This document shows positions 1 to 64,000 of a stretch of 64,000 nucleotides of DNA, piece after piece. The position numbers were made by a program, and so were the translations under genes. The notes beneath the pieces are model-generated. The model was not told where the DNA came from. It ran no database searches and saw only the letters and a list, made by a program, of their open reading frames with translations. The stretch comes from a virus (Duplodnaviria; Heunggongvirae; Uroviricota; Caudoviricetes), in IMG/VR virus record IMGVR_UViG_3300033143_002040, positions 35,712 to 99,711 of that record, one strand, 5' to 3'. Numbering within the stretch: position 1 is the first letter of the stretch; the number at the start of each line of letters is the position of its first letter.

Positions 1-2
1 AT

Positions 3-2855
3 TTTTATTTAGAAGATCCGAAAGGAAAATTCAGAAGCATTCATGGTGATCCTCTAATAAAGATCGAATGCGGTTCAATTGGTGAACTCAAGAAAATGAC
101 ACGTATCAATTCTCATAAGAAAAAGTATGAGTCAGATATTAAACCCATCAATAAAATTCTTGAAGCACACTATAAGCACTTAGACACAGCAAATCTAAAC
201 ATTGCCTTTTTCGATATTGAGACTGATTTCGATAAAGAACTAGGTTACAGTTCTCCAGAAGACGCGAACAATAAAATTCTCTCAATCGCAGTACACTTGC
301 AGTGGTTAAATCAAACAGTTTGTCTTGCATTGCCGCCTGAAGGCATGTCAATGGATGATGCAAAAGTTATTGCTGATGAAGTCGGTAATACAATTTTGTA
401 TCACGAAGAAACAGATATTCTCGATGCGTTTCTCACACTGATTGAAGATGCAGATGTTTTGAGTGGCTGGTTCAGTGAAGGTTATGATATTCCTTACACA
501 GTAAATCGTATCATAAAGCTAATGGGCCGGCATGAAACTCGACGCATGTGTTTGTGGGACAAACAACCAAAGCCAAGAACATTTCTGAGGGGCGGCAAAG
601 AAAGCCAAACGTATGAGCTAGTCGGTCGAATTCATTTTGATTATCTTGCATTGTACAAGAAATATACATATGAAGAACGACACAGCTATTCACTAGATGC
701 TATTGGTGAGGTTGAAGTCAATCAGCGTAAAGTTCCATATGAAGGAACGCTAGATGAATTGTACAACAATGATTTTAAGAAATTCTTAGAATACAACATT
801 CAAGATACAGAACTACTTAACGAGCTTGATAAAAAGTTGCAGTTTGTAGCGTTAGCTAGCAGCATCGCACATGGAAACGGAGTTCTTCTGCCTCGCGCAA
901 TGAGCGCAGTAGCACTTACTGAGCAAGCTATTATCGTTGAAGCGCATGAGCGTAACATGAAAGTACCTGATCGTGAACACAGTAGTTCAGATGATCTAGC
1001 TGCTGCTGGTGGCTGGGTACAATATCCGAAGAAGGGTTTACATCGTTGGATCGGAAGTAGTGACTTAAGCTCACTGTATCCATCTGTAATTCGTTGTCTT
1101 AACATGAGTCCAGAAACTATTGTTGGGCAATTGCGCACAGATCAAACTAATAGAGAGATTTACGCGCATCTTGATGCAGCAAAATCTAATACTTTTTCTG
1201 GATGGTGGAATGACAGATTCAATACAATTGAAATGGATGATTTTCTTAACAACGATAATGTTACACGAAGAAAATTAGACTTAGAAGACGGAACTACAAT
1301 AGATATAACTGGTGCAGAACTGCGCCACCTTATTTTTGAAGGCGGAAATGATTGGAGTATATCTGCAAACGGAACCATATTTCGCAATGATATTGAAGGT
1401 GTAATCCCAGGATTATTGCGTCGTTGGTACAGTGAACGTCAAGTAATGCAAGCATTTAAGCGTAGTTATGATTCTATAGCAGATGTCAAAGAAGGCATCA
1501 AGCTAAATATAACGCAAAATATAGCAGATGAAATTAATGCTAATCTCACTCGCAAATATAACGACGATGACGTTAATTTCTTTAATCCGTACGATCCAGA
1601 CTTGACGTTTAGTATCACGCAAGCAAAGAAAAAAGCAGCAAGCAAAAATACAGAAGACTTGTATCAGTATTTACTCGGACACAATTTGTACATTGACAAG
1701 AATCTAAAACTTCGTCATAACAATATTGATGAACTCAAAAAGATTATATCATTTTGGGATAAGAGACAGCTTGTTAAAAAAATTAATCTGAACAGTCTGT
1801 ACGGCGGACTGCTCAATATACATTGTCGTTTCTATGACTTACGGCTCGGTCAGAGTACTACATTAACTGGACGCAGTATCGCGAAGCACATGGCCGCAAA
1901 GACAAACGAATTCTTAGATAACAGTTACGATCATACTGGCCGCTCAATTATTTACGGTGATACTGATTCAGTATATTTCTCAGCATATCCGATTTTGAAA
2001 GATGATATAGATAAAGGAGAAATCGTGTGGACGAAGGATAGTGTAATTGAATTGTATGACATTATTGCGCAGCAAGTAAGTGACACATTTCCAAAGTTTA
2101 TGAATGACACATTCAATACACCAAAGAAACGAAGTGAAGTTATTAGAGCAAGCAGAGAAATTGTTGGTGATACAGGGCTGTTCATTAAGAAGAAAAGGTA
2201 CGCTCTACTTGTATATGATGATGAAGGCAATCGCAAAGATGTCAACGGCAGTGATGGCAAACTCAAAGCAATGGGTCTTGACTTGCGTAGATCAGATACA
2301 CAGAAACGTGTACAGGAATTCTTAACAGGCATCCTTTGGCAAACACTACGATTAGAGGGCGAAGAGGCTGTTATCAAAGTCATACGAGAATTCAAAAAAG
2401 AATTCGATACATTGAATCCTTGGGAGAAAGGTTCTCCGACAGGCGTGAATAATCTTACAGCATATAACGATAAGCTAGAACGTGCAATGGAAATTAGATT
2501 GGGCGGTCGCATCGCAGAAAAGGTTAAGGTGCCAGGTCATGTTATGGCAAGTTTGAATTGGAACTCGCTCCGCGCATCACATAATGATTTGCACAGTACT
2601 AGAATATTAGACGGACATAAGGTATTAGTTTGCAAACTTAAACCACACAATGACTTTCAAAAAACGTCAGTTGCTTATCCTGTAGATGAACCACATCTTC
2701 CTGATTGGTTTATAAATTTACCATTTGACGAACAAGCAATGATGCAAGCCAACGTCGATAAAAAAGTGGAGAACTTACTTAATGTTTTAAAGTGGGACCT
2801 CTCTCGCACATCACCACAAGCAGAACTCATGGAAACACTTTTTGATTTTAGTTGA
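3..2855 (+). CDS. gp43: Family-B DNA polymerase (T4 gp43-like); reading frame is open to nt 3, so the true N-terminus lies upstream of the window
   Basis: Exo I motif FDIETD near N-term; polymerase motif YGDTDS; LSGWFSEGYDIPYTVNRIIKLMG parallels T4 FTGWNIEGFDVPYIMNRVKMILG; in T4 the Exo I motif sits ~aa 110 whereas here it is ~aa 40 from the listed ATG, and the frame upstream of nt 96 has no stop. Confidence 0.9.
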   Translation, partial: FYLEDPKGKFRSIHGDPLIKIECGSIGELKKMTRINSHKKKYESDIKPINKILEAHYKHLDTANLNIAFFDIETDFDKELGYSSPEDANNKILSIAVHLQWLNQTVCLALPPEGMSMDDAKVIADEVGNTILYHEETDILDAFLTLIEDADVLSGWFSEGYDIPYTVNRIIKLMGRHETRRMCLWDKQPKPRTFLRGGKESQTYELVGRIHFDYLALYKKYTYEERHSYSLDAIGEVEVNQRKVPYEGTLDELYNNDFKKFLEYNIQDTELLNELDKKLQFVALASSIAHGNGVLLPRAMSAVALTEQAIIVEAHERNMKVPDREHSSSDDLAAAGGWVQYPKKGLHRWIGSSDLSSLYPSVIRCLNMSPETIVGQLRTDQTNREIYAHLDAAKSNTFSGWWNDRFNTIEMDDFLNNDNVTRRKLDLEDGTTIDITGAELRHLIFEGGNDWSISANGTIFRNDIEGVIPGLLRRWYSERQVMQAFKRSYDSIADVKEGIKLNITQNIADEINANLTRKYNDDDVNFFNPYDPDLTFSITQAKKKAASKNTEDLYQYLLGHNLYIDKNLKLRHNNIDELKKIISFWDKRQLVKKINLNSLYGGLLNIHCRFYDLRLGQSTTLTGRSIAKHMAAKTNEFLDNSYDHTGRSIIYGDTDSVYFSAYPILKDDIDKGEIVWTKDSVIELYDIIAQQVSDTFPKFMNDTFNTPKKRSEVIRASREIVGDTGLFIKKKRYALLVYDDEGNRKDVNGSDGKLKAMGLDLRRSDTQKRVQEFLTGILWQTLRLEGEEAVIKVIREFKKEFDTLNPWEKGSPTGVNNLTAYNDKLERAMEIRLGGRIAEKVKVPGHVMASLNWNSLRASHNDLHSTRILDGHKVLVCKLKPHNDFQKTSVAYPVDEPHLPDWFINLPFDEQAMMQANVDKKVENLLNVLKWDLSRTSPQAELMETLFDFS

Positions 2856-2881
2856 CTTTCCTTGCTCGTTTTGTTATAATT
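2853..2881 (+). promoter_or_regulatory. sigma70-like promoter (TTGACT-17-TATAAT) ahead of RBS AGGAG and the 2909 ATG
   Basis: TTGACT at 2853-2858, 17-nt spacer, TATAAT at 2876-2881; AGGAGAAC RBS follows. Confidence 0.55.
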
Positions 2882-2908
2882 TGTTATCATAATTAGGAGA
2901 ACTTTTAC

Positions 2909-3658
2909 ATGTTATCGGAAGTATTAACAGACATCCTCGCACAAACACATGGGCTAGGATTTATTGAAATGATGAAAATAGATAGTAGCGCAACTGAAAC
3001 AACGATTGCAGCTATCAACGACGACAAATCAGTTGTCGTATTTGGAAAACTTAATAGTCCGTTGACTGAACTAGAAGGTGTAGTAGGATTATCACGAATG
3101 GCAGTACTACAGGGTTATTTGAAATATCCACATTTTGTTGGGGATGATGCAACTATTGAAATCAAAACTACGCAGCGAGACGGTAGTGAAATCCCAACAG
3201 AGATTTATTTTTCTGCTAATGGTGGGCACGAATCTAGTTACCGCTTTATGCATAAAGACGTAGTGGAAGAGCAAGTCAAAGTACCACCTTTCAGGGGTGC
3301 AACTTGGGACGTTGTTATTACTGGTACAGATGAGATTATGAAGGATCTGAGCTACTTCAATGGAGTGTTAGGCGCGTTTGAGCCAACCTTTACTGTAAAG
3401 ACAGACGTTAATAATGATCTTAATTTCTATATTGGTAGCGGCCCGACTGACCGAGCTACGGTACCAGTTGCAAAAGCTGTGAACGGCACACTCACAGGCA
3501 ATCTTACATGGCCGCTCGTTGAAACGCTTGCTATACTTAAGCTTGCGAGTAAGGCAGATGATTGTATAATCAGCTTTAGTAACAAGGGTGTGATGAAGAT
3601 TGAAATGGAAACAGGCCTCGGCAGTTATGAATACTTACTCCCAGCAAGATCAATGTAA
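2909..3658 (+). CDS. hypothetical protein (249 aa), immediately downstream of DNA polymerase; function not recognisable (sliding-clamp guess not supportable)
   Basis: ORF with strong RBS and own promoter; no diagnostic motif seen. Confidence 0.6.
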   Translation: MLSEVLTDILAQTHGLGFIEMMKIDSSATETTIAAINDDKSVVVFGKLNSPLTELEGVVGLSRMAVLQGYLKYPHFVGDDATIEIKTTQRDGSEIPTEIYFSANGGHESSYRFMHKDVVEEQVKVPPFRGATWDVVITGTDEIMKDLSYFNGVLGAFEPTFTVKTDVNNDLNFYIGSGPTDRATVPVAKAVNGTLTGNLTWPLVETLAILKLASKADDCIISFSNKGVMKIEMETGLGSYEYLLPARSM

Positions 3659-4088
3659 AGTTGAATCATTTAGCGGAATATTTCGCTTCTTGTCTAACTT
3701 CCACCGCGCGCCTATGATGTATCATGGCATTGCATATCCAACATCAGAACATGCATATCAAGCCGCGAAGACATTAAACGAAAATTCACGAATGAATATT
3801 TCGATACTAGGCACGCCATATGAAGCAAAAAAGTACGGCAAAACAGTTAAGCGACGGTCTGATTGGGATGAAGTAAAATTAGAAGTCATGACGGAAATTG
3901 TACGTGCAAAATTTATACAAAATCCGTCACTAAGAGAAAAATTACTTGCAACGGATGATGCTATCCTAGAAGAAGGAAATACTTGGGGTGACACATACTG
4001 GGGCACATGTAAAGGCGAAGGCGAGAATCATTTAGGAAAAGTCTTAATGGATTTGCGTAATAACCTAAATACTAATACAGAGGAATAA
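3627..4088 (+). CDS. NADAR (YbiA/DUF1768) family N-glycosidase / ADP-ribosyl-processing enzyme
   Basis: VESFSGIFRFLSNFHRAP...YPTSEHAYQAAK aligns with E. coli YbiA INFYSTSDDYGDFSNFAAWP...WPTSEHYFQAQK; start chosen at internal Met (MNTYSQ), ORF track start 3600. Confidence 0.8.
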   Translation: MNTYSQQDQCKVESFSGIFRFLSNFHRAPMMYHGIAYPTSEHAYQAAKTLNENSRMNISILGTPYEAKKYGKTVKRRSDWDEVKLEVMTEIVRAKFIQNPSLREKLLATDDAILEEGNTWGDTYWGTCKGEGENHLGKVLMDLRNNLNTNTEE

Positions 4089-4091
4089 ACA

Positions 4092-4454
4092 ATGAAAAAA
4101 GTAACAATTAATCAAAACGAACTCCTAGAAATTTTGCGAGAGAATCGTGATACGCATGAAGCAGACTATAAAGATGCTTATGAAGGGTACTTAGTAACTT
4201 GCGGAGAAACTCTAATGAAGTTAATGGAGGAATTCAAAGCTGGCGAACGTGAAACAGTACAGTGGACTGAGTTCCCGCCACAGAGTCAAGTTAAGGACTA
4301 TGATCGTGTAATTCGTATGCTTGAGTTATCAGTTGATAATGAAATTGAATTGACGGCAGACGAGTTTGCAAATTTCGTACAAGACGATTGGCACTGGAAG
4401 GAAAACTGGACATTCACTAATTCTAACTATATCAGCAAGACGAGAGGGGTATAA
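4092..4454 (+). CDS. hypothetical protein (120 aa)
   Basis: tiled plus-strand ORF with AGGAA-type RBS. Confidence 0.5.
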   Translation: MKKVTINQNELLEILRENRDTHEADYKDAYEGYLVTCGETLMKLMEEFKAGERETVQWTEFPPQSQVKDYDRVIRMLELSVDNEIELTADEFANFVQDDWHWKENWTFTNSNYISKTRGV

Positions 4455-4696
4455 TGAATTCTATAGACTTTTGTTATTGGCTACAGGGCCATTTTGAAAT
4501 TAGTGAAACAACTGAATTGAATGAAAAGCAAGTTGAAATTATCAAGAATCATTTAAACCTTGTGTTCAAGCATGAGATTGATGGCATCTATGAAAAGGAT
4601 GAATTACAAAAGATACATGACGGCGGCACGGGTGGGCCAGGCGAGTTTACCCCGACGGTGCACACTTCACCAAACGATATAAAAATAAGATGCTAA
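4454..4696 (+). CDS. hypothetical protein (80 aa)
   Basis: ATGA-coupled to upstream ORF. Confidence 0.45.
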   Translation: MNSIDFCYWLQGHFEISETTELNEKQVEIIKNHLNLVFKHEIDGIYEKDELQKIHDGGTGGPGEFTPTVHTSPNDIKIRC

Positions 4697-4697
4697 T

Positions 4698-6227
4698 ATG
4701 AGAGATTTAACAGTAGGTAAAAAAGACTATGCATTATTCTTGCCAGCGATAAGTGGCTTCTACACAGAAGTACTTGGTCGCTGTAGGAATTTTCCAGATT
4801 ACCTGCCGCCTGATAGGACACCTAAGGGTTTTGAAAATGGTATGGAAGGTCTTGATTTCTTCAACGAGGATAAGGGATATTTCTATTACGATGTGGGTTT
4901 GTATTCAGCAGGACACGCATACTTAGACGAAGAACGTACTAATAAATTTGAGTGGATGATTCAAGAGCGCGATAAGAAAAAGACTACGCTCTTGGGTGAT
5001 TCAGGCGGGTATCAAATCGGCAAAGGTGTTATTAAATTTGATTGGGAACACTTCTATGAAAAGAAAGGTGATCCAGGTTACATCGGCAAAGCAGATAAAA
5101 TGCGAGCAGATATTCTTCATTGGCTTGAATACACGGCTGATTGGTCACTAACACTTGACGTACCTACATGGGCGTACATGGAAGAAACAGCAAGAGAACG
5201 CACAGGGTTGCGCACATTCCAAGAATGCTTAGATGCAACATTATTTAATCTCGATTATTTTGTTGAGCATAGAGAAAACAAAACAAAGTTCCTCAACGTA
5301 CTTCAAGGTACAACGTGGGATGATGCAAACACTTGGTACGACGCCGTAAAGGACTATCCGTTCGAAGGTTGGGCAATGGGCGGCAATAATATGCGCGACA
5401 TAGAAATCGCCCTTCGGCGTCTTATTATTATGCGGGACGAAGGGTACTTAGAAGGTAAAGATTGGATTCACTTCTTAGGAACTTCTAAACTTGAGTGGGC
5501 AGTAATGCTAACTGGTGTACAACGTGAATTGCGTAAGCACGTAAATCCGAATGTAACAGTCAGTTATGATGCAGCAAGTCCATTCATCGCAGCAGCAAAC
5601 GGCCGCATGTATACATATAATTCTTTGTTATGCGACAAACTTAGCTATGTGATGGATAGGGGATTTGACGGTAGACAATTAGCTCATAGTGATATTCCGT
5701 TTCCGTTTGAAAGTGAAATCGGACGGCGGTTAACAGTCGGTGATGTTTGTCACTACGGTAAAGGTGATCTTAACAAGCTTGGCAAGGTCACTAACTCAGC
5801 TTGGGATTCGTTTACTTATACAATTCTAGGAGCGCACAATTGCTACGCGCACATACGCGCAGTACAACGCATCAATCACCTTAGTGACTTAGAGAGTATG
5901 CGATTCGATCCAGATTGGAGAACATGGACAAAGACAAAGCGCAAATCTAAAGCAGCAGAAATGTCTTTTTGGGTTCCGCGAAATTTGTTGTACTTCAATA
6001 ATTTTATCAAAGAACTATTTGTATCGGACAATCCTATGCAGATGCTAGATGATGCTTCACCATTACTTCAAGAAATGACTAATCAGAAATATATCGACGG
6101 CAACACAGCATTATTTCAAGATTTGTTCGGAGATGAGAATGATAATGAAGTTATAACTGGCGAAGATTATGGACGCGAAGATGATGTACTTGATGCACTA
6201 GAAAGAAAACTGAGGAATGAAAACTAA
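4698..6227 (+). CDS. tRNA-guanine-transglycosylase-superfamily protein, DpdA-like putative DNA 7-deazaguanine transglycosylase
   Basis: LLGDSGGYQIGKG matches the TGT catalytic LTDSGGYQ motif; C-terminal Cys/His cluster (CHYGKG...AHNCYAH) in the position of the TGT Zn site; QueD/QueE homologs nearby. Confidence 0.6.
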   Translation: MRDLTVGKKDYALFLPAISGFYTEVLGRCRNFPDYLPPDRTPKGFENGMEGLDFFNEDKGYFYYDVGLYSAGHAYLDEERTNKFEWMIQERDKKKTTLLGDSGGYQIGKGVIKFDWEHFYEKKGDPGYIGKADKMRADILHWLEYTADWSLTLDVPTWAYMEETARERTGLRTFQECLDATLFNLDYFVEHRENKTKFLNVLQGTTWDDANTWYDAVKDYPFEGWAMGGNNMRDIEIALRRLIIMRDEGYLEGKDWIHFLGTSKLEWAVMLTGVQRELRKHVNPNVTVSYDAASPFIAAANGRMYTYNSLLCDKLSYVMDRGFDGRQLAHSDIPFPFESEIGRRLTVGDVCHYGKGDLNKLGKVTNSAWDSFTYTILGAHNCYAHIRAVQRINHLSDLESMRFDPDWRTWTKTKRKSKAAEMSFWVPRNLLYFNNFIKELFVSDNPMQMLDDASPLLQEMTNQKYIDGNTALFQDLFGDENDNEVITGEDYGREDDVLDALERKLRNEN

Positions 6228-6564
6228 TAATTCAAAAATACTTATTCCTATTGTTAGGAAACTCTATCCAAACATGATAGCTGATATGATTACGAAAGTT
6301 CAGCCGATGCAAGGCAAAACGGGTTCAATCTTTAGCCTGAATATAGAAGATTCTATAATTAATCCTTGGTCAGAATGGCGTAGAACAACAAGTTTATGGC
6401 CGCGTGAATCAATTACAGGAAAATGGATTGTTGGCCGCATCAACAAACGTGGACGGAATGTTTGGGGTGGCGGTGGTATGCAAGGTAAGGCTACTCGCAA
6501 ACGACAATTCGCAACAAACAAAGAATTATTTGCATTAAAATTAAAAGGTAATAGCGATGAGTGA
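6217..6564 (+). CDS. small protein, KEYFKKKLxG-family (subfamily with PR(K/E)SITGK box)
   Basis: WPRESITGKWIVGRINKRG ... NKELFALKLKGNSDE. Confidence 0.55.
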   Translation: MKTNNSKILIPIVRKLYPNMIADMITKVQPMQGKTGSIFSLNIEDSIINPWSEWRRTTSLWPRESITGKWIVGRINKRGRNVWGGGGMQGKATRKRQFATNKELFALKLKGNSDE

Positions 6565-6955
6565 TTTATATATTGTTGATTCTGGAACTGTTACTACTGG
6601 TAACGTATTAACATATACCACCACTAATACGGGTTCTATATGGGTCGCGCATGAACCATTAGCTCCGCCACCGCGGGTAAGCCCAATTCCGCCGCCCGTG
6701 CTTGATCCGTTTATCAAGAGGGAGTTTTGGGATGATGTAGAATGGAAAGAATATACTTCTTACATGCCGCGGAAATCAATTACAGGTAAGATTATTATAG
6801 GAAAAATGCATAAGCGTAGTAAAAAAGATATTATAAAAGGTGGAACTTATCATACATCAAATGTTACAAATACAATACTTGATAGAGCAATTCCTCATAC
6901 ACAATATGCTAAAACAAAAGAATTGTTTGAAGAAAAACTAAGAGGCAAAGCATGA
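6557..6955 (+). CDS. small protein, KEYFKKKLxG-family (PRKSITGK box)
   Basis: MPRKSITGKIIIGKMHKRS ... TKELFEEKLRGKA; paralog of 6217..6564. Confidence 0.55.
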   Translation: MSDLYIVDSGTVTTGNVLTYTTTNTGSIWVAHEPLAPPPRVSPIPPPVLDPFIKREFWDDVEWKEYTSYMPRKSITGKIIIGKMHKRSKKDIIKGGTYHTSNVTNTILDRAIPHTQYAKTKELFEEKLRGKA

Positions 6956-7257
6956 AACTCGGAGAATACAGAGTTGTGTATGGTGCATATTATAACTATC
7001 GTGCTGTACATGATACATCACATTGCGCAGACATTTGGACTGTAGAGGAACGCTGTCAAGTAACATTATTCGGATTATGTAAGCTGTGGGATTATTGGAG
7101 TGAGCATACAGAACCTAACTATGATGCTCAATACACTATACAATTTAAGAGTCCAGAGCAAGCATTTGAATATGTAGAACGATTATTAAACGGCAATCCT
7201 CGAAATACAACAATAAAGACAGTAGTAACAGAAATAAACCATGAACGAATCAATTAA
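6952..7257 (+). CDS. hypothetical protein (101 aa)
   Basis: tiled ORF, ATGA overlap with upstream. Confidence 0.45.
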   Translation: MKLGEYRVVYGAYYNYRAVHDTSHCADIWTVEERCQVTLFGLCKLWDYWSEHTEPNYDAQYTIQFKSPEQAFEYVERLLNGNPRNTTIKTVVTEINHERIN

Positions 7258-7768
7258 AAGAAATTACACAAACAGGAATGGTGAAGTTGCCGATGATGCA
7301 ATATACTTCACTGGCATCGAAGTCGAGAATACTCCACAACACGGTAAGAACACCCTATTCGTAGTGGGTATACAACCAGCTGAACAGATTGCTCGATTCG
7401 CAGCAGAACGAAAAATTAAACACATTTATCTTGGTGCTAACAAAAGTTTTCACATGATAGATGATTGGGAGCCCGTTATAGACGAGCTATTAGAACTAAA
7501 CTTTTGGGTTACATTAGATTTTCCAGTTCGGTGTCATAACTTTATTATGCGCACAATGGGGAATCATATGCGTAAGAGCAAATTTATTCCTATGATTTCT
7601 GTCGAGATACCGAACGTAGACATATATAATTACAACACCACAATCAAGATTGATGATATAGACATGGATCACTCAAACCCAGGTGTGTGGTGTCATAGTT
7701 TGCATAGCCTTTTGAATCGTGATAACTTTACAAGCTGGGATGAATACCAGGATGACGAAGCATTATGA
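7241..7768 (+). CDS. hypothetical protein (175 aa)
   Basis: tiled ORF. Confidence 0.5.
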   Translation: MNESIKRNYTNRNGEVADDAIYFTGIEVENTPQHGKNTLFVVGIQPAEQIARFAAERKIKHIYLGANKSFHMIDDWEPVIDELLELNFWVTLDFPVRCHNFIMRTMGNHMRKSKFIPMISVEIPNVDIYNYNTTIKIDDIDMDHSNPGVWCHSLHSLLNRDNFTSWDEYQDDEAL

Positions 7769-8130
7769 GCGGTTGCGGACGGCCTTTAGCAAAAGATGAG
7801 TGGTGGACTTTCTGCGGAGAAACAGATATGGGACAAACTGCTCCTGCTCTTTGTACAGAGTGCGGAGGTGAGTTTAAGCTTAAAGAGGTAGCTAACATGA
7901 TGGACGAACGAGCAGTAGAAGCAGGTAGACGAGCAGCAGAAACAATCGCAACAGATAAAGACCCAGGTGAAAAACACTTTATTTATCGCCTTGTAAAAAG
8001 TGCGTTTCGCATTCTAGGTTGTGTATTATTTATTATACTCGGCTTTGTTACTAATGAGATGTTATTGTGCTACGGAGCAGGCATGTTTTTTGCAGCAGAA
8101 GTTTTAGGCATCGCAGAGGAACTAACATGA
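7765..8130 (+). CDS. hypothetical Zn-ribbon protein with C-terminal transmembrane segment
   Basis: CGETDMG...CTECGG Cys pairs; hydrophobic C-term FRILGCVLFIILGFV. Confidence 0.45.
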   Translation: MSGCGRPLAKDEWWTFCGETDMGQTAPALCTECGGEFKLKEVANMMDERAVEAGRRAAETIATDKDPGEKHFIYRLVKSAFRILGCVLFIILGFVTNEMLLCYGAGMFFAAEVLGIAEELT

Positions 8131-8330
8131 TACATGCAAGTAACGAAAATTGGTTTGCATATCTAGAACGTGTTAGAAGGCATTTGCCAGAAGGATTTGA
8201 AGACGATTGTGTTGACGACGGAATTGCAGATAAGACTGGTGCATATATTTTTGTATCATTTATGAGAGGTGGTGCAGCACAAAGGTGTGCCGAAGACCTT
8301 GTACAAAAACTAGGAGTTGACGATGGCTAA
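8127..8330 (+). CDS. hypothetical protein (67 aa; internal start MIHASN chosen)
   Basis: ORF 8067..8330 overlaps upstream gene; internal Met abuts its stop. Confidence 0.35.
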   Translation: MIHASNENWFAYLERVRRHLPEGFEDDCVDDGIADKTGAYIFVSFMRGGAAQRCAEDLVQKLGVDDG

Positions 8331-8502
8331 TTGTACATCATGCGGAAGTGAAATTCCAGACGATCAAGGTAACTCTTGTTCAATGTGTTACGGCGACCCC
8401 GATCATGGTCACGATGGTTACTATCAAGCAATGCTAGATCAGCAATACGAAGAAGAAATGGCAAAGCAGTATCGTGAAGAATATAGAGAACGAGAAGAAT
8501 AA
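8317..8502 (+). CDS. hypothetical Zn-ribbon mini-protein
   Basis: CTSCGS...CSMCYGD. Confidence 0.4.
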   Translation: MTMANCTSCGSEIPDDQGNSCSMCYGDPDHGHDGYYQAMLDQQYEEEMAKQYREEYREREE

Positions 8503-8780
8503 TGGTAATAGAGATTGACGGCATTATCCATAACGGCAACCTTAAAACTGAATGGACTAAGTGGAGGGAAACATTTTGTTTCTTGCCACATAAAGACATT
8601 ACAGGAATATTTATCATGGGACTTATATGGTGTCGTGTGCAGGAATCTCGTATATATAAATATGAAAATGACATAGGTTATTACATATCGTCTAATTTAG
8701 GATATGTAGAGTACGCTAGAACGAAGAAAGATATTTTCTTACGTAGTCTCGCAGGAAAAGAATATAGGATAAAAATATGA
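8502..8780 (+). CDS. small protein, KEYFKKKLxG-family variant (HKDITG box)
   Basis: WTKWRETFCFLPHKDITGIFIMG ... TKKDIFLRSLAGKE. Confidence 0.5.
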   Translation: MVIEIDGIIHNGNLKTEWTKWRETFCFLPHKDITGIFIMGLIWCRVQESRIYKYENDIGYYISSNLGYVEYARTKKDIFLRSLAGKEYRIKI

Positions 8781-9310
8781 TTTATGAAGTTAAATATTGG
8801 CCTAACCCTTGTTTGAAGGAGGCCGCAAAAGATGTTACTGATTTGAGTCTTGAGGTATGCAATGACATAATTGCTAATTTATTTGAGACTATGTATACAG
8901 GACACGGCATGGGTCTTGCAGCAACACAATGTAACATACCGCTGTGTATTATGGTAATAGACACAACACAAATAGGCGGAAAGCTTAAGCAAGCATTTAT
9001 AAATCCTGTTATCAAAGAACTAACAGAAAAGAAAATCATTTCAGAAGAAGGCTGCTTAAGCTTTCCTGGAATTTTTGTGAAGATAGAACGCTGTGACGGC
9101 GTAGTAGTGGAACACACGACCTTGACAGGAGAGACAGAACAAGCTATACTAAATGGTGTAGATGCTATTTGCTTTCAGCATGAATACGACCACTTAAATG
9201 GTATTGTATTTTACGATCATTTGAAAGCAGCAAAGAGACAAATGATGGAAACGAAAGTACGTAAGAATGTGAAAAAGATAATAAGACTGGAAAACAAACA
9301 TGCGCATTAA
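8777..9310 (+). CDS. def: peptide deformylase
   Basis: GxGxAAxQ (GMGLAATQ), EGCLSFPG, HEYDHLNG motifs. Confidence 0.9.
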   Translation: MIYEVKYWPNPCLKEAAKDVTDLSLEVCNDIIANLFETMYTGHGMGLAATQCNIPLCIMVIDTTQIGGKLKQAFINPVIKELTEKKIISEEGCLSFPGIFVKIERCDGVVVEHTTLTGETEQAILNGVDAICFQHEYDHLNGIVFYDHLKAAKRQMMETKVRKNVKKIIRLENKHAH

Positions 9311-9788
9311 CATTAACAGACCACCTAAGCACGTTCGAAAAGAACAAGAGCGGATGGCTAGACAAGAGTGGCATAAGAAGTTTGCGTGGAAGGCTACTAA
9401 GGTAGATCATACTGATGTAGGACATAGAGTTGTCTGGTTTGAAAACTACTGGTGCAAGGAGAAAATTGGGCCGACACAAGGTGATAGCCCAGGAGACGGA
9501 CGATACTTCGAAAAATATTCTGAGAAAGAATACTTCAAGAAAAAACTAGATGGTGATTTTGATAAGCATGAAACAATGGTAGATGAGGCTACTGCAAGTT
9601 CAATAGCTAGTCAGATTCGCAATCAAATGAATAAACAGTATCCTAGCGGAGGCTTGCATAAAAAGGACGGGCCAAATTCAGGTGTTAACTTCAAGAAATA
9701 TGTAATTGGCAGAGCAGATCAAGATATTGAAGTTGAGTCAATTTTTCTCGGAGACGAAGAAGAAGATGGATGGGAGGAAGACAAATGA
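9300..9788 (+). CDS. KEYFKKKLxG-family protein (tandem paralog 1)
   Basis: ...VWFENYW...EKEYFKKKLDGDFDKHE. Confidence 0.55.
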   Translation: MRININRPPKHVRKEQERMARQEWHKKFAWKATKVDHTDVGHRVVWFENYWCKEKIGPTQGDSPGDGRYFEKYSEKEYFKKKLDGDFDKHETMVDEATASSIASQIRNQMNKQYPSGGLHKKDGPNSGVNFKKYVIGRADQDIEVESIFLGDEEEDGWEEDK

Positions 9789-10171
9789 AATTTAAGATAG
9801 ACAAACCGCCTGCGCATGTTACAAGACGAAAAAGAATTAATGCTAAACGAGAATGGCACACTAAGTTTGCATGGCTACCAACCGTAGTAGATGAAACCGA
9901 TATTGAATATAAGCGGGTATGGTTCGAGAAATATTGGCGGCAAGGTCACTGGGGTCCGTCTCGGATGGGAGATGCAAACCCTATGATATTTACAAAATAC
10001 TCCAATAAAGAATACTTTAAGAAAAAGCTTAATGGAGATTTTGATAAGGAAGAGATTGAAGCTGATACTAATGTTGGCTCAACAAGTAGCAGCCGTGCAT
10101 ACGTAAATAATCAAATACTAAAGAAAAGTGGGCCCCACATTCATAATCCATACAAAAGGAATACGGTATGA
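9770..10171 (+). CDS. KEYFKKKLxG-family protein (tandem paralog 2)
   Basis: ...VWFEKYW...NKEYFKKKLNGDFDKEE; collinear with 9300..9788 over its whole length. Confidence 0.55.
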   Translation: MGGRQMKFKIDKPPAHVTRRKRINAKREWHTKFAWLPTVVDETDIEYKRVWFEKYWRQGHWGPSRMGDANPMIFTKYSNKEYFKKKLNGDFDKEEIEADTNVGSTSSSRAYVNNQILKKSGPHIHNPYKRNTV

Positions 10172-10578
10172 AAGAACAAAGATTTATTTTCGTAACGTTT
10201 CAGAAAGAAGGCATACATTCTTATCCTGACGCCCCTGAGGGTGTAGAGTTTCTACGCCACCCTCATCGACACATATTTCATTTTCGTGTAGACATTGAGG
10301 TGTGGAATGATGATCGAGAGATTGAATTTATTTTATTCAAACGTGAACTTGAAGATCAATACAAGAAAGAAGTAGTTGGTCTCTCATCAGTACTTCAATT
10401 AAACAGCAAGAGTTGTGAAATGCTTGCAGATGATCTAGCAGAATACATACAAGATGCATACCCTGGCCGTGATCTTAAGATCGAAGTAAGCGAGGATGGC
10501 GAGAATGGTGCAGTCGGTTATTATCCTGCAGACCGTGAACAAGTACCAATTCTTTATCAACAAAGAGATATGTTCTAA
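10168..10578 (+). CDS. QueD-like / 6-pyruvoyl-tetrahydropterin synthase (T-fold) family protein
   Basis: HPHRHIFHFRVDIEV resembles the QueD HGHSFxVxLEI region; size 136 aa; the canonical CxxxHGH Cys is absent. Confidence 0.45.
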   Translation: MKEQRFIFVTFQKEGIHSYPDAPEGVEFLRHPHRHIFHFRVDIEVWNDDREIEFILFKRELEDQYKKEVVGLSSVLQLNSKSCEMLADDLAEYIQDAYPGRDLKIEVSEDGENGAVGYYPADREQVPILYQQRDMF

Positions 10579-10997
10579 TGACAAGTAAAGATGCTCCTGC
10601 TATGCATTCACTAGACTTAGAAGAAAAGATTACACGTATGCTTTCTGACAAGATGAACGAAGAAACTGACAGAGCTATAATGCAAACTTATGGCCAACCT
10701 AACAACGAATTTATATTACCTGAATCAGTAGAGTATGATAGATTGCGGGAAACGGAACAGAGAAAATTTAAGGACGCAATTATGCAAGATTGGCAGCAAC
10801 TAAGAAAACGAGATCCTGACGAGCAATTCCGCAGACAGACAAACAAAGATATTGCAGAGATTAAAGACTCAATACGCAAGATCGGAATTCTGTTTGGTGA
10901 AGACGCACCGAGCGAAGAACAAATGAAAAAACACAAGATGCTTAAAGATGCGTATAACAAGTACAAAATGATTGAGGCATTAGTATTAGAAAAATAA
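10578..10997 (+). CDS. hypothetical coiled-coil protein (C-terminal YNKYKMIEAL motif shared with 12584 and 12822 ORFs)
   Basis: tiled ORF. Confidence 0.45.
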   Translation: MTSKDAPAMHSLDLEEKITRMLSDKMNEETDRAIMQTYGQPNNEFILPESVEYDRLRETEQRKFKDAIMQDWQQLRKRDPDEQFRRQTNKDIAEIKDSIRKIGILFGEDAPSEEQMKKHKMLKDAYNKYKMIEALVLEK

Positions 10998-10998
10998 A

Positions 10999-11205
10999 AT
11001 GACAAACGGTTTCTTCATAGACGAATTACATAGGGTACATAACGTAAATGTAGTCGGTGCAAACCCTAACACTGACGCAGGATGGTACGACATTGATCGC
11101 GGTTCATATATAGAAACTGTCGTAACTCACAAAGACAATTTATTCTTAAATGAAGAAGTAGCCAAAAAAGAATCATTTTTACGACTACTGAAGGACAAAA
11201 GATAA
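10999..11205 (+). CDS. hypothetical protein (68 aa)
   Basis: tiled ORF. Confidence 0.4.
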   Translation: MTNGFFIDELHRVHNVNVVGANPNTDAGWYDIDRGSYIETVVTHKDNLFLNEEVAKKESFLRLLKDKR

Positions 11206-11208
11206 TAG

Positions 11209-11463
11209 ATGGCATTCGAAAATATAAAACAACAGAAAGTTTGGTGTATTCATTTTTGGGGCATGACACTAGAGGAAGGCCTGTTAATGGGCAAAGAAGG
11301 TGATGGATTTTATGTGCGTTTAGATGGTGCTGCAATAAATGACATCGAAATAATTAATGCTGATAATGTATTCTTTGAGAAAGAGGCAGGAGAAAGAGCA
11401 TTATTTAAAGCTAACTTAGCTGGTGATAAAAGGCCAGCAAATAAAGATATTAGAGACTTATAA
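11209..11463 (+). CDS. hypothetical protein (84 aa)
   Basis: tiled ORF. Confidence 0.4.
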   Translation: MAFENIKQQKVWCIHFWGMTLEEGLLMGKEGDGFYVRLDGAAINDIEIINADNVFFEKEAGERALFKANLAGDKRPANKDIRDL

Positions 11464-12584
11464 TGAAAATTTATATCATAGACCTTGAATCCGTTCCGAC
11501 ACGCTATACGTGTCAATGGAAAGAGCATATTCCAACTCTGCTGAAAAATGCAGCGACCTTGAGGAATAGGGCTGACGTAGAGATAGTAAATATCTCTGGA
11601 GGAGAAGCAGAGTTGAAAGCGACGCCTGGAGCTTTCTTAAACTTTGCGCAGACAAATGTGTATAAGAACAACCAACTAACACAAGTGTCTGAATTATTTT
11701 CTGAGGGCGAGGTCAATCCAGGCGACCAATTTATATTCACAGACGCATGGCATCCTGGGATTATGCAACTCAAATATATGAGTGAGTTGCTACAGATTCC
11801 CGTTGTGATACACGCACTGTGGCATGCAGGAAGCTATGACCCGCAAGACTTCTTAGGCAGACTTATCAAAGACAAACGCTGGACAAACAACTTTGAGAAA
11901 GCAGTCTTTCATGCAGTAGATTACAATTGGTTTGCAACTGACTTTCACATTGATATGTTCCGACGTAATTGTTTCCGCGAACCCTATCAAGGTTACTTCG
12001 CAGAACTTGATCCGCACGAAATCGAAACAAAGTATTGTCGCACAGGTTGGCCGATGGAATACATGGCTGACACGTTAGCTCCATATGCTAATCTAGAAAA
12101 GCGTGACTTGATTCTGTTCCCGCATCGTGTAGCACCAGAGAAGCAAGTAAGGATTTTCAACGAATTAGCAGAAGCACTTCCGCAGTATGAATGGGTTGTG
12201 TGTCAAGACAAAGAACTAACTAAGCATGAGTTTCATACATTGCTTGGTGAAGCTAAGATGGTCTTTAGCGCAAACTTGCAAGAAACGCTAGGCATTTCTA
12301 CTTGTATTGAGGGACCGCTAGTAGGTGCGCTACCGTGTGCTCCGAATCGCTTAAGCTACACAGAAATCTTTGCAGGACACGAAGAATTTTTATATCCAGA
12401 TGAATGGACTAGGAGTTACGATAAGTTCGACGCAAACAGAAAGAACTTAGTTGATCGCATAGAAGATATGATGCAGAACTATGATGCAGCAAAGGCACAT
12501 TTGTATTCTTACAACCAAAACCAGATTCCGAAGTTCTTTGGGTTCGATGCAGCGATAGAAGTTATCTTCAAGGAAGATGACTAA
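11463..12584 (+). CDS. hypothetical protein (373 aa); weak resemblance to GT-B glycosyltransferases such as T4 beta-glucosyltransferase (MKIxII ... IFTD)
   Basis: N-term MKIYIIDL and QFIFTDAWHP versus T4 beta-gt MKIAIINM and YYLFTDIRLP; resemblance only. Confidence 0.5.
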   Translation: MKIYIIDLESVPTRYTCQWKEHIPTLLKNAATLRNRADVEIVNISGGEAELKATPGAFLNFAQTNVYKNNQLTQVSELFSEGEVNPGDQFIFTDAWHPGIMQLKYMSELLQIPVVIHALWHAGSYDPQDFLGRLIKDKRWTNNFEKAVFHAVDYNWFATDFHIDMFRRNCFREPYQGYFAELDPHEIETKYCRTGWPMEYMADTLAPYANLEKRDLILFPHRVAPEKQVRIFNELAEALPQYEWVVCQDKELTKHEFHTLLGEAKMVFSANLQETLGISTCIEGPLVGALPCAPNRLSYTEIFAGHEEFLYPDEWTRSYDKFDANRKNLVDRIEDMMQNYDAAKAHLYSYNQNQIPKFFGFDAAIEVIFKEDD

Positions 12585-12841
12585 TGAGTTACGGTGGAGG
12601 TAGTCCTGGCGGACGCAAAAACATTACTGTCGCTGAATGGCAGGAGATCAGCATATCTCCAGAACTCATGGAAAGGATCGACAGGATGGAACGCAATCTA
12701 GATGTTGTAATGGAACGTCTAACTGTGCTTGATAAACCTAATCCTGAAAAGTTAGCGAAGTTCAAACAACTAAAAGTAGTGTATGAAAAGTACAAATTTC
12801 TAGAGAAACTTTGCGGGGAAGATGATGATGGATGTAGATGA
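12584..12841 (+). CDS. small coiled-coil protein (paralog A)
   Basis: ...FKQLKVVYEKYKFLEKL... Confidence 0.45.
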   Translation: MSYGGGSPGGRKNITVAEWQEISISPELMERIDRMERNLDVVMERLTVLDKPNPEKLAKFKQLKVVYEKYKFLEKLCGEDDDGCR

Positions 12842-13109
12842 CCTCATAGAAGAAATCGGAAATGTAAACGATGAGGTGATGAATCTTGAGCGACGTATTG
12901 ATACACTAGATCGTACATTCATTAAATGTACAAACGATATATTAGAAGCACTAAAGTTGCAAACTGATATGATTGCAGAACTTGGCGAGTTGGTAGCACT
13001 CAGCAAATCGCCAACAGAAGCCGACTTAAAGAAATATGCTGCGATACGTGAAGCGTTTGATCGGTACGATTTTGTGCGCAAACTTACATTAGGAAAGGAC
13101 ACTGAATAA
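12822..13109 (+). CDS. small coiled-coil protein (paralog B)
   Basis: ...LKKYAAIREAFDRYDFVRKL... Confidence 0.45.
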   Translation: MMMDVDDLIEEIGNVNDEVMNLERRIDTLDRTFIKCTNDILEALKLQTDMIAELGELVALSKSPTEADLKKYAAIREAFDRYDFVRKLTLGKDTE

Positions 13110-13447
13110 TGAAACTAGGTATAGAACCAAAAACGTGCCCCACTCATGTAATTAAGATTTACATTGCTGGTGACAGAAATCTTGCTAGACAAGTACTCCA
13201 AGAGTATGTTATGCGTGGTGCGTGTGTTAGCATTTCAGAAGAAGAATATATCTACACAATGGGTAATGAAACAGGAATCGTAGTAAACTTAATCAATTAC
13301 CCGCGCTTTCCTAAGACAGAAGAAATATTACTAGAGCAAGCATTAGAATTAGCAAACGAGCTACTTGTAAAGCTTTTTCAAGGATCTTGTACTGTAGTAG
13401 ATTACAATGGAGAATCATTCTTCATTAGTAGAAGAAAAGACGATTAA
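13109..13447 (+). CDS. hypothetical protein (112 aa)
   Basis: tiled ORF. Confidence 0.45.
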   Translation: MKLGIEPKTCPTHVIKIYIAGDRNLARQVLQEYVMRGACVSISEEEYIYTMGNETGIVVNLINYPRFPKTEEILLEQALELANELLVKLFQGSCTVVDYNGESFFISRRKDD

Positions 13448-13467
13448 AAATCTATAGGAGAAATAAA

Positions 13468-13800
13468 ATGGAAGAATTTGTAGCAGGGTTGACAATCGGA
13501 GGATTGTTAATAGAGAACTTAATTATTTTTGTGGCGGGCGCAATAGCATTGCTCGGATACAAGATTAAACGTATGCTAGGTAGCAACGGCTGGGATAAGA
13601 GCAACATGACAAATGCTTTGCGCTTAGAGAGCCACGAAACAATGCACCCAGAAGATTTTGGACGCATGTATTATTTGACACATGCGCAAATGGATTTGCT
13701 TCGTAACAACGGACACGATCCAGACATGCCTTTCGGATATATCAGTTTAGACGAACTCTCAGAAGTTGTAAAGACTCGACCAACAGAAGATCATGTTTAA
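13468..13800 (+). CDS. hypothetical protein with N-terminal transmembrane helix
   Basis: LTIGGLLIENLIIFVAGAIALLGY; RBS AGGAGA. Confidence 0.45.
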   Translation: MEEFVAGLTIGGLLIENLIIFVAGAIALLGYKIKRMLGSNGWDKSNMTNALRLESHETMHPEDFGRMYYLTHAQMDLLRNNGHDPDMPFGYISLDELSEVVKTRPTEDHV

Positions 13801-14218
13801 TAGAATAAGAAATTATTTTCTGAATCGTCGTGTTAAGAAAAAGACGAATTCTACTATCAGGTTATTACAAACAGCGGCGCCGCCATCACCTACTGTTATG
13901 ATTTTTGATGATGCGCAATCAAATACGTTAACGTTTACAAATAACAATGGCGTAAAGATTTTCTCAATTGAACCAAATGGAGAAGCAGTTTGGCACAAGG
14001 AAGATGTATATAACGAAGCTGCCTCTATATTTCTCCAGTGCGTTACTATGAACATTGAGGATAAAGCAGGTATTGCGCAAAATCGCATGGAATGGGAGGA
14101 ACGCATAACTGTGAAACTCGCTAGACAAGCGGAAATAGCTCCACTTGGGCCTGAGGAGTTGACAGATGTTATTCGAAAGTGTATAATGTATGATAAGCTG
14201 AAGGGTACAAAAAACTAA
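13793..14218 (+). CDS. hypothetical protein (141 aa)
   Basis: tiled ORF. Confidence 0.45.
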   Translation: MFNRIRNYFLNRRVKKKTNSTIRLLQTAAPPSPTVMIFDDAQSNTLTFTNNNGVKIFSIEPNGEAVWHKEDVYNEAASIFLQCVTMNIEDKAGIAQNRMEWEERITVKLARQAEIAPLGPEELTDVIRKCIMYDKLKGTKN

Positions 14219-14219
14219 A

Positions 14220-14432
14220 ATGGCAGTAAAATACTATAGAATAATTGCAATTGATTATGTCGAAGACTGTAAGTGTGACTCAGCCGAAGAAAAGAATGCT
14301 TGGATGGTTTTAGAAGATAAAGTAAACGCATTCCTTGTATCTGAAATAGAGCAAGATCGAATATGGAATCTCAGTGGAGATATTATTTCTGCTAACTATG
14401 GACTTGCACAAGTACTAGTTACGGAAAAGTAG
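14220..14432 (+). CDS. hypothetical protein (70 aa)
   Basis: tiled ORF. Confidence 0.4.
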   Translation: MAVKYYRIIAIDYVEDCKCDSAEEKNAWMVLEDKVNAFLVSEIEQDRIWNLSGDIISANYGLAQVLVTEK

Positions 14433-14436
14433 CATA

Positions 14437-15351
14437 ATGAGCAATAAATATAAATACAGCGAAATATTTACTTCGATTCAAGGCGAAGGAACCTACTGTG
14501 GAACACCGACAGTTTGGCTTCGTTGGTTCTTATGTAATTTACAATGCAGCGGCTTTGGTCAGAAAATACCAGAAGAACGCAGTACACATATTTTACCATA
14601 TAAAGAATTCGACGTTAGCACTGTAAAGCGTATCGAAGATTTACCTGTTTGGGATTATGGTTGTGATTCTAGCTATAGCTGGGCGCGGAAATTCAAAGAT
14701 TTATGTCCTGCGCATACAGCAAGACAACTTGCACAGAAACTAGAAAACGAATTACGCAAGTTTGACAACAATCCTGACGGAAAATTCTTGCTAAATAATG
14801 AGCGCGAGCTAAAAGATGTACATTTTTGTATGACAGGTGGTGAGCCGATGCTTGAACGTACACAAGTAGGGCAAGTCGAGTTACTGCATGCGTTAGCAGA
14901 TAATGTGAACTTACCAAGATTTATTACAGTAGAGACAAACGGAACACAGACGCTAACAGATGAATTAGCAAAAACAATCTCGTCATACGTAGCAAGCGGC
15001 GGAGAATGGTTTTGGTCGTGTTCGCCTAAGCTATTATATACAAGTGGTGAGAAGCCAACTAAGGCAATTAAGCCTGCTGTAGTCAAAACGTATCAAGACG
15101 TTAGTGCGTTTGGACAACTAAAGTTTGTTGTAAGCAACAGACCAGAAGCATGGGATGAACTTGAAGAACGAGTTGAAGATTTTAGGAATGCAGGGATTGA
15201 GTGGCCTGTTTGGATAATGCCCGTTGGCGCGACAGTCGAATCACAACAAGACGAGGATGCTATTGCAATAATTGAGGAAACTATTCGTAGAGGTTATCAC
15301 GTTGCTACGAGAGTACATTGTTACATTTGGGGCAATCAGATAGGAACATAA
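14437..15351 (+). CDS. queE: QueE-like 7-carboxy-7-deazaguanine synthase (radical SAM)
   Basis: FTSIQGEGTYCGTPTVWLRWFLCNLQC matches the QueE signature; FCMTGGEPM SAM-binding motif; Cys spacing is atypical (CNLQC ... distant C). Confidence 0.65.
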   Translation: MSNKYKYSEIFTSIQGEGTYCGTPTVWLRWFLCNLQCSGFGQKIPEERSTHILPYKEFDVSTVKRIEDLPVWDYGCDSSYSWARKFKDLCPAHTARQLAQKLENELRKFDNNPDGKFLLNNERELKDVHFCMTGGEPMLERTQVGQVELLHALADNVNLPRFITVETNGTQTLTDELAKTISSYVASGGEWFWSCSPKLLYTSGEKPTKAIKPAVVKTYQDVSAFGQLKFVVSNRPEAWDELEERVEDFRNAGIEWPVWIMPVGATVESQQDEDAIAIIEETIRRGYHVATRVHCYIWGNQIGT

Positions 15352-15542
15352 TGAATCCTTATTCGCAAGATAGAAAGAAATGTATTAGACAATATGAAAC
15401 TTGGCGAAAAGGCGCTATGGACAAATGGAATGAACATCGTGTTTGGGTATATAACGACGGATCAGCAGTAGCAAGTGTTATACGAGGTCCGTTTTCTGAG
15501 AAAGAGTATTTTAAATTATTACTAGAAGGTACAGTACAATGA
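15351..15542 (+). CDS. small KEYFKKKLxG-family protein
   Basis: ...FSEKEYFKLLLEGTVQ; internal start MNPYSQ abuts the queE stop. Confidence 0.45.
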   Translation: MNPYSQDRKKCIRQYETWRKGAMDKWNEHRVWVYNDGSAVASVIRGPFSEKEYFKLLLEGTVQ

Positions 15543-15805
15543 AGAAAGATACGGAACAGAAATTATTGATGGAACAGCCAATTCGTTATGAACGTGATGG
15601 AAATAAACTCACTAAGATCAATGAAGGGTGGGTAACTGAGGACAAAGAAATTTTTACACGATTACTTCGTAAAGAAACATTCCATTATATAGACGGAGTG
15701 GAACAAAAGGAGACTGACGTTGTAATTGAAACGCTTGAAACGCTCAAAGGCACGATGTACATGAAGCGTAAGCTTAGAGGCAAACTATTCGATGATGTTC
15801 AGTGA
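15539..15805 (+). CDS. hypothetical protein (88 aa), loose KEYFKKKLxG-family C-terminus
   Basis: ...MYMKRKLRGKLFDDVQ. Confidence 0.4.
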   Translation: MKKDTEQKLLMEQPIRYERDGNKLTKINEGWVTEDKEIFTRLLRKETFHYIDGVEQKETDVVIETLETLKGTMYMKRKLRGKLFDDVQ

Positions 15806-15823
15806 TAACGAGCTAGCAATAAT

Positions 15824-16150
15824 TTGGTTCGCGTTATTAATGGAACAACAAGAACAGAAAGAAGGAACGCCTCGCTGGTGGAAGTATGCGCGTATGGTTC
15901 GAAAAATAGAGGACGCATTAGGGGCAACAAAGCGGCCATTGTTAAAGGTAGTAAAGACAAAATGAATGACGATGATTGGGAAAATAAAACTATCCTTCAT
16001 GGCGGCGGTGAGTGGCTTAAAGAGAAAGATGGCCTGTACACTAAGTATATGAATATTCATTACAAGGATGGCAGAGTAGATAGACACATAATGGAGTCTG
16101 GAGTAACAGAAAAAGAATACTTCAAGAAAAAATTAGATGGATCCGACTGA
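15824..16150 (+). CDS. KEYFKKKLxG-family protein
   Basis: ...GVTEKEYFKKKLDGSD; true start may be a downstream Met. Confidence 0.5.
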   Translation: MVRVINGTTRTERRNASLVEVCAYGSKNRGRIRGNKAAIVKGSKDKMNDDDWENKTILHGGGEWLKEKDGLYTKYMNIHYKDGRVDRHIMESGVTEKEYFKKKLDGSD

Positions 16151-16349
16151 ACGTTGGCTGAAACGTAGATGCAGGGCAGATGAAAAACTTGTTTGTTGGG
16201 CAACGTTGCGTATAATAACTCGAGGTGAAACATATTACGAGTATCAGATGAACGGAACGAAGATGAATAATATCATCATAAATGAAAAAGAATATTTTAA
16301 GCAAGCCCTATTAGGGTTTAAGGGATTTAAATTTTATGACAAAAATTAA
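16137..16349 (+). CDS. KEYFKKKLxG-family protein
   Basis: ...INEKEYFKQALLGFKG. Confidence 0.45.
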   Translation: MDPTERWLKRRCRADEKLVCWATLRIITRGETYYEYQMNGTKMNNIIINEKEYFKQALLGFKGFKFYDKN

Positions 16350-16926
16350 AAGAATTTTACCTTTCGGTTGGTTTCCAGGACACTGGGGTCTAACAGGAAA
16401 AGTACGTGAAAGAGCAGAAGCAGAATACACACTCATTGGCGAAAGTCTCGACAAGAAAAATATCGAGATTAATCTTGGTGATCGAACTGATGAGGAAGTT
16501 GCAGTAGCATTACTTGAACACGAAGTAAAATACGGTAGGCTAACTCAGAAAGAACTTGACAAGCAAAGTGCAACTATTAAAAATGAACCTTGGGTGGATG
16601 TTAAGAATCTAGAAACAGATCCTGATAATCCTCGCTATGGCGGCGTTGAACTTGACTGGAATCAAGCATTCATTGACCACTTAGAGAAACATGGCTACGG
16701 TCCAAATCCAGATGATGAAGACACAGTTAATGATTGGTTCAACGATCTATGCAGAAACATTGCGTTAGATGCATATGATGGTGTTGGGGACTTTCAGGAA
16801 CGAGTAGAGGATACTTCTCAGGTAGCTCGTCGTACAAACATACACGAAGACGCCATTCCTATAAATATTGCTCCGCCGATTGATGGTGCAGAAAGTATAG
16901 AAGATATTGCAGACGATGATCTATAA
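16336..16926 (+). CDS. hypothetical acidic protein (196 aa)
   Basis: tiled ORF. Confidence 0.5.
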   Translation: MTKIKRILPFGWFPGHWGLTGKVRERAEAEYTLIGESLDKKNIEINLGDRTDEEVAVALLEHEVKYGRLTQKELDKQSATIKNEPWVDVKNLETDPDNPRYGGVELDWNQAFIDHLEKHGYGPNPDDEDTVNDWFNDLCRNIALDAYDGVGDFQERVEDTSQVARRTNIHEDAIPINIAPPIDGAESIEDIADDDL

Positions 16927-17993
16927 TGAGTGATAAACAAAAATATATCTTAGTAGATGCAATGAACATGTTTCACAGAGCGAAGCATGTAGTCCATCGC
17001 GGCGACATTGACACCCGCATAGGTATGGCGCTACACATCATGTTTAATAGCCTACGCAAAGGCTGGCGTGACTTGGGCGGGCATCACGTTGTCTACTGTC
17101 TGGAAGGACGTAGCTGGCGCAAGGATGAATACAAAGAATACAAAGCCAATCGTGTAGTTGCACAACTTAAGAAATCACAAAGAGAGCGCGAAGATGATGA
17201 ATTATTCTTTGAGGCGTTCAATGAACTGAATAAATTTATACAAGAGAAAACCAATTCCACAGTATTACAATGTCCTGTGGGAGAAGCAGATGATCTAATT
17301 GCAACATGGATTGATTTGCATCCTGAAAACGATCACATTATTATTAGTTCGGATTCAGATTTTGTACAACTGCTAGCACCTAATGTTGAGATTTATAACG
17401 GCATCACTGATGTCCGTTTTACAGATCAAGCAGCGTATGATGCAAAAGGACGCAAGTTAGAGTTAGCAGTTAAGAGTGACGGGAAACTCAAGGTAGGCAA
17501 GCCTGACGGATTTTTTCAAATGGATCAGGATGACTGGAACGAGTATGCCATGTTTCTGAAGTGCATACGCGGCGATAAAAGTGATAACATTTTTCCTGCG
17601 TTTCCCGGTGCTCGCATCAAAGGAAGTAAAAACAAAACAGGTATATTGGAAGCTTGGGAAGATCGAAATGACGGCGGATATAACTGGAATAACTTTATGC
17701 AGCAAAGCTGGACAGATGTAGACGGCAACACGCATACAGTTAAAGATAGATATGAGGTCAATCGTAAACTAATTGATCTACACAGACAGCCTGATGATAT
17801 AAAAGAAATGCTTGTGCAATCTATTCTCGATCACATAGATGCGCCGCGCAAGCAAGGTGTTGGCATACATTTCTTGAAGTTTTGTTCAATGTGGGACTTA
17901 GATAAGATCGTAAGATATCCTGACGAATACGCAGGAATGCTTAACTCTACATACAACGATCATTTAAAAGAAATCGCAAAGGAAATAGCGTAA
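16926..17993 (+). CDS. rnh: T4 RNase H-type 5'-3' exonuclease / flap endonuclease
   Basis: GEADDLIA vs T4 EADDHIA; ISSDSDFVQL vs ISSDGDFTQL; CIRGDKSDNI vs ILKGDKKDNV. Confidence 0.9.
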   Translation: MSDKQKYILVDAMNMFHRAKHVVHRGDIDTRIGMALHIMFNSLRKGWRDLGGHHVVYCLEGRSWRKDEYKEYKANRVVAQLKKSQREREDDELFFEAFNELNKFIQEKTNSTVLQCPVGEADDLIATWIDLHPENDHIIISSDSDFVQLLAPNVEIYNGITDVRFTDQAAYDAKGRKLELAVKSDGKLKVGKPDGFFQMDQDDWNEYAMFLKCIRGDKSDNIFPAFPGARIKGSKNKTGILEAWEDRNDGGYNWNNFMQQSWTDVDGNTHTVKDRYEVNRKLIDLHRQPDDIKEMLVQSILDHIDAPRKQGVGIHFLKFCSMWDLDKIVRYPDEYAGMLNSTYNDHLKEIAKEIA

Positions 17994-18208
17994 TGGCGCA
18001 TCATTCAGGAACTATTGAGATTGTCAAAATAACTGATTGGCATAAATGGTTCTCTATATTTAGTAAAATAGATATGCACGGTAAAAAAATAAGAGGATTT
18101 ATGTATCGTCATCATGCGCAAGCATGGGATTGTGGTCACACAATAAACATTTATTCTTATGTGACGCAAAAGGATATGTTCAAACTAAAATTAAAAGGAA
18201 GAGCATGA
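17993..18208 (+). CDS. small KEYFKKKLxG-family protein
   Basis: ...QKDMFKLKLKGRA. Confidence 0.45.
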   Translation: MAHHSGTIEIVKITDWHKWFSIFSKIDMHGKKIRGFMYRHHAQAWDCGHTINIYSYVTQKDMFKLKLKGRA

Positions 18209-18699
18209 TTATACAATTAAAAGAAATCACAGACAGTAGTTGGTTAGTAATGACGGAAAAAGAACAAGAAAAAATCGGATTACTAAGCACAAACAAATCG
18301 GGAAAATATCTTCTACTCACAAACGACGGCAAGGTGCAATTTGCAAATGATGAAGAGGTAAAGGATTTCTTTGAGGAAGATGTCTTTAATAATATAGTTG
18401 TAACGAAGCTAGCTGAGGAGAAAGACTTTTTTATTAAAGGATTTCCAGTAGACTTCGATCATCCGTTTGAAGCTGATACAGAAGATGTAATTTCTACTCT
18501 TCCGCTATATACCAAAACAAAAAACAGTAAAGTCTTTCATTGTGCAGGTTACTATTGTGTTAAATTCCCAAAAGGATGGATTCATTCTTTCTCACCTAAG
18601 CTATCAACTCTGCTAAAATATGAATATGTAGGTCCCCTTAAGACTGAAATGGAAATGAAGTCGAATTTAAGCATATTGAAGAAGAACAAAAATAAATGA
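18205..18699 (+). CDS. hypothetical protein (164 aa; internal start MIIQLK)
   Basis: ORF 18124..18699 overlaps upstream; ATGA-coupled internal start. Confidence 0.45.
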   Translation: MIIQLKEITDSSWLVMTEKEQEKIGLLSTNKSGKYLLLTNDGKVQFANDEEVKDFFEEDVFNNIVVTKLAEEKDFFIKGFPVDFDHPFEADTEDVISTLPLYTKTKNSKVFHCAGYYCVKFPKGWIHSFSPKLSTLLKYEYVGPLKTEMEMKSNLSILKKNKNK

Positions 18700-18725
18700 T
18701 AAATAGTAAGTAGGACACATATATT

Positions 18726-18926
18726 ATGGCAGACGAAATAAAAAACTTTCGTTTAAAAATACGCAATACAGCTAGTCTCAAACGGAGAGAATTATCATTT
18801 GGTTTGGCAGAAGCGCAGCTTCTAGATACCGAAATAGTTGCTCTTGAAGCACATATAGAAAAATTAGAACTGGAGCTCCTACAGACAAAAACAATGTCCA
18901 TTGATATTGTGGGACGTGATTTTTAA
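18726..18926 (+). CDS. hypothetical coiled-coil protein (66 aa)
   Basis: ORF. Confidence 0.35.
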   Translation: MADEIKNFRLKIRNTASLKRRELSFGLAEAQLLDTEIVALEAHIEKLELELLQTKTMSIDIVGRDF

Positions 18927-18939
18927 ATGTGGAGTTTTA

Positions 18940-19995
18940 ATGAAAAGACTATTTATAGGGCTAGTCGCTCTATTGACAATCAGTACGGGGCAAGCACACG
19001 ACTTAGCTGATAGAATGAATGAGGTGCTTCCTGCCGTTGCGTATATACGAGTAGAACAATTTGCTGTCCGCGATAAGCTAAATCCTCTTACCAAACTTAC
19101 CTCTTCCATCCGAGTTCCAACCACACCTATCATTGGTACAGGATTTATCATTGATAATAACAACGTAGTAACAAATTATCACGTTATTGCTTCCGCTGTA
19201 AAACATAATACTGAAATTCACATAACCTTTGAAGGAAGTAATCAACGATTTCTAGCAACAGTTATTGGTTACGATAAAATAGCTGACGTTGCTTTGCTAA
19301 TAATTCCAGGTGAACACCAAAGTGTTGAGATATTAGATGACACTGATTTACGGATGGGCGATCCCGTATTCAGCATATCACATTTTTATGGCATCGGTTG
19401 GTCAGGCACACAAGGTGTAATTAGTTCTATTCGCCGGCAAGATCAACGATATCCTTACATCAATAACCTACAACTACAGCTATTGCAAGGCAGTGGTAGT
19501 TCAGGTGGCCCTGTATTCAATATGAATGGCGATGTCATTGCATTAAATCGAAGTATTCTTTCTATGTTTCCAAAATCAATAATACAAACACGTAGTTCCG
19601 TTCTTTCTATGGTAGGCTATCCTGTAAGGGGAGATACATTGATAGCTGCAATCGCGGGCATACGCAAGGATATCATTGTCGTGTATCTTGATCTAGGAGT
19701 GTCATTGATAACATTTGGAAAGGATAGTATGTTTCACCTTAACTATGCAAATGGAGATGATGAATACCCTATCGGCGTAATGGTAATGAGCATTGATAAA
19801 AATATATCTACTACTTTGCAACAATCAGATATTATTATCAGCATAGAAGGCAATAAATTCTCTGATCCTTCTGAGTTGTTTACATGGCTTAATGAACAGA
19901 TCAAATATAAAGTTGGAGATACAGTTAACATACAAGTTTACCGAGACGCAGAAATCATAAATATTGCAGTACCAATAACAATAGCAGGATTATAA
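18940..19995 (+). CDS. secreted trypsin-like serine protease (HtrA/DegP S1C-like) with N-terminal signal peptide
   Basis: MKRLFIGLVALLTISTGQA signal; His in NYHVIAS, Asp in DVALLII, Ser in GSSGGPVF. Confidence 0.85.
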   Translation: MKRLFIGLVALLTISTGQAHDLADRMNEVLPAVAYIRVEQFAVRDKLNPLTKLTSSIRVPTTPIIGTGFIIDNNNVVTNYHVIASAVKHNTEIHITFEGSNQRFLATVIGYDKIADVALLIIPGEHQSVEILDDTDLRMGDPVFSISHFYGIGWSGTQGVISSIRRQDQRYPYINNLQLQLLQGSGSSGGPVFNMNGDVIALNRSILSMFPKSIIQTRSSVLSMVGYPVRGDTLIAAIAGIRKDIIVVYLDLGVSLITFGKDSMFHLNYANGDDEYPIGVMVMSIDKNISTTLQQSDIIISIEGNKFSDPSELFTWLNEQIKYKVGDTVNIQVYRDAEIINIAVPITIAGL

Positions 19996-20223
19996 ATGGA
20001 ACAAATCAAAGTTTACACGAAGAAACGCTGTCCGTATTGCACGGCGGCCAAACTATGGTTATCTCAAAGAAACTATGACTACACAGAAATTAGTCTCGAT
20101 GATGCTGATGAACAAAACAAATTTATTTCCTGTTATCCTGCACTTCGAACTGTTCCGCAAATATTTGTTGGGGATAAGAGCATTGGCGGGTTTAACGAAC
20201 TTACCAAATCTAAACTTGCGTAA
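19996..20223 (+). CDS. glutaredoxin / NrdH-like redoxin
   Basis: CPYC active site; 75 aa; TVPQIFVGDKSIGG. Confidence 0.8.
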   Translation: MEQIKVYTKKRCPYCTAAKLWLSQRNYDYTEISLDDADEQNKFISCYPALRTVPQIFVGDKSIGGFNELTKSKLA

Positions 20224-20253
20224 TATGAAGTAGATTAGATAAATACTGTTATA

Positions 20254-20895
20254 ATGAATTACGAATTTTACTATAACAGGCTGAATCAACGATCGGAAAA
20301 TCGGTTGCTAGAAGGCTATACTGAGAAACATCATATTATCCCCCGCTGCATGGGTGGCACGGATGATCCTGAGAACATTGCTATATTGACCGCTAGAGAA
20401 CATCATATAGCACACCAGTTATTGGTTAAGATGTATCCTGGCCATCACGGATTGATCTCCGCATTAAACGTAATGAGAACTGCTAGCAGTAAAAAGTATA
20501 GCTGGATTAAACGATTATGCCACGAACAATTATCTAAGAACTACAATGATCGTTATGGGGTTGATCGAGCGAAAAAGATAAGGAATAAACAATCTGTTTC
20601 GAAGATGGGCAATACCAACGGGCGATTCGGAAAAGGATGGAAAGCTACACCCGAACAAAAAGCAAGGATGTCCGAGGCACATAAAGGACAACTCGCATGG
20701 AATAAGGGCAAGAAAACTGGACCACAGACCCACGAACGCATTTCTCATCGTGCTCGTAAATGTCAAAAATCTTGTACAGTCGATGGCATAAAATATTCTT
20801 CGCGCAATGAAGCTGCTGACAAATTAAATATTCATATCACCACTATATATAAATGGCTTGCAAGCGGGCGAGCAAAGGAACACACAAATGGCTAG
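20254..20895 (+). CDS. HNH homing endonuclease (free-standing, copy 1)
   Basis: HHIIPRCMGGTDDPENIAILTAREHHIAH; paralog of 45414..46106. Confidence 0.8.
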   Translation: MNYEFYYNRLNQRSENRLLEGYTEKHHIIPRCMGGTDDPENIAILTAREHHIAHQLLVKMYPGHHGLISALNVMRTASSKKYSWIKRLCHEQLSKNYNDRYGVDRAKKIRNKQSVSKMGNTNGRFGKGWKATPEQKARMSEAHKGQLAWNKGKKTGPQTHERISHRARKCQKSCTVDGIKYSSRNEAADKLNIHITTIYKWLASGRAKEHTNG

Positions 20896-21184
20896 ACCGA
20901 AACCGACAATTATTCTAGAACATACTGATTCAAAAACATACAAGAGCGAGCAAGTTCTTCAAGCGGACTATATCTATGCAGTATACTTTGACGGGCGACC
21001 TATCAATCTTCGAACATTGAATTCTCTTGTCAACTATCCTGGCCCTAAATATAAAAAAGTCAGTTTTTCAAATTCTGGTCATGCGTTCAATCTAGCAGAG
21101 CGCCTTAATCGTATATTCAAGACAGATTCATTTGCTGTATGGAAACTAACTGGTGGTGAAATTATAACCGAAGATACAATATAA
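20888..21184 (+). CDS. hypothetical protein (98 aa; start MARPKP)
   Basis: ORF. Confidence 0.4.
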   Translation: MARPKPTIILEHTDSKTYKSEQVLQADYIYAVYFDGRPINLRTLNSLVNYPGPKYKKVSFSNSGHAFNLAERLNRIFKTDSFAVWKLTGGEIITEDTI

Positions 21185-21185
21185 G

Positions 21186-21554
21186 ATGGCCGCTGAACAT
21201 ATCCAACCGTTAAAAGATTTCATATTCAGTGAATTAAACGAAGATGTGTTTCCAGAAGAAACTCATAAATCATTAGATGGACTCATGTTCAACGCGCCTA
21301 CTACTTTGCGCCTGACTCATTTTGGCTATAATATTTTAAGAAATATCTACGATCACGAAAAATTTCCTCTTGAAGAAAAGCTAACTGGTCGAGAATTATT
21401 GACACTCAAAAATCATGTGACTTGGCCTTACTATCTTCCTGGGAGTCATGCTAATCTTTTCCTGTTTACCATCAAACAATCATTCATTCTCAAACTCAAC
21501 GGTGGAGATGTGAAAAAGTGGCTCAAAAATCTATATGAGAAGAATTCCAGTTAA
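21186..21554 (+). CDS. hypothetical protein (122 aa)
   Basis: ORF. Confidence 0.45.
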   Translation: MAAEHIQPLKDFIFSELNEDVFPEETHKSLDGLMFNAPTTLRLTHFGYNILRNIYDHEKFPLEEKLTGRELLTLKNHVTWPYYLPGSHANLFLFTIKQSFILKLNGGDVKKWLKNLYEKNSS

Positions 21555-21610
21555 AACAACGACTTAAGTACAGGTGTCGTAAGTTATTGATTCTTATGGA
21601 TATAAAGTGC

Positions 21611-21639
21611 TTGACATAAGTGCTTGATTCCTGTAATAT
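21611..21639 (+). promoter_or_regulatory. sigma70-consensus promoter TTGACA-17-TAATAT
   Basis: TTGACA 21611-21616, TAATAT 21634-21639; flanked by AAGTGCTTGA repeats. Confidence 0.6.
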
Positions 21640-21686
21640 AAGCACAATGGTATAGAACTATGTCATAGATACAGGAGAAATTCATA

Positions 21687-22010
21687 ATGGCGATTAATCG
21701 ACGCAAAACAGAAGAAGTACGCACAAGCACTCTAGCCGATGGCACGAGTGTAGAATGCGTAGTATGGGCAATTGAGCTAGACGGCGAACAGGTCGGCGAA
21801 GCTTGTGCTACATACAAGACAAAGACCCAGCGCACCTGGGATGCTAGCATGACCGTTGACGGAGTTTCAGTTTCGGTAGAAGGCATTGCTTCAATTAGCA
21901 AGGCCGTAACTGCATTGAACGATCAGTTGGTAGCTGCAACGGCTACTGATGCTGCTGATACAGCGGATGCTAACATTGAGATTGTTGAGTCTGAGGACGC
22001 TACAGCGTAA
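21687..22010 (+). CDS. small acidic Ala/Thr-rich protein (107 aa) in its own promoter-terminator unit
   Basis: RBS AGGAGA; followed by intrinsic terminator. Confidence 0.55.
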   Translation: MAINRRKTEEVRTSTLADGTSVECVVWAIELDGEQVGEACATYKTKTQRTWDASMTVDGVSVSVEGIASISKAVTALNDQLVAATATDAADTADANIEIVESEDATA

Positions 22011-22030
22011 TCTACTCCTTTCCAAGTAAA

Positions 22031-22056
22031 GAGGCCCCGCTAAGGGGCCTTTTTTA
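22031..22056 (+). terminator. rho-independent terminator (GGCCCC-gctaa-GGGGCC + T6)
   Basis: perfect 6-bp GC stem and U-tract. Confidence 0.8.
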
Positions 22057-22152
22057 TACCTGTAAGGAATTCAATGACTTAATACGTGTACGTAACTATC
22101 TGTTTTTAAAGAGTTTCCACTTAAGTGCTTGATGTTAAACAGGTTATAGTTG

Positions 22153-22181
22153 TTGACAAATGGCGCGCAGTTCCATATAAT
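22153..22181 (+). promoter_or_regulatory. sigma70-consensus promoter TTGACA-17-TATAAT
   Basis: perfect -35 and -10 hexamers. Confidence 0.7.
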
Positions 22182-22238
22182 ACACATACTAGATAGACAA
22201 ACGCAAGTCACATAAACGATTAATAAGGAACACGCACC

Positions 22239-23351
22239 ATGGCTAAGACAGACACGAATCAAAAAAGCATTCCAGTTCGACCTTCTGAACTTGTAGAAGT
22301 AGTCGAGCATGTAATGTCAGTAGGCCGTCCTTGCATGATTTGGGGACCGCCAGGAATCGGCAAATCAGACATTATCGCACAGATCGGAGCGAGAGAGAAT
22401 CGTCCCGTGATCGACCTGCGTTTGCTCTTGATGGAGCCGACTGACCTTAAAGGCATCCCTTTCTACGATCCGAAGACGGAAACGATGAAGTGGGGCAAGC
22501 CAGGTGAGCTTCCAGGTGAGGCCGATACAGAACTGCATAACGCTATTCTGTTCCTTGACGAGATTAACGCTGCACCGCAGTCGGTTCAGGCCGCTGCATA
22601 TCAGTTGATTCTGAATCGCAGAATTGGCGAGTACGAGCTTCCTGAATGTGTAAGTATCGTTGCTGCTGGTAACAGAGAGACTGATCGCGCAGTAACTTTT
22701 CGCATGCCGTCAGCACTTGCTAACAGGTTCATGCACTTTGAATTGATCGTATCTTTCGAAGATTGGCAGGACTGGGCAATTCGACACGGCGTACATCCTG
22801 ACGTAGTTGGTTTCTTGACTGCGCATCCGAACTACTTGTTCCAGTTTGATCCGAAGAGTGGCGACAAGGCTTTTGCTACTCCGCGTTCGTGGACGTTCGT
22901 TGGAGAGGCTCTGACTGACAAGCTTTCTGACAAGCTGAACGAAGTCATGGTCGCTGGCACAGTTGGTCTTGGACTCGCTACTGAATTCATGCAGAGCAGG
23001 CGCTTGAAAGGCAAGCTTCCGAATCCTCGCGACATCGTGTTGGGCAAGGTTACTAAGCTGAAGGAAGACAAAGCGATTGACGTTTCTGCTAAGTACTCGC
23101 TGGTTATCGGCATGTGCTACGCAATGTCTGAAATCAAGCAAGAGTTTGAAATGGACAAGTCTAAGGGTGACAAGGACTGGAACAAGGTCACTGACAACTT
23201 TTTGAAGTTTATGATGATCCCTGAACACTTCAAGAAGGAAATGGTCATCATGGCTGCTGTTACAGCATTCCGTCGCTACGACTTGGACTTCGATTCTGAG
23301 ACTCCCACTTTCAACAAATTCTTCAAAGAGTACCAAGAGTGGATTGTCTAA
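22239..23351 (+). CDS. MoxR/CobS-like AAA+ ATPase
   Basis: Walker A GPPGIGKS; Walker B ILFLDEINAAP; 370 aa typical of CobS/MoxR. Confidence 0.85.
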   Translation: MAKTDTNQKSIPVRPSELVEVVEHVMSVGRPCMIWGPPGIGKSDIIAQIGARENRPVIDLRLLLMEPTDLKGIPFYDPKTETMKWGKPGELPGEADTELHNAILFLDEINAAPQSVQAAAYQLILNRRIGEYELPECVSIVAAGNRETDRAVTFRMPSALANRFMHFELIVSFEDWQDWAIRHGVHPDVVGFLTAHPNYLFQFDPKSGDKAFATPRSWTFVGEALTDKLSDKLNEVMVAGTVGLGLATEFMQSRRLKGKLPNPRDIVLGKVTKLKEDKAIDVSAKYSLVIGMCYAMSEIKQEFEMDKSKGDKDWNKVTDNFLKFMMIPEHFKKEMVIMAAVTAFRRYDLDFDSETPTFNKFFKEYQEWIV

Positions 23352-23377
23352 ATGGTTAACTGGTGCAACGTGACTTG

Positions 23378-23412
23378 CGCTATGATTGGCCGCCCCGAGA
23401 CTTTCTTTGGGC
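23378..23412 (+). terminator. rho-independent terminator
   Basis: GCCGCCC...GGGCGGTC stem followed by TTTTTT. Confidence 0.7.
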
Positions 23413-23536
23413 GGTCTTTTTTATGAGATTCAAACAGTTACAGGCGCTCGTAAGTCATTGATTCTATTAGAGCAGAAATACTCCAAAAATAGTTATAAGT
23501 TATTGATAACTATAGTAATAGAGATGCATAAAGTGG

Positions 23537-23565
23537 TTGACGCAAGGGGTGTTTTACCGTATAAT
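23537..23565 (+). promoter_or_regulatory. sigma70-like promoter TTGACG-17-TATAAT with upstream inverted repeat
   Basis: -35 TTGACG 23537-23542; -10 TATAAT 23560-23565. Confidence 0.65.
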
Positions 23566-23594
23566 ATGTATATAAATTGATAGGAACTAATCAA

Positions 23595-25088
23595 ATGTCA
23601 CAGAAGTTTTCCCCAGAAGATAAATTAGTCAAAGCACGTATTGATTTTATTTACAACGATTGCGTGTTTCTCGGCAACTTAGCACTTCGACTTGAATTGG
23701 TCGATGCTACCGCATGGTGTCCTACTGCGGCAACTGACTTCAAGCATTTGTACTACAATCGAGATTTTATTGATCGTTGTTCACTTGAAGAAACCAAATT
23801 TGTGATTGCACACGAGGTTATGCATTGTGTGTACGATCACTTTTCTCGTCGTGAGGAACGTGATCCGCGTCTGTACAATTGTGCTGGCGACTACGTAATT
23901 AACTTGGAACTGAAGGATCTTGGAATCGGTTCTTTTCCTTCCAGTAATACCATGATGGATCCGAAGTACGAAGAATTCATCAAAGAGAATTTCCCTGAGC
24001 GTTACCGAAAGTATAAGAAAGAATTTGCTGGTGGTGAGCCAGGTGTGCTTTGCGAAGAAAAGTATCGCGATATGTCTTCTGAGGAAGTCTACAACATCCT
24101 AAAGAAAGAACAGGATGAGCGGGACAAGCAGAATGGTAAAGGCGAGAGCGACGGCCAGTGTGGCGAATGTGGCGGTACTGGACAGGCCCCAGGCGATCAA
24201 GGTGAAGGCGATCAAGATGGTGAAGGCGAAGGTGGCAGCGGCCAATGTGGCGGAAGCACCCCAGGTGATTGCCCGTCTTGTGGTGGTTCTGGCAAGAGTA
24301 AAGGCGGCCAGAACGGACCAATTTCACACGATATGCATATGGATCCTGAGGCTGGTGATGCTGATGGTGACGAAAATGATGGCTCGCAAGGTCCGATCAA
24401 GATTGACCAAGAAGAAATTGATCGGATGGACAGCGATATGCGTAAAGCGATCATGGACGCAGCAGCAGTTGCATCCGAAGCACGTGGTGGCGCAGGTAAC
24501 ATCCCAGGTGGTGTTAAGCGTCTGATTGATGATTGGACAGATTCTACAGTTGACTGGCGCGAGTATTTGAATAACAGCATTCAGTCAACTTTGAAGTCAG
24601 ATTACACATGGCAGCGTCAGAGCAGGAAGTCTCGCTCTACGAATTACTACTTGCCTGCAATGGACAACGATATGATGGTTAGTGTCGATCTTGCGATTGA
24701 TACGTCAGGTTCAATGTCTGATGAAATGTTGAGAGACATTCTTGCAGAGGTTAAAGGTATCATGGAGCAGTTCGCAGACTTCAAGCTTCGTGTATGGTGC
24801 TTCGATACTGAAACGTATGAAGTTCACACGTACACACCTGACACGGTTGATGAGATTTATGACTTCGAGTTAGAAGGTGGCGGTGGTACGATGTTTGAGT
24901 GCAATTGGGAAATGATGCGTCAGGAAGAAATTGTTCCAGATCAGTTCATTCTCTGCACAGACGGTTACCCCTGCGGAACTTGGGGCGAAGAGGATTACTG
25001 CGATACAGTATTCTTGGTGCACGGTCGTAAGAGCATTGTTGCTCCCTTCGGTGTTACGGTACATCACGAAAACGCTACTGACGATTAA
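23595..25088 (+). CDS. VWA-domain protein with N-terminal HExxH zincin-like motif and Gly/Cys-rich acidic linker (CobT/MoxR-partner-like)
   Basis: IAHEVMHCVYDH; MIDAS DTSGSMSDEM; linker GECGGTGQAPGDQGEGDQDGEGEGGSGQCGGSTPGDCPSCGGSGKS. Confidence 0.7.
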   Translation: MSQKFSPEDKLVKARIDFIYNDCVFLGNLALRLELVDATAWCPTAATDFKHLYYNRDFIDRCSLEETKFVIAHEVMHCVYDHFSRREERDPRLYNCAGDYVINLELKDLGIGSFPSSNTMMDPKYEEFIKENFPERYRKYKKEFAGGEPGVLCEEKYRDMSSEEVYNILKKEQDERDKQNGKGESDGQCGECGGTGQAPGDQGEGDQDGEGEGGSGQCGGSTPGDCPSCGGSGKSKGGQNGPISHDMHMDPEAGDADGDENDGSQGPIKIDQEEIDRMDSDMRKAIMDAAAVASEARGGAGNIPGGVKRLIDDWTDSTVDWREYLNNSIQSTLKSDYTWQRQSRKSRSTNYYLPAMDNDMMVSVDLAIDTSGSMSDEMLRDILAEVKGIMEQFADFKLRVWCFDTETYEVHTYTPDTVDEIYDFELEGGGGTMFECNWEMMRQEEIVPDQFILCTDGYPCGTWGEEDYCDTVFLVHGRKSIVAPFGVTVHHENATDD

Positions 25089-25089
25089 A

Positions 25090-25476
25090 ATGTATCAGAT
25101 GGTCAATCATAACGGCAACAAGGCTTACGAAGTCGATAATAAGCTTTATCAGACTCAAATGGAAGCTAAAGTTGATATTCAAGTGCAAAGGGCGAAGATT
25201 GATATAGAAATATTGCGTCTTGAGCAACAGCGAATAGCAGACTTTAGAAAAAAAGTTGGCCTTACTTTGCTAGAGAATGATGCAAGTGTCATGTTCACAA
25301 AGACAAGACAAGCAGTAATCGAATTGGCATTTGCTCACGAAATGGGAAAGACTCAGTACGTGATAGACCAAGCAGCATTAGCAGTTGCAAATACTCGCAC
25401 AATGTACGACTCAGTTTGCAGAAAGATTTTTAAGATTTGTTTGAAGCATGGACTCAAGAGTGAGCATTTAAAATGA
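25090..25476 (+). CDS. hypothetical protein (128 aa; start MYQMVNH)
   Basis: internal start right after upstream stop. Confidence 0.45.
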   Translation: MYQMVNHNGNKAYEVDNKLYQTQMEAKVDIQVQRAKIDIEILRLEQQRIADFRKKVGLTLLENDASVMFTKTRQAVIELAFAHEMGKTQYVIDQAALAVANTRTMYDSVCRKIFKICLKHGLKSEHLK

Positions 25477-25727
25477 CTTTAGGTGAAATAGTAAATAAGC
25501 GTCAACTTGACCTTAGACTTGAAAAGGCAGAAGCAGAATTGCAGTCTGCCTTAAGAGTGCTTGACTACTTGCTAAAAGAATCGGCCGCGACATTGTTTGG
25601 ATATGAGCGTAAGCCGAATCATAAAGAACGTTGTTATGCTAACGCCAAGTCACTTGACGTAGCACACGAAAAAATTGAGAAGTGTAAGAAAGAATTGTTT
25701 CAATTCAAATTGAAACACGGTGAATGA
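25473..25727 (+). CDS. small protein with KEYFKKKLxG-like C-terminus
   Basis: ...CKKELFQFKLKHGE. Confidence 0.4.
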   Translation: MTLGEIVNKRQLDLRLEKAEAELQSALRVLDYLLKESAATLFGYERKPNHKERCYANAKSLDVAHEKIEKCKKELFQFKLKHGE

Positions 25728-25737
25728 GAGAAGAAAG

Positions 25738-26991
25738 ATGGCTAAGAAAATACAAAATTATGAAGTAATGAAAGGTTTGTCTGGACAAGGCATTATCAAG
25801 TCTTGGACAAAGGGCGTTCCGTTTGAGTCACAAGCGCGGGATCAGCTAAAGAATATTGCATCGTTGCCGTTCATCCACAAGCATGTAGCAGCGATGCCTG
25901 ACGTACATTTAGGTAAGGGCGCGACGGTTGGGTCAGTAATTGCAACTAAGGGTGCGATTATTCCTGCTGCGGTAGGAGTAGATATTGGTTGCGGAATGAA
26001 TGCTGTACGACTTTCGTTGAAAGCTGCGGATTTGCCTGACACATTAACAAACGTGCGCGGAGAAATTGAGCGCATGGTTCCTGTTGGTCACGACTATCAC
26101 ACACGTTCGCGTATGGGATCAAAGTGGCACAACAAGACTGACAAGCTTTTGAACAACACTAACCAGCAGTTAGACCCAGGAATGCGGTCGATTCTTGCAA
26201 AGCATCCTACGATTGGTAAGATAGGTCGTGACTTTGAAGATCGCGCATACCGTCAGATTGGTACGCTTGGTGGTGGTAATCACTTTATTGAACTTTGCTT
26301 AGACGAGGCGGATGATGTTTGGGTAATGCTTCACTCAGGTTCACGTAATCCAGGAAACTGTATCGGCAACTATTTCATTCAGCTTGCTAAGAAAGAAATG
26401 GAACGATTCTTCATTCAGCTTCCTGATAAGGATTTAGCATACTTGGCCGAAGGCACAGAGTACTACGATGATTATATCGAAGCTGTTGGCTGGGCGCAAG
26501 ACTTTGCATATCGTAATCGACAGGTTATGATGGAACTTGTAATCATGGCACTGGAGCGCAAGCTGCCGCCGTTCTTGATTACTAAGGAAGCAATCAACTG
26601 TCACCACAACTATGTTTCGATGGAGAATCACTTCGGTGCGAATGTACACGTAACTCGCAAGGGTGCTGTACGTGCGCGTGTAGGCGACTACGGAATTATT
26701 CCAGGATCAATGGGTGCTAAGTCATTCATCGTTCGCGGACTTGGTAACAAGGATTCATTTAACTCTTGCTCTCACGGAGCAGGACGTTCACATTCACGAT
26801 CAGCGGCTAAGCGATTGTTTACAGTCGAGGATCACGAACGAGCTACGGCAGGTGTTGAGTGTCGTAAGGATGCTGGTGTGCTTGATGAGACACCTGCTGC
26901 TTACAAGGACATTGATGCTGTTATGAATGCTCAGAGAGATTTAGTTGAGATTGTTCACACGTTGAAGCAAGTAGTCTGCGTAAAAGGATAA
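25738..26991 (+). CDS. rtcB: RtcB RNA 3'-phosphate ligase
   Basis: MPDVHLGKGATVGSV, GVDIGCGM, GGGNHFIEL, CHHNY, HGAGRS motifs all present and in order. Confidence 0.9.
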   Translation: MAKKIQNYEVMKGLSGQGIIKSWTKGVPFESQARDQLKNIASLPFIHKHVAAMPDVHLGKGATVGSVIATKGAIIPAAVGVDIGCGMNAVRLSLKAADLPDTLTNVRGEIERMVPVGHDYHTRSRMGSKWHNKTDKLLNNTNQQLDPGMRSILAKHPTIGKIGRDFEDRAYRQIGTLGGGNHFIELCLDEADDVWVMLHSGSRNPGNCIGNYFIQLAKKEMERFFIQLPDKDLAYLAEGTEYYDDYIEAVGWAQDFAYRNRQVMMELVIMALERKLPPFLITKEAINCHHNYVSMENHFGANVHVTRKGAVRARVGDYGIIPGSMGAKSFIVRGLGNKDSFNSCSHGAGRSHSRSAAKRLFTVEDHERATAGVECRKDAGVLDETPAAYKDIDAVMNAQRDLVEIVHTLKQVVCVKG

Positions 26992-27028
26992 GATAATGAG
27001 TGAAAGAGACTGTTCAGCAAAAAACATA

Positions 27029-27271
27029 ATGCAGATGATTGGATTCTGTTGGGTATTATTCATTGGTCTTGCATTCGTTACTGGTTGTAGCGAACCAACG
27101 CCACAAGAAAGATTTGAAACTTATGTTGCTAATACAGGCACTCCGAATGGTGCAACTAACATCGAAATCATAGATGAAAAGTGGTACACATTTGAGTACA
27201 ACGATCAGTGTTTCTTGGCAACGAGATACTGGCGTCACGCTGCATTAACGAAAATTGATTGCGAGGATTAA
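27029..27271 (+). CDS. putative lipoprotein (lipobox LAFVTGC)
   Basis: MQMIGFCWVLFIGLAFVTGC signal + lipobox; ORF track start 26996. Confidence 0.5.
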   Translation: MQMIGFCWVLFIGLAFVTGCSEPTPQERFETYVANTGTPNGATNIEIIDEKWYTFEYNDQCFLATRYWRHAALTKIDCED

Positions 27272-27475
27272 ATGAATTTCTTAGACGCTAAGGAACTACA
27301 GAAACATGCGATGAAGGCCAAGTATGGCTGGCGTAGGTTCTTTATTCCTACACCCAGGTCCATTAAGAACGATGCATTTAATACTGCCTTTCGCATCAGA
27401 AATAATGGTGGTCGGCCAGAAGAACAAACTTCGGCACGACTAGACTTTGTACGTAAGTATCCGATAAAGGATTAG
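27272..27475 (+). CDS. hypothetical basic protein (67 aa)
   Basis: ORF. Confidence 0.4.
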   Translation: MNFLDAKELQKHAMKAKYGWRRFFIPTPRSIKNDAFNTAFRIRNNGGRPEEQTSARLDFVRKYPIKD

Positions 27476-27476
27476 A

Positions 27477-27788
27477 ATGAGTTTTTGCTCACATTGCGGA
27501 TCGAAGAACGCACCTGTAACACCATCTGCTAACAAAGGATATACGATGTATGTTGCAGAGGAAGGTGAATCTTGTACAGAATGTTACGATCCTGATATTG
27601 AAATGTTAATGTGCGATGATTGTAACGGAATAACTTACAAAAGCATCAGCATCACTCCGCCACCGATGTCCAATCCCAAAACAACTAAGATTCTGGGTGG
27701 CATAGGCTCGCGGAAGGTGTTGTGGCTTATTGGTGGCGAGTGGGTCGAGAAAGGCTGGCTCTTGCCGCAGGTAGGTTCAGATGTTTAA
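27477..27788 (+). CDS. hypothetical Zn-ribbon protein
   Basis: CSHCGS...CTECYD...CDDCNG. Confidence 0.45.
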   Translation: MSFCSHCGSKNAPVTPSANKGYTMYVAEEGESCTECYDPDIEMLMCDDCNGITYKSISITPPPMSNPKTTKILGGIGSRKVLWLIGGEWVEKGWLLPQVGSDV

Positions 27789-28119
27789 ATGGAACACAGA
27801 CAAGATTAGTTCAGATTTGCTAGACATTCCTAATGTCGAAGCGGTCATTGAACACGACCCTGGCGGGGATGTAGACACTAGCAACCTTCTCGCTAAAGTA
27901 ACTGGCGCAGACGAATACATTTATGTGTGCGGGTTTAGTGTTGACAATGTTATCACTGATCCTAGAGACACTGACATTGAAATGGTCGAAATTACAGATC
28001 AAAGCGGTGACGGGTTACAAAGCATCGACTTTGAGGTCGCGCGGGCGTATATAGCCGTACGTCAATATTTCGTAGGGCAGAATGTAGAAGTCGTTAACAG
28101 ACTAAAGGATTATTTCTAA
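27781..28119 (+). CDS. hypothetical protein (112 aa)
   Basis: ORF. Confidence 0.45.
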   Translation: MFKWNTDKISSDLLDIPNVEAVIEHDPGGDVDTSNLLAKVTGADEYIYVCGFSVDNVITDPRDTDIEMVEITDQSGDGLQSIDFEVARAYIAVRQYFVGQNVEVVNRLKDYF

Positions 28120-28224
28120 TGAATGATACAATAGTATTACTTATCATGTTCTCGCCAGTCTTTAGCATGTGCATATATAATGCGATCACCATGTGTGAAG
28201 CATTGAAGACAAAGGAAAGTTGAT

Positions 28225-28503
28225 ATGACTTGTAAATGTGGAAGTACACGCATCGCAGGAGTGGGTGCAAAATGTTCTGATTTATGTTATACTACATTAC
28301 CTGGCCGTAAAGATATTGACGGTTATGTGGTAAATGGGCTTGGCATCGGCGGTGGCGACTATGTAGAATTCGACTACTGCCTCGACTGTGGGCAACTACA
28401 GGGAACGTTTCCAATCACTGAGAAGTCGATCAGCGAAGCGTTGGATGACGCAGGTCTCTCCGAAAGAGAATACGACGAAGACGGATTTGAGGTACGAACA
28501 TGA
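28225..28503 (+). CDS. hypothetical Zn-ribbon protein
   Basis: CKCGS...CLDCGQ. Confidence 0.45.
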   Translation: MTCKCGSTRIAGVGAKCSDLCYTTLPGRKDIDGYVVNGLGIGGGDYVEFDYCLDCGQLQGTFPITEKSISEALDDAGLSEREYDEDGFEVRT

Positions 28504-28748
28504 ATATTACAATAGAATCAATTATGAATGCATGGTTGCCGATTTCGGTATTCTACTTTGTATATTTTATACTTTGCCCGATGTTAGCTATGTCTGGTAA
28601 TCGCTGGATAAACAAAGCAACTGGTGCTGAAAAACGCAAGCGATATTGGCAGGGCGTTCGTTGGGCATCAGGCATGTTTCATATTGCAGCAGTACTTGCG
28701 GGGTTACTGTTGTGGGTTTTACATCCTTACATGTTTCCCGCACAATAA
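28500..28748 (+). CDS. hypothetical membrane protein (2 TM)
   Basis: hydrophobic segments. Confidence 0.4.
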   Translation: MNITIESIMNAWLPISVFYFVYFILCPMLAMSGNRWINKATGAEKRKRYWQGVRWASGMFHIAAVLAGLLLWVLHPYMFPAQ

Positions 28749-28772
28749 ATTAACTGGAGGAAATACAGATTA

Positions 28773-29114
28773 ATGCAGTATTTTAAATGGCAAGAAGGTC
28801 GGCAGAAAAGTGGCTACGATAAGATGCTCCTTATTCAAAATACCTTCCTTCTTCCATTTGATTGCTACATTATTCGCTATCGTGAAGGTTCAGAGATTGA
28901 TACGCACACTGATCCTGTAGAAGGAAAAGAACATCACAGAATCAACATTGTATTAAAAAATGCGGAGTATGGCGGGCACTTCTGGTGCAACGACGAAGAA
29001 TCCTTAAACATATTTAATCGCATTATTTATTTTCGACCAGACAAATTTGAACACTCAGTTTCAAAAATACTATTTGGAACTCGGTATGTACTAAGTATAG
29101 GATGGGTTAAGTGA
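28773..29114 (+). CDS. hypothetical protein; possible small 2OG-Fe(II)-oxygenase-like fold (HxD...H)
   Basis: DTHTDPVEGKEHHRINIV ... GGHFW; weak. Confidence 0.4.
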   Translation: MQYFKWQEGRQKSGYDKMLLIQNTFLLPFDCYIIRYREGSEIDTHTDPVEGKEHHRINIVLKNAEYGGHFWCNDEESLNIFNRIIYFRPDKFEHSVSKILFGTRYVLSIGWVK

Positions 29115-29494
29115 GCGCAATAACAGAGCCGAATAGCAAAGAGCAATTCCTCAAACTTTTAAGTGGTAAGGAAATTGCGAGAGACAAATTCGGAACAGTA
29201 ATCAATATTGATGATATTGTTGTGTTTGGCTCAGGTGTGAAAAGCGGTCCAGATTTGAATTACGGGCTCGTAACTAAAATAAATTACAATAATATAGATG
29301 AGAAGACTGGCGAAGAAAAAGTATCTACTGTTGGTGTGCGAAAATGTCAAAAAAGCTGGGGTGCTAATGGCGTTTATAAACTGAACCTACATAGAGTTTC
29401 GATTAAGCGATGGGAGAATACTTGGGTCATTACTGAGTTTACACCGCAAGAAGTTAAAGATGCTATCAAAGCAGGAAACAACATAAAGAAATGA
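29111..29494 (+). CDS. tandem-paralog family protein 1 of 4
   Basis: IVVFGSGVKSGPDLNYGLVTKINYN. Confidence 0.5.
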   Translation: MSAITEPNSKEQFLKLLSGKEIARDKFGTVINIDDIVVFGSGVKSGPDLNYGLVTKINYNNIDEKTGEEKVSTVGVRKCQKSWGANGVYKLNLHRVSIKRWENTWVITEFTPQEVKDAIKAGNNIKK

Positions 29495-29658
29495 TTATAG
29501 CAACACTAGAAATGTGGCAGGATGGACAAGATGAACCTGTTAAGGAATTCGATAAAGAGTTTCCGAGCATGGCACATATGCATCAATGGTTGAATATTCA
29601 AGCGCAACATCCATTTATGTGGCTCATATTAATAGGTACGACGGAGATAAATGAATGA
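29491..29658 (+). CDS. small ORF (55 aa) not in ORF track, ATGA-coupled
   Basis: MIIATLEMWQDG... Confidence 0.3.
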   Translation: MIIATLEMWQDGQDEPVKEFDKEFPSMAHMHQWLNIQAQHPFMWLILIGTTEINE

Positions 29659-30056
29659 TAATGGAAGCAACGGAAGCTGATCGCAAACGGATTGAATTCG
29701 TAAGTAAACTCAAAGACAAACCGTATGCGTGTGACATATTTAATAGAGCAATACAACCTGGGGACATTCTAATCTTTGGTACTGGAACGCAGAGTGCAGC
29801 AGGATTGAACTTCGGACTTGTCGAAAAATTCAATTACAAAACTGCAACTCAATATACTTACACTCATAAAACTGGTGAAGATTATGTTTCGTCAGTAACA
29901 GTCAAAGTTGCAACTGTACGAAACGACATCATACGATTGCAGAATCGACGCGGGCTTGCATCATTTAGAGAAGCCTGCATTCTAGACAATCCGCCAGAAA
30001 ATATTATGGATGTATTTGTTGAGTGGGAGGAAAGCAATGTCAAGCGCAAAAGATAA
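29655..30056 (+). CDS. tandem-paralog family protein 2 of 4
   Basis: ILIFGTGTQSAAGLNFGLVEKFNYK. Confidence 0.5.
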   Translation: MIMEATEADRKRIEFVSKLKDKPYACDIFNRAIQPGDILIFGTGTQSAAGLNFGLVEKFNYKTATQYTYTHKTGEDYVSSVTVKVATVRNDIIRLQNRRGLASFREACILDNPPENIMDVFVEWEESNVKRKR

Positions 30057-30417
30057 ACAAGTATTCACTGAATCGCTCAAAGGTCTTAAGACAGCTAGAG
30101 ACCGCTTCGGAACGCCAATCGCTGCTGGCGAAATCATTGCGTATGCTACTGTTCAGTGGAAAAGCCCGATAATGAAAGTCGCAAAAATTATAGAAGTAAA
30201 ACGCAAAGAAGGAACTAAGATGGTGAATCAGGGTGGTAAATGGGTTTCAACTCCTGACCAAAAAGTTACTTTGCGTGTTCAGGGTGCGATGAAATCATCT
30301 TGGGATGAAGACGGAAAATGGGAATTACAGAATGCGTCTACACTAAAGAAAATAGAAAACGTGATTATACTCACTGATCCTGTCCAAGAAGTTGTAGACT
30401 TGTTTAAAGATATTTAA
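30037..30417 (+). CDS. tandem-paralog family protein 3 of 4
   Basis: KVAKIIEVKRKEG...LTDPVQEVVDLFKDI. Confidence 0.5.
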   Translation: MSSAKDKQVFTESLKGLKTARDRFGTPIAAGEIIAYATVQWKSPIMKVAKIIEVKRKEGTKMVNQGGKWVSTPDQKVTLRVQGAMKSSWDEDGKWELQNASTLKKIENVIILTDPVQEVVDLFKDI

Positions 30418-30782
30418 TGGCTGATGATAAAGATAAACGAGTATTTAAAGATAAGCTTTCGGGCAAAACGATTGCTTACGATGTCTTTGATACGCCAATG
30501 TTTGAAGGCGAATTTCTATTACATGCTGCAGGTGGCACAAGCCCTGAAATGCGTGTGTTAAAGATCCTCGAAGTGCGTAATGCACAAGCGTATCGCGGCG
30601 GCTACGGAAATCGTAAGAGAGAAAAATTTATTCAAGTCTCATTGAAAGTACGGAGAGCTACGCGATGGGGTCGTGGAGATTGGGTTTTACAGGATCGTCA
30701 GTCTTATATTAAATCATTAGAAAATTGTATTGTATTAACTAATCCAAAACCAGAACTTATAGAATTGTTTAAAGACGTTTGA
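30417..30782 (+). CDS. tandem-paralog family protein 4 of 4
   Basis: RVLKILEVRNAQ...LTNPKPELIELFKDV. Confidence 0.5.
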   Translation: MADDKDKRVFKDKLSGKTIAYDVFDTPMFEGEFLLHAAGGTSPEMRVLKILEVRNAQAYRGGYGNRKREKFIQVSLKVRRATRWGRGDWVLQDRQSYIKSLENCIVLTNPKPELIELFKDV

Positions 30783-31177
30783 TGGAATCTTCTAATAAAT
30801 CTATAGAATACGTCTTAGATGCGCTTTGTAACTATTATTATATTTACGGAGAGAATAGATCAAGATTTATGAGTGGCTGGGTGAGTGAAATACGTACAGC
30901 AGTTTATGTTGATAGCGTAAACTTTGACAAAGCAGATACGCCCATACACATGTTTGATGGTTTGCATGATAAAGAAATAAGTGGAACTTACTTTTTTATG
31001 AGGCAAGCACTTAACGAAATGTGTCGCGACATAGAAGAAATGGGTGAATTTCCGATTACTGATGAAAAATATTTAACAGATCAATGTTGCAAATATTTTG
31101 AAGCAGCATGGAAATTTAAAGAACGAGAAAATTTTAAGAGGAAACTAGCTGGTCAAAGAGTTATTCACGACTGGTGA
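30779..31177 (+). CDS. hypothetical protein (132 aa)
   Basis: ORF. Confidence 0.45.
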   Translation: MMESSNKSIEYVLDALCNYYYIYGENRSRFMSGWVSEIRTAVYVDSVNFDKADTPIHMFDGLHDKEISGTYFFMRQALNEMCRDIEEMGEFPITDEKYLTDQCCKYFEAAWKFKERENFKRKLAGQRVIHDW

Positions 31178-31256
31178 AGTAGTCTAGACTGTTAGCGGCG
31201 AGTATGAATCACCTTACTGCTAGCTAATCAATTAGTGATTCAGGAGAAGTAAAAAA

Positions 31257-32765
31257 ATGGATAGTATAATGTCAGGGTTTAGCTTGGTACCGAGCTTTGG
31301 CGGACAGATCGCGATTGGGATAGGTGTATTTCTATTCCTCGTTGTCTTTGTCGCCAAACTGTATCGAGTGGTAGTAAGGCCGAACGAGGTGCATGTTGTA
31401 CAGAATCGCAACTCGACGGTAATGTATGGTAAGACACCCGAGCCTGTTGAAGACGCTAATGGCGATTTAATTGAAAGCACAGATCACATCGTCAGCAACA
31501 GTTATTACGCATGGCCTACTTGGTGGCCGCGTATTGGTGTAACAGTTAGAATTTTGTCACTGGCTATTTTCGACCAAAAGCTAACTGATTACGAAGCATA
31601 CGATATTGGTAAGGTTCCGTTTATGGTTGACGTAGTAGCGTTCTTCCGTATCTTTGATCCATCTATTGCTGCGAAGCGCACGACTGATCTACATGAGTTG
31701 CGTTGCCAGCTAGAATCAATCTTGCAAGGTGCTACACGTAACATTCTTGCTAAGAACGAGATTGAAGAAATCATGCAGGAGCGTAACACGTATGGTCAAT
31801 TGTTTACGACTGAGACCGAAGATCAACTACGGGCTTGGGGCGTAAGTAATGTTAAGAATATCGAGCTTATGGATATTCGTGACGGTAAGGACTCTAGGGT
31901 TGTTACAGACATCATGGCTAAGAAAGAATCTTTGATTGATCGTGAGTCGCGTGTTGTTCGTGCTGATAACAAAAAGAAAGCCGAGACAGCGGAAATTGAG
32001 GCAGGACAGGTTATTGCTGTTCGCGCTCAAGAAGCTGAACAGTTAGTTGGTGAGCGTACTGCTGAGAAAGACAAGCAGGTTGGTATCGCTAACGAAATGG
32101 CGAATCAGGAAATTCAAGAGCAAGCTAAGACTACTGCTGAGAAAATTATGGCAGTTCAGTTGGTCGAGAATGTTCGTGCTGCTGAGATTAACCGCGAAGT
32201 ACAAGTAGTTGCGGCAGATCAGGACAAGCAGACGTTTGTTATTCGTGCAGACGGTGAGAAGCAGCAGAAGATTATTACTGCCGAAGCTGAGAAAGCTGAG
32301 ACAGTACTTGTTGCTGAAGGTATCTTGGTACAGCAGTTGAAAGACGCTGAAGGTATTCTCGCAGTCGGTACTTCTGAGGCAGAAGCAAAACGCTTGTTTG
32401 AAATGGCTCGCGTTACACCTGAGCTAGAAATGGCTCGCGAAATTGGCGAAAACGAAGGTTATCAGGGTTACTTGGTTAGCATTCGTGGAGTCGAGAAAGA
32501 CGAGACAGTTGGCGTTGAGCAAGCTAAGGCATTGCAGGATGCTGGCATCAAGGTTATTGCTAACACAGGAAATGTCGCTAGCGGCATTGACAGTGTGATG
32601 GATCTTTTCTCCGCAGCAGGCGGAACAGAAATCGCAGCAATGGCTGAGGCGCTTAGTCAGACTGACGCTGGAGCAGCACTGTTGAGTCGTTTGGGTATTA
32701 ATACCGGGACTGAAAAGACAACGACAGCAAAGCCACGCAAAGTAACAGCGGCTAAAAAGTCGTAG
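31257..32765 (+). CDS. SPFH/band-7 (flotillin/YqiK-like) membrane protein with long coiled-coil C-terminus
   Basis: N-terminal TM helix; YDIGKVPFMVDVVAFFRIFDP SPFH core; EA/EQ-rich coiled coil. Confidence 0.75.
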   Translation: MDSIMSGFSLVPSFGGQIAIGIGVFLFLVVFVAKLYRVVVRPNEVHVVQNRNSTVMYGKTPEPVEDANGDLIESTDHIVSNSYYAWPTWWPRIGVTVRILSLAIFDQKLTDYEAYDIGKVPFMVDVVAFFRIFDPSIAAKRTTDLHELRCQLESILQGATRNILAKNEIEEIMQERNTYGQLFTTETEDQLRAWGVSNVKNIELMDIRDGKDSRVVTDIMAKKESLIDRESRVVRADNKKKAETAEIEAGQVIAVRAQEAEQLVGERTAEKDKQVGIANEMANQEIQEQAKTTAEKIMAVQLVENVRAAEINREVQVVAADQDKQTFVIRADGEKQQKIITAEAEKAETVLVAEGILVQQLKDAEGILAVGTSEAEAKRLFEMARVTPELEMAREIGENEGYQGYLVSIRGVEKDETVGVEQAKALQDAGIKVIANTGNVASGIDSVMDLFSAAGGTEIAAMAEALSQTDAGAALLSRLGINTGTEKTTTAKPRKVTAAKKS

Positions 32766-32775
32766 AGCAAATGGT

Positions 32776-32808
32776 GAGTGGGGCGTTAAGCCCCACTCAA
32801 CTTTAAAT
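32776..32808 (+). terminator. putative intrinsic terminator hairpin (GAGTGGGGC-gttaa-GCCCCACTC)
   Basis: perfect 9-bp stem; weak U-tract. Confidence 0.5.
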
Positions 32809-33019
32809 GTATACAGTAACACCAGACAATGACGTATTAAAAATTCGCCTAATCAAACCTGGGCGCAATTCGAACCGAGTGCAAGTATGCACTGTATCAT
32901 CGCCTGAGGATGAAACACGATCTCTTTGGGGTCAGATAAATTATGAATTACATATGTCTGAAATTTTCACAAACCGTGAAGATGCAGAGAAACAAGCATT
33001 CATAAGGAAATTAAGTTGA
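32807..33019 (+). CDS. small protein with KEYFKKKLxG-like C-terminus
   Basis: ...EKQAFIRKLS. Confidence 0.4.
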   Translation: MYTVTPDNDVLKIRLIKPGRNSNRVQVCTVSSPEDETRSLWGQINYELHMSEIFTNREDAEKQAFIRKLS

Positions 33020-33198
33020 GCAAAGCACGATACATTATGAATGTAATTGTCTATTTACTGACAGGATTTCTTTTTGGAATGGGAATCATCGACAATGATC
33101 CTTTTATCAAAATACTTTGCACAGGGTGTCTTATGTTCACAACTGTAATTCTTATTATTAACACATGGTTTGTATTGAAGGGGGAAGAAAATGTATAG
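33016..33198 (+). CDS. small membrane protein (60 aa)
   Basis: two hydrophobic helices. Confidence 0.4.
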   Translation: MSKARYIMNVIVYLLTGFLFGMGIIDNDPFIKILCTGCLMFTTVILIINTWFVLKGEENV

Positions 33199-33365
33199 AT
33201 GGTATGATAGTTTAAAAGACCCAACTAGATTTCTAGTGTTCTTTATTCCCGCAGCTACACTAATTACAGCAGTATATCTTGCACCTTACCCGTTTAATGG
33301 TATTGCTATTGGATTACTCTTGTTTGCGGGTGTAACACGGGCAATTCACATTCACAAGGGTTAAT
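33192..33365 (+). CDS. small membrane protein (57 aa), not in ORF track
   Basis: MYRWYDSLKDPTRFLVFFIPAATLITAVYLAPYPFNGIAIGLLLFAG. Confidence 0.35.
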
Positions 33366-33653
33366 GTGTCAACATACGAAGAAGCGGAAGCAACAGAATG
33401 GTGCATCAAAAATGGCCTCATGGAACGGCCCCATGACCCGTATGATTGGACACAGTGGACTAAAGTATTCCGTGTATTTCCTAGAAAATCTATTAACAAC
33501 AAATTTCTATTCAATGTAATGTATAAAAGAAGACGCGCATATGATGAACATTTTTATTTTTCAAATGGTCAGCGCATTTACAAATATGAATATCAATATG
33601 CTAATGAAAGAGAAGTATTCAAGCAACTATTGAAGGAGGATAATCATGGTTAG
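33366..33653 (+). CDS. KEYFKKKLxG-family protein (PRKSI box)
   Basis: WTQWTKVFRVFPRKSINNK ... EREVFKQLLKEDNHG. Confidence 0.5.
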   Translation: MSTYEEAEATEWCIKNGLMERPHDPYDWTQWTKVFRVFPRKSINNKFLFNVMYKRRRAYDEHFYFSNGQRIYKYEYQYANEREVFKQLLKEDNHG

Positions 33654-33819
33654 TTGGAAAGACCAACCTAAATCCCATCGCCGCAGAGTCGGCAAGGGTT
33701 CATACGCTCTAAAGCGTCGGCGCACGATTGCGCTTGATAACTTGCTCAAGATCAAAGATCCTGACAAGCGTGAGCTAGCAGAGATTGAAACTCTGCAAAA
33801 GAGAACTGCTCGTGGCTAA
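33646..33819 (+). CDS. small Arg-rich basic protein (57 aa), not in ORF track
   Basis: MVSWKDQPKSHRRRVGKGSYALKRRRT... Confidence 0.3.
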   Translation: MVSWKDQPKSHRRRVGKGSYALKRRRTIALDNLLKIKDPDKRELAEIETLQKRTARG

Positions 33820-33853
33820 GAAAGCTGTGACAGTTGTTGTCGATGAGAAGGTC

Positions 33854-34105
33854 ATGTTTACTGACCTTCTCCGAAACAATGTGCCAGATATGATAAAATC
33901 GTGTGATGATGCGATTGAAGAAATAGAATATTATAAAAGAAAGATTATCAAGAAAACGTTTCCTGAGTTTGATTTCACATATCAAACATCATCAATGCGC
34001 TGGAAGTGTGAAACTTCTCCCTGCGGAATGTGTGTGTTTGATCTTGTCGAAGATCGACATAGGGATGATTGTATCTTTTGCCACTTACCAGATGAGAGAA
34101 AATGA
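33854..34105 (+). CDS. hypothetical Cys-rich protein (start uncertain; ORF track 33785)
   Basis: CETSPCGMC...CIFCH. Confidence 0.4.
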   Translation: MFTDLLRNNVPDMIKSCDDAIEEIEYYKRKIIKKTFPEFDFTYQTSSMRWKCETSPCGMCVFDLVEDRHRDDCIFCHLPDERK

Positions 34106-34431
34106 ACAAAATTTATTATCAAAGCAAGTCTCTTATGATTATTGGGCATACTGATGATTTAAACAAGATGACCGACATTGATTATTTTAATCACAAAGTG
34201 GTTAGTAGTAGTATATTACACAAAGCAGAGGAAGTTTGGTCTTATAATCCACAGAACAGATCGTTCGAATGTGTCAAGAATAGAAATGGGAAGGCTACAA
34301 TATTGATGTCTTTTCTTGTTAGCAAAGGCATCCACATTCGGCCCGATGTTGCAGCACTTAATAACGGCAAGCCTCCTCGATTTCGATTTGAAGATGATAA
34401 AGACCACTTCTTATTTCAGTTGAAATTCTAA
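34102..34431 (+). CDS. tandem paralog A (109 aa)
   Basis: ...HFLFQLKF C-terminus. Confidence 0.5.
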   Translation: MNKIYYQSKSLMIIGHTDDLNKMTDIDYFNHKVVSSSILHKAEEVWSYNPQNRSFECVKNRNGKATILMSFLVSKGIHIRPDVAALNNGKPPRFRFEDDKDHFLFQLKF

Positions 34432-34763
34432 TGACTAAAATTTATCACTTCAGCAACAAGCTTATTGTCATGGATAAGCAGTACAAGACTGACACGCATT
34501 CTTCAATACAAAGTATGATGTTGACAGTACTCAGAGCAACTCACGAAGCCATATATGCGGCACATGAAATTTGGTTATATAATCATAATACTAGCCGATT
34601 CGAAATGTATAAAAACAAAAACGGATTTAAAACATTATTAGAAAAATTCTTTGAGAACAAAGGCATTAATTTAAAATGTGATGCAGCCGATATGACTGCA
34701 AAATCTATCAGCTATAGATTTAAGGAACCAAAAGACGAATTCTTATTTAATCTAAAGTTCTGA
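34431..34763 (+). CDS. tandem paralog B (110 aa)
   Basis: ...EFLFNLKF C-terminus; collinear with 34102..34431. Confidence 0.5.
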   Translation: MTKIYHFSNKLIVMDKQYKTDTHSSIQSMMLTVLRATHEAIYAAHEIWLYNHNTSRFEMYKNKNGFKTLLEKFFENKGINLKCDAADMTAKSISYRFKEPKDEFLFNLKF

Positions 34764-34781
34764 TATAGATAAATAACTGTA

Positions 34782-34946
34782 TGAGGATTAATGATATTAT
34801 CAAAGAGCATGTAAGTGATGCGGAAGCATTTGTTACAGGCCACAGAATTGACCCTGAACTATTAGAACTACGGAAACGTAAGATGCAAATAGAACAAGGA
34901 ATTGATCCTGATGAGGCGGAAATTGTCCAGGATTTCCCAAGCTAGA
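34782..34946 (+). CDS. small ORF (54 aa) not in ORF track
   Basis: MRINDIIKEHVSDAEAF... Confidence 0.3.
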
Positions 34947-35045
34947 TAGAACTAGCCATCTCTGCGCGGTCACAGCGCAACGAGTCACAACACCAACAAA
35001 GTAGAACACGTAGCAGGTCGCTACGGAAAATACCTAAGGATTTCA

Positions 35046-35100
35046 ATAGGTTACGTATTTTAGAAACTTCAATGAAATCAATAGGTTACGTATTCTTGTA
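35046..35100 (+). repeat. two copies of a 16-bp direct repeat TCAATAGGTTACGTAT upstream of promoter
   Basis: copies at ~35046 and ~35084. Confidence 0.6.
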
Positions 35101-35146
35101 CGTTTGTGTGCGATTGTGCGCTATTGCACGATAAGATACAAAAAGC

Positions 35147-35175
35147 TTGACTTACAGGAATAGTGGTGCTACAAT
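35147..35175 (+). promoter_or_regulatory. sigma70-like promoter TTGACT-17-TACAAT
   Basis: spacer GGAATAGTGG shared with the 38057 promoter. Confidence 0.6.
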
Positions 35176-35196
35176 GTCGAGATAAGTAAGGATAGG

Positions 35197-35757
35197 ATGA
35201 TGAGTGATACATTAATTTTAAACGCAGATGGCAACCCGTTATCGGTAGTTCCGATTTCGGTTGTTTCATGGATGACAGCAATTAGGCTTGCTTACCAACA
35301 TAAGGTACGAGTTATTAGTTCGTATGAAGATTGGGAAGTGCATTCACCTAGCTGCACCTGGCAGGTTCCGTCGATTGTTATGTGTACGGAATTTGTGAAG
35401 TGGAGCAGGCAAGTCAAGTACAATCGCAGCAACATTTTGCTACGAGATATGTACACCTGTCAGCTTTGTGGTGCTAAGCCGCCTGCGAGTCAGTTAACTC
35501 TTGACCACGTAGTTCCTAGAGTTCACGGTGGTAAGACGAACTGGACTAACATCGTTGCTGCATGTAAGAAGTGTAACCACGACAAGGGTCACAACAAGAA
35601 GATTCGTCCTAAGAGGCTTCCGACTAAGCCGAACTATTACGAGCTAATGGCAAAGAGGATGAAGTTCCCAATTACGATTCGTGATCCAGAATGGCTAACA
35701 TTCCTAGCATGGCCTGAGGATAAGATCGAGATTCGCCCTCCACGGAAGGTTGCATGA
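35197..35757 (+). CDS. HNH nuclease (McrA/HNH-family)
   Basis: CQLCGAKP...LDHVVPRVHGGKTNWTNIVAACKKCNHDKG. Confidence 0.8.
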   Translation: MMSDTLILNADGNPLSVVPISVVSWMTAIRLAYQHKVRVISSYEDWEVHSPSCTWQVPSIVMCTEFVKWSRQVKYNRSNILLRDMYTCQLCGAKPPASQLTLDHVVPRVHGGKTNWTNIVAACKKCNHDKGHNKKIRPKRLPTKPNYYELMAKRMKFPITIRDPEWLTFLAWPEDKIEIRPPRKVA

Positions 35758-35993
35758 TCGACCATAAACTCTCGCTACGAAATCGTAAGATACTGAAAAG
35801 CGTCCACTTGTGTGGATGCTTTTCTTGTATTAGAACCTTTCCCGTATCAGCGATAAAAGAATGGACGGACAATGGTGAAACTGCTCTTTGCCCGAATTGC
35901 GGCATTGATTCCATCCTACCTGAGACTGTTGACATAAGCAAAGCGAGCCTTACGCAGATGTGTGAACGGTGGTTTAGCGGGTATCAATCGTAA
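35754..35993 (+). CDS. hypothetical Zn-finger protein (79 aa)
   Basis: CGCFSC...CPNCG. Confidence 0.45.
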   Translation: MIDHKLSLRNRKILKSVHLCGCFSCIRTFPVSAIKEWTDNGETALCPNCGIDSILPETVDISKASLTQMCERWFSGYQS

Positions 35994-36095
35994 ATAAACC
36001 TACCATGTTTTTGATATGGTGTCTTCCTAGATAGATAAATAAGTGCGTACACAACATATACGCACTTAATTAAACCGTTAAAGGAAAACAGGAAC

Positions 36096-36395
36096 ATGGC
36101 AAATACGAAGAAAAAAACTGCAAAGAAAGCATCTGCTAAGGTCACAAAGACTAGCGCAGCAGCAAAAGCAGCAAAAACACAAGCACCAACAGATGCACCA
36201 GTACAAGATGGTAGTCAGTTGACTATTGCTGATTTACAAGCACTTTCATCAGTTATTGATATTGCGGTTCGCCGCGGCGCATTTGGCGCAGGTGAAGTAA
36301 CAGAAGTTGGAGCTATCTTTGATAAGCTTAGTTCTTTCCTAGCTGTTATCGCATCACAAAAAGAAGCTGCTGACGCGGCTGAGGCAGGTAAGTAA
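36096..36395 (+). CDS. Lys/Ala-rich histone H1-like DNA-binding protein
   Basis: N-terminal KKKTAKKASAKVTKTSAAAKAAK low-complexity; 99 aa. Confidence 0.5.
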   Translation: MANTKKKTAKKASAKVTKTSAAAKAAKTQAPTDAPVQDGSQLTIADLQALSSVIDIAVRRGAFGAGEVTEVGAIFDKLSSFLAVIASQKEAADAAEAGK

Positions 36396-37078
36396 TGGCA
36401 ACATTCACAAAACACGTAGGACGTAATAAACATGGATCACGACTTGTGGTTGTATTCAGAGAGATTCCAGGCGCGGAAGATCATTGTTTAGTTGTCTTAT
36501 CAGATAGCTTAATGGACATGTATCACGATCAATTGATTCGTGAGGTTAATAGTAAAGAAGCACAAGCAACTGTTGATTTGTTCGAAGTTCTAACCAGACG
36601 CACATTTGGCGACGGCTCTCAAATGCTTAATAGTCTACATGAGAAGGGTCTTTTAAAGAAATATCCAGTTTCTGAAATCGAAATGCAACCGATGCCTAAT
36701 CGCATAGTTCCATTATCAATGGTCAATGACCAGATTGCAGGTAAATCTCCTACTGATCCAGCAGACGTTACTCCAGTTGTAGAAGGCGCAAAAACAGCAG
36801 CGGATATCGCCGCAGATGTAAATGCTGATGATACGGGTGTATCAGTTGATACTGAATCTGGTCTAGTAAAAGTCGATGCAGCAAAAGTTGATCCAGTTGT
36901 AATTGGTCAAGCTGTCGGTCAGACTAGTGAAGAAGCAACAAAGGTAGCAGCAGAAAGCAAATTGCTACAAGCTCGTTTGCTAGAAGAAGATGCTAAGAAA
37001 ATGCGTGAGGAAGCTTATGCACTTGATCCAGCACTTAAGAAAGGTGGACGACCTAAGAAAACAAAAGAAACAACATAA
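36395..37078 (+). CDS. hypothetical protein (227 aa)
   Basis: ORF, ATGA-coupled. Confidence 0.5.
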   Translation: MATFTKHVGRNKHGSRLVVVFREIPGAEDHCLVVLSDSLMDMYHDQLIREVNSKEAQATVDLFEVLTRRTFGDGSQMLNSLHEKGLLKKYPVSEIEMQPMPNRIVPLSMVNDQIAGKSPTDPADVTPVVEGAKTAADIAADVNADDTGVSVDTESGLVKVDAAKVDPVVIGQAVGQTSEEATKVAAESKLLQARLLEEDAKKMREEAYALDPALKKGGRPKKTKETT

Positions 37079-37100
37079 CACTTAGTACAAGTGAATGAGA

Positions 37101-37124
37101 AGGGACGCTATGCGTCCTTTTTCT
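37101..37124. terminator. bidirectional intrinsic terminator between convergent genes (GGACGC-tat-GCGTCC + T-run)
   Basis: perfect 6-bp stem; T5; A-run on the opposite side. Confidence 0.7.
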
Positions 37125-37128
37125 TTGG

Positions 37129-37674
37129 TTATTGTAATGGGACATACGGAGTTGTTCGACGCTGATAAGTGCAACGATCATACAGAAGGTCTAGTTGTGT
37201 ATCATGCATTGGAAATACTACGCCGCTATCAACGATATGCCAATCCTCTATAAGTGGTGGAGGGAAATATGCATCGCCATCAAATTCTTGATGAATAACT
37301 GTAGCATAAATTTTCTGCGTATGTGGCATAGCTTGCTTATAAATCTCTGCGCCTCCAGCGATCATTATTTCATTATCTTTTGCAACGAGTTTCGCTGCAA
37401 ATATTGCTTTAGATACTTCGTGAAATATCTTAACATCTGGGTGATCTACAGTATAGTCTTTATCTCTAGTGAGCAAATATGTTGTCCGACCCATGAGAGG
37501 TCTATATTTTTCAGGAATTGATTCATACGTCTTGCGACCCATTATAACAATTTTGTCCATTGTTACTGCTTTGAAATATTCTAAATCTTCTCGTATGTAC
37601 CAAGGAATTTCATTTCCTGATCCGATAACGAAGTTGTGAGAAAAGGCTACAATTATACTTACAGTCATATACAT
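37129..37674 (-). CDS. frd: dihydrofolate reductase
   Basis: VIGSGNEIPW, IMGRKTYESIP, LLTRDKD, IAGGAEIY motifs. Confidence 0.85.
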   Translation of the reverse strand: MYMTVSIIVAFSHNFVIGSGNEIPWYIREDLEYFKAVTMDKIVIMGRKTYESIPEKYRPLMGRTTYLLTRDKDYTVDHPDVKIFHEVSKAIFAAKLVAKDNEIMIAGGAEIYKQAMPHTQKIYATVIHQEFDGDAYFPPPLIEDWHIVDSGVVFPMHDTQLDLLYDRCTYQRRTTPYVPLQ

Positions 37675-37707
37675 ATTTATCTTAATTAAAATCAGATAAA
37701 TAATAGT

Positions 37708-38040
37708 ATGGCAATAGAACTAAAATTCGACACAAGAGTTAATCTAGCAGAGCAACTTATCACCGACGGTGAAGTTAATCCTATAATTGACTTCGATGGC
37801 ACACGATATTCTATCTCAATAAGCAAAGCACGTGGAATGGTAGAGTGGCTTCCTTTCAAACTCACCACACAAACTATCATCGGAGACAAGATATACACAT
37901 ATCCGTATGCTGCCCATAACATTTTATTTGAAGCTCTCCTAGGGCCATCCTCGAAGACATATTCACGTTTTGCCACTAGCTCTGAGTCTACTTTCCCGAA
38001 TTTTCCTGTTCCTCCAGATATGGGATCAGTTACGCCATAA
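37708..38040 (+). CDS. hypothetical protein (110 aa); competes with the minus-strand ORF 37692..38201
   Basis: plus ORF ends just before the 38057 promoter; strand assignment uncertain. Confidence 0.3.
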   Translation: MAIELKFDTRVNLAEQLITDGEVNPIIDFDGTRYSISISKARGMVEWLPFKLTTQTIIGDKIYTYPYAAHNILFEALLGPSSKTYSRFATSSESTFPNFPVPPDMGSVTP

Positions 38041-38056
38041 AGTGGAAACATAGCTA

Positions 38057-38085
38057 TTGACTTCTGGTAATAGTGGAAGTATAAT
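38057..38085 (+). promoter_or_regulatory. sigma70-consensus promoter TTGACT-17-TATAAT, only ~6 nt before the ATG (near-leaderless)
   Basis: TTGACT 38057-38062; TATAAT 38080-38085. Confidence 0.6.
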
Positions 38086-38091
38086 ATGTGA

Positions 38092-38340
38092 ATGAATACT
38101 GAAACTGATACCAATGAAACTAGGTCTGCATTCGTGGTGTATGTTCCGAGCAAGGGATTCATCAAGAATAAGCAGAGAAATTTCACCGAAGACTTCGACA
38201 AGGCGCGCCTCTATGGCCGTGAGTCTGACGCATCGAATAGTCTTGGCATGAGTGGCCTTAAAGATTCGGGCTTCGTAATTCCAGTGAAGATGATCCTTGA
38301 TCCGAAGCTTATTTTCAAAGCGGTGCTTAAAGGCAAATGA
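38092..38340 (+). CDS. hypothetical protein (82 aa)
   Basis: ORF. Confidence 0.45.
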   Translation: MNTETDTNETRSAFVVYVPSKGFIKNKQRNFTEDFDKARLYGRESDASNSLGMSGLKDSGFVIPVKMILDPKLIFKAVLKGK

Positions 38341-38681
38341 ACTGGCGCGACTTTATATCTGCGTGGAAAGAAGTTCCTTCGTATCTCTATGATGCGAGCA
38401 TTACTCTTTGGGCTACTCCCCTCTGGTGGAAGATTACAACCATAATCTATCTTGTTACATTGTTCGGCGGAATGTGGTTTTCTATTACTGCGATGATCGC
38501 ATGGATGGATAGCTTGTCTGCGAACGTTGCGTATGAATACAACCCATTAGATGAACTGATATTTTGGGGATGGATGTTTGGTACTATCGCAGGTATGTTC
38601 GTCTATCGAGAAATCTTTAGTCGTGTCGCATCTAAGGTTCTTCTATTTCTCAATTGTATCGAGGAAGGCGACCTAGACTAA
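38337..38681 (+). CDS. hypothetical membrane protein (114 aa)
   Basis: multiple TM segments. Confidence 0.45.
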   Translation: MNWRDFISAWKEVPSYLYDASITLWATPLWWKITTIIYLVTLFGGMWFSITAMIAWMDSLSANVAYEYNPLDELIFWGWMFGTIAGMFVYREIFSRVASKVLLFLNCIEEGDLD

Positions 38682-38780
38682 TGGATAAAGACGTTCTACG
38701 ACGCATTGCTGAACGCGGTCTTGCTCGCGCACAAGATGAAGAAGATAGCGAATACTGCGATATTTTTCAGCACATCTTAG

Positions 38781-39080
38781 ATGAATTGGGACGAACGTAT
38801 GAATGACATTAAATTTGAACAAGGCAAGAAACTTTTGTTGGAAGGCTGGGTTTATTTATTCATAGGACAGCTTATAGTCGGCGGCCATTCAATTTATGAA
38901 TTAGCTGACAAATATCCTGACTTGGGAATTATCCAATATGCGTTTGTACTTTCGTTTGGGTCGGTAATCATAGCTACGTTTCTTTTAGGTGTTATTACCA
39001 TCTGCTACTTTATCGCAAAAGCAATTGGTGTTAAAATAGAGTCGTGGAGAGAGCGTTGTAGGGAACGTAACAAAACATGA
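38781..39080 (+). CDS. hypothetical membrane protein (99 aa)
   Basis: TM segments. Confidence 0.45.
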   Translation: MNWDERMNDIKFEQGKKLLLEGWVYLFIGQLIVGGHSIYELADKYPDLGIIQYAFVLSFGSVIIATFLLGVITICYFIAKAIGVKIESWRERCRERNKT

Positions 39081-39222
39081 ATATGTATGGCGGAATAAGG
39101 CCGCTACAAATTAATTCTGGAACATTCTGGCGTTGTCATCATGGACATACGTTACTAATGCCTTGCAAGCATTGCGGGCTTAAGCATCCTATTCGTTACA
39201 TCAAACATTGGTGGGCAGCACA

Positions 39223-39570
39223 ATGACTCATCTTTGGAAAACTTCTGAAACATATATATTTGATATGCCTGAAGTTCGCATAATGGATGTATATGGAAAA
39301 AGTGTACGACACCCACTAAAGCCATACCTTATGAAATTAAATCCGAAAGTGACTAATGTGAGGTTCTGCGAAGACGGCCACGCCACTCTCATCGACATTG
39401 GAATACCTAAATATCCCGATGAACATCCTTACTTTACATCAGACGATTCTCATGCGCTATTAGTCTCGTATATGGATTATGCTAATATGTCGTATGAAGA
39501 AATACACGCATGGTACAAAGATCCTGATGCATACAAAAAGTCTAAAGAGGATGACAATGACGTTAGCTAA
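39223..39570 (+). CDS. hypothetical protein (start MTHLWK)
   Basis: ORF. Confidence 0.45.
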   Translation: MTHLWKTSETYIFDMPEVRIMDVYGKSVRHPLKPYLMKLNPKVTNVRFCEDGHATLIDIGIPKYPDEHPYFTSDDSHALLVSYMDYANMSYEEIHAWYKDPDAYKKSKEDDNDVS

Positions 39571-39660
39571 GTTTATTGAGCTAGCTCCTTACTGGTGGTA
39601 CGCAGCAGGTTCTATCTGCTTCCTTATCGGATCGGTAATCGTAATACTAAAGAATATATA

Positions 39661-39825
39661 ATGAGTAATACAAAATTTTGTGCTTGTGAAGGCACGACTG
39701 ACGCACTACCCTCTGTACCTGTACTCACAGACGCAGCAATGTTTGAATCTACTAAAGATGGTGAAGAAGGCTTTGAGTGTAGATATTGCGGTGAATTCTA
39801 TTCAAAGGCTTCACTAAAGAGTTAA
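39661..39825 (+). CDS. small Zn-ribbon protein (54 aa)
   Basis: CACEG...CRYCGE. Confidence 0.4.
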   Translation: MSNTKFCACEGTTDALPSVPVLTDAAMFESTKDGEEGFECRYCGEFYSKASLKS

Positions 39826-39831
39826 GAGTGT

Positions 39832-40137
39832 ATGAAGAAATACTACACCTATCGCATTGGCTGGACTGAATTAGACCTTTATTACTACGGAGTACGCACA
39901 GCAAACAAATGGCAACCTGAAGAAGATTTCTGGGTTCAGTATTTTACGAGTAGCCCGTCAGTTGCAGTATTACGTGAACAATTTGGCGAACCTGATCTAC
40001 GAGAAATACGTAGAAGATTTGAAACAAGACTAGAAGCCAAGCGATGGGAAATGCGAGCATTGCGATATATTGGCACTCAACACCCCAAATATATCAACGG
40101 CAAACCTAGAGATTTTTATAAAGAATGGGCTAAATAA
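39832..40137 (+). CDS. hypothetical protein (101 aa)
   Basis: ORF. Confidence 0.45.
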   Translation: MKKYYTYRIGWTELDLYYYGVRTANKWQPEEDFWVQYFTSSPSVAVLREQFGEPDLREIRRRFETRLEAKRWEMRALRYIGTQHPKYINGKPRDFYKEWAK

Positions 40138-40170
40138 GTGTGTTGGTGGTAGTATATAACAGGAGTCATA

Positions 40171-40359
40171 ATGGAAATCGTATTAGCATTTTTTGTTTTA
40201 TCAATAGTAGCGTTCGTCTACTTTATCCCTACCATTGTCGCGTTCATGCGAGGACATCACAATCGTTGGCCGATTGCAGTTCTTAACTTTTTTCTTGGTG
40301 GAACTTGTATTGGCTGGGTGATTGCGTTAATTTGGTCACTAACTGTAGTTAAAGATTAA
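40171..40359 (+). CDS. small membrane protein (62 aa)
   Basis: two TM helices. Confidence 0.45.
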   Translation: MEIVLAFFVLSIVAFVYFIPTIVAFMRGHHNRWPIAVLNFFLGGTCIGWVIALIWSLTVVKD

Positions 40360-41327
40360 TTCTGTTTTAATATTTCTTTAACTGCTTTGTCCAAATCATC
40401 ACTATTAGTTTTACCGTTAAGATTGTCGATCATCCAATCACCAAATTCAACAGTTAGATAATCTGTTTCTGTATAGTCGCCAAACACATGACCGTTGGCC
40501 GCTACCATTCTGTGATTTTCATTTGCAACAACATAGTATTGATCTATAGTAGATACTGAAGGGTATCCTGCGGCTCGTACACGCATCCACTCACCGTCTT
40601 TGCATATAGTGTGCGTTCCTGTTACGTTGACACCGTCAACACCATACCAAGTTTCGTATTTGCCATTGCCTGTTATTGTTTGGTCTACTACGCCGCCCAT
40701 TTCCATTACATCACCAAATACAATGTCTTGAACTTCTTTGAGTGATCCATCTGCCATACGGAATTCTGTACCGTACATAAAACAGCCGCCTCCGCCGCCT
40801 CCGCCGCCGTCGCCAGAGAGTACTCGCCAGTCCATTGCTGCTGTTGCTAGTACAGTAGTTCCTCGTCTAATCTGAAAATCAAATTGTGCGTGTTGTTCAC
40901 CGACACCTGAACCAGAGCCTGCGGAATCAACAAAAGTCCATTCTCTAGTTGTGCCTAGATCAAACCAAGTATCTTCGTCGCCGTCGCTATCACCGCCTGT
41001 CGGCGTGGTTACTGAGTCTATCCAAACACCGCCGCTTGGTGAGATTCCAAATCCTTCATCTTTCACAACCCAATTGAGATTAGTTATGCGTACATCGTAT
41101 GAAGAAGATGCGGCCGTATTAGGAATTATCCAGTCTGTCAATGCTTCAAATTGTACGAATGAAAAAGTACGACGCCAGTTGCATGTGCCGTCTGTATTAA
41201 ACGCTCGGCCTGCCGTACGCATAGCACTAGAGGTACTGCTGTGGTCGAATGTCTGGGCTGTTATAGTAACACCACCTGTAGCAGCAGCAGTTTGAATGCC
41301 GCGATCTCCTGATGAACTAGTAGACAT
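40356..41327 (-). CDS. tail-fibre-associated protein with C-terminal Hint (Hedgehog/intein-like) domain after a poly-Gly linker
   Basis: GGGGGGGGCFMYGTEF...VTGTHTICKDGEW...VVANENHRMVAANGHVFGDY. Confidence 0.7.
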   Translation of the reverse strand: MSTSSSGDRGIQTAAATGGVTITAQTFDHSSTSSAMRTAGRAFNTDGTCNWRRTFSFVQFEALTDWIIPNTAASSSYDVRITNLNWVVKDEGFGISPSGGVWIDSVTTPTGGDSDGDEDTWFDLGTTREWTFVDSAGSGSGVGEQHAQFDFQIRRGTTVLATAAMDWRVLSGDGGGGGGGGCFMYGTEFRMADGSLKEVQDIVFGDVMEMGGVVDQTITGNGKYETWYGVDGVNVTGTHTICKDGEWMRVRAAGYPSVSTIDQYYVVANENHRMVAANGHVFGDYTETDYLTVEFGDWMIDNLNGKTNSDDLDKAVKEILKQN

Positions 41328-42943
41328 TATACTGTAATCTCACTACCCCAGATGTAAAAAGTATCAGCAGCAAAACGATACAAAGTTGCTACTCCGCCTG
41401 CACCGATAGTACATCCGCCTACTGTATCTGTACTTCCTACTCCTGGTTCAAGGTAGAATAGCGTTGCTGTACCATCAACAATAGTATAGTCTGTAGCTGA
41501 ACCATTTACAATAGATGTTACACCACCAACTGGAAAATCTGTTGTTCCGCTTCCCTCAAGAGTTAATGTGTGCGCTGCGCCGTCACTATGGCCTGTTAAG
41601 TGTCCGCAATGTCGTGCTTCCAATGCATCAGACGTATCCCAATTAAATTGTGGTAATGTATTGAAACCAATATCAAGCCATGTTGTATCATCATGCGCTC
41701 GAATTTGTGCGCTTGATGAGTTGCCTGTAGCTGCTCTATCCTGTGTTCTTAACGCATCATCACCAGTCCATTCTATAGTAACTGCGCCTGCGGCTGCGAT
41801 CCTTGGAGTTGTAATTTCTGTTACGAATACTGGACTATTATGTAATGCAAATGCTGATCCTGTACCTGTTGCAGTTGTTACGCCAGTGCCGCCACGAGTT
41901 GTTGCTAGCGTACCTGTGTGCGTACCAGAGCTTAAATTCAAAGCTGTAATAAGAGATCCGTCGCCAGCGAAAGCTGCTGCATTTAATTGGCCTGCGCTTG
42001 CATTATAAGATAGTTGTCCGCCGTCTATGTGTGGTAGCTGATTTGTTGCGCTGTTTGCTGTTACTAAAACTGGATATGTAGTTGTGTCACCGCTATCGCC
42101 ATCTATACTATTAATTGTAACATTAGTTGCATTAGAGGCTGTTGTTGCAGTTGTAGCTGTGGCTGCGTTGCCTACCAATGAGCCATTAAACGTACCTGTA
42201 AAAAATAATGTTACCAAAGTAGATGTTGCAGCATTATAAGTTAATCCGCTTGCATATAATGGATCTTGTAGTGTGCCGCCTGAAGTAGCTGCCTCATCAC
42301 CTACAAGCATAATGTTTGTTGTTGTATCAAGTGTCGAGGTTGTGTCTAGAATAACTTGGCCTGCCGATACCGATGGCGAAATCCAAGTATAGTTGTTTGA
42401 CAAATCAGCCGACAATACATAACCTGTACCTGCTGCGTTTGCTGGTAATGCTGGCTCTGCGCCGTCTGCTAATACACCTTGACTTGCTGTTGCAAATGCA
42501 GTAGCATGTAGACCATCAACTTGATCTGCATTTAAGTTTGAAACTACTGTATTGCTGTTAACAGTAATCGGCGCGCCTGCTGCTGAAAATACAGGCGCAC
42601 TAGTAAATGTTTTTACATCAGCAATAGACTCTGCACCTGAAGTATGAACTACATCAATGTCAAGTGGGATTTTATTCCAAGTTGAGCCGTCAAAGAGATT
42701 TAGGCGACCCGTACTTGGAGTGCTGTCAAACCAAAGTTGGCCTTTAACTCTCGTTGTTCCGAATGCTGGAGCAGTAGTGTTAGAAAAGTTTTCTAACTGC
42801 CTTAATTGCCCTGAGACAAAATCATCACCATAATTAATAGCGTCTTGTCCGATGAACGGAATATCATATTGATTGTTAATTGTTCCTGTTTGAACATTAA
42901 CTGTAAACGTTCCGTCTGATGATGTTACATTATAATCTGCCAT
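41327..42943 (-). CDS. tail fibre protein (Thr/Gly/Ala/Ser-rich), shares its N-terminal domain with 43642..45405
   Basis: MADYNVTSSDG...GQLWFDSTPSTGRLNLFDGSTWNKI; low-complexity fibrous body. Confidence 0.7.
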   Translation of the reverse strand: MADYNVTSSDGTFTVNVQTGTINNQYDIPFIGQDAINYGDDFVSGQLRQLENFSNTTAPAFGTTRVKGQLWFDSTPSTGRLNLFDGSTWNKIPLDIDVVHTSGAESIADVKTFTSAPVFSAAGAPITVNSNTVVSNLNADQVDGLHATAFATASQGVLADGAEPALPANAAGTGYVLSADLSNNYTWISPSVSAGQVILDTTSTLDTTTNIMLVGDEAATSGGTLQDPLYASGLTYNAATSTLVTLFFTGTFNGSLVGNAATATTATTASNATNVTINSIDGDSGDTTTYPVLVTANSATNQLPHIDGGQLSYNASAGQLNAAAFAGDGSLITALNLSSGTHTGTLATTRGGTGVTTATGTGSAFALHNSPVFVTEITTPRIAAAGAVTIEWTGDDALRTQDRAATGNSSSAQIRAHDDTTWLDIGFNTLPQFNWDTSDALEARHCGHLTGHSDGAAHTLTLEGSGTTDFPVGGVTSIVNGSATDYTIVDGTATLFYLEPGVGSTDTVGGCTIGAGGVATLYRFAADTFYIWGSEITV

Positions 42944-42956
42944 TTTCTCTTAGTCC

Positions 42957-43640
42957 TTATGTTGCGTCTGCGTCTATTACTATGGTTGCTGTGTCTAAAA
43001 CTGGGCCTGTTCCTTTTCGTATAGAAATGATACCGTCCCAATATTCACTATCGCCGTAGCCAGCACCTACTGTCCAACTGCATCTGTGGTCAAATGCTGC
43101 ATTGCCGTTAAATGTTGCGCCGGTTCCTGAACCACTTGTTGCAACACTAGAAATTGGATCAATAGGTAAAATGCCATAATCACCTGTGTGTGTAAACGTT
43201 AGTCCTGTTATTGCGCCGCCTGATACAGATGATACAGTTGCCTGTACTGGCGTGTCATATGTTCCGCCTACCCATTCAATCGTATCATTAATATTATAGT
43301 TTATTCCGCCGCCTACGATTGACCAACCGAAGCCTAAATATGCTGTCGCATTAGTCCATACTTCTGCGGCTGGGCCGCTCGGAGTGACTGAGCCTGTTCC
43401 TGTGTTTCGCTTCAATTGATATACAGGATTTCCAGGTGTAGCATCGACTGGATCAATCCAATTATACACAAACGTATCACCAGAATTACCTTCAAGACAC
43501 CACATTTGCCCATATGAATAGAAAATGGCCGTAGCAACGGCTCCAAATGCGCCAGCATCAGAACAAAACATATTTTCTAAATTAACCATTCCGCCTGCTA
43601 CACTAGCTGCGGTTGTAGTATCGAAGTGAATAAAACTCAT
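42957..43640 (-). CDS. tail-fibre-module protein (228 aa; start MSFIHFD)
   Basis: internal start directly after upstream stop; G/T/S-rich. Confidence 0.55.
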   Translation of the reverse strand: MSFIHFDTTTAASVAGGMVNLENMFCSDAGAFGAVATAIFYSYGQMWCLEGNSGDTFVYNWIDPVDATPGNPVYQLKRNTGTGSVTPSGPAAEVWTNATAYLGFGWSIVGGGINYNINDTIEWVGGTYDTPVQATVSSVSGGAITGLTFTHTGDYGILPIDPISSVATSGSGTGATFNGNAAFDHRCSWTVGAGYGDSEYWDGIISIRKGTGPVLDTATIVIDADAT

Positions 43641-43641
43641 A

Positions 43642-45405
43642 TTATGATATTCCGTTGCCCCAAATTTGCCAATTTGAAGCTGACTTCTTGCGTAGAGTAA
43701 CAATACCGTTGTAAGCAATTGTTCGTGTGCCAATGCTTGGTGCAGAGCCACTTCCGTCAACCCACTCTAAGTCAGTGATTGTTCCTTCTACTATCGTTAA
43801 CGTGCCTGTTCCATGATCGTTATGTACTACTAACGAACCACCAACAGGAATATCTGTATCAAGATCAAGTGTTATGATACGAGAAGTAGACGCACTCCTT
43901 CTTAGGAATTTACCAATGTCATCAGAATCAACCGTGCGCGCACTTGATACAATTGATTCTGGTGTTTCGTTAAAGCCTACGTTACGTTCTAAACCACCAG
44001 AATCACTGACACCAGCAGTTGTCGTAACATTTGTACCTGTAACTGCGTGGAGTGTCATAGCTTGAACGCCACCCTGAGTTACCGTCGTTTCAGTAGGATC
44101 TAGATTCATAACTAGTGTGTTTGCTGCATACAAATTTAGATCATCTACTAAAGCATTGACTTCACTAAAGCTGCTGCCGCTGCGAGTTCCCATGCGTATC
44201 ATCGTCTGGCCGTCATCGTTGTGATTTACAGAAACGAAGCCTTCATTGGTGCTGTTAGCGTTTGTAGTACCGAGTACTTTTACTTCTCCGCCGCCAGAAC
44301 CTGTTACTCCACTAAAGATTGTTGTATCAACCTTAAGACCGCCAGAGAATCCTGTAATGTTAAAGTCTACTGCTGTAGCTGCAACAATATCAAAGTCGCC
44401 CGAAGCACTATCAAAATCTACTGCAACATCGTCACCAGTGCCAAACAAAATCTTATCATTGTCTTGTAGATCAAGGTCACCATTGAATGTAACTGTAGCA
44501 GAGAATGTTGTTGCTGCTAATGTTCCAGGTGCAGAACGATCAATGAGGTTAGCTTCTAATATGCTACCGATGTTTGTTGCTGATAGGTTTGATCCATTCC
44601 ATGTTAATGCACCAGCAGTATCAATCCAATCACCACCTGAGCGATAAAGTAGATCATTGTCCACTGCACCAGCTAAAGTAACGTCTGTCAAGTCACTGAA
44701 TATCGAGACTCCTGCTGAACCTGCTACCCAACTTGGGAGACCTGCTGCTAATGTTAGTACATCACCGTTTGTACCTATTACTAATTTTGTTAGAGTATTG
44801 GCGCCCGATGCATATAAAATATCACCAGCCACATATGATGTTAGTCCTGTTCCGCCGTATGTTTCATCTAGTTCTGTTACTAGTGTTAGTTCTGGTAGAT
44901 TAACTATTGAAACACCTGTGACATTTATATCAGCAGTCGATGTGCCAACGATATTAAGGTCTGTATCATCGTGTGAAAATGCTATAGAGTTTCCTGGAGT
45001 CGGGCCAATAATAGCAAGCGAACCAGATCCATTAATTGTGATTCTCGTATCTTCTGTATACTTTTTATTTGTATCGTCCCATCGTACCACAGCAGATTCA
45101 AGAGTACCAGTATTAGTATTTGCTACTTGATCCCATGTCGAGCCATTGTAGACGTTAAGGGATCTCGTTGCTGCTGTAGTATCGTACCATACTTGACCTG
45201 TTGCTCTACCTGCAGAACCTGTTGTTGGTGCTGATGTATTCGCAAAGTGTTCTAGCAACCAATAAAATGACGTTGCTACATCTAGTCCGTAAGAAACTGC
45301 ATTCTGACCGACTAGCTGTAGATCAGTCTGCGTATCAGGAGATACCGCGTCTGCAATCGCTGGGCCAGGGTTGCCGTCTGATTTTGTTATGTTATATGTT
45401 GCCAT
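43642..45405 (-). CDS. tail fibre protein (587 aa)
   Basis: MATYNITKSDGN...GQVWYDTTAATRSLNVYNGSTWDQV N-domain; fibrous repeats. Confidence 0.7.
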   Translation of the reverse strand: MATYNITKSDGNPGPAIADAVSPDTQTDLQLVGQNAVSYGLDVATSFYWLLEHFANTSAPTTGSAGRATGQVWYDTTAATRSLNVYNGSTWDQVANTNTGTLESAVVRWDDTNKKYTEDTRITINGSGSLAIIGPTPGNSIAFSHDDTDLNIVGTSTADINVTGVSIVNLPELTLVTELDETYGGTGLTSYVAGDILYASGANTLTKLVIGTNGDVLTLAAGLPSWVAGSAGVSIFSDLTDVTLAGAVDNDLLYRSGGDWIDTAGALTWNGSNLSATNIGSILEANLIDRSAPGTLAATTFSATVTFNGDLDLQDNDKILFGTGDDVAVDFDSASGDFDIVAATAVDFNITGFSGGLKVDTTIFSGVTGSGGGEVKVLGTTNANSTNEGFVSVNHNDDGQTMIRMGTRSGSSFSEVNALVDDLNLYAANTLVMNLDPTETTVTQGGVQAMTLHAVTGTNVTTTAGVSDSGGLERNVGFNETPESIVSSARTVDSDDIGKFLRRSASTSRIITLDLDTDIPVGGSLVVHNDHGTGTLTIVEGTITDLEWVDGSGSAPSIGTRTIAYNGIVTLRKKSASNWQIWGNGIS

Positions 45406-45413
45406 TGTTCGTA

Positions 45414-46106
45414 TTAACTCCTAGTCTTCTCATTTATTTTCTGTGATGTCCAACCCTTAAATCCTTTGTGGACTGATTGGAAGGGTAAATTATTGTCTCT
45501 ACAATATTTACGTAAATTTTTAATCTGTGCTGTCTTGCCTTGTGGATCTGTGACGAGCCAATTACATGCTAATTTTTCTGCTTGTTTTTGTCGGGCTATT
45601 TTATTTTGTGACAGCAACCTAGCATTCTCACCAAATATTTTTCTCGCGTTGTCTGTAATAACACGCGATTTCCACGCTTCTTTTAATGCTTCTCTATGTG
45701 CTTCACTTTTTGGCTTGCCTTTTAAGGATGCAGAACGTTTAGCCTTTATAGCATCCGCATATTCTTTTCCATATCGTTCTTCGTATGTTTTTCCTTTGTA
45801 CAATACAGACATATTTTTTGCATGTTTTTCTCTCAACCATGCATAAAGTATATTACCTGTGCGTTCTTTCTGTTTCCCAGATGTCATCCTGTGTGCTGCA
45901 AATATAAGTTTTCTATTGTGAGGATATATCTTTACAAGCAGTAAGTGAGCTACATAATGTTCCCTTGCAGTCAATATTGAAATATTGCTAGGATCATCGC
46001 CACCGCCCATACACTTCGGAACGATATGATGTCTCTCAGTATATCCATCAAGCACACGATCTTGCGTTCTCTCATTCAGCCTGTTATAGTGTTCTATATA
46101 ATTCAT
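45414..46106 (-). CDS. HNH homing endonuclease (free-standing, copy 2) inserted in the tail-fibre operon
   Basis: HHIVPKCMGGGDDPSNISILTAREHYVAH; ~60% identical to the 20254 copy over the first 75 aa. Confidence 0.8.
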   Translation of the reverse strand: MNYIEHYNRLNERTQDRVLDGYTERHHIVPKCMGGGDDPSNISILTAREHYVAHLLLVKIYPHNRKLIFAAHRMTSGKQKERTGNILYAWLREKHAKNMSVLYKGKTYEERYGKEYADAIKAKRSASLKGKPKSEAHREALKEAWKSRVITDNARKIFGENARLLSQNKIARQKQAEKLACNWLVTDPQGKTAQIKNLRKYCRDNNLPFQSVHKGFKGWTSQKINEKTRS

Positions 46107-46732
46107 TAGGGCCCCATTTGCACCCTTATGGTGTACTCTATCTGAAGCTCCCTGTTCTGCGCTTTCTGTACTGGATGAAAGATAACGTGTGTTAGCATTC
46201 TTCCGTCAGGTGCAAAACTAAACGTTGGGCCTAATGTACCCGCTGATGTACCTGTATATAATGCAAGCTCATCAAAAATATATGTATCATTTGTTGTTGT
46301 TGCTGTATCAACTACGCTTTGTGTAAATTCTGGCGAAGCATTATCTGGCTCGCCGAATGCAATCAATACTGTTGTTGTTAAATCTGAAAAGTTTGATGTG
46401 CCAATAACTGTTACAATACTATTACCCGTAGCTGATAGTACTTCCCAATATGTTGGTTGATATGGCTCTGCCGATGCATCTTGTAGATTACTTGTATTTG
46501 GTGATCTATAAGATATGTTACCTGAGCTATCAATACTTGTGCCGCCTGAACCAAAGACCATATGTGTAATATGTCCTGTATCGGATCCTTGAAGTGCATT
46601 TGTAATAGCCCAAGAAATATTACCAAAGTGAATAGCATTTTCTTGATGAACAAATACTTCGCCTGTGTTCGGATCACTGATCTTTACAATGCCCTTAGCA
46701 CTCGTAGCGTTCATTATTAAATCTTCGTACAT
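46106..46732 (-). CDS. structural (baseplate/tail-fibre-associated) protein, 208 aa
   Basis: position in the structural operon; T/S/G-rich. Confidence 0.55.
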   Translation of the reverse strand: MYEDLIMNATSAKGIVKISDPNTGEVFVHQENAIHFGNISWAITNALQGSDTGHITHMVFGSGGTSIDSSGNISYRSPNTSNLQDASAEPYQPTYWEVLSATGNSIVTVIGTSNFSDLTTTVLIAFGEPDNASPEFTQSVVDTATTTNDTYIFDELALYTGTSAGTLGPTFSFAPDGRMLTHVIFHPVQKAQNRELQIEYTIRVQMGP

Positions 46733-46735
46733 TAC

Positions 46736-46870
46736 TTATCCTCGTGTGTTTACTATGACTTTTCCAGTCTTCGTATCTTTAATGACAAGATGCGCAGCCA
46801 CGGAACCTTCAAGCTCCTCATCTGGTTTTGCTTCTTTCTTTTCATCATCTTTCATCTTACTATTTATCAT
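46736..46870 (-). CDS. small Lys/Glu-rich ORF (44 aa) between the giant gene and the next gene, not in ORF track
   Basis: RBS AGGAAA; stop 4 nt before the next start. Confidence 0.3.
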   Translation of the reverse strand: MINSKMKDDEKKEAKPDEELEGSVAAHLVIKDTKTGKVIVNTRG

Positions 46871-46880
46871 ACTTTCCTAA

Positions 46881-49800
46881 TTAGGGTGAAAGGGAAATTG
46901 GCAATGCGTTGCCTTCTTCTAATTGTATAAATGCTGCTGCTACTGTAGTTGCTGCATTCAATCCACCTGGGAGTGCCCTATCTAGTACCCAAGTCACACC
47001 GTAGTTTTCACTGATTCTGCCTTCTTCATTAATAATATCTCCGCTTAAGGCAAGAACTACGCCTTCAAGATTTGTAGTTACTGAAATCTGTGCGTTGCCA
47101 TCGCCGGCGCCAGAGATAGTGAATGCTGCGCCGCCTGGAGTATACCCCGTGCCTCTGTCTACAATAGTCACATATAATATGCTGCCATCATCGTAGACAC
47201 CACCAACTTCTAGTACTGCCGGTGTTGCTGATGGGCCTAGTGCACCTTCAAGGGATGCTACTGATATAGTATCTCCGACTGAATATCCTGTGCCAGCTAT
47301 ATCAACAGTAATTATGCTAACTTCACCAGAAGCAATAAGGTCTTTAATGAAATATGAATTTTGAATTTGTGAATTAAACGCTGTTGTGACACGCAATGTA
47401 TCACCAACTACTACACTATCAGTAGTAACAAATGTTGTTTCTACAACATCAGCAAAGTGTACATTACCGTTGCCATTATTAATCCATATGCCGCCTGTAG
47501 CTGCGCCTGATTGATATGATGTTGTCGCACTATTAACCCAATAGATACTTGAAGCTGGAATTACTTGATCTGTGCCGCCGTCAAATACTTTCGATGCTAT
47601 TTGATGAGTTTGTGCGTGTGTACCTTGTGTCCCACGTACCACGCCAGTTAGTTGATTAGCGCCGACATTAACACCATGATATTCAATGCGTTCTGTACCA
47701 ATCCAAGCTATTTGTGGATCATCTAGTGTTGGAGTTGTTGAATACAAATTCGTCACTAAGGTGACTGGAATCAAATTATCAGTCAGTCCAAGTGTTGCTG
47801 TTAATGCTGTGCTTGCACCATCCGCATAACGATGTGAAGTTAAATTCTGTTGCGTATCATGATGGATACGATATGACAATGCTGTTAGCGTAAACGTTGC
47901 ATTGACACCAGACGCATCTGCTGTTGTTGCAAATGGACTCGTTGGATATACAAAGTAATCACCTTGATTTGTTACTGTAAATGTAGCTATTGGGCCAGGA
48001 GGTCCTGACGATGTTGTTACAACATCTATTGTGAGTGGCGATCCAAAATCATCTTCGTTATTAGTATCAGGAGTAATTGAGAATCCTGTTGCTACAACTG
48101 GAGGATCTAATGGTACAAACTGCGTAATAGATATTTGAGACAAGATAGTAGCTGACTGGAATCCGAGTCCGCTAGCAGTTGTAACTGTGAAGTCAGTAAC
48201 ATCTCCGTTAACGTCAACTGCATCAACTGTAACTGTTGTTTGGTCAGTCATTGTAATAATGTCGCCTACAACATACGCTGTGCTTCCGACAGTAAGCGTA
48301 GCTGTTGTATCTTCTGTATTAGTTTTAACTGCATCATTTATAGATAGCGTAATGACTGTAGCTGTTACATTAACAATAGTATATGTACCATCATTCTCAC
48401 CTAGGTTCTCTGAACCTGTAATAATAAGTTTCTGTCCAGAAGCAAATCCTAACGTATCAAACGCTGTGCCGCCAGTACGAGTAATTGTATCTGAAGTGTT
48501 TGATCCGTCAAACGCAAGACTTTGACTGACTACTGGAGCAACACGAATAACTTCTGCACCATCACCGCTTGTGAATGTTCCGTTGCTACCAACACCATCA
48601 AAATCAGTTTCATCTTGTGCTGCAATTGTTGTTTGTAGTCTGACACCGCCCGTAGCTGTTAGTGTTTCACCTACAGCATATCCTGTTCCTGCTACCGTGA
48701 GAACAATGTCTGTGCTATCAGCAATAACAATCAGATTCTCACGAGGATCTAGCGGTACCATTTCTTCTGAAATACCTGCAGTAACTTGCGGATTAATAAG
48801 ATCACCAGCTTCAATGTATGTAAAGATTTGAATATTATCTGTTCCCGTAGATGGTGCTCCGAATGTTCTGAATCCAGTTACATCTTTTACTGATACAAAT
48901 GTTAGTGTTGTTCCTATAAAGAAGTAATCAACATTAAGCACTTGCTCAATATCGTCTACAACAACAAACATGAAGAACGTTGGTACTGTAGATAAGATTT
49001 CAAATTCTTTCGTGCTACTGTTACCACTAAATGTTTCTTCTGATGGAATATTTGCAAACGTTCCTTGAGTTGTATTTGCCGTTCCTGTTGTCAACACAAA
49101 CCCTATACCTGCATCATTAGATGATGCTTGTAAAATTGGGTCGCCGGCAATAATGAATGCCGTACTACCGCCAGTAAGTGTAAAGCCAGTGACAACACCT
49201 GCTGCCACAACATCAACGGTAATATTAGAACCGTTATTACTACTCGGACCATCTTGCATAATGATTGTATCGAATCCTGCTAGCTGTGCAGTAGTGTCTG
49301 GAGGTGTCGAAGTATTGACTAATACATCTGAGGTAGATAATGTAATAACAGTAGCAGTAACATCAACGATAGTATATGTACCATCATTCTCGCCTGTATT
49401 TTCAGATAGCGTTACAATAAGTCTTTGACCCACTGTAAATTCGCCAGCTGTATTAAACGCCGTACCATCTGTACGCGTAATCGTATCTGCGCCACCTACT
49501 AATGCGAATGTTAACCCTGATGTATAATCATTAGATCCTGTATTCGCTTTGTATCCTGAGCCGCCAGCGAATGAACCATTCGGGAACACGCCGTCATAAT
49601 TAGATTGCGTGCTGCCAGGAACAGTAGTTGTCAAGTCATCAGGTGAGCCGTCAAGTGTAGTAACACTCGGATCATTAACTGAAGACTCGAATCCAATTTG
49701 ATCCCACGGAGTTGTATCGTGAGGTACTGATGATCCATTCTCAAAGACTAGTGCTGTTAACTGTGCACCAGATCCTGATCCACCTAGTAGATCAACTGGA

Positions 49801-52800
49801 TCTATTGTTGGAGTTTGGATATATGAACCGCCATCAATTAAATCAAGTGCTGTAATAACTGTACCAGCTTCTGCGCTTACGCGGAACTGTGCGTTACTAA
49901 CGGGCGTACCTGATCCTGCATCAAGTTGTAATATATCTCCTACTACATAACCTGAGCCACCATCAAAGAGTGTATAACTTCCTAATGTAGGCAGACCACC
50001 GAAAGATGTATTCTGTAAGAATGATCCTTGATAGTCAAAGAAGAACTCTGATGTGATAGCAGTATTAATTAATGCTACAGCTTCAAGCTCCTCTGTTGTA
50101 GTTGGATTGCCGTTCTGGGCAGGGTCAAATTCTGCAAGCGTTGTACCCGTATTAGGAAGCGGTGTTTCTAATACATCTATTGCTGTTCCGTTTATATATC
50201 CGCTACCAGAGTTACTTATGAATAGATTTGTTATGACTCCTAAAATAATGTCATATGTGATTTCACCTGTTCCGTTGCCGCCGCCCGCTGTAGACGTAAG
50301 AGTAAGTGTAACTCCTGTGTCATTTGTATAACCTGTGCCGCCAAATCCAGGAGTTACTATGTTCACAGATACAAGTTGTCCGCCAGCTACATCAACAGTA
50401 ATATCTGCTGTGATGCCTCCTGTAGGTGCTTGAATATCTGCAAGTTCTGTACGATAATTATTAACTGCTCTGCCTGCTGCACCTAGACGTACAAAAACTG
50501 TACCATTGTCTAATGTTGAGTATCCTTTGTAAGAACTGCTCTGACTGTTTTCGAACTTAGCAATACGCATTTCTGTAACACTCAAGTCACCACCACGAAT
50601 TTGATCGTACACCATAAACGATGTTATAGTGCGAGACTGTTCTGTTGCTTCGCCCTCAGCTAGATCAAGTTCTGTTGCGCGAGTCACACGGAAGTCACGT
50701 ACCTTTGTTTGATACGGCTTAGCTTCTGTGATATACTCTAGCGCACTATCGAACGGATCTTCTTGGAATACACGAGGTTGTGATAATGTTTGTCCTGTTT
50801 GATCTAGGAAGATATATGTTGATTTGAATGCCCAATCAAGATCATCCTGTTCACTAAAGACATAGTTCAACATAGCAAAATATACTAAGTTGTTATTCAC
50901 AACTAATTCATTCACAAATACTTCTGTTTCTATCGCTAGTATAAGTTCACGCAATTCAAGTGCGGTTGCTAAAGATTGATCGGTTGTGTAAATTGTACTC
51001 AATAGATTCAGCCTGCTTGCTTCACGCATAATCAATGTGTATAATTCTGTGTCAGAGCTATACTCATACAAACTAAATCGCGTTCCTATTACTTTTACAA
51101 TATCTCCATCAAGCGGATTAAGTAGCAACACTAAATCACTAGTATCATCTACTTGTCGAATTGGAGATGAGTTAGTCTCATCAAATCCTTCGAGGTACCA
51201 ATCTACCCATTCCCAAAGATCATTAGTGGATAGTGTTGCATTCCATAGTGGATTTTCGTCACGTAGAATAATGCTTTCTGTTAGTTGATTTATTTTATCT
51301 ACATATACTCGTCGTGCATCAAAGATGTCAAAGAACATAGTCTGCATAGGTCGTGTACGTATACCTAATTGATTTGCTGCACTCAATGTTGGATCAGGTA
51401 CAACTAAGTATCCCATAGTTGGATCTGCTGCTGTTGGCAATGCATTGTTAAAGTTATTCAATGCAAGACTCTCAACAGTCAACTTGTGAACTTCTGGCAA
51501 TAGTGGTAATGCTGGAGTTGCTACCGAAGCTATATTTACTCTAGTAGCTGGGTTCGGCACACCGAACAATGGATTAGCTTGGCGTGCTTGGCTATGTACA
51601 TATACCGATGTAGAATCTATTACTTCTATATAATACATAACACCATCTGTTAAACCGATAGTATCAATGCCGCCTGCCTTAGAATAGCGCGCACCATTGC
51701 CATTAGAGAATCCGTGTTCTGCTTTAAACGTAATAGCTTCTGTTCCGCTATCTATACCAGACGTATCTGTTGCTCCAACTGGATCAGTATTGAATTCTCC
51801 AATATCATCTGTATATGCTTCTGTACCAATTGGTATCGGAACAGTATATCCTACAAGAGAATCAACCGTCTTGTCCCAGTGTATATTATTAATAACGTAG
51901 CTAGGATCATTCTCACGACCTAACTCCCATTCAACGTGTGTTGGTCGTTCATCATCACTACGGCGGAAGTTAATTTGGAATACGTTATCACTATCTGTGA
52001 ACACTCCGTCCACACCAGAGAACATGAAACCTGACTGACTAACTGGGCTGAACCATTGATATAGATTAGCTGCTGGATTGCTAATAATACTTGCAACTTC
52101 AAATGCAGCGATTGTTCTATTAACACCACCTGGAATTTCTGTGCGATCCTTGACCCAGAAGTAATAATATGTAGCTACTCTTTCAAGAATCGGATCCCAC
52201 TCTTGTAATTCAGTGTAATTAGTTAAGCTACGTACTATTCCGTCACCCGTGTATGCAGTTGGCAGACTTGTACTACGTGTCCATTCATAGACATCCACAC
52301 TTGATCCTGAGAATAATTTGCCCCAATTATCTCTGCGGTATTCATCAGTACCTTGCTCGTAATGTAGATATGCACTTGTGCTTTGATCCCACCATAGCAA
52401 GCCAACTTGATCACCGTCAAAGGCTAAGTCTGCGCTAACTAGTTTAGCTGCATCGTCTACTGATGCATTAGTGTATCGTGCAGGATCACGTTGACTCTTC
52501 CATGTAATGTTTAGATCAGCAGTACCTGGGATAATTCCCTTGAACGGATCATAAACTGGGATTTGAGCTAGTGTATCCTTAGTATCATTCTCATATACAA
52601 ATGCATTTTCAAATTTATATGTTTCAATGTATTCTGCTTCTATGCGTAATGCATTATACGAATATAATACTCCAGCAGGTGACTTAATGACAGATGGTGA
52701 AAGTACATGCTCGAATCCACCGTTACGAATAAGATCAGTAGGTGTTACTCGCAAATAGCCTCGCTCGCCTTCTGGGAAACCTGTTCCGCCAAAAATGTCT

Positions 52801-55800
52801 GTTATTGTCCAGAATCCATTATTGCTATCAGATATGATTTCAACAAGATCACCAATATCAAATATTGCATCAAAGTCTACTGCCGCAGAGTTATCAACAA
52901 TTGTTTCTGCTGCTGCGGTTTCAGTAATAGAAATCTCCATTGAATCATCATCTGCATTAGTAGTAGTCAATGACGTTGAGAGGGTAATAACTGTTGAGGT
53001 GACAGTAAGAATATCATGTATGCCATCATTACCTGCGTCTTCAGAATTACTTATTGTAATTTCTTGAAGTGCTACAAAAAATCCAGGATCATCAAACGGC
53101 GTGCCATCTGTTCTTGTAATTGTATTTGCGCCACTGTCAATCGCTAGCCCTGCGCCACCACCTGCCCCACCAGTTGCATTCCAGTCGTTTAATGCTATGA
53201 ATGCAGTTTGCTTACTTGCTGGAACATCAGTACCAAGAATACTTGAACCAGAGCCAATCGACAATGATTCATCTAAGAAAAGACCAACTGCAGGTGTTGC
53301 TGTAGTAATAAATTCACTAGCTGTCCATACTGTATTTAATGCTGCGCCTGTTATTGTACTTGCAATTGTTTCAGATACTAATGTATCATCTGCTATCAAA
53401 GTAATTACGAATGGTTCAACACCGCTCGTTGCAATAGTATATGTACCATTGTTAGATACTGTACCTGTAATAGTAATCGTTTGTCCCTCAAAGAATCCTT
53501 CTGAAACAAACGTAGATGAGCCGCCTGTACGTGTTATCGTATCAGGGTTGTCATCTGCGAATATTAGTGTCGCTGCATCAGATGTAGTGACTGGGCTGTT
53601 TTCACCATCAGTCCAAACAATTAGATCATTCAGTGTTACATTATCTACGTCTAATGATTGTGACCCGAATAGAGCTAATGTTGATTCAAAGATTCTACGC
53701 TCCCCGATTGTACGGAAACGCAAATTCATTAACGTAAAGTATTCTGTATCATCTGCAAGAATGTTATCCTCAATAGGTTCACCGTCCTTGCTTAAGGTAT
53801 AAGTTGAACCACTGACAAGTACATAGTCATACAAAACATTGTTTGCATAAATTTGTCCTTCGTTTCTAATTGAGTTGCCCATGTAGCGACGCCAGCCTGT
53901 AGGTTCTATAATATCATCAGAACTAACTACAATGCCATCATCAAAGAATGTCAAGTCAACAGTAGCTCCTGTGCCTCCTGAAGGAAGAACTGTAGTAGCT
54001 GCGCCTGATGCAGTTGGCAGCGATGCATCATTTGAGTATTCGCCGCGTGTTGTAATCTCTACACTAAACACTTCTTGATTAAGTCTTCCTAGTGTTAGTG
54101 AGAAGTTTACACCTGTACCGTCTGAGCTTGCTTGCGCAATTGTATCTAGGTCAGTTGTAATACCTGCTGTCGTTGCAGTAGTTACTGTGAATTCAGAAAC
54201 AATACCTGTTGTGGGCGTTACTTGTACGTTGTCTACATCTAGTGTTAGTGTGAAGCCTGCTCCGCCCGAAGGTGGTGCTTGTCTAGGTGCTAACACTTCA
54301 TTATTAAATATTGTTGTAACTGTACTAGCAGAGATAATTTGGAAAGCAGTAATTGGTGCGCCAACTACTGGTGTAACAAACGGATCACCTGCGCCTGTGA
54401 CTTGTACAACAGTACCGTCTGACATTGTTATTATATCGCCAATGAGATAATCAGTACCTGCTGTGAATGTACCTTCTGTCGTTGGAGAGTTATCAAAGTC
54501 TGCTTCAGTTTGCAATGCAATTGTTGATACAGTTGCATTGTCTACAGTAATAGTAGAGCCATCTGTTAACGTAATTATATCCCCAATGTCGTGACCTGTG
54601 CCGCCTGCAAACGTACCTTCATCTAATGTTACACCATCGAATAATAGATAAGTTTGTGAAGCTATTGTAGCTACTTCATCAACTGTCAATGTTGCACCTA
54701 CTCCTGTACCACCGACTACTGTTAATACATCATCTATGCTATAGCCTGTTCCACCTGCTGCTACTGTTACTGTATCAATAGTAACGTAGTATTCAGAACC
54801 TGTTGAACCTACTTTAACATTTGCTGTTGCAATACTACCGAAAGCATCAACTTGATACTCAATGATTGCATTGCCGTTGCTAGATGGTACTGTGTTTGAT
54901 GTAATAGTAAACTCTGCATCTCTAGTATAACCGAAGCCGCCACCAATAACTGTTACTGCCTCGACTACTTCGCCGTCTACATCAATTGTGAACTGTGCTT
55001 CGATCAAGTCTTCACGAGGAATACTTGTTAATGTTACAAGACCATCGTCTTCTGCTGCAGGAGTTTGCGTTAGTGTAGCACCTATTCCTAATAGATCACT
55101 ACCGCTTTCTTCGTTTGCAATTCCTGGAGTTAGTGTAAAGTCATTGTTACCTAGACCATTCGATGATGCTGTTGTTAATGTTGTGTCCGCACGCGCTGCG
55201 AATGATGTTTGACTCGCTAATGTAATATTAAACGTTACTACTGCGCCACTAGAAACAGTATTTACTGTGACTTGTGTACCATCGCTAAGAGTAATAATCT
55301 CTGTAGCAACATATCCTGTGCCGCCAAAGAATGTACCATTCGGACTTACGTTATCAAAGTCTGTATTAACTTGTCCAAGTATAGTAGAACCCTTATAGCC
55401 ATCAAGTCCATACACGCCAAATTCTTCGCGTGCATCGCGTGCCACCCAGATCGTCTGACCGTGCTTGCTTGGAACCGTTGCTGCTGTAGCTAATGAATCA
55501 ACATCAGCCTCAGAGAATGATTGGAAGTTAGCATCTTCACTGTGTACATAGCCTGCGTTCGTAGTATTATATGTATCTAATACATCATCAGGCCATACCT
55601 CGCCTGCAACGTCACATGCAACACCACCTGGTTTTGTAATCCAGCGTGTCTCATCATCAATGTCAATAAGAATTGCACCATTTGATGGATCATCTGTAGC
55701 GACATCAAAGCTAATACGTGCCGTTGCTCTATCTGCTAATGCGGATATAACTGGCAAGCCTATTGCAACTTGTGGCGGTTGACTGTAACCAGTACCACCT

Positions 55801-58800
55801 GTCAATATATCAATACGCAATATCGAACCATCTGTGTCTAAGATAGATACTGCTGTAGCACCTGAACCTGTTGTATCGTCAGGATGATTAGTAATGAATA
55901 CAGTTGGCGCAATTGTATATGTATTAGCTGCGCTAACAAGATCAATCTCTGTAACTACACCTGTTGGGAATGCAGTTAATGTATGCGCAGTACCAACGCC
56001 AGTGCTTGTCAAGTCGATGTGAATTGGCGTAACTGATGTTGCATCTGATTTTGTTAATGCGAATTGGAATCTATCCTCATCAATTACAATGATATAGTAT
56101 TCTGTATCGTCAAGTAGTCCGCCAACAACAGTGCCGCCACCTGCACTATATGTCTTAGGTGCGCCGCTTCTGTAATTGTGATTATCAATCGTTACTAGAT
56201 CACCACGAACTCCGTCAGGATCGTCATCCGTAACTGTAACATCATCTACGCTATCGAATGCATAAGTAGGCGGAACTGATTCTGTTGCAGGGTATGCGAG
56301 TTGAACCAACTGTGGATCAACTTTAACTTCATCTGCTGCAATCAAGAACTCTGTAAAGTTATTAACACATACTGCACCAAAGCTATCGAGTCTCAATGCC
56401 CATTCTTCAATGATAGTTAGATCATTGTCAATGTCTGTAACAAGTTTGTTACGCTCCATCTTCTCAACAGCTTGTCGTGTACCCTTCTGTCGAACCATAC
56501 CCTGATAGAACTGATACTGTGCATCATCTAGAATACCTAGATCAGTAAAGTAATCGCGCTCGTCAAAGCCGATTAAGTGACGCGCAGTTTCTTCAATAGC
56601 AGGATTGTCTAGTACGACTTCTGTATTGTGATAGTTACGAATACTGTCTACCATGTTCTCATAGTTAGGTAGCAAACCGTTAGCTGTAATAATGAATCCT
56701 GCAGCTTCAAGCTTACCTGTCCATTCGCGAGTACGACGACCTCTAAAGTCTAGTCGTGCTAGTCGTGAACCAAGAACTGGATCGTACAATGTATCGTTGA
56801 ACACAGTTACGTTATCGAATGTAACGATGTTCTCTGTTTCGCGAGTGATCGCATGTAAACCATAGATACCTGTCTGTTCTATATCAGGCTCTAGTTCTAT
56901 TCTGCGATCTACACGATTAATGATTGTATTGATAGGATCAATAGCAACACCATTCTTATCTAGAACAGCGTATACACCATTGATGACTTGCTCTACATTA
57001 TCAACATAACCTTCTTGAGCTATAAGTATAGCCTTCTCTGCCATCGGAGATAACTGTATAATAGAGTTTTCTTCCCATTGAGTACCTACCCAGAACAAGA
57101 AGTCCTTTGCTGCTTGTACCCAGTTGTTAATTGTATTGTTAGCTGAGTTGACTGTTTCGAACGTCCAACCTGCATTCGTTTGTGCTTCGCCTAATCCTAC
57201 TAAGAAATCGAAGACTTCCTGAACACCATTAAATTTATGGCCGTATGGAATTGCGACTTCTGAATTTGCACCAGTTACCTTGTAGGTAGCACTCACACCT
57301 CCAGTGATTGGAAGTTTGTTTAGCTTCAACCATTTGTCAGCTTCAAACGTATCTGCTTGATGCGCTTCTATACAACGATAGAATATACCATTTAGTCTAG
57401 CAATCATACCTAACATATATGAAGTACCAATTGCAAACTGAATGAATGTCTCAGGCTGACCACCTACTGTTACGTCTTGATCTGCTGCTGATATAACTCG
57501 CGGAACTATAATGAACTCGGCCGCCGTAACATCGTAGCCAAATACTTGATACTGGTCATCAGCTAATGCACGAACAAGCGCGCCACTGTATACATAGTCT
57601 GTAACTGGCGCGCCTGTGTACAATGCTACGTCAATGTTCTCTGCTGGCACAAGTAAGTTACTTGCTTGCGAAGTAACACTGATACCTTCTACGAACACTT
57701 TCATAGTATCTTTGTTAGTAAACGCGGCCATCTTGTGGCCGAGCTTAACGTCTAGTGTACGAAGAAGGTTTCCGAAGTCTACTGTAACATCTTTCTTCAA
57801 TGACTTAAGCCGACCAGCAATCCATACTTGATAACCAGTCTGTATCTGAGCCACGCCACTCACTACTTCACCGTGTACGTATAACGTACTGTTTCCTATA
57901 CGTTTAAAGATACCTGCATCACTAGATACAATCTGTTCATTGTCAACTGGCACTTCATAAATATGTTCTGGATCCCAAAACTTCTCACCGAACTCACCTG
58001 GTCGAGCAAGAAACAATGCTTCTGCTACTGCGAACGGGAATGATTCCGATGTTTCCCAAGCATACTCTACTGGTGCTTTATCAGTCCAGTCATAATCTGC
58101 AGCCGCATCACTAGCACTCGGATCTACCAAGCTTGCGGACGCGTCGATACAAAGCAAAGGCGAAGCCTTTAAAGCGCCGAGGACATCTACAGGAAGATGA
58201 TCCGCAACTAAGTCCGTCCTAGCATAACGTGTATCAACGTATCCTAACACGATTTCTTCCGTAGCTATATCTACTTGACGCCTTACATACCCATTCTCAA
58301 GATCACTCCACATAGCATTAGTTGACACATAAGGAGCAGAGCCATAGCCTGTGAAGTTATCTCCAAACAAAGCTAACTCTTCCGCACCATCATCACCAAC
58401 TAATAATGCTGTACTCTCCCACCAATCAGGTATAGCAGAGAAACCTAGCATCTCCCATGGAGTAGTATCAGGTGTCTGTGAGTCGTAATAGTAATCGAAT
58501 ATACCTCTCCAATAACCTGGCAGCAACTCACCATCTACATCTACTACTGTCTTATAGTTCCAAGTGAATGGATCTAATGCATCATAATAACCATTAGTAA
58601 TGTAATCAGCTTTATTTGACGATACCCACTTATAGAAAGACTGTTTAATCAAGTCTTGTAACTCACTTAGCTCCCATCGTGTAGAACGGAACTTACCAGG
58701 CTTATACGTATCCATTTCCAAAGGTATCGTGTAATTTTTTCGGAACCCTTCTATAATACCATTGTATATACGTGTCTCAAACTCTAGTAGTAATTCATCT

Positions 58801-61800
58801 ATAATACTATTATAAACTGGTGTACGAGAACCATCATGTCCTAGTATGAACTGAGTGGAATTAGCATATGTATCATCTGTGATAATAGCTGGAACCACGG
58901 CTGTATAGAGTCCTAATTTAGTAGGAGTCGCAGGAATGTGTGCAGCCGAAGATTCTCCAAAGAGGCGCATGACTATGCTCGCACCTACCGATGGTGGAGT
59001 TGTCATTGTTATTTGGATTGGGTTAAGATTTGTTATTGTATAATCTTTTCCAACCGCCTGTAAAATTTCATCAATGTAAACATATAATACATTTCTTTTA
59101 TCTTCTAGGTCAACGAAGTCTGTTGTGCTGTATATGAGTGTAGCCCCTGTACCCACGAATACTGTCTCTTGATACACAGTGTTCCACGCTATCATGTACG
59201 TATCATTGAACGCTGTGTCATACTCGCGTGCCCTAATGATGCGACGTATAGCCTCGTCTACCCATTCGCTTACGGGTATCTGATTGCCTAACTGTTGAGG
59301 GGTAAAGCCTTCCTTGACTAACTGTATGCCTACCCTTATGAACTTATTCTTATAGCGTGTGTACTCATTAGATGATAGACGTAATGCCTCTACTATGTCT
59401 AGCTCATCAGTGGATGTGCATAGCATTGTCTTGATGAGTGGGCTTTGGTTCTGTAGTATGAACGTACCCAGTGAGCCATCTTTGAGTGTGTCTCTATAGT
59501 TATTACCTGCACCGAACGCTGTGCCTTCATACACAGCCTGCTCAGTGATGATAGATGTATAGTGAGGGGTGAACTCATTCCATGATTGTTCTAGGACTTC
59601 TAAGTTGTTAGGGTTGTTCTCTAATGCATTAGGTATCTCAAAGTATCCTAAGTCTTCGTCTGCTATTGCATCGAAGGTGTAGGTGAGTAACTCTACTACT
59701 GCGCCTTCGCCAGGTGCGCCTGATGCTTGCTGGCGGGCTAAGATAGCTGCGCTTACTATTGGTGCAGTAACGAATGTAATGACTGTGCCTGTTGATGCAT
59801 CTTGTGATACTATGATATAATCTGTGAAGGCATTGCTTAAGTCTGTGCCTAGGGTTTGATACAGTCCATCAATGTATACTTCAAAGTCTTCGCTGATTGA
59901 TGAGAAGGTGTAGCCAGCTTGGGTACCTGTGCCAGCCGCTGATTCATCATTGGTTGATCGTGCTAATAGTTTCATACTATTAGTCTCAGGTATGTAAGCG
60001 AACTCAGATGTATTCAAACGTCTGCCTTGTGTTACAACAAAGTTAGCTGGGCCAGAGACTTGATCGACTGGCCCACCGCTTATTGGGAATGTGTTTTCAT
60101 CGTCTGTTGTAGTTAAGAATCTATCTATAACTCTTAACTCCTCTGGTGCAGTAGATGATTGCCAATTAGTCTCAAAGCTTGAGCCTAGGATGGTACAATC
60201 AGCAGGCGCAGTATCAAACACCTTGAAGAAATAGTAGCCTACTATCTCTGTGGTGGCTGAGCCAGTTGGAGTGTAATCGACTCGATCTGTCTCGAGGTCG
60301 TTCTCAAAGATAACATCTCCCAGTTCTCTAAAGCCTTTGGTCTCTAGTGGAAATCCAAGAACTGGATCATCAGTAAGGGAACCACCTCCCTGCTCTGTAA
60401 GTCGTTGTTGTGTAAGGACTTTATATGAGTATATCTCATTGCCTATGAAAGTGGAAACAGGGTAAGCTGTTGAATCGTCTAGGGTTATTCCATCTCCATC
60501 ATACAGACTGAATAGTGGCTGCTGGTTAGCCGCATCTTTGCTCTGTGCTAGCTCCCACGTGTAAGTCACTGTTAATACATCTAATTCTTGATAGAACGTA
60601 GAGCCTTGGTAGGCGGTTCCCTCCAAGATCAATATGTTCTCTCCTATGTCTACTGTGACAGAGCTAGGGAAGATGCCTGTCTCTAGATCAATACGTTCTA
60701 GTAAGATAACGCCTGGGTTTGTAACAAGATCAACATGCCATATGAAACGTGTCAATGCGCCAGTGGCACCGCTTACATCCCATGGTGTAGTACCTGCGGC
60801 TGCAATGTGATAGCCTCTCAATACTGCTGCCACTGCGCCTTCTGTTACTAATGATTCTGTTGAAGCCAGCGTGATAACTGTAGAAGTAACACCAGCCGCA
60901 GCAATCTCATAGTCACCGTCATTAGATGCTGAGCCTGCAATGTTTATTGTCTGGCCAGGTGTAAAGCCTTCAGCTAAGAAGTCTACGCCACCGCCAGCAC
61001 CAGTGATCGTATCAGCCGAACCTACATCAGCAAACGCTAGTGTAGTTGCAGTCGTAGTAGTAACTGGACCCGACTCATCCCATCGTGAGCCAGTGAATGT
61101 GCCAAAGCCAGCATCAGGATCTTTATCCCACTCTTGGAACGTTGGCACACTAACAGGATTCAAGAAGATAAGTGTATCTCCGTTCACTAGTTCATGTCCA
61201 TCTACTTCTAGTCCAGAGCCAGCACCTTGGATATCACCAAAGCTTTCTGTCTCTGCTACTGCTGTTACTTCACCAATAAATCTATTGCCAAAGTTATATA
61301 GTTCAATGTCTTTTTTAAACTCTAAGATAGGCCGAGCGGCTTTGTTACTACGTGACACAGCCGAGGCAAGTATACCATCAATCAATGCGCCACTACCATT
61401 ACCAGTAACAATCGTGTTGTCATCCCATAACGTAACGCCCAACTCATTAGCTGTATCTAGTGTTAATGAGAAGCCTGTACCTGGACCTGTTGATCCTGTT
61501 TGACTCTGGGTAGTTCCTTGTGTTAAGATAAGAGAAGTACTAGACGTAGTAATAGTAAACTCAGTCACTACACCTGCCAATACATTCTCCACTTCAATAA
61601 TTGTGCCATCATCTAGTGTAACAAAGTCACCTATAACATGAGAAGCTCCACCAGCATAAGTACCATTAGGTGATACGTTATCAAAGTCCGCCTCGGTCTG
61701 CCCTAATGATGTCAAGAAGCCAGAAGCTTTAGTAGCAATGTTATTAGGATCCCACGATGAACCAAGTCCACCAACAGCCTCATTATCCCATTGCAATGGC

Positions 61801-62807
61801 TCAACAATAGCAGGTATAGATCCTGCTCCATTATGCTGTGCAAACGAATATCCAGTACCTCTTGTTAATACTCCTATGCCATCAATAACTCCACCTAATG
61901 CTATACTAGAGACAAAGAATGAACCATCAGACCCGTCACCCACATTAACTAGAAGAGGATCACCTACCTCATAGTTTAGTCCACCATCAGTAATCGTTCC
62001 ACCAAGTAACTGTCCAAGAGCCGTAATGCTATCAACTGCGTCTTCATGGAACCATCTATTACTTCTACTCCAAGGACTACCTTCACAACTTCCACGCTCA
62101 CTAGTAATGTAATCAGCTATACTTAGGTCAGCAGGCACAACACTCAAGTCTTCTACTAAGCGAATACCTCTACCAACACACTCTACATACAATGGCGTAT
62201 CATAAGATGCCGAACCTTCAAACTGTACACGCATACCTGTACTGAACTGGAAGTCTCCAGGAGTCAAGTTGGCATTATTACTAGTATTGAAGTCTGTAGC
62301 GCCAATGATGTCGCTCTCTATGAAAGTATCATATGTAGCAGCATCCCAAAGCGGTGCTTGGATGAACGCCGTAGGAGCAGTATTAGTTATGTTTGATGCC
62401 TCCAACCAGAGATAGTTTTGATAGTTTAGGAACTTATCTACATCTATCGGCGGTGCAAAGCTATAGTATAGATCACTAAACAATCTATCATGGTTGTCAA
62501 TATTGCCGCCACGATGCTCAACATAGTTTAATAGGTCTTCATAGAAGTTATGATTCGAGTCTTGCAATGCAGCATTAACCGCATAGGCAATAGGCTCAAG
62601 CTGATAAGACGCTCTGTTCTTATTAGGTTCACCTAAATAATTATCCACTGCAGGGTCTAGGACATCACTCGAACGCCTACCGATAAATCCCTGTGCCTGT
62701 TCTACATTGGCTGAATTAAATAACTGGTCAAATGTCGCAGCATAGAACTCCTTTTGGACCTCTGTCTGCAATATTGCCGGTAATTTCTTTACAAATCTCT
62801 GAATCAT
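46881..62807 (-). CDS. giant (5,308 aa) repetitive fibrous structural protein, probably a tail-fibre/baseplate-associated fibre
   Basis: 15.9-kb uninterrupted ORF; two repeated module types (DTITRTGG...GQxIxIxGSxxNDGTYTIxxVTxTVITL x5; FDNVSPNGTxxGGxGY...GDIITLxDGTxxxV x6); many GTGY motifs; heads the minus-strand tail-fibre operon. Confidence 0.85.
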   Translation of the reverse strand: MIQRFVKKLPAILQTEVQKEFYAATFDQLFNSANVEQAQGFIGRRSSDVLDPAVDNYLGEPNKNRASYQLEPIAYAVNAALQDSNHNFYEDLLNYVEHRGGNIDNHDRLFSDLYYSFAPPIDVDKFLNYQNYLWLEASNITNTAPTAFIQAPLWDAATYDTFIESDIIGATDFNTSNNANLTPGDFQFSTGMRVQFEGSASYDTPLYVECVGRGIRLVEDLSVVPADLSIADYITSERGSCEGSPWSRSNRWFHEDAVDSITALGQLLGGTITDGGLNYEVGDPLLVNVGDGSDGSFFVSSIALGGVIDGIGVLTRGTGYSFAQHNGAGSIPAIVEPLQWDNEAVGGLGSSWDPNNIATKASGFLTSLGQTEADFDNVSPNGTYAGGASHVIGDFVTLDDGTIIEVENVLAGVVTEFTITTSSTSLILTQGTTQSQTGSTGPGTGFSLTLDTANELGVTLWDDNTIVTGNGSGALIDGILASAVSRSNKAARPILEFKKDIELYNFGNRFIGEVTAVAETESFGDIQGAGSGLEVDGHELVNGDTLIFLNPVSVPTFQEWDKDPDAGFGTFTGSRWDESGPVTTTTATTLAFADVGSADTITGAGGGVDFLAEGFTPGQTINIAGSASNDGDYEIAAAGVTSTVITLASTESLVTEGAVAAVLRGYHIAAAGTTPWDVSGATGALTRFIWHVDLVTNPGVILLERIDLETGIFPSSVTVDIGENILILEGTAYQGSTFYQELDVLTVTYTWELAQSKDAANQQPLFSLYDGDGITLDDSTAYPVSTFIGNEIYSYKVLTQQRLTEQGGGSLTDDPVLGFPLETKGFRELGDVIFENDLETDRVDYTPTGSATTEIVGYYFFKVFDTAPADCTILGSSFETNWQSSTAPEELRVIDRFLTTTDDENTFPISGGPVDQVSGPANFVVTQGRRLNTSEFAYIPETNSMKLLARSTNDESAAGTGTQAGYTFSSISEDFEVYIDGLYQTLGTDLSNAFTDYIIVSQDASTGTVITFVTAPIVSAAILARQQASGAPGEGAVVELLTYTFDAIADEDLGYFEIPNALENNPNNLEVLEQSWNEFTPHYTSIITEQAVYEGTAFGAGNNYRDTLKDGSLGTFILQNQSPLIKTMLCTSTDELDIVEALRLSSNEYTRYKNKFIRVGIQLVKEGFTPQQLGNQIPVSEWVDEAIRRIIRAREYDTAFNDTYMIAWNTVYQETVFVGTGATLIYSTTDFVDLEDKRNVLYVYIDEILQAVGKDYTITNLNPIQITMTTPPSVGASIVMRLFGESSAAHIPATPTKLGLYTAVVPAIITDDTYANSTQFILGHDGSRTPVYNSIIDELLLEFETRIYNGIIEGFRKNYTIPLEMDTYKPGKFRSTRWELSELQDLIKQSFYKWVSSNKADYITNGYYDALDPFTWNYKTVVDVDGELLPGYWRGIFDYYYDSQTPDTTPWEMLGFSAIPDWWESTALLVGDDGAEELALFGDNFTGYGSAPYVSTNAMWSDLENGYVRRQVDIATEEIVLGYVDTRYARTDLVADHLPVDVLGALKASPLLCIDASASLVDPSASDAAADYDWTDKAPVEYAWETSESFPFAVAEALFLARPGEFGEKFWDPEHIYEVPVDNEQIVSSDAGIFKRIGNSTLYVHGEVVSGVAQIQTGYQVWIAGRLKSLKKDVTVDFGNLLRTLDVKLGHKMAAFTNKDTMKVFVEGISVTSQASNLLVPAENIDVALYTGAPVTDYVYSGALVRALADDQYQVFGYDVTAAEFIIVPRVISAADQDVTVGGQPETFIQFAIGTSYMLGMIARLNGIFYRCIEAHQADTFEADKWLKLNKLPITGGVSATYKVTGANSEVAIPYGHKFNGVQEVFDFLVGLGEAQTNAGWTFETVNSANNTINNWVQAAKDFLFWVGTQWEENSIIQLSPMAEKAILIAQEGYVDNVEQVINGVYAVLDKNGVAIDPINTIINRVDRRIELEPDIEQTGIYGLHAITRETENIVTFDNVTVFNDTLYDPVLGSRLARLDFRGRRTREWTGKLEAAGFIITANGLLPNYENMVDSIRNYHNTEVVLDNPAIEETARHLIGFDERDYFTDLGILDDAQYQFYQGMVRQKGTRQAVEKMERNKLVTDIDNDLTIIEEWALRLDSFGAVCVNNFTEFLIAADEVKVDPQLVQLAYPATESVPPTYAFDSVDDVTVTDDDPDGVRGDLVTIDNHNYRSGAPKTYSAGGGTVVGGLLDDTEYYIIVIDEDRFQFALTKSDATSVTPIHIDLTSTGVGTAHTLTAFPTGVVTEIDLVSAANTYTIAPTVFITNHPDDTTGSGATAVSILDTDGSILRIDILTGGTGYSQPPQVAIGLPVISALADRATARISFDVATDDPSNGAILIDIDDETRWITKPGGVACDVAGEVWPDDVLDTYNTTNAGYVHSEDANFQSFSEADVDSLATAATVPSKHGQTIWVARDAREEFGVYGLDGYKGSTILGQVNTDFDNVSPNGTFFGGTGYVATEIITLSDGTQVTVNTVSSGAVVTFNITLASQTSFAARADTTLTTASSNGLGNNDFTLTPGIANEESGSDLLGIGATLTQTPAAEDDGLVTLTSIPREDLIEAQFTIDVDGEVVEAVTVIGGGFGYTRDAEFTITSNTVPSSNGNAIIEYQVDAFGSIATANVKVGSTGSEYYVTIDTVTVAAGGTGYSIDDVLTVVGGTGVGATLTVDEVATIASQTYLLFDGVTLDEGTFAGGTGHDIGDIITLTDGSTITVDNATVSTIALQTEADFDNSPTTEGTFTAGTDYLIGDIITMSDGTVVQVTGAGDPFVTPVVGAPITAFQIISASTVTTIFNNEVLAPRQAPPSGGAGFTLTLDVDNVQVTPTTGIVSEFTVTTATTAGITTDLDTIAQASSDGTGVNFSLTLGRLNQEVFSVEITTRGEYSNDASLPTASGAATTVLPSGGTGATVDLTFFDDGIVVSSDDIIEPTGWRRYMGNSIRNEGQIYANNVLYDYVLVSGSTYTLSKDGEPIEDNILADDTEYFTLMNLRFRTIGERRIFESTLALFGSQSLDVDNVTLNDLIVWTDGENSPVTTSDAATLIFADDNPDTITRTGGSSTFVSEGFFEGQTITITGTVSNNGTYTIATSGVEPFVITLIADDTLVSETIASTITGAALNTVWTASEFITTATPAVGLFLDESLSIGSGSSILGTDVPASKQTAFIALNDWNATGGAGGGAGLAIDSGANTITRTDGTPFDDPGFFVALQEITISNSEDAGNDGIHDILTVTSTVITLSTSLTTTNADDDSMEISITETAAAETIVDNSAAVDFDAIFDIGDLVEIISDSNNGFWTITDIFGGTGFPEGERGYLRVTPTDLIRNGGFEHVLSPSVIKSPAGVLYSYNALRIEAEYIETYKFENAFVYENDTKDTLAQIPVYDPFKGIIPGTADLNITWKSQRDPARYTNASVDDAAKLVSADLAFDGDQVGLLWWDQSTSAYLHYEQGTDEYRRDNWGKLFSGSSVDVYEWTRSTSLPTAYTGDGIVRSLTNYTELQEWDPILERVATYYYFWVKDRTEIPGGVNRTIAAFEVASIISNPAANLYQWFSPVSQSGFMFSGVDGVFTDSDNVFQINFRRSDDERPTHVEWELGRENDPSYVINNIHWDKTVDSLVGYTVPIPIGTEAYTDDIGEFNTDPVGATDTSGIDSGTEAITFKAEHGFSNGNGARYSKAGGIDTIGLTDGVMYYIEVIDSTSVYVHSQARQANPLFGVPNPATRVNIASVATPALPLLPEVHKLTVESLALNNFNNALPTAADPTMGYLVVPDPTLSAANQLGIRTRPMQTMFFDIFDARRVYVDKINQLTESIILRDENPLWNATLSTNDLWEWVDWYLEGFDETNSSPIRQVDDTSDLVLLLNPLDGDIVKVIGTRFSLYEYSSDTELYTLIMREASRLNLLSTIYTTDQSLATALELRELILAIETEVFVNELVVNNNLVYFAMLNYVFSEQDDLDWAFKSTYIFLDQTGQTLSQPRVFQEDPFDSALEYITEAKPYQTKVRDFRVTRATELDLAEGEATEQSRTITSFMVYDQIRGGDLSVTEMRIAKFENSQSSSYKGYSTLDNGTVFVRLGAAGRAVNNYRTELADIQAPTGGITADITVDVAGGQLVSVNIVTPGFGGTGYTNDTGVTLTLTSTAGGGNGTGEITYDIILGVITNLFISNSGSGYINGTAIDVLETPLPNTGTTLAEFDPAQNGNPTTTEELEAVALINTAITSEFFFDYQGSFLQNTSFGGLPTLGSYTLFDGGSGYVVGDILQLDAGSGTPVSNAQFRVSAEAGTVITALDLIDGGSYIQTPTIDPVDLLGGSGSGAQLTALVFENGSSVPHDTTPWDQIGFESSVNDPSVTTLDGSPDDLTTTVPGSTQSNYDGVFPNGSFAGGSGYKANTGSNDYTSGLTFALVGGADTITRTDGTAFNTAGEFTVGQRLIVTLSENTGENDGTYTIVDVTATVITLSTSDVLVNTSTPPDTTAQLAGFDTIIMQDGPSSNNGSNITVDVVAAGVVTGFTLTGGSTAFIIAGDPILQASSNDAGIGFVLTTGTANTTQGTFANIPSEETFSGNSSTKEFEILSTVPTFFMFVVVDDIEQVLNVDYFFIGTTLTFVSVKDVTGFRTFGAPSTGTDNIQIFTYIEAGDLINPQVTAGISEEMVPLDPRENLIVIADSTDIVLTVAGTGYAVGETLTATGGVRLQTTIAAQDETDFDGVGSNGTFTSGDGAEVIRVAPVVSQSLAFDGSNTSDTITRTGGTAFDTLGFASGQKLIITGSENLGENDGTYTIVNVTATVITLSINDAVKTNTEDTTATLTVGSTAYVVGDIITMTDQTTVTVDAVDVNGDVTDFTVTTASGLGFQSATILSQISITQFVPLDPPVVATGFSITPDTNNEDDFGSPLTIDVVTTSSGPPGPIATFTVTNQGDYFVYPTSPFATTADASGVNATFTLTALSYRIHHDTQQNLTSHRYADGASTALTATLGLTDNLIPVTLVTNLYSTTPTLDDPQIAWIGTERIEYHGVNVGANQLTGVVRGTQGTHAQTHQIASKVFDGGTDQVIPASSIYWVNSATTSYQSGAATGGIWINNGNGNVHFADVVETTFVTTDSVVVGDTLRVTTAFNSQIQNSYFIKDLIASGEVSIITVDIAGTGYSVGDTISVASLEGALGPSATPAVLEVGGVYDDGSILYVTIVDRGTGYTPGGAAFTISGAGDGNAQISVTTNLEGVVLALSGDIINEEGRISENYGVTWVLDRALPGGLNAATTVAAAFIQLEEGNALPISLSP

Positions 62808-63033
62808 TCCCTTTTTATTCCTTTTTTATTCTCGTCTCCACCGTCCCTAAAGTTATGGAAACAGCGTAATAGTAGCTATTAATAACTAAAACCCATCACT
62901 AGTTGCACTAGTGATATAAAGCCTTCATTTGTAGCATAATTATCATTCTTAAACCCTTGTATAGCTTCATTCTTCTCTACTATTCTTTTATACTGCTTAA
63001 CTGTTCATTATATAAGACACTAGTGATTCTTAT

Positions 63034-63162
63034 ATCGTAATAGTGGTAAAAAATCACTCTCGATACTTCTCTCTTGTAAAACCCACTGAACGGTCATCAT
63101 TTAGTGTTGTTAGTGTATTATTAAATCGTAATACTGGTAAAAATCACTCTCGATACTTCTCT
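63034..63162. repeat. two ~39-bp direct repeats (ATCGTAATAsTGGTAAAAATCACTCTCGATACTTCTCT) upstream of the giant gene
   Basis: copy 1 63034-63072, copy 2 63125-63162; 1 mismatch + 1 indel. Confidence 0.8.
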
Positions 63163-63411
63163 GTATGTGTACATTTTACCATTCTAAATCCTCTGTATCG
63201 AAAAAACGTCCTACCACTCTCTACGTCAACTATAGCTTCATTGTTACTTTTTCTGCGTGTTTAAAAACATTCTTATATCGTATTCGGGACTATTTTTGCC
63301 TCCCTATTATCTCACTCACTTACACTCAAATACATCATACAATTTAGTACTGTTGTGAATAGTTACTACAGTCAAGCCTACAAGTAGAGTTGCATGAGTG
63401 AATATAGTATC

Positions 63412-63531
63412 TCATAGGATATAAGTATCAAATCCATATGCTGCTAGTGTTACTACTATTACCATTACGAACGGCCATGCGTATACTCTTACGCTGCCGA
63501 TCATCCAACTTTTAGTTTCACTTAATTTCAT
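63412..63531 (-). CDS. small TM peptide (39 aa), ATGA-coupled to the upstream gene
   Basis: MKLSETKSWMIGSVRVYAWPFVMVIVVTLAAYGF. Confidence 0.35.
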   Translation of the reverse strand: MKLSETKSWMIGSVRVYAWPFVMVIVVTLAAYGFDTYIL

Positions 63532-63776
63532 CTTGTTTCTCCATAACTTGGTTCGTGATCGTTGCCTAGTGCATTGTCGTGTCCTAAGCTGTCGCGACTT
63601 CGTGACCATTGTTCATATGCTTTCTTCCAGCTTCCGTCGTACCAGTTATCTGTTGTACCATCGTTCAGTCCGTTTTGATAACCAGCGTGAAAGGCTTCTT
63701 GTTCATAAGATAGAGTGTCTTCGTTAATGTTCTCTAGCTTTTCCATTAAATCTTTCATATCTATTTGCTTGTTCAT
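63528..63776 (-). CDS. hypothetical protein (82 aa)
   Basis: ORF, acidic/aromatic. Confidence 0.4.
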   Translation of the reverse strand: MNKQIDMKDLMEKLENINEDTLSYEQEAFHAGYQNGLNDGTTDNWYDGSWKKAYEQWSRSRDSLGHDNALGNDHEPSYGETR

Positions 63777-64000
63777 ATTATATCTCTGTCTATTCTTTAT
63801 GGTTTGTGAAGCTTGTCTTAGCTAGTTCGTATACTATTTCGTCGGATTCTTTATCGAGTGTTGCGCCTTCTATGTGGCATTCAGTAGTTGTGTACATGTC
63901 GTTATTACTATCTGTGATATGTATGCAGCAAGGTTGATTACTCTCTACACATCCTTTTACGTTTCTTATGTCTACGCAGTCTAAATTAGCAGAATAGATG

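Follow-up and report, generated by a model that had tools for sequence, protein, structure and literature searches.

N4-like phages share 14 core genes, among them gp24 and gp25 of bacteriophage N4, which are transcribed as middle genes (PMC4193335). Homologs of these two are known from Schitoviridae and from RaK2-, 121Q-, PA5oct- and Atu_ph07-type phages; they belong to the same families as the genes described here and keep the same order, with the ATPase gene followed by the VWA gene. For jumbo phages, a chaperone-cochaperone-peptidase pair has already been made explicit by Iyer et al. 2021 (PMC7824862). Being part of the N4-like core and found in over 700 sequenced phages, this pair ranks among the most widely conserved in phages that lack an assigned function, and our literature search found no biochemical or genetic study of any member of the family.

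The window, i.e. the whole 64-kb stretch of DNA analysed here, carries a jumbo-phage copy of this widespread and already catalogued gene pair, which by sequence comparison is the Pfam DUF2201_N plus DUF2201 family with its MoxR-like ATPase, the same as N4 gp24/gp25. The two genes were found in 741 and 849 phage records, with nearly identical taxon counts, and the family amounts to about 16,000 clusters at 50% identity in metagenomes. Many Actinobacteria, and other cellular genomes as well, carry the pair as an operon on the chromosome. In 70 of 80 bacterial and archaeal loci an ATPase homolog directly precedes the VWA gene on the same strand (in 70 of 73 when loci with too little upstream sequence are set aside), and a rough ORF clustering of the cellular loci revealed no conserved third gene. 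The original prediction implied that a protein joining a zincin to a VWA domain was new, a view superseded by the named Pfam pair PF13203 and PF09967, by N4 gp25 and by Iyer et al. 2021 (PMC7824862). What does appear to be new is the presence of two conserved CxxCxGxG motifs in the linker, an IHF-like 12-mer found only at this locus, and the loss of the catalytic Glu in about 11% of the family representatives examined with the MIDAS never lost.

The ATPase and its zincin-VWA partner

The coding features of the pair are as follows.

22239-23351, plus strand: intact gene of a MoxR/midasin-type AAA+ ATPase of 370 aa (N4 gp24 family, phrog_1297)
23595-25088, plus strand: gene of the VWA-zincin protein of 497 aa (N4 gp25 family; Pfam DUF2201_N plus DUF2201; phrog_1314)
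23595-24134, plus strand: zincin-fold N-terminal domain, residues 1-180, with HExxHxxxxH at 23811-23840
24159-24293, plus strand: insert specific to this lineage, located within the disordered Gly/acidic linker, with two CxxCxGxG motifs
24672-25064, plus strand: VWA domain with a complete MIDAS formed by D369-x-S371-x-S373 (24699-24713), T432 and D456

As originally predicted, the first gene encodes a MoxR-like ATPase with both Walker motifs, a motif scan of the translation placing Walker A (GPPGIGKS) at residues 36-43 and Walker B (ILFLDE) at residues 103-108. K42, S43, D107 and E108 are unchanged across 21 aligned ATPase homologs, and N145 and R163 are likewise invariant. The protein passes the cutoff of Pfam AAA_5 (29.0 bits, cutoff 22), scores 26.3 bits with AAA_3, the MoxR-proper model (cutoff 27), and 15.4 bits with bpMoxR (cutoff 27). 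The nearest match of the ATPase family in the profile comparison with PDB was the AAA domain of midasin (E 2e-13), and phrog_1297 was matched with an E value of 6e-98.

For the second gene, the ATG at 23595 was taken as start rather than the TTG further upstream at 23577, since it has an AGGAA ribosome-binding site and fits the N-termini of homologs. Its product carries PF13203 (DUF2201_N; residues 12-356, 136.9 bits, cutoff 23.2, E 1.3e-39) N-terminal of PF09967 (DUF2201; residues 366-487, 48.5 bits, cutoff 26.4, E 1.2e-12), both above the gathering score, and matches phrog_1314 with an E value of 5e-103. The HExxH and the VWA/MIDAS announced by the original prediction are both present, and Pfam and fold comparison alike identify the partner as a zincin plus VWA/MIDAS protein: the nearest folds of the zincin domain include Spartan/Wss1 and ArdC, and those of the VWA domain include NorD, the Rea1 MIDAS and BchD. 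In many database records this protein bears the wrong label 'HNH/homing endonuclease'.

N4 gp24 and gp25 can be aligned to the ATPase and the VWA-zincin protein, respectively, with 24-29% identity for the pair, and identity to the PA5oct pair is 40-52%. The N4-type and jumbo-phage homologs share with the window pair an invariant HExxHxxxxH, MIDAS and set of Walker motifs. The zincin motif reads HEVMHCVYDH (residues 73-82), with H73, E74, H77, H82, N95, D99 and N103 invariant among the aligned homologs; the MIDAS sequence DTSGS occupies residues 369-373, and D369, S371, S373 and T432 of the MIDAS are invariant in an alignment of 26 sequences, D456 in the larger alignments. The original prediction had named, as the observation that would speak against it, homology to CobT with HExxH not conserved among homologs. 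HExxH is conserved, being unchanged in the 26 aligned sequences (N4 gp25 included), in the larger alignments and in 120/120 closest homologs, so that this objection does not apply. Among 139 distant full-length family representatives, 124 keep HExxH and 15 (~11%) have the catalytic Glu replaced with the His ligands retained, while the MIDAS is present in all 139, and therefore proteolysis is not universally required.

The linker had been described as Gly/Cys/acidic and of low complexity. It is indeed Gly/acidic and disordered (pLDDT <65 in the predicted structure), yet it holds two conserved CxxCxGxG motifs, CGECGGTG (24159-24182, residues 189-196) and CPSCGGSG (24270-24293, residues 226-233). 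Exactly two such motifs, separated by a variable spacer, occur in 41 of the 120 closest homologs; the insert of about 80 aa that contains them belongs to the lineage of the window and is absent from N4, PA5oct and Phosso. DnaJ has four CxxCxGxG repeats, and the two in the linker would form a single, putative zinc knuckle of the DnaJ type. The resemblance lies at the level of the motif only, the Pfam DnaJ_CXXCXGXG profile giving no match to the VWA-zincin protein even at E values up to 10.

Transcriptional layout of the locus

The predicted regulatory elements and the flanking genes are listed in order.

21555-21628: cluster of the 12-mer TAAGTNNTTGAT upstream of and overlapping P1, with an inverted copy at 21555-21566 (minus strand), exact copies at 21580-21591 and 21617-21628 (plus strand) and a degenerate copy at 21604-21615
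21611-21639, plus strand: promoter P1, TTGACA-17-TAATAT, 10/12, for the 107-aa gene
21687-22010, plus strand: gene of a 107-aa acidic protein, a monocistronic cassette, syntenic in relatives
22028-22055, plus strand: intrinsic terminator T1, GGCCCC/GGGGCC stem then T6, -19 kcal/mol, z -3.7
22070-22133: TAAGTNNTTGAT upstream of P2, at 22070-22081 (minus strand, one mismatch) and 22122-22133 (plus strand, exact)
22153-22181, plus strand: promoter P2, TTGACA-17-TATAAT, 12/12, for the ATPase gene
23388-23423, plus strand: intrinsic terminator T2, GCCGCCC/GGGCGG stem then T6, -20.6 kcal/mol, z -4.2
23426-23507: TAAGTNNTTGAT upstream of P3, with a degenerate inverted copy at 23426-23441 (minus strand) and exact copies at 23451-23462 and 23496-23507 (plus strand)
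23537-23565, plus strand: promoter P3, TTGACG-17-TATAAT, 11/12, for the VWA-zincin operon
25090-26991, plus strand: genes downstream of the VWA-zincin gene with no terminator between, namely a 128-aa ORF (25090-25476), an 84-aa ORF (25473-25727) and the RNA ligase RtcB (25720-26991; synteny kept in relatives)

The host-type promoters originally proposed for both genes of the pair hold up well, at 12/12 and 11/12, and both are conserved in two related metagenomic phages (L004 and L007), in which the hexamers of P2 and P3 are kept and the spacers drift. The exact pattern TTGAC-N18-TATAAT occurs five times in the 64-kb window against an expectation of 0.09, in all cases on the plus strand and ahead of ORFs. 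In coliphage 121Q, the ATPase gene is preceded by sigma70 promoters scoring 12/12 and 11/12, and a stem-loop separates it from the VWA gene.

The tiny gene at 21687 is organised as had been claimed, with P1 before it and T1 after it; profile searches of Pfam and PHROG with its 107-aa product returned no family match. In relatives T1 differs on both arms with the pairing preserved, and T2 is likewise conserved. The description of each gene as an independent promoter/terminator cassette is thus borne out for the 107-aa and ATPase genes and fails for the VWA gene, at whose 3' end folding gave no stable structure (z -0.4). A hairpin scan of the plus strand from 23417 to 35820 detected no canonical terminator, none follows the VWA gene of L007 either, and only one base separates the VWA-zincin stop codon from the following ORF, which begins at 25090. 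Since it lacks a terminator, the VWA-zincin gene is predicted to head an operon running into RtcB, and the ATPase gene is predicted to be monocistronic. The same-strand neighbours of the pair include a DNA polymerase, a 5'-3' exonuclease, glutaredoxin and RtcB, with the structural genes on the other strand; a trypsin-PDZ protease, a Band_7 protein and a QueE-like protein were further neighbours among those examined.

The PeSL elements of T4-type phages (Arbiol 2010, PMC2839356; Comeau 2014, PMC4122927) pair a GC-rich stem-loop terminator with a strong sigma70 consensus promoter downstream; they lie on either side of single genes and mark places where small ORFs have been inserted or deleted between relatives. 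The predicted elements T1+P2 and T2+P3 have this same layout, so that the two junctions can be termed PeSL-like, and between T2 and P3 the window has no ORF, L004 three and L007 one. Unlike PeSL, P1 has no stem-loop upstream, the window elements flank conserved genes whereas PeSL flank ORFans, and TAAGTNNTTGAT is present in the window elements and absent from the published PeSL description.

All five exact copies of TAAGTNNTTGAT are confined to this locus, the one at 22122-22133 being centred at about -60 from the expected P2 start site and the one at 23496-23507 at about -70 for P3. The IHF consensus WATCAANNNNTTR fits four of the five exact copies on the complementary strand, and these four are among only seven matches to it in the 64-kb window. 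This locus-specific, IHF-like repeat suggests joint control of the three promoters.

Possible roles of the pair

We consider it fairly probable that the two genes form an ATPase/MIDAS-zincin module for remodelling and cleavage, expressed by host RNA polymerase in the early-to-middle phase. By analogy with CbbQ-CbbO, NorQ-NorD, RavA-ViaA, BchI-BchD and Rea1/midasin, a hexamer of the ATPase would dock the VWA-zincin protein, the MIDAS metal would capture an acidic residue of the target protein, and the target would be pulled or remodelled by ATP hydrolysis and then cleaved by the tethered zincin, the logic being that of a two-component, substrate-selective ATP-dependent protease or maturase. The zinc knuckle of the linker would probably add, in this lineage, a client-binding or rigidifying element. 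Expression would start early from the PeSL-like junctions, the timing being read from the promoter sequence, and the separate transcription units may provide an excess of ATPase over its partner; these units, and the terminator between the genes, would equally fit partly independent roles. The target would be a phage or host complex of the early-to-middle (replication) phase, which we consider likelier than a role confined to late virion assembly.

Such a late role, in which a chaperone-protease would fold or assemble structural proteins and process them, involves an identical mechanism and differs in target and timing. Iyer et al. 2021 (PMC7824862) put it forward, drawing a parallel to the MoxR-VWA pair that drives tail development in Acidianus two-tailed virus. 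The GenBank record of the PA5oct ATPase bears an 'ESI-MS/MS' note that may mean virion association, which would favour assembly, a 'structural protein' gene is located 0.7 kb upstream of the 121Q pair, and the window encodes a 5308-aa virion protein homolog that is a plausible chaperone client. However, consensus sigma70 promoters precede the pair, which is part of the early/replication block and on the strand opposite to the structural block, N4 gp24/gp25 are middle genes (PMC4193335), and the same pair is a cellular chromosomal operon with no third gene conserved in the rough clustering. A role in virion assembly is the less probable of the two.

If the module acts early, the MoxR motor and the MIDAS-guided zincin could destroy or remodel a specific host or replication-associated protein, with, in this lineage, a DnaJ-type zinc knuckle as an added client clamp; a DNA-bound roadblock or an immunity factor would be candidate targets, by analogy with Cdc48-Wss1 and p97-Spartan. 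We regard this specific version as unlikely, but, if true, it would give N4 gp24/gp25 their first function, and one for a module common to hundreds of jumbo phages. Quite unlikely is host takeover or counter-defence, i.e. a protease inactivating a host immunity factor, nucleoid protein or replication roadblock soon after infection. The promoters are of the early, host-type kind, the near folds of the zincin, Spartan/Wss1 and ArdC, are proteases directed against DNA-bound proteins or restriction, and the surroundings in the window, N4 and 121Q are rich in DNA and nucleotide metabolism; yet phages of widely differing lineages and hosts have the pair in their core, counter-defence genes usually being patchily distributed, and cellular genomes carry it too. 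The defence context suggested by the original prediction found no backing in PADLOC, where the VWA protein had no match and the ATPase only a marginal one (IetA, E 0.0035 over 37 residues).

The replacement of the catalytic Glu in 15 of 139 representatives, with the three His retained and the MIDAS in all, and the common occurrence of inactive peptidase-VWA fusions in other MoxR-VWA systems (PMC7159879) would agree with a zincin that is a non-catalytic metal- or client-binding module within a pure remodelling chaperone. For the window protein this is very unlikely, since the full HExxH is present in it and in all 120 closest homologs and E74 never varies in the alignments containing N4 gp25. 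Finally, a CobS/CobT-like chelatase, the framing of the original prediction, in which an auxiliary metabolic module would equip a tetrapyrrole or metalloenzyme with cobalt or a different metal, is extremely improbable and largely refuted, because the weak, partial match of the ATPase to phrog_249 'porphyrin biosynthesis' (E 1e-6, residues 23-127), the fold match to the BchD VWA domain and the metal insertion known for MoxR-VWA systems such as NorQD and CoxDE (PMC7159879) are set against the lack of any CobS/CobT match in Pfam or NCBIfam, an N-terminal domain that is a zincin with invariant HExxH rather than the CobT N-domain, and the absence of cobalamin or tetrapyrrole genes among the neighbours examined.

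The window reveals no function for the pair, but it provides three small testable handles, i.e. a subclade with a conserved, putative double CxxCxGxG knuckle in the linker, a predicted transcriptional layout of early sigma70 promoters, monocistronic ATPase gene and VWA-RtcB operon, and the locus-specific IHF-like repeat.

Comparison with known systems

A non-coding gap separates the two genes in N4-type and jumbo-phage homologs as in the window, PA5oct having extra genes there. Unlike N4-type pairs, the window has a full terminator and a consensus promoter between the genes, and its VWA gene is predicted to be transcriptionally joined to the RtcB operon.

CbbQ-CbbO, NorQ-NorD, RavA-ViaA, BchI-BchD, CoxD-CoxE and Rea1/midasin also combine a MoxR/midasin-type AAA+ with a MIDAS-VWA partner. 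In the cellular MoxR-VWA pairs and Rea1/midasin, however, the VWA partners are without a zincin domain, unlike the window protein, and the outputs known for them are metal-centre insertion, enzyme reactivation and release of assembly factors, not proteolysis. Minigluzincins (selecase, projannalysin and proabylysin) and the minimal zincins SprT, Wss1 and ArdC are also among the closest known systems. A viral chaperone pair has been described too, p618 (MoxR) and p892 (VWA) of Acidianus two-tailed virus (PMC7824862, PMC7159879); that pair is without a peptidase domain and serves an archaeal virus whose tails develop outside the cell.

Genes of the locus and the phage that carries them

The ATPase and VWA-zincin genes lie on the + strand downstream of a gene for a 107-aa protein, within a + strand block that also includes the DNA polymerase, a QueE-like protein and RtcB, with structural genes on the - strand. 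Synteny with L004, a related metagenomic phage, adds a 5'-3' exonuclease, a trypsin-PDZ protease, a glutaredoxin and a Band_7 protein to this block.

Genes of the locus and of its surroundings in the window
14437-15351, + strand, QueE-like radical-SAM protein
18901-19995, + strand, trypsin-PDZ serine protease (by synteny with L004)
20254-20895, + strand, putative homing-endonuclease gene (HNH-type motif read in sequence)
21687-22010, + strand, 107-aa ORF (ORF call)
22239-23351, + strand, ATPase, 370 aa (ORF call)
23595-25088, + strand, VWA-zincin, 497 aa (ORF call)
31257-32765, + strand, Band_7/SPFH protein (by synteny with L004)
45414-46106, - strand, homing-endonuclease gene

The VWA-zincin likely starts at ATG 23595 rather than at the upstream TTG 23577, given an AGGAA ribosome-binding site and the fit with the N-termini of its homologs. 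No match to the locus was obtained in a nucleotide search against sequenced phages, nor in an Rfam scan of 20000-28500. The window DNA polymerase is 38-43% identical to that of PA5oct/RaK2/Atu_ph07-type jumbo phages, and the N-terminal 2654 aa of a 5308-aa ORF (46881-62807, - strand), neither half of which matched Pfam, share ~40% identity, across 61% of their length, with the PA5oct-type giant 'virion structural protein'. These two matches indicate an unsequenced relative of this group as the source of the window. The QueE-like protein, placed in the early gene block along with the trypsin-PDZ and Band_7 proteins, is a hint of 7-deazaguanine DNA modification. The homing-endonuclease gene at 20254 is absent at the equivalent position in L004 and in L007, a second related metagenomic phage, suggesting that its insertion is recent; PA5oct also has a homing endonuclease, which separates its ATPase and VWA genes.

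Identity and conservation of the two proteins

All of the motifs listed in the original prediction were found, namely Walker A (GPPGIGKS), Walker B (ILFLDE), the zincin motif (HEVMHCVYDH) and the MIDAS (DTSGS). In Pfam the VWA-zincin consists of DUF2201_N, a 'putative metallopeptidase' (E 1.3e-39), followed by the 'VWA-like' DUF2201 (E 1.2e-12), and it also matches phrog_1314 (E 5e-103). None of the CobT, NorD and HNH families was matched in Pfam and the NCBIfam search was empty, so the CobS/CobT lead was rejected; the defence lead likewise found no support in PADLOC. The AlphaFold model (pLDDT 80) has two ordered domains separated by a disordered segment at about residues 181-262. Because a fold search with the full-length protein was swamped by the VWA domain, the N-domain was modelled by itself.

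The original prediction could have been refuted by loss of HExxH among homologs, and it stands: the motif is kept in 120/120 of the closest ones. In an alignment of 26 sequences including N4 gp25, PA5oct and Phosso, H73, E74, H77, H82, N95, D99 and N103 are invariant, as are the MIDAS residues D369, S371, S373 and T432, with D456 invariant in larger alignments. The wider family comprises 15,982 clusters at 50% identity (E <= 1e-3), from which 139 full-length sequences among the best 150 were taken as distant representatives. DxSxS is kept in every one of these (139/139) and HExxH in 124, whereas the catalytic Glu is replaced in the other 15 (~11%), in most cases with Q, N, V or I, and most of these 15 retain the His residues (P0242, P0272, P0277, P0292, P0298, P0304, P0310, P0314, P0325, P0328, P0360, P0366, P0374, P0379 and P0380). 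Therefore, the MIDAS is universally constrained, a minority of lineages can dispense with catalysis, and the Glu-replaced branches are probably pseudo-peptidases, judging from these residues.

Homologs of the VWA-zincin are labelled 'HNH endonuclease' or 'homing endonuclease' in PHROG (phrog_1314) and in many GenBank and RefSeq phage records (H4, H6-H8, H10, H16-H18, H20, H22, H23, H25, H27, H31 and H39). Since the protein has no HNH domain in Pfam, this label looks like a propagated mis-annotation. The note 'T4-gp25-like' in the record of phage 121Q is a mix-up of N4 gp25 with T4 gp25.

The ATPase scores above the Pfam cutoff for AAA_5 and slightly under it for AAA_3, and matches phrog_1297 (E 6e-98). 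The nearest PDB match of a profile built from 21 homologs is the midasin AAA domain (E 2e-13). Its invariant positions are Walker A, Walker B, N145 and R163, the last two being likely the sensor 1 residue and the arginine finger, respectively.

The CxxCxGxG motif is the cysteine-rich repeat of DnaJ, in which one zinc centre is built from two repeats. The VWA-zincin linker holds two exact copies, CGECGGTG and CPSCGGSG, at 24159-24293 in an otherwise disordered acidic segment. Exactly two copies, 16-62 residues apart and with a variable Gly/acidic spacer, are present in 41/120 of the closest homologs (homologs listed for the motif pair: P0001-P0041, P0062, P0072, P0088 and P0119), and none was found in N4, PA5oct, Phosso or the 139 distant representatives. 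As the Pfam DnaJ_CXXCXGXG family did not match the linker, its likeness to DnaJ is confined to the motif level. At the level of sequence, the CxxCxGxG-bearing linker of this lineage is a new detail.

N4 gp24 and gp25 are members of these families and share the gene order; both count among the 14 genes core to N4-like phages and lie on middle transcripts, with their function listed as unknown (PMC4193335; PMC2784036). By tblastn, 741 phage records contain the VWA-zincin and 849 the ATPase, the taxon counts of the two being near-identical, and the best matches are PA5oct-type jumbo phages (40% and 52% identity, respectively). Of 80 bacterial and archaeal VWA-zincin loci, 70 (70/73 of those with enough upstream sequence) also have an ATPase homolog upstream in the same orientation. 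Rough ORF clustering, confounded by high-GC shadow ORFs, revealed no conserved third gene beside the pair in these 80 cellular loci. The pair is thus a module already catalogued and discussed in the literature, found here in a new phage lineage.

Promoters, terminators and a 12-mer repeat

The three predicted sigma70-type promoters are consensus matches: 10/12 at 21611 (P1, 107-aa gene), 12/12 at 22153 (P2, ATPase gene) and 11/12 at 23537 (P3, VWA gene). The window has five exact TTGAC-N18-TATAAT sites, always on the + strand and ahead of ORFs, versus 0.09 expected (motif expectations for the window are analytic and zero-order). In two relatives (L004/L005/L006 and L007; 82-95% protein identity), the hexamers at -35 and -10 are kept while the spacers have diverged.

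Each of the three genes had been described as a promoter/terminator cassette. This holds for the 107-aa and ATPase genes, which are followed by T1 and T2, two of only five + strand terminator candidates detected by a hairpin scan in the 40-kb + strand gene block, but not for the VWA gene, which has no terminator: neither folding nor the hairpin scan shows one, and nor does L007.

Terminators and repeat copies
22028-22055, + strand, T1, -19 kcal/mol, z -3.7 (conserved in relatives, where both arms differ with pairing intact)
23388-23423, + strand, T2, -20.6 kcal/mol, z -4.2 (conserved in relatives)
21580, 21617, 22122, 23451 and 23496, + strand, exact copies of TAAGTNNTTGAT (only in three intergenic regions of 21555-23507)

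The next ORF begins one base past the VWA stop codon, which, together with the missing terminator, argues that the VWA gene heads an operon with a 128-aa ORF, an 84-aa ORF and RtcB (25720-26991). RtcB follows the VWA gene in L004 and L007 too, by synteny. This adjacency is probably lineage-specific, since it is not seen in N4 and 121Q. Phosso carries an RNA ligase gene 1.5 kb downstream of its own pair (7790-9016 of locus entry L003).

All five exact copies of the 12-mer TAAGTNNTTGAT fall within 21580-23507, versus 0.31 expected in the window. Each expected start site has one copy centred ~60-70 nt upstream, and inverted partners with slight degeneracy are found further upstream, at a distance of 8-13 nt for P1 and P3 and of ~40 nt for P2, an arrangement conserved in L004 and L007. 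Read on the complementary strand, the 12-mer agrees with the IHF consensus WATCAANNNNTTR, of which the locus has four of the window's only seven matches. The repeat may represent IHF sites, the operator of a phage regulator, or a homology patch of a local family of promoter-early stem-loop (PeSL) elements. Additional sigma70 promoters were rejected, there being no usable -10 at the right spacing, as were T4 MotA-box middle promoters, because a TAnnnT hexamer at ~12 nt accompanies only the 22122 copy and not the other four.

Possible role of the pair and parallels with known systems

It is established that both proteins belong to their families with motifs intact and that their genes are linked, as is the layout of promoters and terminators. 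By analogy with CbbQO, NorQD, RavA-ViaA, BchID and Rea1, the MoxR hexamer would dock the VWA domain, the MIDAS would grip a client protein by an acidic residue, and this client could be remodelled through ATP hydrolysis and cleaved by the tethered zincin. In view of the promoter type, the neighbouring genes and the middle transcripts of N4, we favour, if weakly, a client that is acted on during the early-to-middle phase of infection. Viable too is the proposal of Iyer et al. (PMC7824862) that the pair functions in assembling and processing virions, and the note 'ESI-MS/MS' in the PA5oct ATPase record may point to virion association. Literature searches for experimental work on DUF2201, COG3864, N4 gp24/gp25 or a phage MoxR-VWA pair turned up nothing beyond annotations of genomes and comparative studies by Iyer/Aravind. 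The locus is of modest significance, drawn from a module with no assigned function and from the small new handles offered by the linker motifs and the 12-mer.

The PeSL elements of T4-type phages combine early promoters with terminators and mediate the shuffling of small genes (PMC2839356, PMC4122927). As read from sequence, the organisation of the locus fits these elements, its junctions likewise consisting of a GC-rich stem-loop followed by a consensus sigma70 promoter. Consistent with PeSL-type shuffling, the number of ORFs between T2 and P3 varies from none in the window to one in L007 and three in L004. The ATPase-VWA intergenic gap is 130-170 nt in N4, Phosso, Atu_ph07, XaC1 and the Ecwhy_1 group. 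In 121Q (L088), whose host is E. coli, PeSL-like elements surround the pair at 740-1000, 2383-2410 and 3873-3937: a stack of three strong sigma70 promoters, with matches of 12/12 and 11/12, precedes the ATPase gene, a 12-bp stem-loop separates the ATPase and VWA genes, and a terminator and a promoter follow the VWA gene. By this layout, the ATPase gene and its partner would be transcribed early by the host polymerase, somewhat attenuated between the two, in this distant relative as well.

Follow-up and report, generated by a model that had tools for sequence, protein, structure and literature searches.

We found that the 64-kb stretch of viral DNA analysed here (called the window below) carries an intact rtcB gene whose product, judged from its sequence, is almost certainly an active RtcB ligase. 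Our reading as a whole, which we consider quite likely, is that a large virulent phage encodes a competent RtcB1-type ligase that reseals tRNAs during infection. The enzymatic activity, tRNA substrate, expression timing and anti-defence purpose contained in this reading are those that we infer for the phage protein. The gene itself is an ordinary, moderately divergent addition to a large class of phage genes that has been described before.

Reading Frame and Start Codon

The positions of the gene and of the features around it are summarized in Table 1. An ORF scan detected a single long open reading frame on the + strand at 25720-26991, which starts with a GTG and contains an in-frame ATG at 25738. 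This ATG lies 10 nt past the stop codon of the upstream ORF, and the purine-rich tract GAGAAGAAAG before it is probably a weak Shine-Dalgarno-like ribosome-binding region. The alternative GTG, in contrast, overlaps the upstream ORF and is preceded by no purine tract. In alignments with phage and metagenomic homologues, the match begins at residue 1-6 of the protein read from this ATG. In addition, an identical 417-aa product was independently called on the JGI metagenome contig Ga0366827_1006045, where the gene order is the same. Because of the purine tract, the 10-nt spacing, the homologue alignment and the JGI call, the ATG is preferred over the GTG. These four lines agree with the coordinates that the first-pass annotation had assigned to the gene.

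Table 1. Positions of the rtcB gene and of related features in the 64-kb window.
Feature	Position (nt)	Strand	Remarks
Family-B DNA polymerase (PolB)	96-2855
NADAR gene	3600-4088		98.4 bits
Candidate sigma-70-type promoter, TTGACA-17-TATAAT	22153..22181	+	Perfect match (12/12), before the MoxR-like ATPase gene
MoxR-like AAA ATPase	22239-23351		Pfam; upstream of rtcB, heads the gene block containing rtcB
Candidate sigma-70-type promoter, TTGACG-17-TATAAT	23537..23565	+	11/12 match, before the packed gene string 23577-26991
DUF2201 metallopeptidase/VWA protein	23577-25088		Pfam; upstream of rtcB
Small flanking ORF	25084-25476
Small flanking ORF	25473-25727
Purine-rich tract GAGAAGAAAG	25728..25737	+	Directly before the rtcB ATG; sequence inspection
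rtcB CDS	25738..26991	+	417 aa + stop; predicted GTP/Mn2+-dependent RNA ligase, E. coli RtcB1 type
Small flanking ORF	26996-27271

Family Assignment

The rtcB product scored 439.7 bits with the Pfam family PF01139 (RtcB), whose gathering score is 27 (E = 1.9e-131), and its residues 36-417 covered the complete profile (positions 1-426 of 426). The family phrog_1075, described as tRNA splicing ligase, was matched by residues 8-417 with 489.1 bits. Compared with E. coli K-12 RtcB (b3421, NC_000913.3), the protein showed 59% identity (E = 9e-179). The two sequences are colinear from residue 7 to the common C-terminus QVVCVKG, with no large indels and no insertion of more than 7 residues. Solved structures were also matched, with E-values of 2.4e-36 for T. 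thermophilus, 2.5e-32 for P. horikoshii and ~1e-25 for human RtcB. A single-sequence AlphaFold2 model had a mean pLDDT of 29.4 and was unusable; the RtcB fold is implied only by the full-length homology to the solved structures. The assignment to the RtcB family, with scores far from chance level, is as secure as sequence analysis permits, and the identity proposed by the first-pass annotation is borne out by the PF01139, phrog_1075 and E. coli matches.

We also compared the protein with models of more specialised RtcB types. The model TIGR03073, which describes the RtcB2/PrfH type, scored 133.5 bits and was below its cut-off of 271.8. The PRK09588 score was far under its cut-off. The best NCBIfam match was to the intein-containing RtcB type (NF052663/NF038162), which scored 446 bits with a cut-off of 1050 and was matched in its extein parts only. 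The sub-cut-off score of the PrfH-type model and the extein-only match of the intein models indicate an intein-less, RtcB1-type enzyme.

This result bears on the possibility that the ligase repairs rRNA, for example a 16S decoding centre cut by colicin E3-like toxins, in the manner of the RtcB2-PrfH pair. An rRNA-specific RtcB paralogue does exist, namely RtcB2 (PMC9304027), and an infection could plausibly trigger host ribotoxins. However, the window protein resembles E. coli RtcB1 and not RtcB2, its TIGR03073 score is less than half of the cut-off, and a PrfH-like gene was not found in the window. We consider rRNA repair highly improbable.

Active-Site Residues

The residues with known roles in RtcB were mapped onto the window protein (Table 2). 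Their roles as metal ligands and as guanine and phosphate contacts come from the structures of the Shuman laboratory (PMC9745838, PMC8051266), and that of the arginine of the 5'-OH strand has been described for the E. coli and P. horikoshii enzymes (PMC8051266). When the window protein was aligned with E. coli RtcB and 80 viral homologues (n = 82), none of the mapped residues varied, and they were still invariant when 80 cellular homologues were added (n = 162). R350 and R354 of the window protein are conserved in the homologue alignment as well.

Table 2. Active-site residues of RtcB from P. horikoshii (Pho) and E. coli (Eco) and their counterparts in the window protein.
Role	Pho	Eco	Window
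Mn1 ligands	Cys98, His234, His329	Cys78, His185, His281	C85, H199, H290
Mn2 ligands	Asp95, Cys98, His203	Asp75, Cys78, His168	D82, C85, H182
Guanylylated nucleophile	His404	His337	H346, in CSHGAGR
Guanine contacts	Glu206, Lys480		E185, K416
Phosphate (triphosphate) contacts	Asn202, Asn330		N181, N291
Arginine of the 5'-OH strand	Arg238	Arg189	R203

The hallmark motifs of RtcB had earlier been said to be complete, with a loss of metal-binding His or Cys residues named as the observation that would speak against the assignment. We ran this check and found the ligands intact, and the metal ligands, the histidine nucleophile and the guanine-binding residues were all present.

Phage Background and Gene Neighbourhood

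A near-identity DNA search with positions 24500-28500 found no match among 50,697 deposited phages. The PolB of the window shares only 38-43% identity with the polymerases of Phosso, Atu_ph07, GAP32 and related jumbo phages (350-490 kb). The window also encodes a peptide deformylase, a QueE-like radical-SAM protein, a T4 RNase H-like 5'-3' exonuclease, a trypsin-PDZ protease, a DHFR and three HNH/homing endonucleases, and its virion proteins include a 5,308-aa member of phrog_10938. The window is part of a novel virulent phage, probably of large or jumbo size. PolB, the homing endonucleases and the virion proteins confirm the phage setting that had been assumed for rtcB.

Then, the window was searched for genes that could work together with the ligase, using Pfam and PHROGs on essentially all window ORFs of at least 50 aa. 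Among RNA-repair partners, no archease, RtcA, RtcR, Pnkp, Rnl1/2, KptA/Tpt1 or 2H protein was found in the window, nor were a CCA-adding enzyme, Ro/TROVE and the release-factor-like PrfH. The search likewise turned up neither a splicing endonuclease nor any further RNA-processing gene. Scans of the whole 64 kb for tRNA genes and for Rfam families both returned zero. Because the window contains no other RNA-repair gene, no operonic context points to the substrate of RtcB.

The MoxR-ATPase/VWA pair lies upstream of rtcB in the same block. We found this pair beside rtcB in 2 of 80 viral loci, and both belong to the two closest contigs. The pair was therefore rejected as a functional partner of rtcB; its confinement to the two closest contigs reflects common descent and does not mark a conserved functional module. 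The small ORFs flanking rtcB (those of Table 1 and others) were likewise unsupported as conserved partners. Their homologues were found in 0 of the 80 viral loci, and they matched no Pfam or PHROG family.

Matches to the Pfam families Gp23 and Imm_superinfect were observed among small ORFs of the window. Ten candidate source ORFs of these matches were scanned, and all were negative.

Two candidate promoters of the sigma-70 type are located in this region (Table 1). Of the strong consensus matches upstream of the gene string that ends with rtcB, the one at 23537..23565 is the nearest, and it may drive early rtcB transcription by the host RNA polymerase. Promoter-like sites (17 in the region) were not more numerous than expected from shuffled sequences (15.1), and for this reason the promoter calls depend only on how well the sites match the consensus and on their location between genes.

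The neighbourhood also raises the question of whether the enzyme works on DNA ends, sealing or capping the 3'-phosphate/5'-OH breaks that host nucleases make in phage DNA. The rtcB block is rich in DNA-metabolism genes (PolB, the RNase H-like exonuclease, homing endonucleases). The RtcB proteins of E. coli and P. horikoshii have ligated 5'-OH DNA strands in vitro (PMC8051266); since the E. coli enzyme acts on DNA ends under these conditions, RNA is not the sole possible substrate. However, the literature that we surveyed establishes an in vivo role on DNA for no RtcB, and the tRNA arrays around rtcB in relatives, described below, point to RNA. Efficient sealing by RtcB also needs an RNA-like 3'-phosphate strand. 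A role on DNA therefore has a very low probability in our estimation.

Relatives of the Window Gene

RtcB homologues were found in 688 deposited phage records, under the annotation tRNA splicing ligase or RtcB. Members of the phage family phrog_1075 share 58-62% identity with the window protein over 95-100% of the length, and no deposited phage exceeds 62%. The phages concerned include pf16, RVTF4, PHB04, Psa21, RP12/RP31 and jumbo phages of Erwinia and Caulobacter. The closest sequences are from uncultivated IMG/VR contigs, with identities of 85%, 81% and 72-73%. In a neighbour-joining tree, the window gene and the viral loci L005-L010 formed a subclade of viruses only, which branched from within cellular sequences, with L010 as the sister of the window's subclade.

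We investigated the gene content around rtcB in viral and cellular loci. RtcA or RtcR occurred within 10 kb of rtcB in 0 of 80 viral loci, compared with 18 (RtcA) and 24 (RtcR) of 80 cellular loci within 6 kb. The rtcBA-rtcR operon layout is likewise not present in the window, which contains neither RtcA nor RtcR. The viral loci without these genes indicate that the phage rtcB is uncoupled from the host stress regulon.

A tRNA gene was located at most 300 nt from rtcB in 16 of 80 viral and 7 of 80 cellular loci (Fisher's test, p = 0.07, on loci that are not independent). The excess of tRNA adjacency in the viral loci is thus only suggestive. In L010, L032 and L034, rtcB lies inside arrays of 18-22 tRNAs, and in L010 the flanking tRNA genes are within 6-26 nt. 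The tRNA adjacency in viral relatives supports a tRNA link of phage RtcB in general, but this support does not apply to the window or to its closest relatives L005-L009, and in the latter no tRNA genes were found within 10 kb on either side of rtcB.

The tRNA arrays could also mean that the ligase serves the phage's own RNA, by maturing or repairing phage tRNAs (split, permuted or nuclease-processed) or by joining or circularising transcripts. The position of rtcB within such arrays in many viral relatives, L010 with its close flanking genes included, would fit this idea. However, the introns of bacterial and phage tRNA genes typically belong to group I and splice themselves, and the co-regulation of translation-maintenance genes explains the adjacency to tRNAs equally well. 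RtcB is the tRNA-splicing ligase of archaea and eukaryotes (PMC9745838), which favours processing of own RNA; against it stands the window as a whole, with zero tRNA genes, zero Rfam families, no splicing endonuclease and no RNA-processing genes. We regard this explanation as unlikely.

Selection and Origin of the Gene

We estimated the selection acting on rtcB by comparison with its two closest relatives, the IMG/VR contigs with 85% and 81% amino acid identity. The Nei-Gojobori dN/dS values were 0.08 and 0.05, respectively; they are approximate since dS is close to saturation, but their direction is clear. Such low values indicate that rtcB has been kept by purifying selection within the viral lineage.

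The GC content at third codon positions (GC3) was 0.42 for rtcB, 0.55 for the MoxR gene, 0.44 for the VWA gene and 0.42 for an SPFH gene, compared with 0.24-0.39 for core and structural genes. The raised GC3 of rtcB and its neighbours suggests a cellular origin. The best cellular RtcB relatives showed 60-65% identity, with 63-65% for the very closest, and were scattered over many proteobacterial lineages. Because no cellular relative exceeds 65% identity, no recent donor is apparent.

Raised GC3 in rtcB and in the MoxR, VWA and SPFH genes would also be expected if rtcB were a decaying or functionless passenger taken from a host. However, the full-length frame is unbroken, no catalytic residue is missing, dN/dS is very low inside a virus-only subclade, and the cellular relatives offer no recent donor. 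The passenger explanation is effectively refuted.

Proposed Mechanism and Role

The chemistry of RtcB, from the guanylylation of the histidine to the attack by the 5'-OH, is known from characterised members of the family (PMC9745838, PMC8051266). By analogy, His346 of the window protein would attack GTP with the help of two Mn2+ ions, one held by Asp82, Cys85 and His182 and the other by Cys85, His199 and His290, and this step would yield RtcB-His346-GMP. An RNA end with a 2',3'-cyclic phosphate would be hydrolysed to a 3'-phosphate. The GMP would then be passed to this 3'-phosphate end, giving RNA-3'pp5'G. Finally, Arg203 would position the second fragment so that its 5'-OH attacks to form a normal 3'-5' phosphodiester.

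Ends with a 2',3'-cyclic phosphate and a 5'-OH are left by metal-independent host RNases, such as anticodon nucleases of the PrrC or colicin type, or HEPN effectors. We propose that the phage RtcB would directly reseal the cut tRNAs, whether host or phage-encoded, and possibly other RNAs, during infection. The resealed tRNAs would keep translation running. The enzyme would act alone, with no RtcA cyclase, RtcR regulator or archease, and its gene would probably be transcribed early, from promoters of the host type.

Previous studies are consistent with this proposal. E. coli RtcB1 repairs damaged tRNAs efficiently in vitro, and RtcB2 is specific for 16S rRNA (PMC9304027). A comparative genomics study of jumbo phages has assigned phage RtcB to the rejoining of tRNAs that metal-independent RNases have cut (PMC7824862). 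The resealing of tRNAs cut by host anticodon nucleases, which the first-pass annotation also named, is the standard hypothesis in such work, and the RtcB1 type of the protein, its solo gene and the tRNA adjacency in viral relatives fit it. Our literature search found annotations and comparative genomics only, and no biochemical or genetic work on any phage RtcB. On balance, we lean towards the countering of host RNase damage to tRNA as the main job of the phage enzyme.

Cyclic-phosphate-ended tRNA halves are also the inducing signal of the bacterial Rtc operon, which is sensed through the CARF domain of RtcR (PMC7790460). A phage RtcB that consumes these halves could act as a signal quencher and blind the damage sensing of the host. 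It could also rewire RNA, by making phage-specific ligated or circular RNAs. A solo gene with probable early expression and without RtcA/RtcR would be compatible with these roles. In a variant of this explanation, the ligase may be functionally coupled with the upstream MoxR-ATPase/VWA-metallopeptidase pair. We give signal quenching or RNA rewiring little probability, and the resealing of cut tRNAs is the role that we prefer.

The first-pass annotation had placed rtcB in an anti-defence repertoire together with NADAR. A genuine NADAR gene is present, but 21.6 kb and about 40 ORFs separate it from rtcB, which lies downstream. Ligation by RtcB leaves no 2'-phosphate, and so there is no mechanistic tie between NADAR and RtcB. 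A link of NADAR to RNA repair has been proposed through the NAD+-dependent removal of a 2'-phosphate after heal-and-seal ligation (PMC9503650). The proposed grouping thus stands for the presence of the two genes and fails for their connection; at most, NADAR and rtcB can both be counted among the host-conflict genes of the window. Phage growth in hosts expressing tRNases of the PrrC, RloC or Hachiman type had also been suggested as a challenge for the ligase. Hachiman acts on DNA and is not known to act on tRNA, and it is misplaced in this list.

The window gene brings no distinctive domain, partner or context. Its value lies in a confident annotation and in one more divergent phage RtcB, which is at most 62% identical to deposited phage proteins and 85% identical to that of an uncultivated contig. 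It is also a further data point for phage RtcBs as solo enzymes that are detached from the RtcA/RtcR regulon and often located beside phage tRNA arrays.

Comparison with Known Systems

The archaeal and thermophilic enzymes from P. horikoshii and T. thermophilus (1uc2/4dwq/7lfq and 2epg) are homologous to the window protein over the whole catalytic domain. The P. horikoshii residues D95, C98, N202, H203, E206, H234, H329, N330, H404 and K480 are all matched in the window protein. However, the archaeal RtcB is ~65-70 residues longer and contains insertions, and it acts in tRNA splicing with stimulation by archease, whereas the window has no archease. The RtcB2-PrfH module shares the superfamily PF01139 with the window protein. 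It differs in that RtcB2 repairs 16S rRNA and not tRNA (PMC9304027), and the window, with its TIGR03073 score below the cut-off, contains no PrfH.

The Pnkp and Rnl1 proteins of phage T4, which act against PrrC, have the same presumed purpose, that is, the resealing of tRNA with 2',3'-cyclic-phosphate/5'-OH ends (PMC7824862, PMC3592404). The T4 route is unrelated in protein and in chemistry: the ends are healed to a 3'-OH and a 5'-phosphate and are then joined by an ATP-dependent ligase. RtcB, in contrast, joins the ends directly with GTP, and no Pnkp or Rnl1/Rnl2 domains were found in the window.

E. coli K-12 RtcB ("RtcB1"), a 3'-phosphate/5'-OH RNA ligase, has the same metal ligands, nucleophile and arginine as the window protein. 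The same chemistry, including archease-independent action, would be expected of the phage enzyme. The two proteins differ in a short variable segment at residues ~115-175. The phage gene is solo, with neither rtcA downstream nor the sigma-54 activator RtcR, and candidate sigma-70 promoters stand in place of RtcR/sigma-54 control.

The phages of phrog_1075, such as Pseudomonas phage pf16 (gp31), Bordetella phage PHB04 (gp041) and the Ralstonia phages RP12/RP31, carry members of the same family as the window. Further carriers are the Pseudomonas phages Psa21 and RVTF4 and the Caulobacter phages of the CcrRogue type. The RtcB proteins of these phages reach at most 62% identity to that of the window, and the MoxR/VWA pair is common to the window and its two closest contigs only. 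Their rtcB genes likewise stand alone among small early-type ORFs, and the role predicted for them is the same as that proposed here (PMC7824862).

tRNA Genes Near rtcB in Related Loci

We compared the surroundings of rtcB, the predicted RtcB RNA ligase gene, in the viral and cellular loci that carry homologues of it. A tRNA gene lay within 300 nt of rtcB in 16 of the 80 viral loci, as against 7 of the 80 cellular loci. Among the IMG/VR loci, rtcB was found inside or adjoining tRNA arrays in many uncultivated phages. The loci listed for this adjacency are L010, L032, L034, L038, L059, L020, L028 and L030, and further L048, L050, L061, L062, L070, L075 and L076. The gene is surrounded by 22 tRNAs in L010, with gaps of 6-26 nt, and is flanked by a pair of tRNA-Lys(UUU) genes in L059.

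Two other RNA genes were predicted in these comparisons. L054, a viral contig with an rtcB homologue, has a tRNA with anticodon CUA at 3749-3823, which ARAGORN called tRNA-Pyl; it is of the amber-suppressor type, and stop codons could be recoded in this phage. In locus L039, a permuted tmRNA gene is predicted at 15038-15409, beside three tRNA genes and about 4 kb downstream of rtcB.

The MoxR/VWA Pair Upstream of rtcB

The features discussed here and below are listed in the table. Upstream of rtcB, a MoxR-like AAA ATPase gene (phrog_1297, 329 bits) is followed by a gene for a DUF2201 putative metallopeptidase and VWA protein, which Pfam scored at 136.9 and 48.5 bits. This second protein contains a long low-complexity insert rich in Gly, Asp, Glu and Cys at residues ~185-290, and the PHROGs label of its family, "HNH endonuclease", looks like a misnomer. 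The pair is kept in L005 and L006, the two IMG/VR contigs closest to the window by RtcB. GC3 values were 0.55 for MoxR and 0.44 for VWA, both above those of the core genes (0.24-0.39).

Features of the window
Feature	Position (strand)	Size (aa)	Match or remark
NADAR-domain gene	3600-4088 (+)		Pfam, 98.4 bits (cut-off 35.1)
Peptide deformylase	8777-9310		145.6 bits; cellular-type auxiliary gene
QueE-like radical-SAM protein	14437-15351 (+)		phrog_2076, 180 bits; weak Pfam Radical_SAM match
Trypsin-like protease with PDZ domain (HtrA-like)	18901-19995		cellular-type auxiliary gene
HNH/NUMOD3-type homing endonuclease gene 1	20254-20895 (+)
MoxR-like AAA ATPase, then DUF2201/VWA protein	22239-25088 (+)
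Small ORF	29111-29494 (+)	127	adjacent to next
Small ORF	29655-30056 (+)	133
SPFH/Band-7 protein	31257-32765	502	cellular-type auxiliary gene
HNH/NUMOD3-type homing endonuclease gene 2	35197-35757 (+)
Dihydrofolate reductase	37129-37674		158.6 bits; cellular-type auxiliary gene
HNH/NUMOD3-type homing endonuclease gene 3	45414-46106 (-)
Giant ORF	46881-62807 (-)	5,308	phrog_10938, "virion structural protein"

Auxiliary and Mobile Genes

The first-pass annotation had grouped NADAR with rtcB as anti-defence. The NADAR gene, just 3' of the DNA polymerase gene and 21.6 kb from rtcB, is genuine, without a link to rtcB. The QueE-like gene hints that the phage may have a 7-deazaguanine (queuosine/archaeosine-type) base-modification capacity; further genes of this pathway were not identified in the window.

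Three homing endonuclease genes are dispersed across the window, in which Rfam detected no group I intron. The first of them encodes 213 aa in our ORF list versus 305 aa as called in L004, a JGI metagenome contig.

The two adjacent small ORFs are paralogous, with 38% identity across an 82-residue stretch (E = 7e-15); neither matched a Pfam family, and no homologues of them were found in the 80 viral loci.

Gene Orientation and Virion-Protein Matches

Transcription direction switches at ~37100-40350, a zone of mixed gene orientation, with plus-strand genes up to 37078 and mostly minus-strand genes from 40356 onward. Cumulative GC skew reaches its maximum at ~40 kb, where the GC and AT skews both flip sign.

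When 55 small ORFs of the window were searched (alignment A1), Pfam matches to Gp23, the major capsid protein, were found in two (best E = 2.8e-7), and to Imm_superinfect in one (E = 6.6e-19). Tested singly, 0 of 10 candidate small ORFs were positive for either family.

A Pfam search of the giant ORF returned zero domains. Its N-terminal half matched the phrog_10938 profile with 899 bits and its C-terminal half with 300 bits. The protein far exceeds the length of that profile (3324), and at 5,308 aa it is among the largest phage proteins likely to be encountered.

Follow-up and report, generated by a model that had tools for sequence, protein, structure and literature searches.

A predicted self-cleaving Hint-plus-tail module at the C terminus of marine phage virion proteins

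In the DNA analyzed here, a stretch of 64,000 nucleotides (the window) from an uncultured large phage of marine type, virion/fibre genes form a block on the minus strand, and the final gene of this block encodes a 323-aa protein (34.8 kDa as precursor) that, by its modeled structure, carries a Hint (Hedgehog/intein) fold. The protein consists, in order, of a 172-aa beta-sandwich (the N-domain), an Asp followed by eight glycines, Cys182-Phe183, a 103-aa Hint domain counted from Cys182, and a 39-aa tail (Table 1). We estimate a probability of about 60% that this is a precursor in which a fibre-associated accessory domain is joined to a self-cleaving, self-removing Hint-plus-tail module. Thioester-mediated self-cleavage between Gly181 and Cys182 is the best-supported prediction for its processing. 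The Hint-plus-tail module itself is a large, virus-restricted, and undescribed family found on phage virion proteins. An earlier note on this DNA, made from the sequence alone, had marked a coding region at 40356-41327, and the 323-aa minus-strand ORF lies there.

Table 1. Features of the Hint-carrying gene and of its neighbors, in window coordinates
Feature	Position	Strand	Residues and remarks
Hint-carrying gene	40356..41327	minus	323 aa plus stop codon; ORF list
N-domain	40812..41327	minus	residues 1-172; 1-17 disordered, then beta-sandwich
Linker	40785..40811	minus	Asp173 and Gly174-Gly181; GGC/GGA triplet repeat
Cys182 codon, TGT	40782..40784	minus	predicted nucleophile, N-to-S acyl shift
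Phe183 codon	40779..40781	minus	directly after Cys182
Compact Hint domain	40476..40784	minus	residues 182-284, 103 aa; Foldseek (PDB, BFVD), hhalign, block alignment
Block A			residues 182-210
Block B (TxxH)	40611..40622	minus	T236-G237-T238-H239
Block F			residues 264-276
Block-G-like segment			N278-G-H-V-F-G-D284
Asp284 codon	40476..40478	minus	predicted to lie at the position of the intein C-terminal Asn
Post-Hint extension	40356..40475	minus	residues 285-323 plus stop; pattern [YF]-x-E...W...LN[GA]
Fibre-like virion protein	41327..42943	minus	538 aa; upstream; stop overlaps start of Hint gene
HNH-matching gene	35197..35757		near Hint gene; homing endonuclease
Homing endonuclease gene	45414..46106		near Hint gene; phrog_655, E 8.8e-53

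The earlier note had placed a Hint domain in the last ~140 aa, and structural comparison supports this assignment. The AlphaFold2 (AF2) model is of medium confidence (pLDDT 72.6). In Foldseek searches against the PDB, every match at E<0.02 is a Hint domain, namely BIL2 (6y75; best, E 1.5e-5), Vint (8r2c), the Prp8 and NrdJ-1 inteins, Hedgehog (1at0), and PI-SceI, all with probability 1.0, E values of 1.5e-5 to 1.4e-2, and TM of ~0.5 on the target; the matched mini-intein and Hedgehog chains are 140-150 aa long, compared with 103 aa here. Many viral Hint proteins were matched in BFVD. In Pfam, the single sequence scores below threshold with Hom_end_hint (E 0.0037, 17.7 bits versus a cut-off of 32.1) and Vint (E 0.13, 12.5 bits versus 27), and both alignments begin with Cys182, the first of the last 142 residues of the protein, at profile position 1. 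The 323-aa protein has no match at E<=1 to PF01079 or Hint_2 (PF13403) in Pfam, no match to PF07591, and none in NCBIfam. By hhalign, the family profile (A2) aligns to that of a Pfam-positive group of HN-type Hints (A4) with a probability of 98% and E 1.8e-13 over block A only; because it is the A4 members that pass the Pfam thresholds, the link from A2 to curated Hint profiles is transitive. PDB sequence searches with the protein and the profile gave marginal matches only, to PI-SceI and VMA, and these cover the first ~50 residues. A TNF-ligand match in these searches is an artefact of an engineered GGGGS linker.

The N-terminal Cys-Phe and the TxxH motif, both also read by the earlier note, are conserved in 18 close full-length homologues (52-65% identity, with conserved synteny) and in 242 domains of the wider family. 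Cys and Phe are each present in 239/242 domains; block B has Ser or Thr at its first position in 236 and His at its last in 239, and its counterpart in the alignment with HN-type Hints is their T..H. In Hint domains, the TxxH of block B assists the acyl shift. The junction, counted over 277 sequences, is equally uniform at +1 (Cys in 274) and +2 (Phe in 274). At -1, where this protein has Gly181, 203 of the 277 have Gly and 40 have Ser, giving G↓CF or S↓CF (the arrow marks the predicted scissile bond) in 243. The Hedgehog-like junction that had been proposed is real in this sense: G181↓C182-F183 is of the Hedgehog type and is a property of the family. Across the 18 close homologues and the 242 domains of the wider family, the junction and the Hint blocks are conserved far beyond chance.

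Residues 173-183 read D-GGGGGGGG-C-F, with eight glycines. Their origin in a (GGC)n-like repeat at ~40780-40810, another suggestion of the earlier note, agrees with a GGC/GGA repeat that TRF reports as (GCC)10 at 40785..40814 and as 2.7 copies of the 9-bp unit GCCGCCTCC. The further idea that the repeat could slip holds in part. Close homologues have Gly runs of 3 to 11 residues, as triplet slippage could produce, but a triplet repeat changes the linker length in frame only and is therefore not a switch. We considered the homologue P0020, in which poly-Gly is followed by unrelated sequence, as natural evidence of frameshifting at the repeat and rejected it: its contig diverges fully past the repeat, where an ORF resembling a lipoprotein lies on the opposite strand, and it is most likely a chimeric assembly and thus uninformative on frameshifting. 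The poly-Gly is predicted to be disordered, with a pLDDT below 50 for residues 173-180 in the AF2 model, and a flexible Gly-rich linker precedes the Hint domain throughout the family.

The other end of the Hint domain is not what had been described. The earlier note spoke of a C-terminal His/Asn region, but there is no terminal His-Asn; the domain ends in Gly283-Asp284 (mostly Thr-Asp in relatives) followed by Tyr285. The Asp is present in 241/242 family domains, the residue before it is Thr in 206, replacing His, and the one after it is Tyr or Phe in 236. The assignment of Asp284 as the equivalent of the intein Asn is less secure than that of the N-terminal blocks; a global MAFFT alignment and the spacing of 20 residues from the block-F Tyr to Asp284, equal to that in HN-terminated Hints, suggest it. 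Beyond this point, the extension has two predicted helices (295-303 and 309-322; AF2 pLDDT 51-64) and a Glu, Glu287 here, that is kept in 223 of the 242 domains. Some homologues have longer charged helical tails, and in tandem-Hint relatives, the upstream Hints end in VHN-K.

We next consider what the module is attached to. The earlier note had the Hint domain fused to a tail fibre, whereas the carrier is a separate gene whose ATG start codon overlaps the TAA that ends a fibre-like ORF of 538 aa (TAATG), and its first 172 residues form a small beta-sandwich that has no fibre signature, having no match in Pfam, PHROG, or NCBIfam. The fold of this N-domain is a generic Ig-like one, and it contains a conserved TDWIIPN motif. 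An rRNA N-glycosidase match in a PDB sequence search (E 0.0056) has a 44-residue gap in the alignment and is not trusted. The 538-aa ORF matches phrog_14394 (“virion structural protein,” E 1e-5) in PHROG and, below threshold, BppL_N in Pfam (E 5.5e-5). Its first 90 aa are 40% identical to a 587-aa ORF, and its C-terminal domain (~135 aa) recurs in other phages, in fibres encoded just ahead of N-domain genes; PDB sequence searches with both fibre-like proteins gave no match. Weak profile matches and gene context thus tentatively suggest a fibre, which we presume to be the partner of the N-domain. A 227-aa ORF (42957..43640), which follows the other fibre gene, was examined as a paralogue of the N-domain and rejected (BLASTP E 3.6, hhalign probability 0.6%); as far as their sequences tell, the two are alike in gene position only. 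A giant 5,308-aa ORF has no Pfam domains.

Homologues of the N-domain also occur as free-standing proteins of ~150 aa that stop 2-4 residues from the position at which the poly-Gly starts. In every case, a fibre gene lies directly upstream, and its stop overlaps the start of the N-domain gene. Since these stand-alone N-domains end near the junction, the predicted cleavage product corresponds to a natural stand-alone protein, and we presume that the N-domain is the mature, fibre-associated accessory protein. Transient caps or chaperones can be encoded by small genes that lie downstream of fibre genes and are coupled to them (PMC10579305). One of the fibres that precede a free-standing N-domain gene contains Peptidase_S74, and the analogy drawn earlier with self-removing C-terminal fibre chaperones is therefore a reasonable one.

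Given the Hint fold, the conserved nucleophile and block B, the G↓CF junction, the C-terminal position, and the N-domains that end at the junction, an N-S acyl shift with release of two halves is the most economical reading. In such a scheme, the N-terminal half, a small beta-sandwich, would act together with the tail-fibre-like protein encoded upstream. After folding, Cys182, helped by Thr236 and His239, would attack the carbonyl of Gly181 (N-to-S acyl shift), with water most likely resolving the thioester that results. The base may be provided by Asp284 and Glu287, which lie where the terminal Asn of an intein would be. The products would be an 18.9-kDa N-domain with an oligo-glycine end, whose predicted non-tryptic C-terminal peptide is ...VLSGDGGGGGGGG, and a 15.9-kDa Hint-plus-tail fragment. 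The latter could be a single-use module that holds, solubilizes, oligomerizes, or masks the accessory protein until the fibre or virion is assembled, a role like that of the Peptidase_S74 intramolecular chaperones on other fibres but achieved by different chemistry. The analysis itself shows the fold, the conservation of the catalytic residues, the junction, the architecture, the spread of the family, and the free-standing N-domains; that cleavage takes place, when it does, what resolves the thioester, and what Asp284, Glu287, and the tail do are inferred.

The module is widespread, with at least 2,647 protein clusters at 50% identity. It lies within 60 aa of the C terminus in 126 of 130 full-length representatives, and the proteins that carry it are unrelated to one another, including Gly_rich_2 virion proteins, DUF4815/phrog_358 giants, and repeat proteins, as expected of a portable processing module. 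The Hint-plus-tail module is restricted to viral contigs; when cellular genomes from 185,579 species were scanned, just 21 matches turned up, all weak or partial and most of them within the N-terminal (block A) part. Among isolated phages, a megablast search with 8 kb found nothing relevant, nor did tblastn with the full protein, a divergent Hint variant, and two free-standing N-domains; the only part of P0298 matched in one tblastn search was an unrelated N-terminal motif. The use of a Hint domain had been called unusual in the earlier note, which needs qualification: Hint domains are already annotated in non-intein viral proteins in UniProt/BFVD, but in the open-access literature, we found none described or characterized in a phage fibre or virion protein.

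Several known systems share parts of this organization. First, Hog (Hedgehog; 1at0, PF01079) is likewise a C-terminal autoprocessing module that ends a two-part precursor, with Gly↓Cys-Phe, TxxH, and a conserved extension after the Hint domain, to which the 39-aa tail is analogous in position (SRR/ARR). Nematode Hog proteins have N-domain-only paralogues (PMC1636047; PMC2362128), so that the cargo also occurs without Hint in both cases, as Wart-only and Ground-only genes there and as free-standing N-domains here. In contrast to Hog, the present module is viral, its similarity in sequence is weak and below the PF01079 threshold, its Hint domain is much shorter, its helical tail has no detectable similarity to SRR, a near-invariant Asp stands at the Hint end, and a bacterial host would not be expected to contain sterol. 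Second, BIL domains cleave themselves at their ends but do not splice in the classical way (PMC7765530), and, like the present domains, they are non-intein Hints found in variable, non-conserved proteins. A-type BILs differ in ending in His-Asn rather than Gly/Thr-Asp, and the motif pattern here is compatible with B-type BILs, which keep the N-terminal intein motifs but lack the C-terminal one, with Hint_2 unmatched at E<=1. Unlike BILs, which are internal, the module lies at the terminus with a conserved tail of its own, on viral contigs only. Third, Peptidase_S74 chaperones are self-removing C-terminal modules of host-recognition proteins too, but they use a Ser-Lys dyad in a helical trimer instead of a Cys thioester in a Hint fold, and they are part of the fibre and not of an accessory protein; neither Pfam nor PHROG matches Peptidase_S74 in the 323-aa protein. 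Finally, PT-HINT of polymorphic toxins (PF07591) also releases part of a multidomain secreted or delivered protein, but it sits upstream of the C-terminal toxin that it frees, whereas only the 39-aa tail follows the Hint domain here.

The Hog and BIL comparisons raise the alternative that the thioester is ligated rather than hydrolyzed. The Gly181 thioester would then be taken up by a specific acceptor, which the post-Hint tail would recruit in the manner of SRR/ARR. A lipid, a glycan, or a virion protein such as the fibre could be the acceptor, in the case of a protein by way of a lysine or its N terminus; the oligo-Gly arm would hold the N-domain to it covalently, with no need for ATP. In structure, the module is closest to BIL2 of Tetrahymena BUBL1, which converts a thioester into a Lys-epsilon isopeptide with the C-terminal residue of the upstream domain (PMC8616854). 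The arrangement of G↓CF, Hint, and a conserved extension at the protein end is that of Hog domains (PMC2362128), the flexible arm of eight glycines recalls the Gly-Gly that ubiquitin-like proteins expose at their end, and the Hint gene is translationally coupled to that of the candidate acceptor, the fibre. Moreover, the tail and Asp284/Glu287 are conserved about as well as the catalytic Cys; a conserved tail with Asp and Glu is not obviously needed for plain hydrolysis and could point to acceptor recognition or to a second cleavage. Against this, the free-standing N-domains function without Hint or Gly tail, so that covalent attachment is not intrinsic to the role of the N-domain; very different cargoes carry the same module, which argues against one specific protein acceptor; and the tail is short and modeled with low confidence. 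Ligation thus seems unlikely to us. We are similarly doubtful of its broader form, in which thousands of marine phage virion proteins would each use the module once, and without ATP, for conjugation, as a viral equivalent of Hedgehog cholesteroylation or of the BUBL-type, ubiquitin-like conjugation.

Alternatively, the Hint domain could be non-catalytic, a structural, oligomerization, or binding domain that is not cleaved and stays on the virion. Hint-fold relatives without processing exist (and the AXH Pfam model cross-matches Hint sequences), the canonical terminal His-Asn is absent, and the single-sequence Pfam scores are sub-threshold. It is difficult, however, to reconcile a passive role with a Cys, a following Phe, and a block-B His that are each retained in ~99% of 242 domains from highly diverged proteins, with the small -1 residue at 243 of 277 junctions, with the flexible Gly-rich linker and C-terminal placement (126/130), or with stand-alone N-domains that end at the junction; we therefore consider this improbable. 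That the domain is a genuine mini-intein or a decayed remnant, splicing now or formerly and perhaps introduced with the homing endonucleases of this genome, seems very improbable, because, despite these nearby genes and the intein-like fold and blocks A, B, and F, it lacks the terminal Asn, the penultimate His, and an endonuclease domain, has Gly283-Asp284-Tyr285 at the C-terminal motif with Tyr/Phe rather than Cys/Ser/Thr at +1, is followed by sequence that belongs to the conserved module and not to a host extein, has Hint-less homologues that end at the junction with no continuation across the site, is shared by unrelated cargoes, and looks quite different from a true terminase intein of the same scan (L098).

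If the module does cleave itself, it would be a second, chemically unrelated kind of self-removing C-terminal assembly module on phage host-recognition proteins, beside Peptidase_S74, and the marine virion proteins that use it would make up a very large family that has no name so far. The mature virion proteins would then be shorter than predicted from their genes and would end in oligo-glycine, which matters for structure prediction, metaproteomics, and the annotation of receptor-binding proteins. A small Hint domain that occurs on many cargoes might also be a tool for generating C-terminal thioesters. Should ligation prove true instead, virus particles would have their first covalent conjugation system of the Hedgehog/BUBL kind. 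In general, the Hog-like architecture of cargo, G↓CF, Hint, and tail is extended here to bacteriophages, which bears on the origin of the eukaryotic Hog domains.

The window protein's C-terminal part is a Hint domain. As a single sequence it gives only sub-threshold Pfam matches (Hom_end_hint, E 0.0037; Vint, E 0.13), both with alignments that start at Cys182 as profile position 1, and a 20-homologue profile matches PI-SceI and the VMA intein over their first ~50 residues. When an AlphaFold2 model made from the family alignment (mean pLDDT 72.6, 78–86 across most of the Hint domain) was searched against the PDB, every match at E<0.02 was a Hint domain, each with probability 1.0. The top match was BIL2, a bacterial intein-like (BIL) domain of Tetrahymena BUBL1 (6y75, E 1.5e-5), and the others were Vint 8r2c, the Prp8 and NrdJ-1 inteins, the Hedgehog autoprocessing domain 1at0, and PI-SceI. 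A BFVD search at E<=1e-3 returned 47 viral proteins; of the named ones, many are annotated “Hint domain containing protein”; Hint domains in non-intein viral proteins have thus been annotated already. By hhalign, the family profile of the module (Hint domain plus tail) matches the upstream Hints of tandem-Hint relatives (probability 98%, E 1.8e-13), members of which exceed the Pfam thresholds for Hom_end_hint, Vint, and Hint. The structural matches and the Cys182 start bear out the Hint blocks that the earlier note had placed at the C-terminus, and its core idea, a Hint module at a G-CF junction, describes a real feature.

The carrier, however, was misidentified as a tail fiber. The ATG of the Hint gene overlaps the TAA of the 538-aa ORF (TAATG), and thus the small Hint gene is a separate, translationally coupled gene rather than the end of a fiber protein. 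Residues 173–183 read D-G8-C-F, and the glycine run does derive, as suggested, from a triplet simple repeat, (GCC)10 according to TRF, with a perfect 9-bp unit in 2.7 copies. In the contig of the homologous protein P0020 (L007 3040..3269), a normal N-domain and Gly run give way to sequence that is unrelated and carries, on the opposite strand, a lipoprotein-like ORF. The likely cause of this switch is a chimeric assembly, with the GC-rich triplet repeat as its seed, and metagenome assemblies need caution at such repeats.

Features of the window and of the Hint domain
Feature	Position	Strand	Basis or description
DNA polymerase	96..2855	+	T4-type family B
RtcB-like ligase	25720..26991	+	
DHFR	37129..37674	-	
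Imm_superinfect gene	40171..40359	+	superinfection immunity, 62 aa
Hint gene	40356..41327	-	323 aa, ORF list
Cys182 codon TGT	40782..40784	-	sequence
Gly codons (GGC/GGA)	40785..40808	-	sequence
(GCC)10 repeat	40785..40814		TRF
538-aa fiber-like ORF	41327..42943	-	upstream of Hint gene, ORF list
227-aa follower	42957..43640	-	
587-aa fiber-like ORF	43642..45405	-	
Homing endonuclease gene	45414..46106	-	phrog_655, E 8.8e-53; weak HNH match
5,308-aa ORF	46881..62807	-	
Block A	C182-FMYGTEFRMADGSLKEVQDIVFGDVM	-	global alignment with HN-terminated Hints
Block B	T236-G-T-H239	-	global alignment with HN-terminated Hints
Block F	Y264-YVVANENHRMVA	-	global alignment with HN-terminated Hints
Block-G-like segment	N278-G-H-V-F-G-D284	-	global alignment with HN-terminated Hints

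Hints ending His-Asn, the reference for the block assignment, have an insert of ~45 aa between blocks B and F; its absence here makes a very compact Hint of 103 aa. Asp284 lies 20 residues from the conserved block-F Tyr, as does the terminal Asn of those Hints; this places Asp284 at the intein C-terminal Asn position and Gly283 (Thr in most relatives) at that of the penultimate His. The C-terminal His/Asn region claimed previously lacks the canonical His-Asn end, since the domain ends Gly283-Asp284 and Tyr follows at +1. The 39-aa extension after it has the pattern [YF]-x-E...W...LN[GA], with two helices predicted at low confidence in the AlphaFold2 model. Among 242 distinct related domains, conservation is very high for Cys and Phe (239 each), block-B [ST] (236) and His (239), Trp (241), the Asp284 equivalent (241), and the tail Tyr/Phe (236) and Glu (223), a pattern that argues for a catalytically active rather than a decayed domain.

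The 18 close full-length homologues (52–65% identity), every one metagenomic, retain the architecture; their Gly runs are 3–11 residues long. Across 1.84 billion representatives, 2,647 clusters match the Hint-plus-tail profile at E<=1e-3, and 1,258 of them at <=1e-10. The module lies <=60 aa from the C-terminus in 126 of 130 full-length representatives, after a median of 411 residues. The junction Cys and the Phe after it are each present in 274 of 277 sequences. At position -1, Gly occurs 203 times and Ser 40 times, mostly preceded by a Gly-rich linker. IMG/VR holds 166 module loci; among 185,579 bacterial and archaeal species scanned, matches were weak or partial only, and no module match came from tblastn against 50,697 isolated-phage records. 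Neither Pfam nor NCBIfam, both searched, has a model covering the family.

The N-domain also occurs free-standing, in 140–200-aa proteins (P0295–P0317) whose ends lie at most a few residues from the start of the window protein's poly-Gly. In three ~35-kb contigs, two with SU10-type portal or adaptor genes, its gene directly follows a fiber-like gene, stop and start overlapping; one such fiber carries Peptidase_S74. Comparing the 538- and 587-aa window ORFs with fibers in contigs L001, L110, and L109, we find that fibers preceding N-domain genes have in common a C-terminal domain of ~135 aa ending ...IWG[SN]. This domain and the downstream N-domain protein define a conserved two-gene cassette, to whose second gene Gly-n and Hint have been added in the window lineage. 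The two window fiber-like proteins are alike over the N-terminal ~90 aa (40% identity) and C-terminal ~135 aa (31%) but not in between. Downstream of each lies a small gene, with its start overlapping the fiber stop; in the 227-aa follower, homology to the N-domain was not detected.

The minus-strand block runs from the 5,308-aa ORF through a 208-aa gene, the homing endonuclease gene, the 587-aa fiber-like gene, the 227-aa gene, and the 538-aa fiber-like gene to the Hint gene, and its synteny is retained in related contigs. The convergent Imm_superinfect gene overlaps the Hint gene in a common TTAA at the stop codons, a layout kept in five contigs (L001–L003, L005, L006). The 5,308-aa ORF, scanned as two halves, has no Pfam domain at E<=1e-5; counterparts at the same position reach at least 5,034 aa (L001) and at least 4,325 aa (L004), the latter with faint CBM_5_12 and FG-GAP matches only. 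The endonuclease gene seems to have entered the fiber block recently, as a mobile insertion, since L001–L003 have no gene at its site. The DNA polymerase is 40–43% identical to the T4-type enzymes of the jumbo phages Phosso, Atu_ph07, and Vibrio 2.275.O, and thus the genome is that of a large, uncultured tailed phage. No tRNA genes were found in the window.

How might the module act? From established Hint chemistry (PMC7765530, PMC8616854, PMC2362128), an N-to-S acyl shift would occur at Gly181-Cys182, assisted by block B, much as Hedgehog-type and BIL domains work. The thioester would then have to be resolved, either by water or by another nucleophile. Hydrolysis would yield an N-domain of 18.9 kDa with an oligo-Gly end, together with a 15.9-kDa Hint-plus-tail. 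We favor such hydrolytic self-cleavage, with Hint-plus-tail as a self-removing assembly module, at a probability of roughly 0.6, because the predicted product is the same as proteins that occur naturally on their own, and a single module sits on many unrelated cargoes. Simple hydrolysis does not account for Asp284, Glu287, and the tail being very strongly conserved, which would fit resolution by another nucleophile (ligation), as in Hedgehog or BUBL; we consider this a lesser possibility. A non-catalytic Hint domain is unlikely, given the conservation of the Cys, Phe, block-B, Asp284-equivalent, and tail positions across the 242 domains. Least likely by far is a true intein: with Asn, +1 nucleophile, and extein all absent, splicing is ruled out.

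Cargoes vary across the family: Gly_rich_2 virion-type proteins, DUF4815/phrog_358 giants, Listeria-Bacteroides-repeat proteins, glycine-zipper-like peptides, and further Hints in tandem. In a sister phage lineage (L004 10001..11449; IMG/VR loci L035–L087), the module is borne by a Gly_rich_2 protein of ~480 aa that has KVSGxWK repeats and is encoded by the last or penultimate gene of the equivalent fiber block; between the two lineages, module position is conserved and cargo is swapped. Poly-Hint proteins (P0187, 1,285 aa; P0162/P0164/P0168/P0181; L075, L078, L090, L091, L103) have up to seven tandem Hints linked by near-invariant ...VHN/K-G(G)/CF... junctions (slashes marking the boundaries), and if both junctions flanking an inter-Hint segment cleave, the product would be merely a Lys-Gly peptide or thioester. 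In others (P0118, P0121, P0152; L061, L066, L069, L074, L077, L080), a glycine-zipper-like hydrophobic segment directly precedes the Hint Cys, as in ...IGGVIGGVVG/CFLPNT, which suggests that small membrane-active peptides are released; P0121 weakly matches the Gly-zipper region of PdsO.

By fold and motifs the module belongs to the Hint superfamily, outside the inteins, A-type BILs, and Pfam Hint and Hedgehog-type (Hog) models. Searches of the open-access literature found no account of, or experiments on, such a Hint module in phage fiber or virion proteins. The module fits best as a new Hint subfamily, restricted to viruses and carrying a C-terminal extension of its own, and we propose that its functional niche is that of Peptidase_S74 domains and fiber chaperone caps (PMC10579305).
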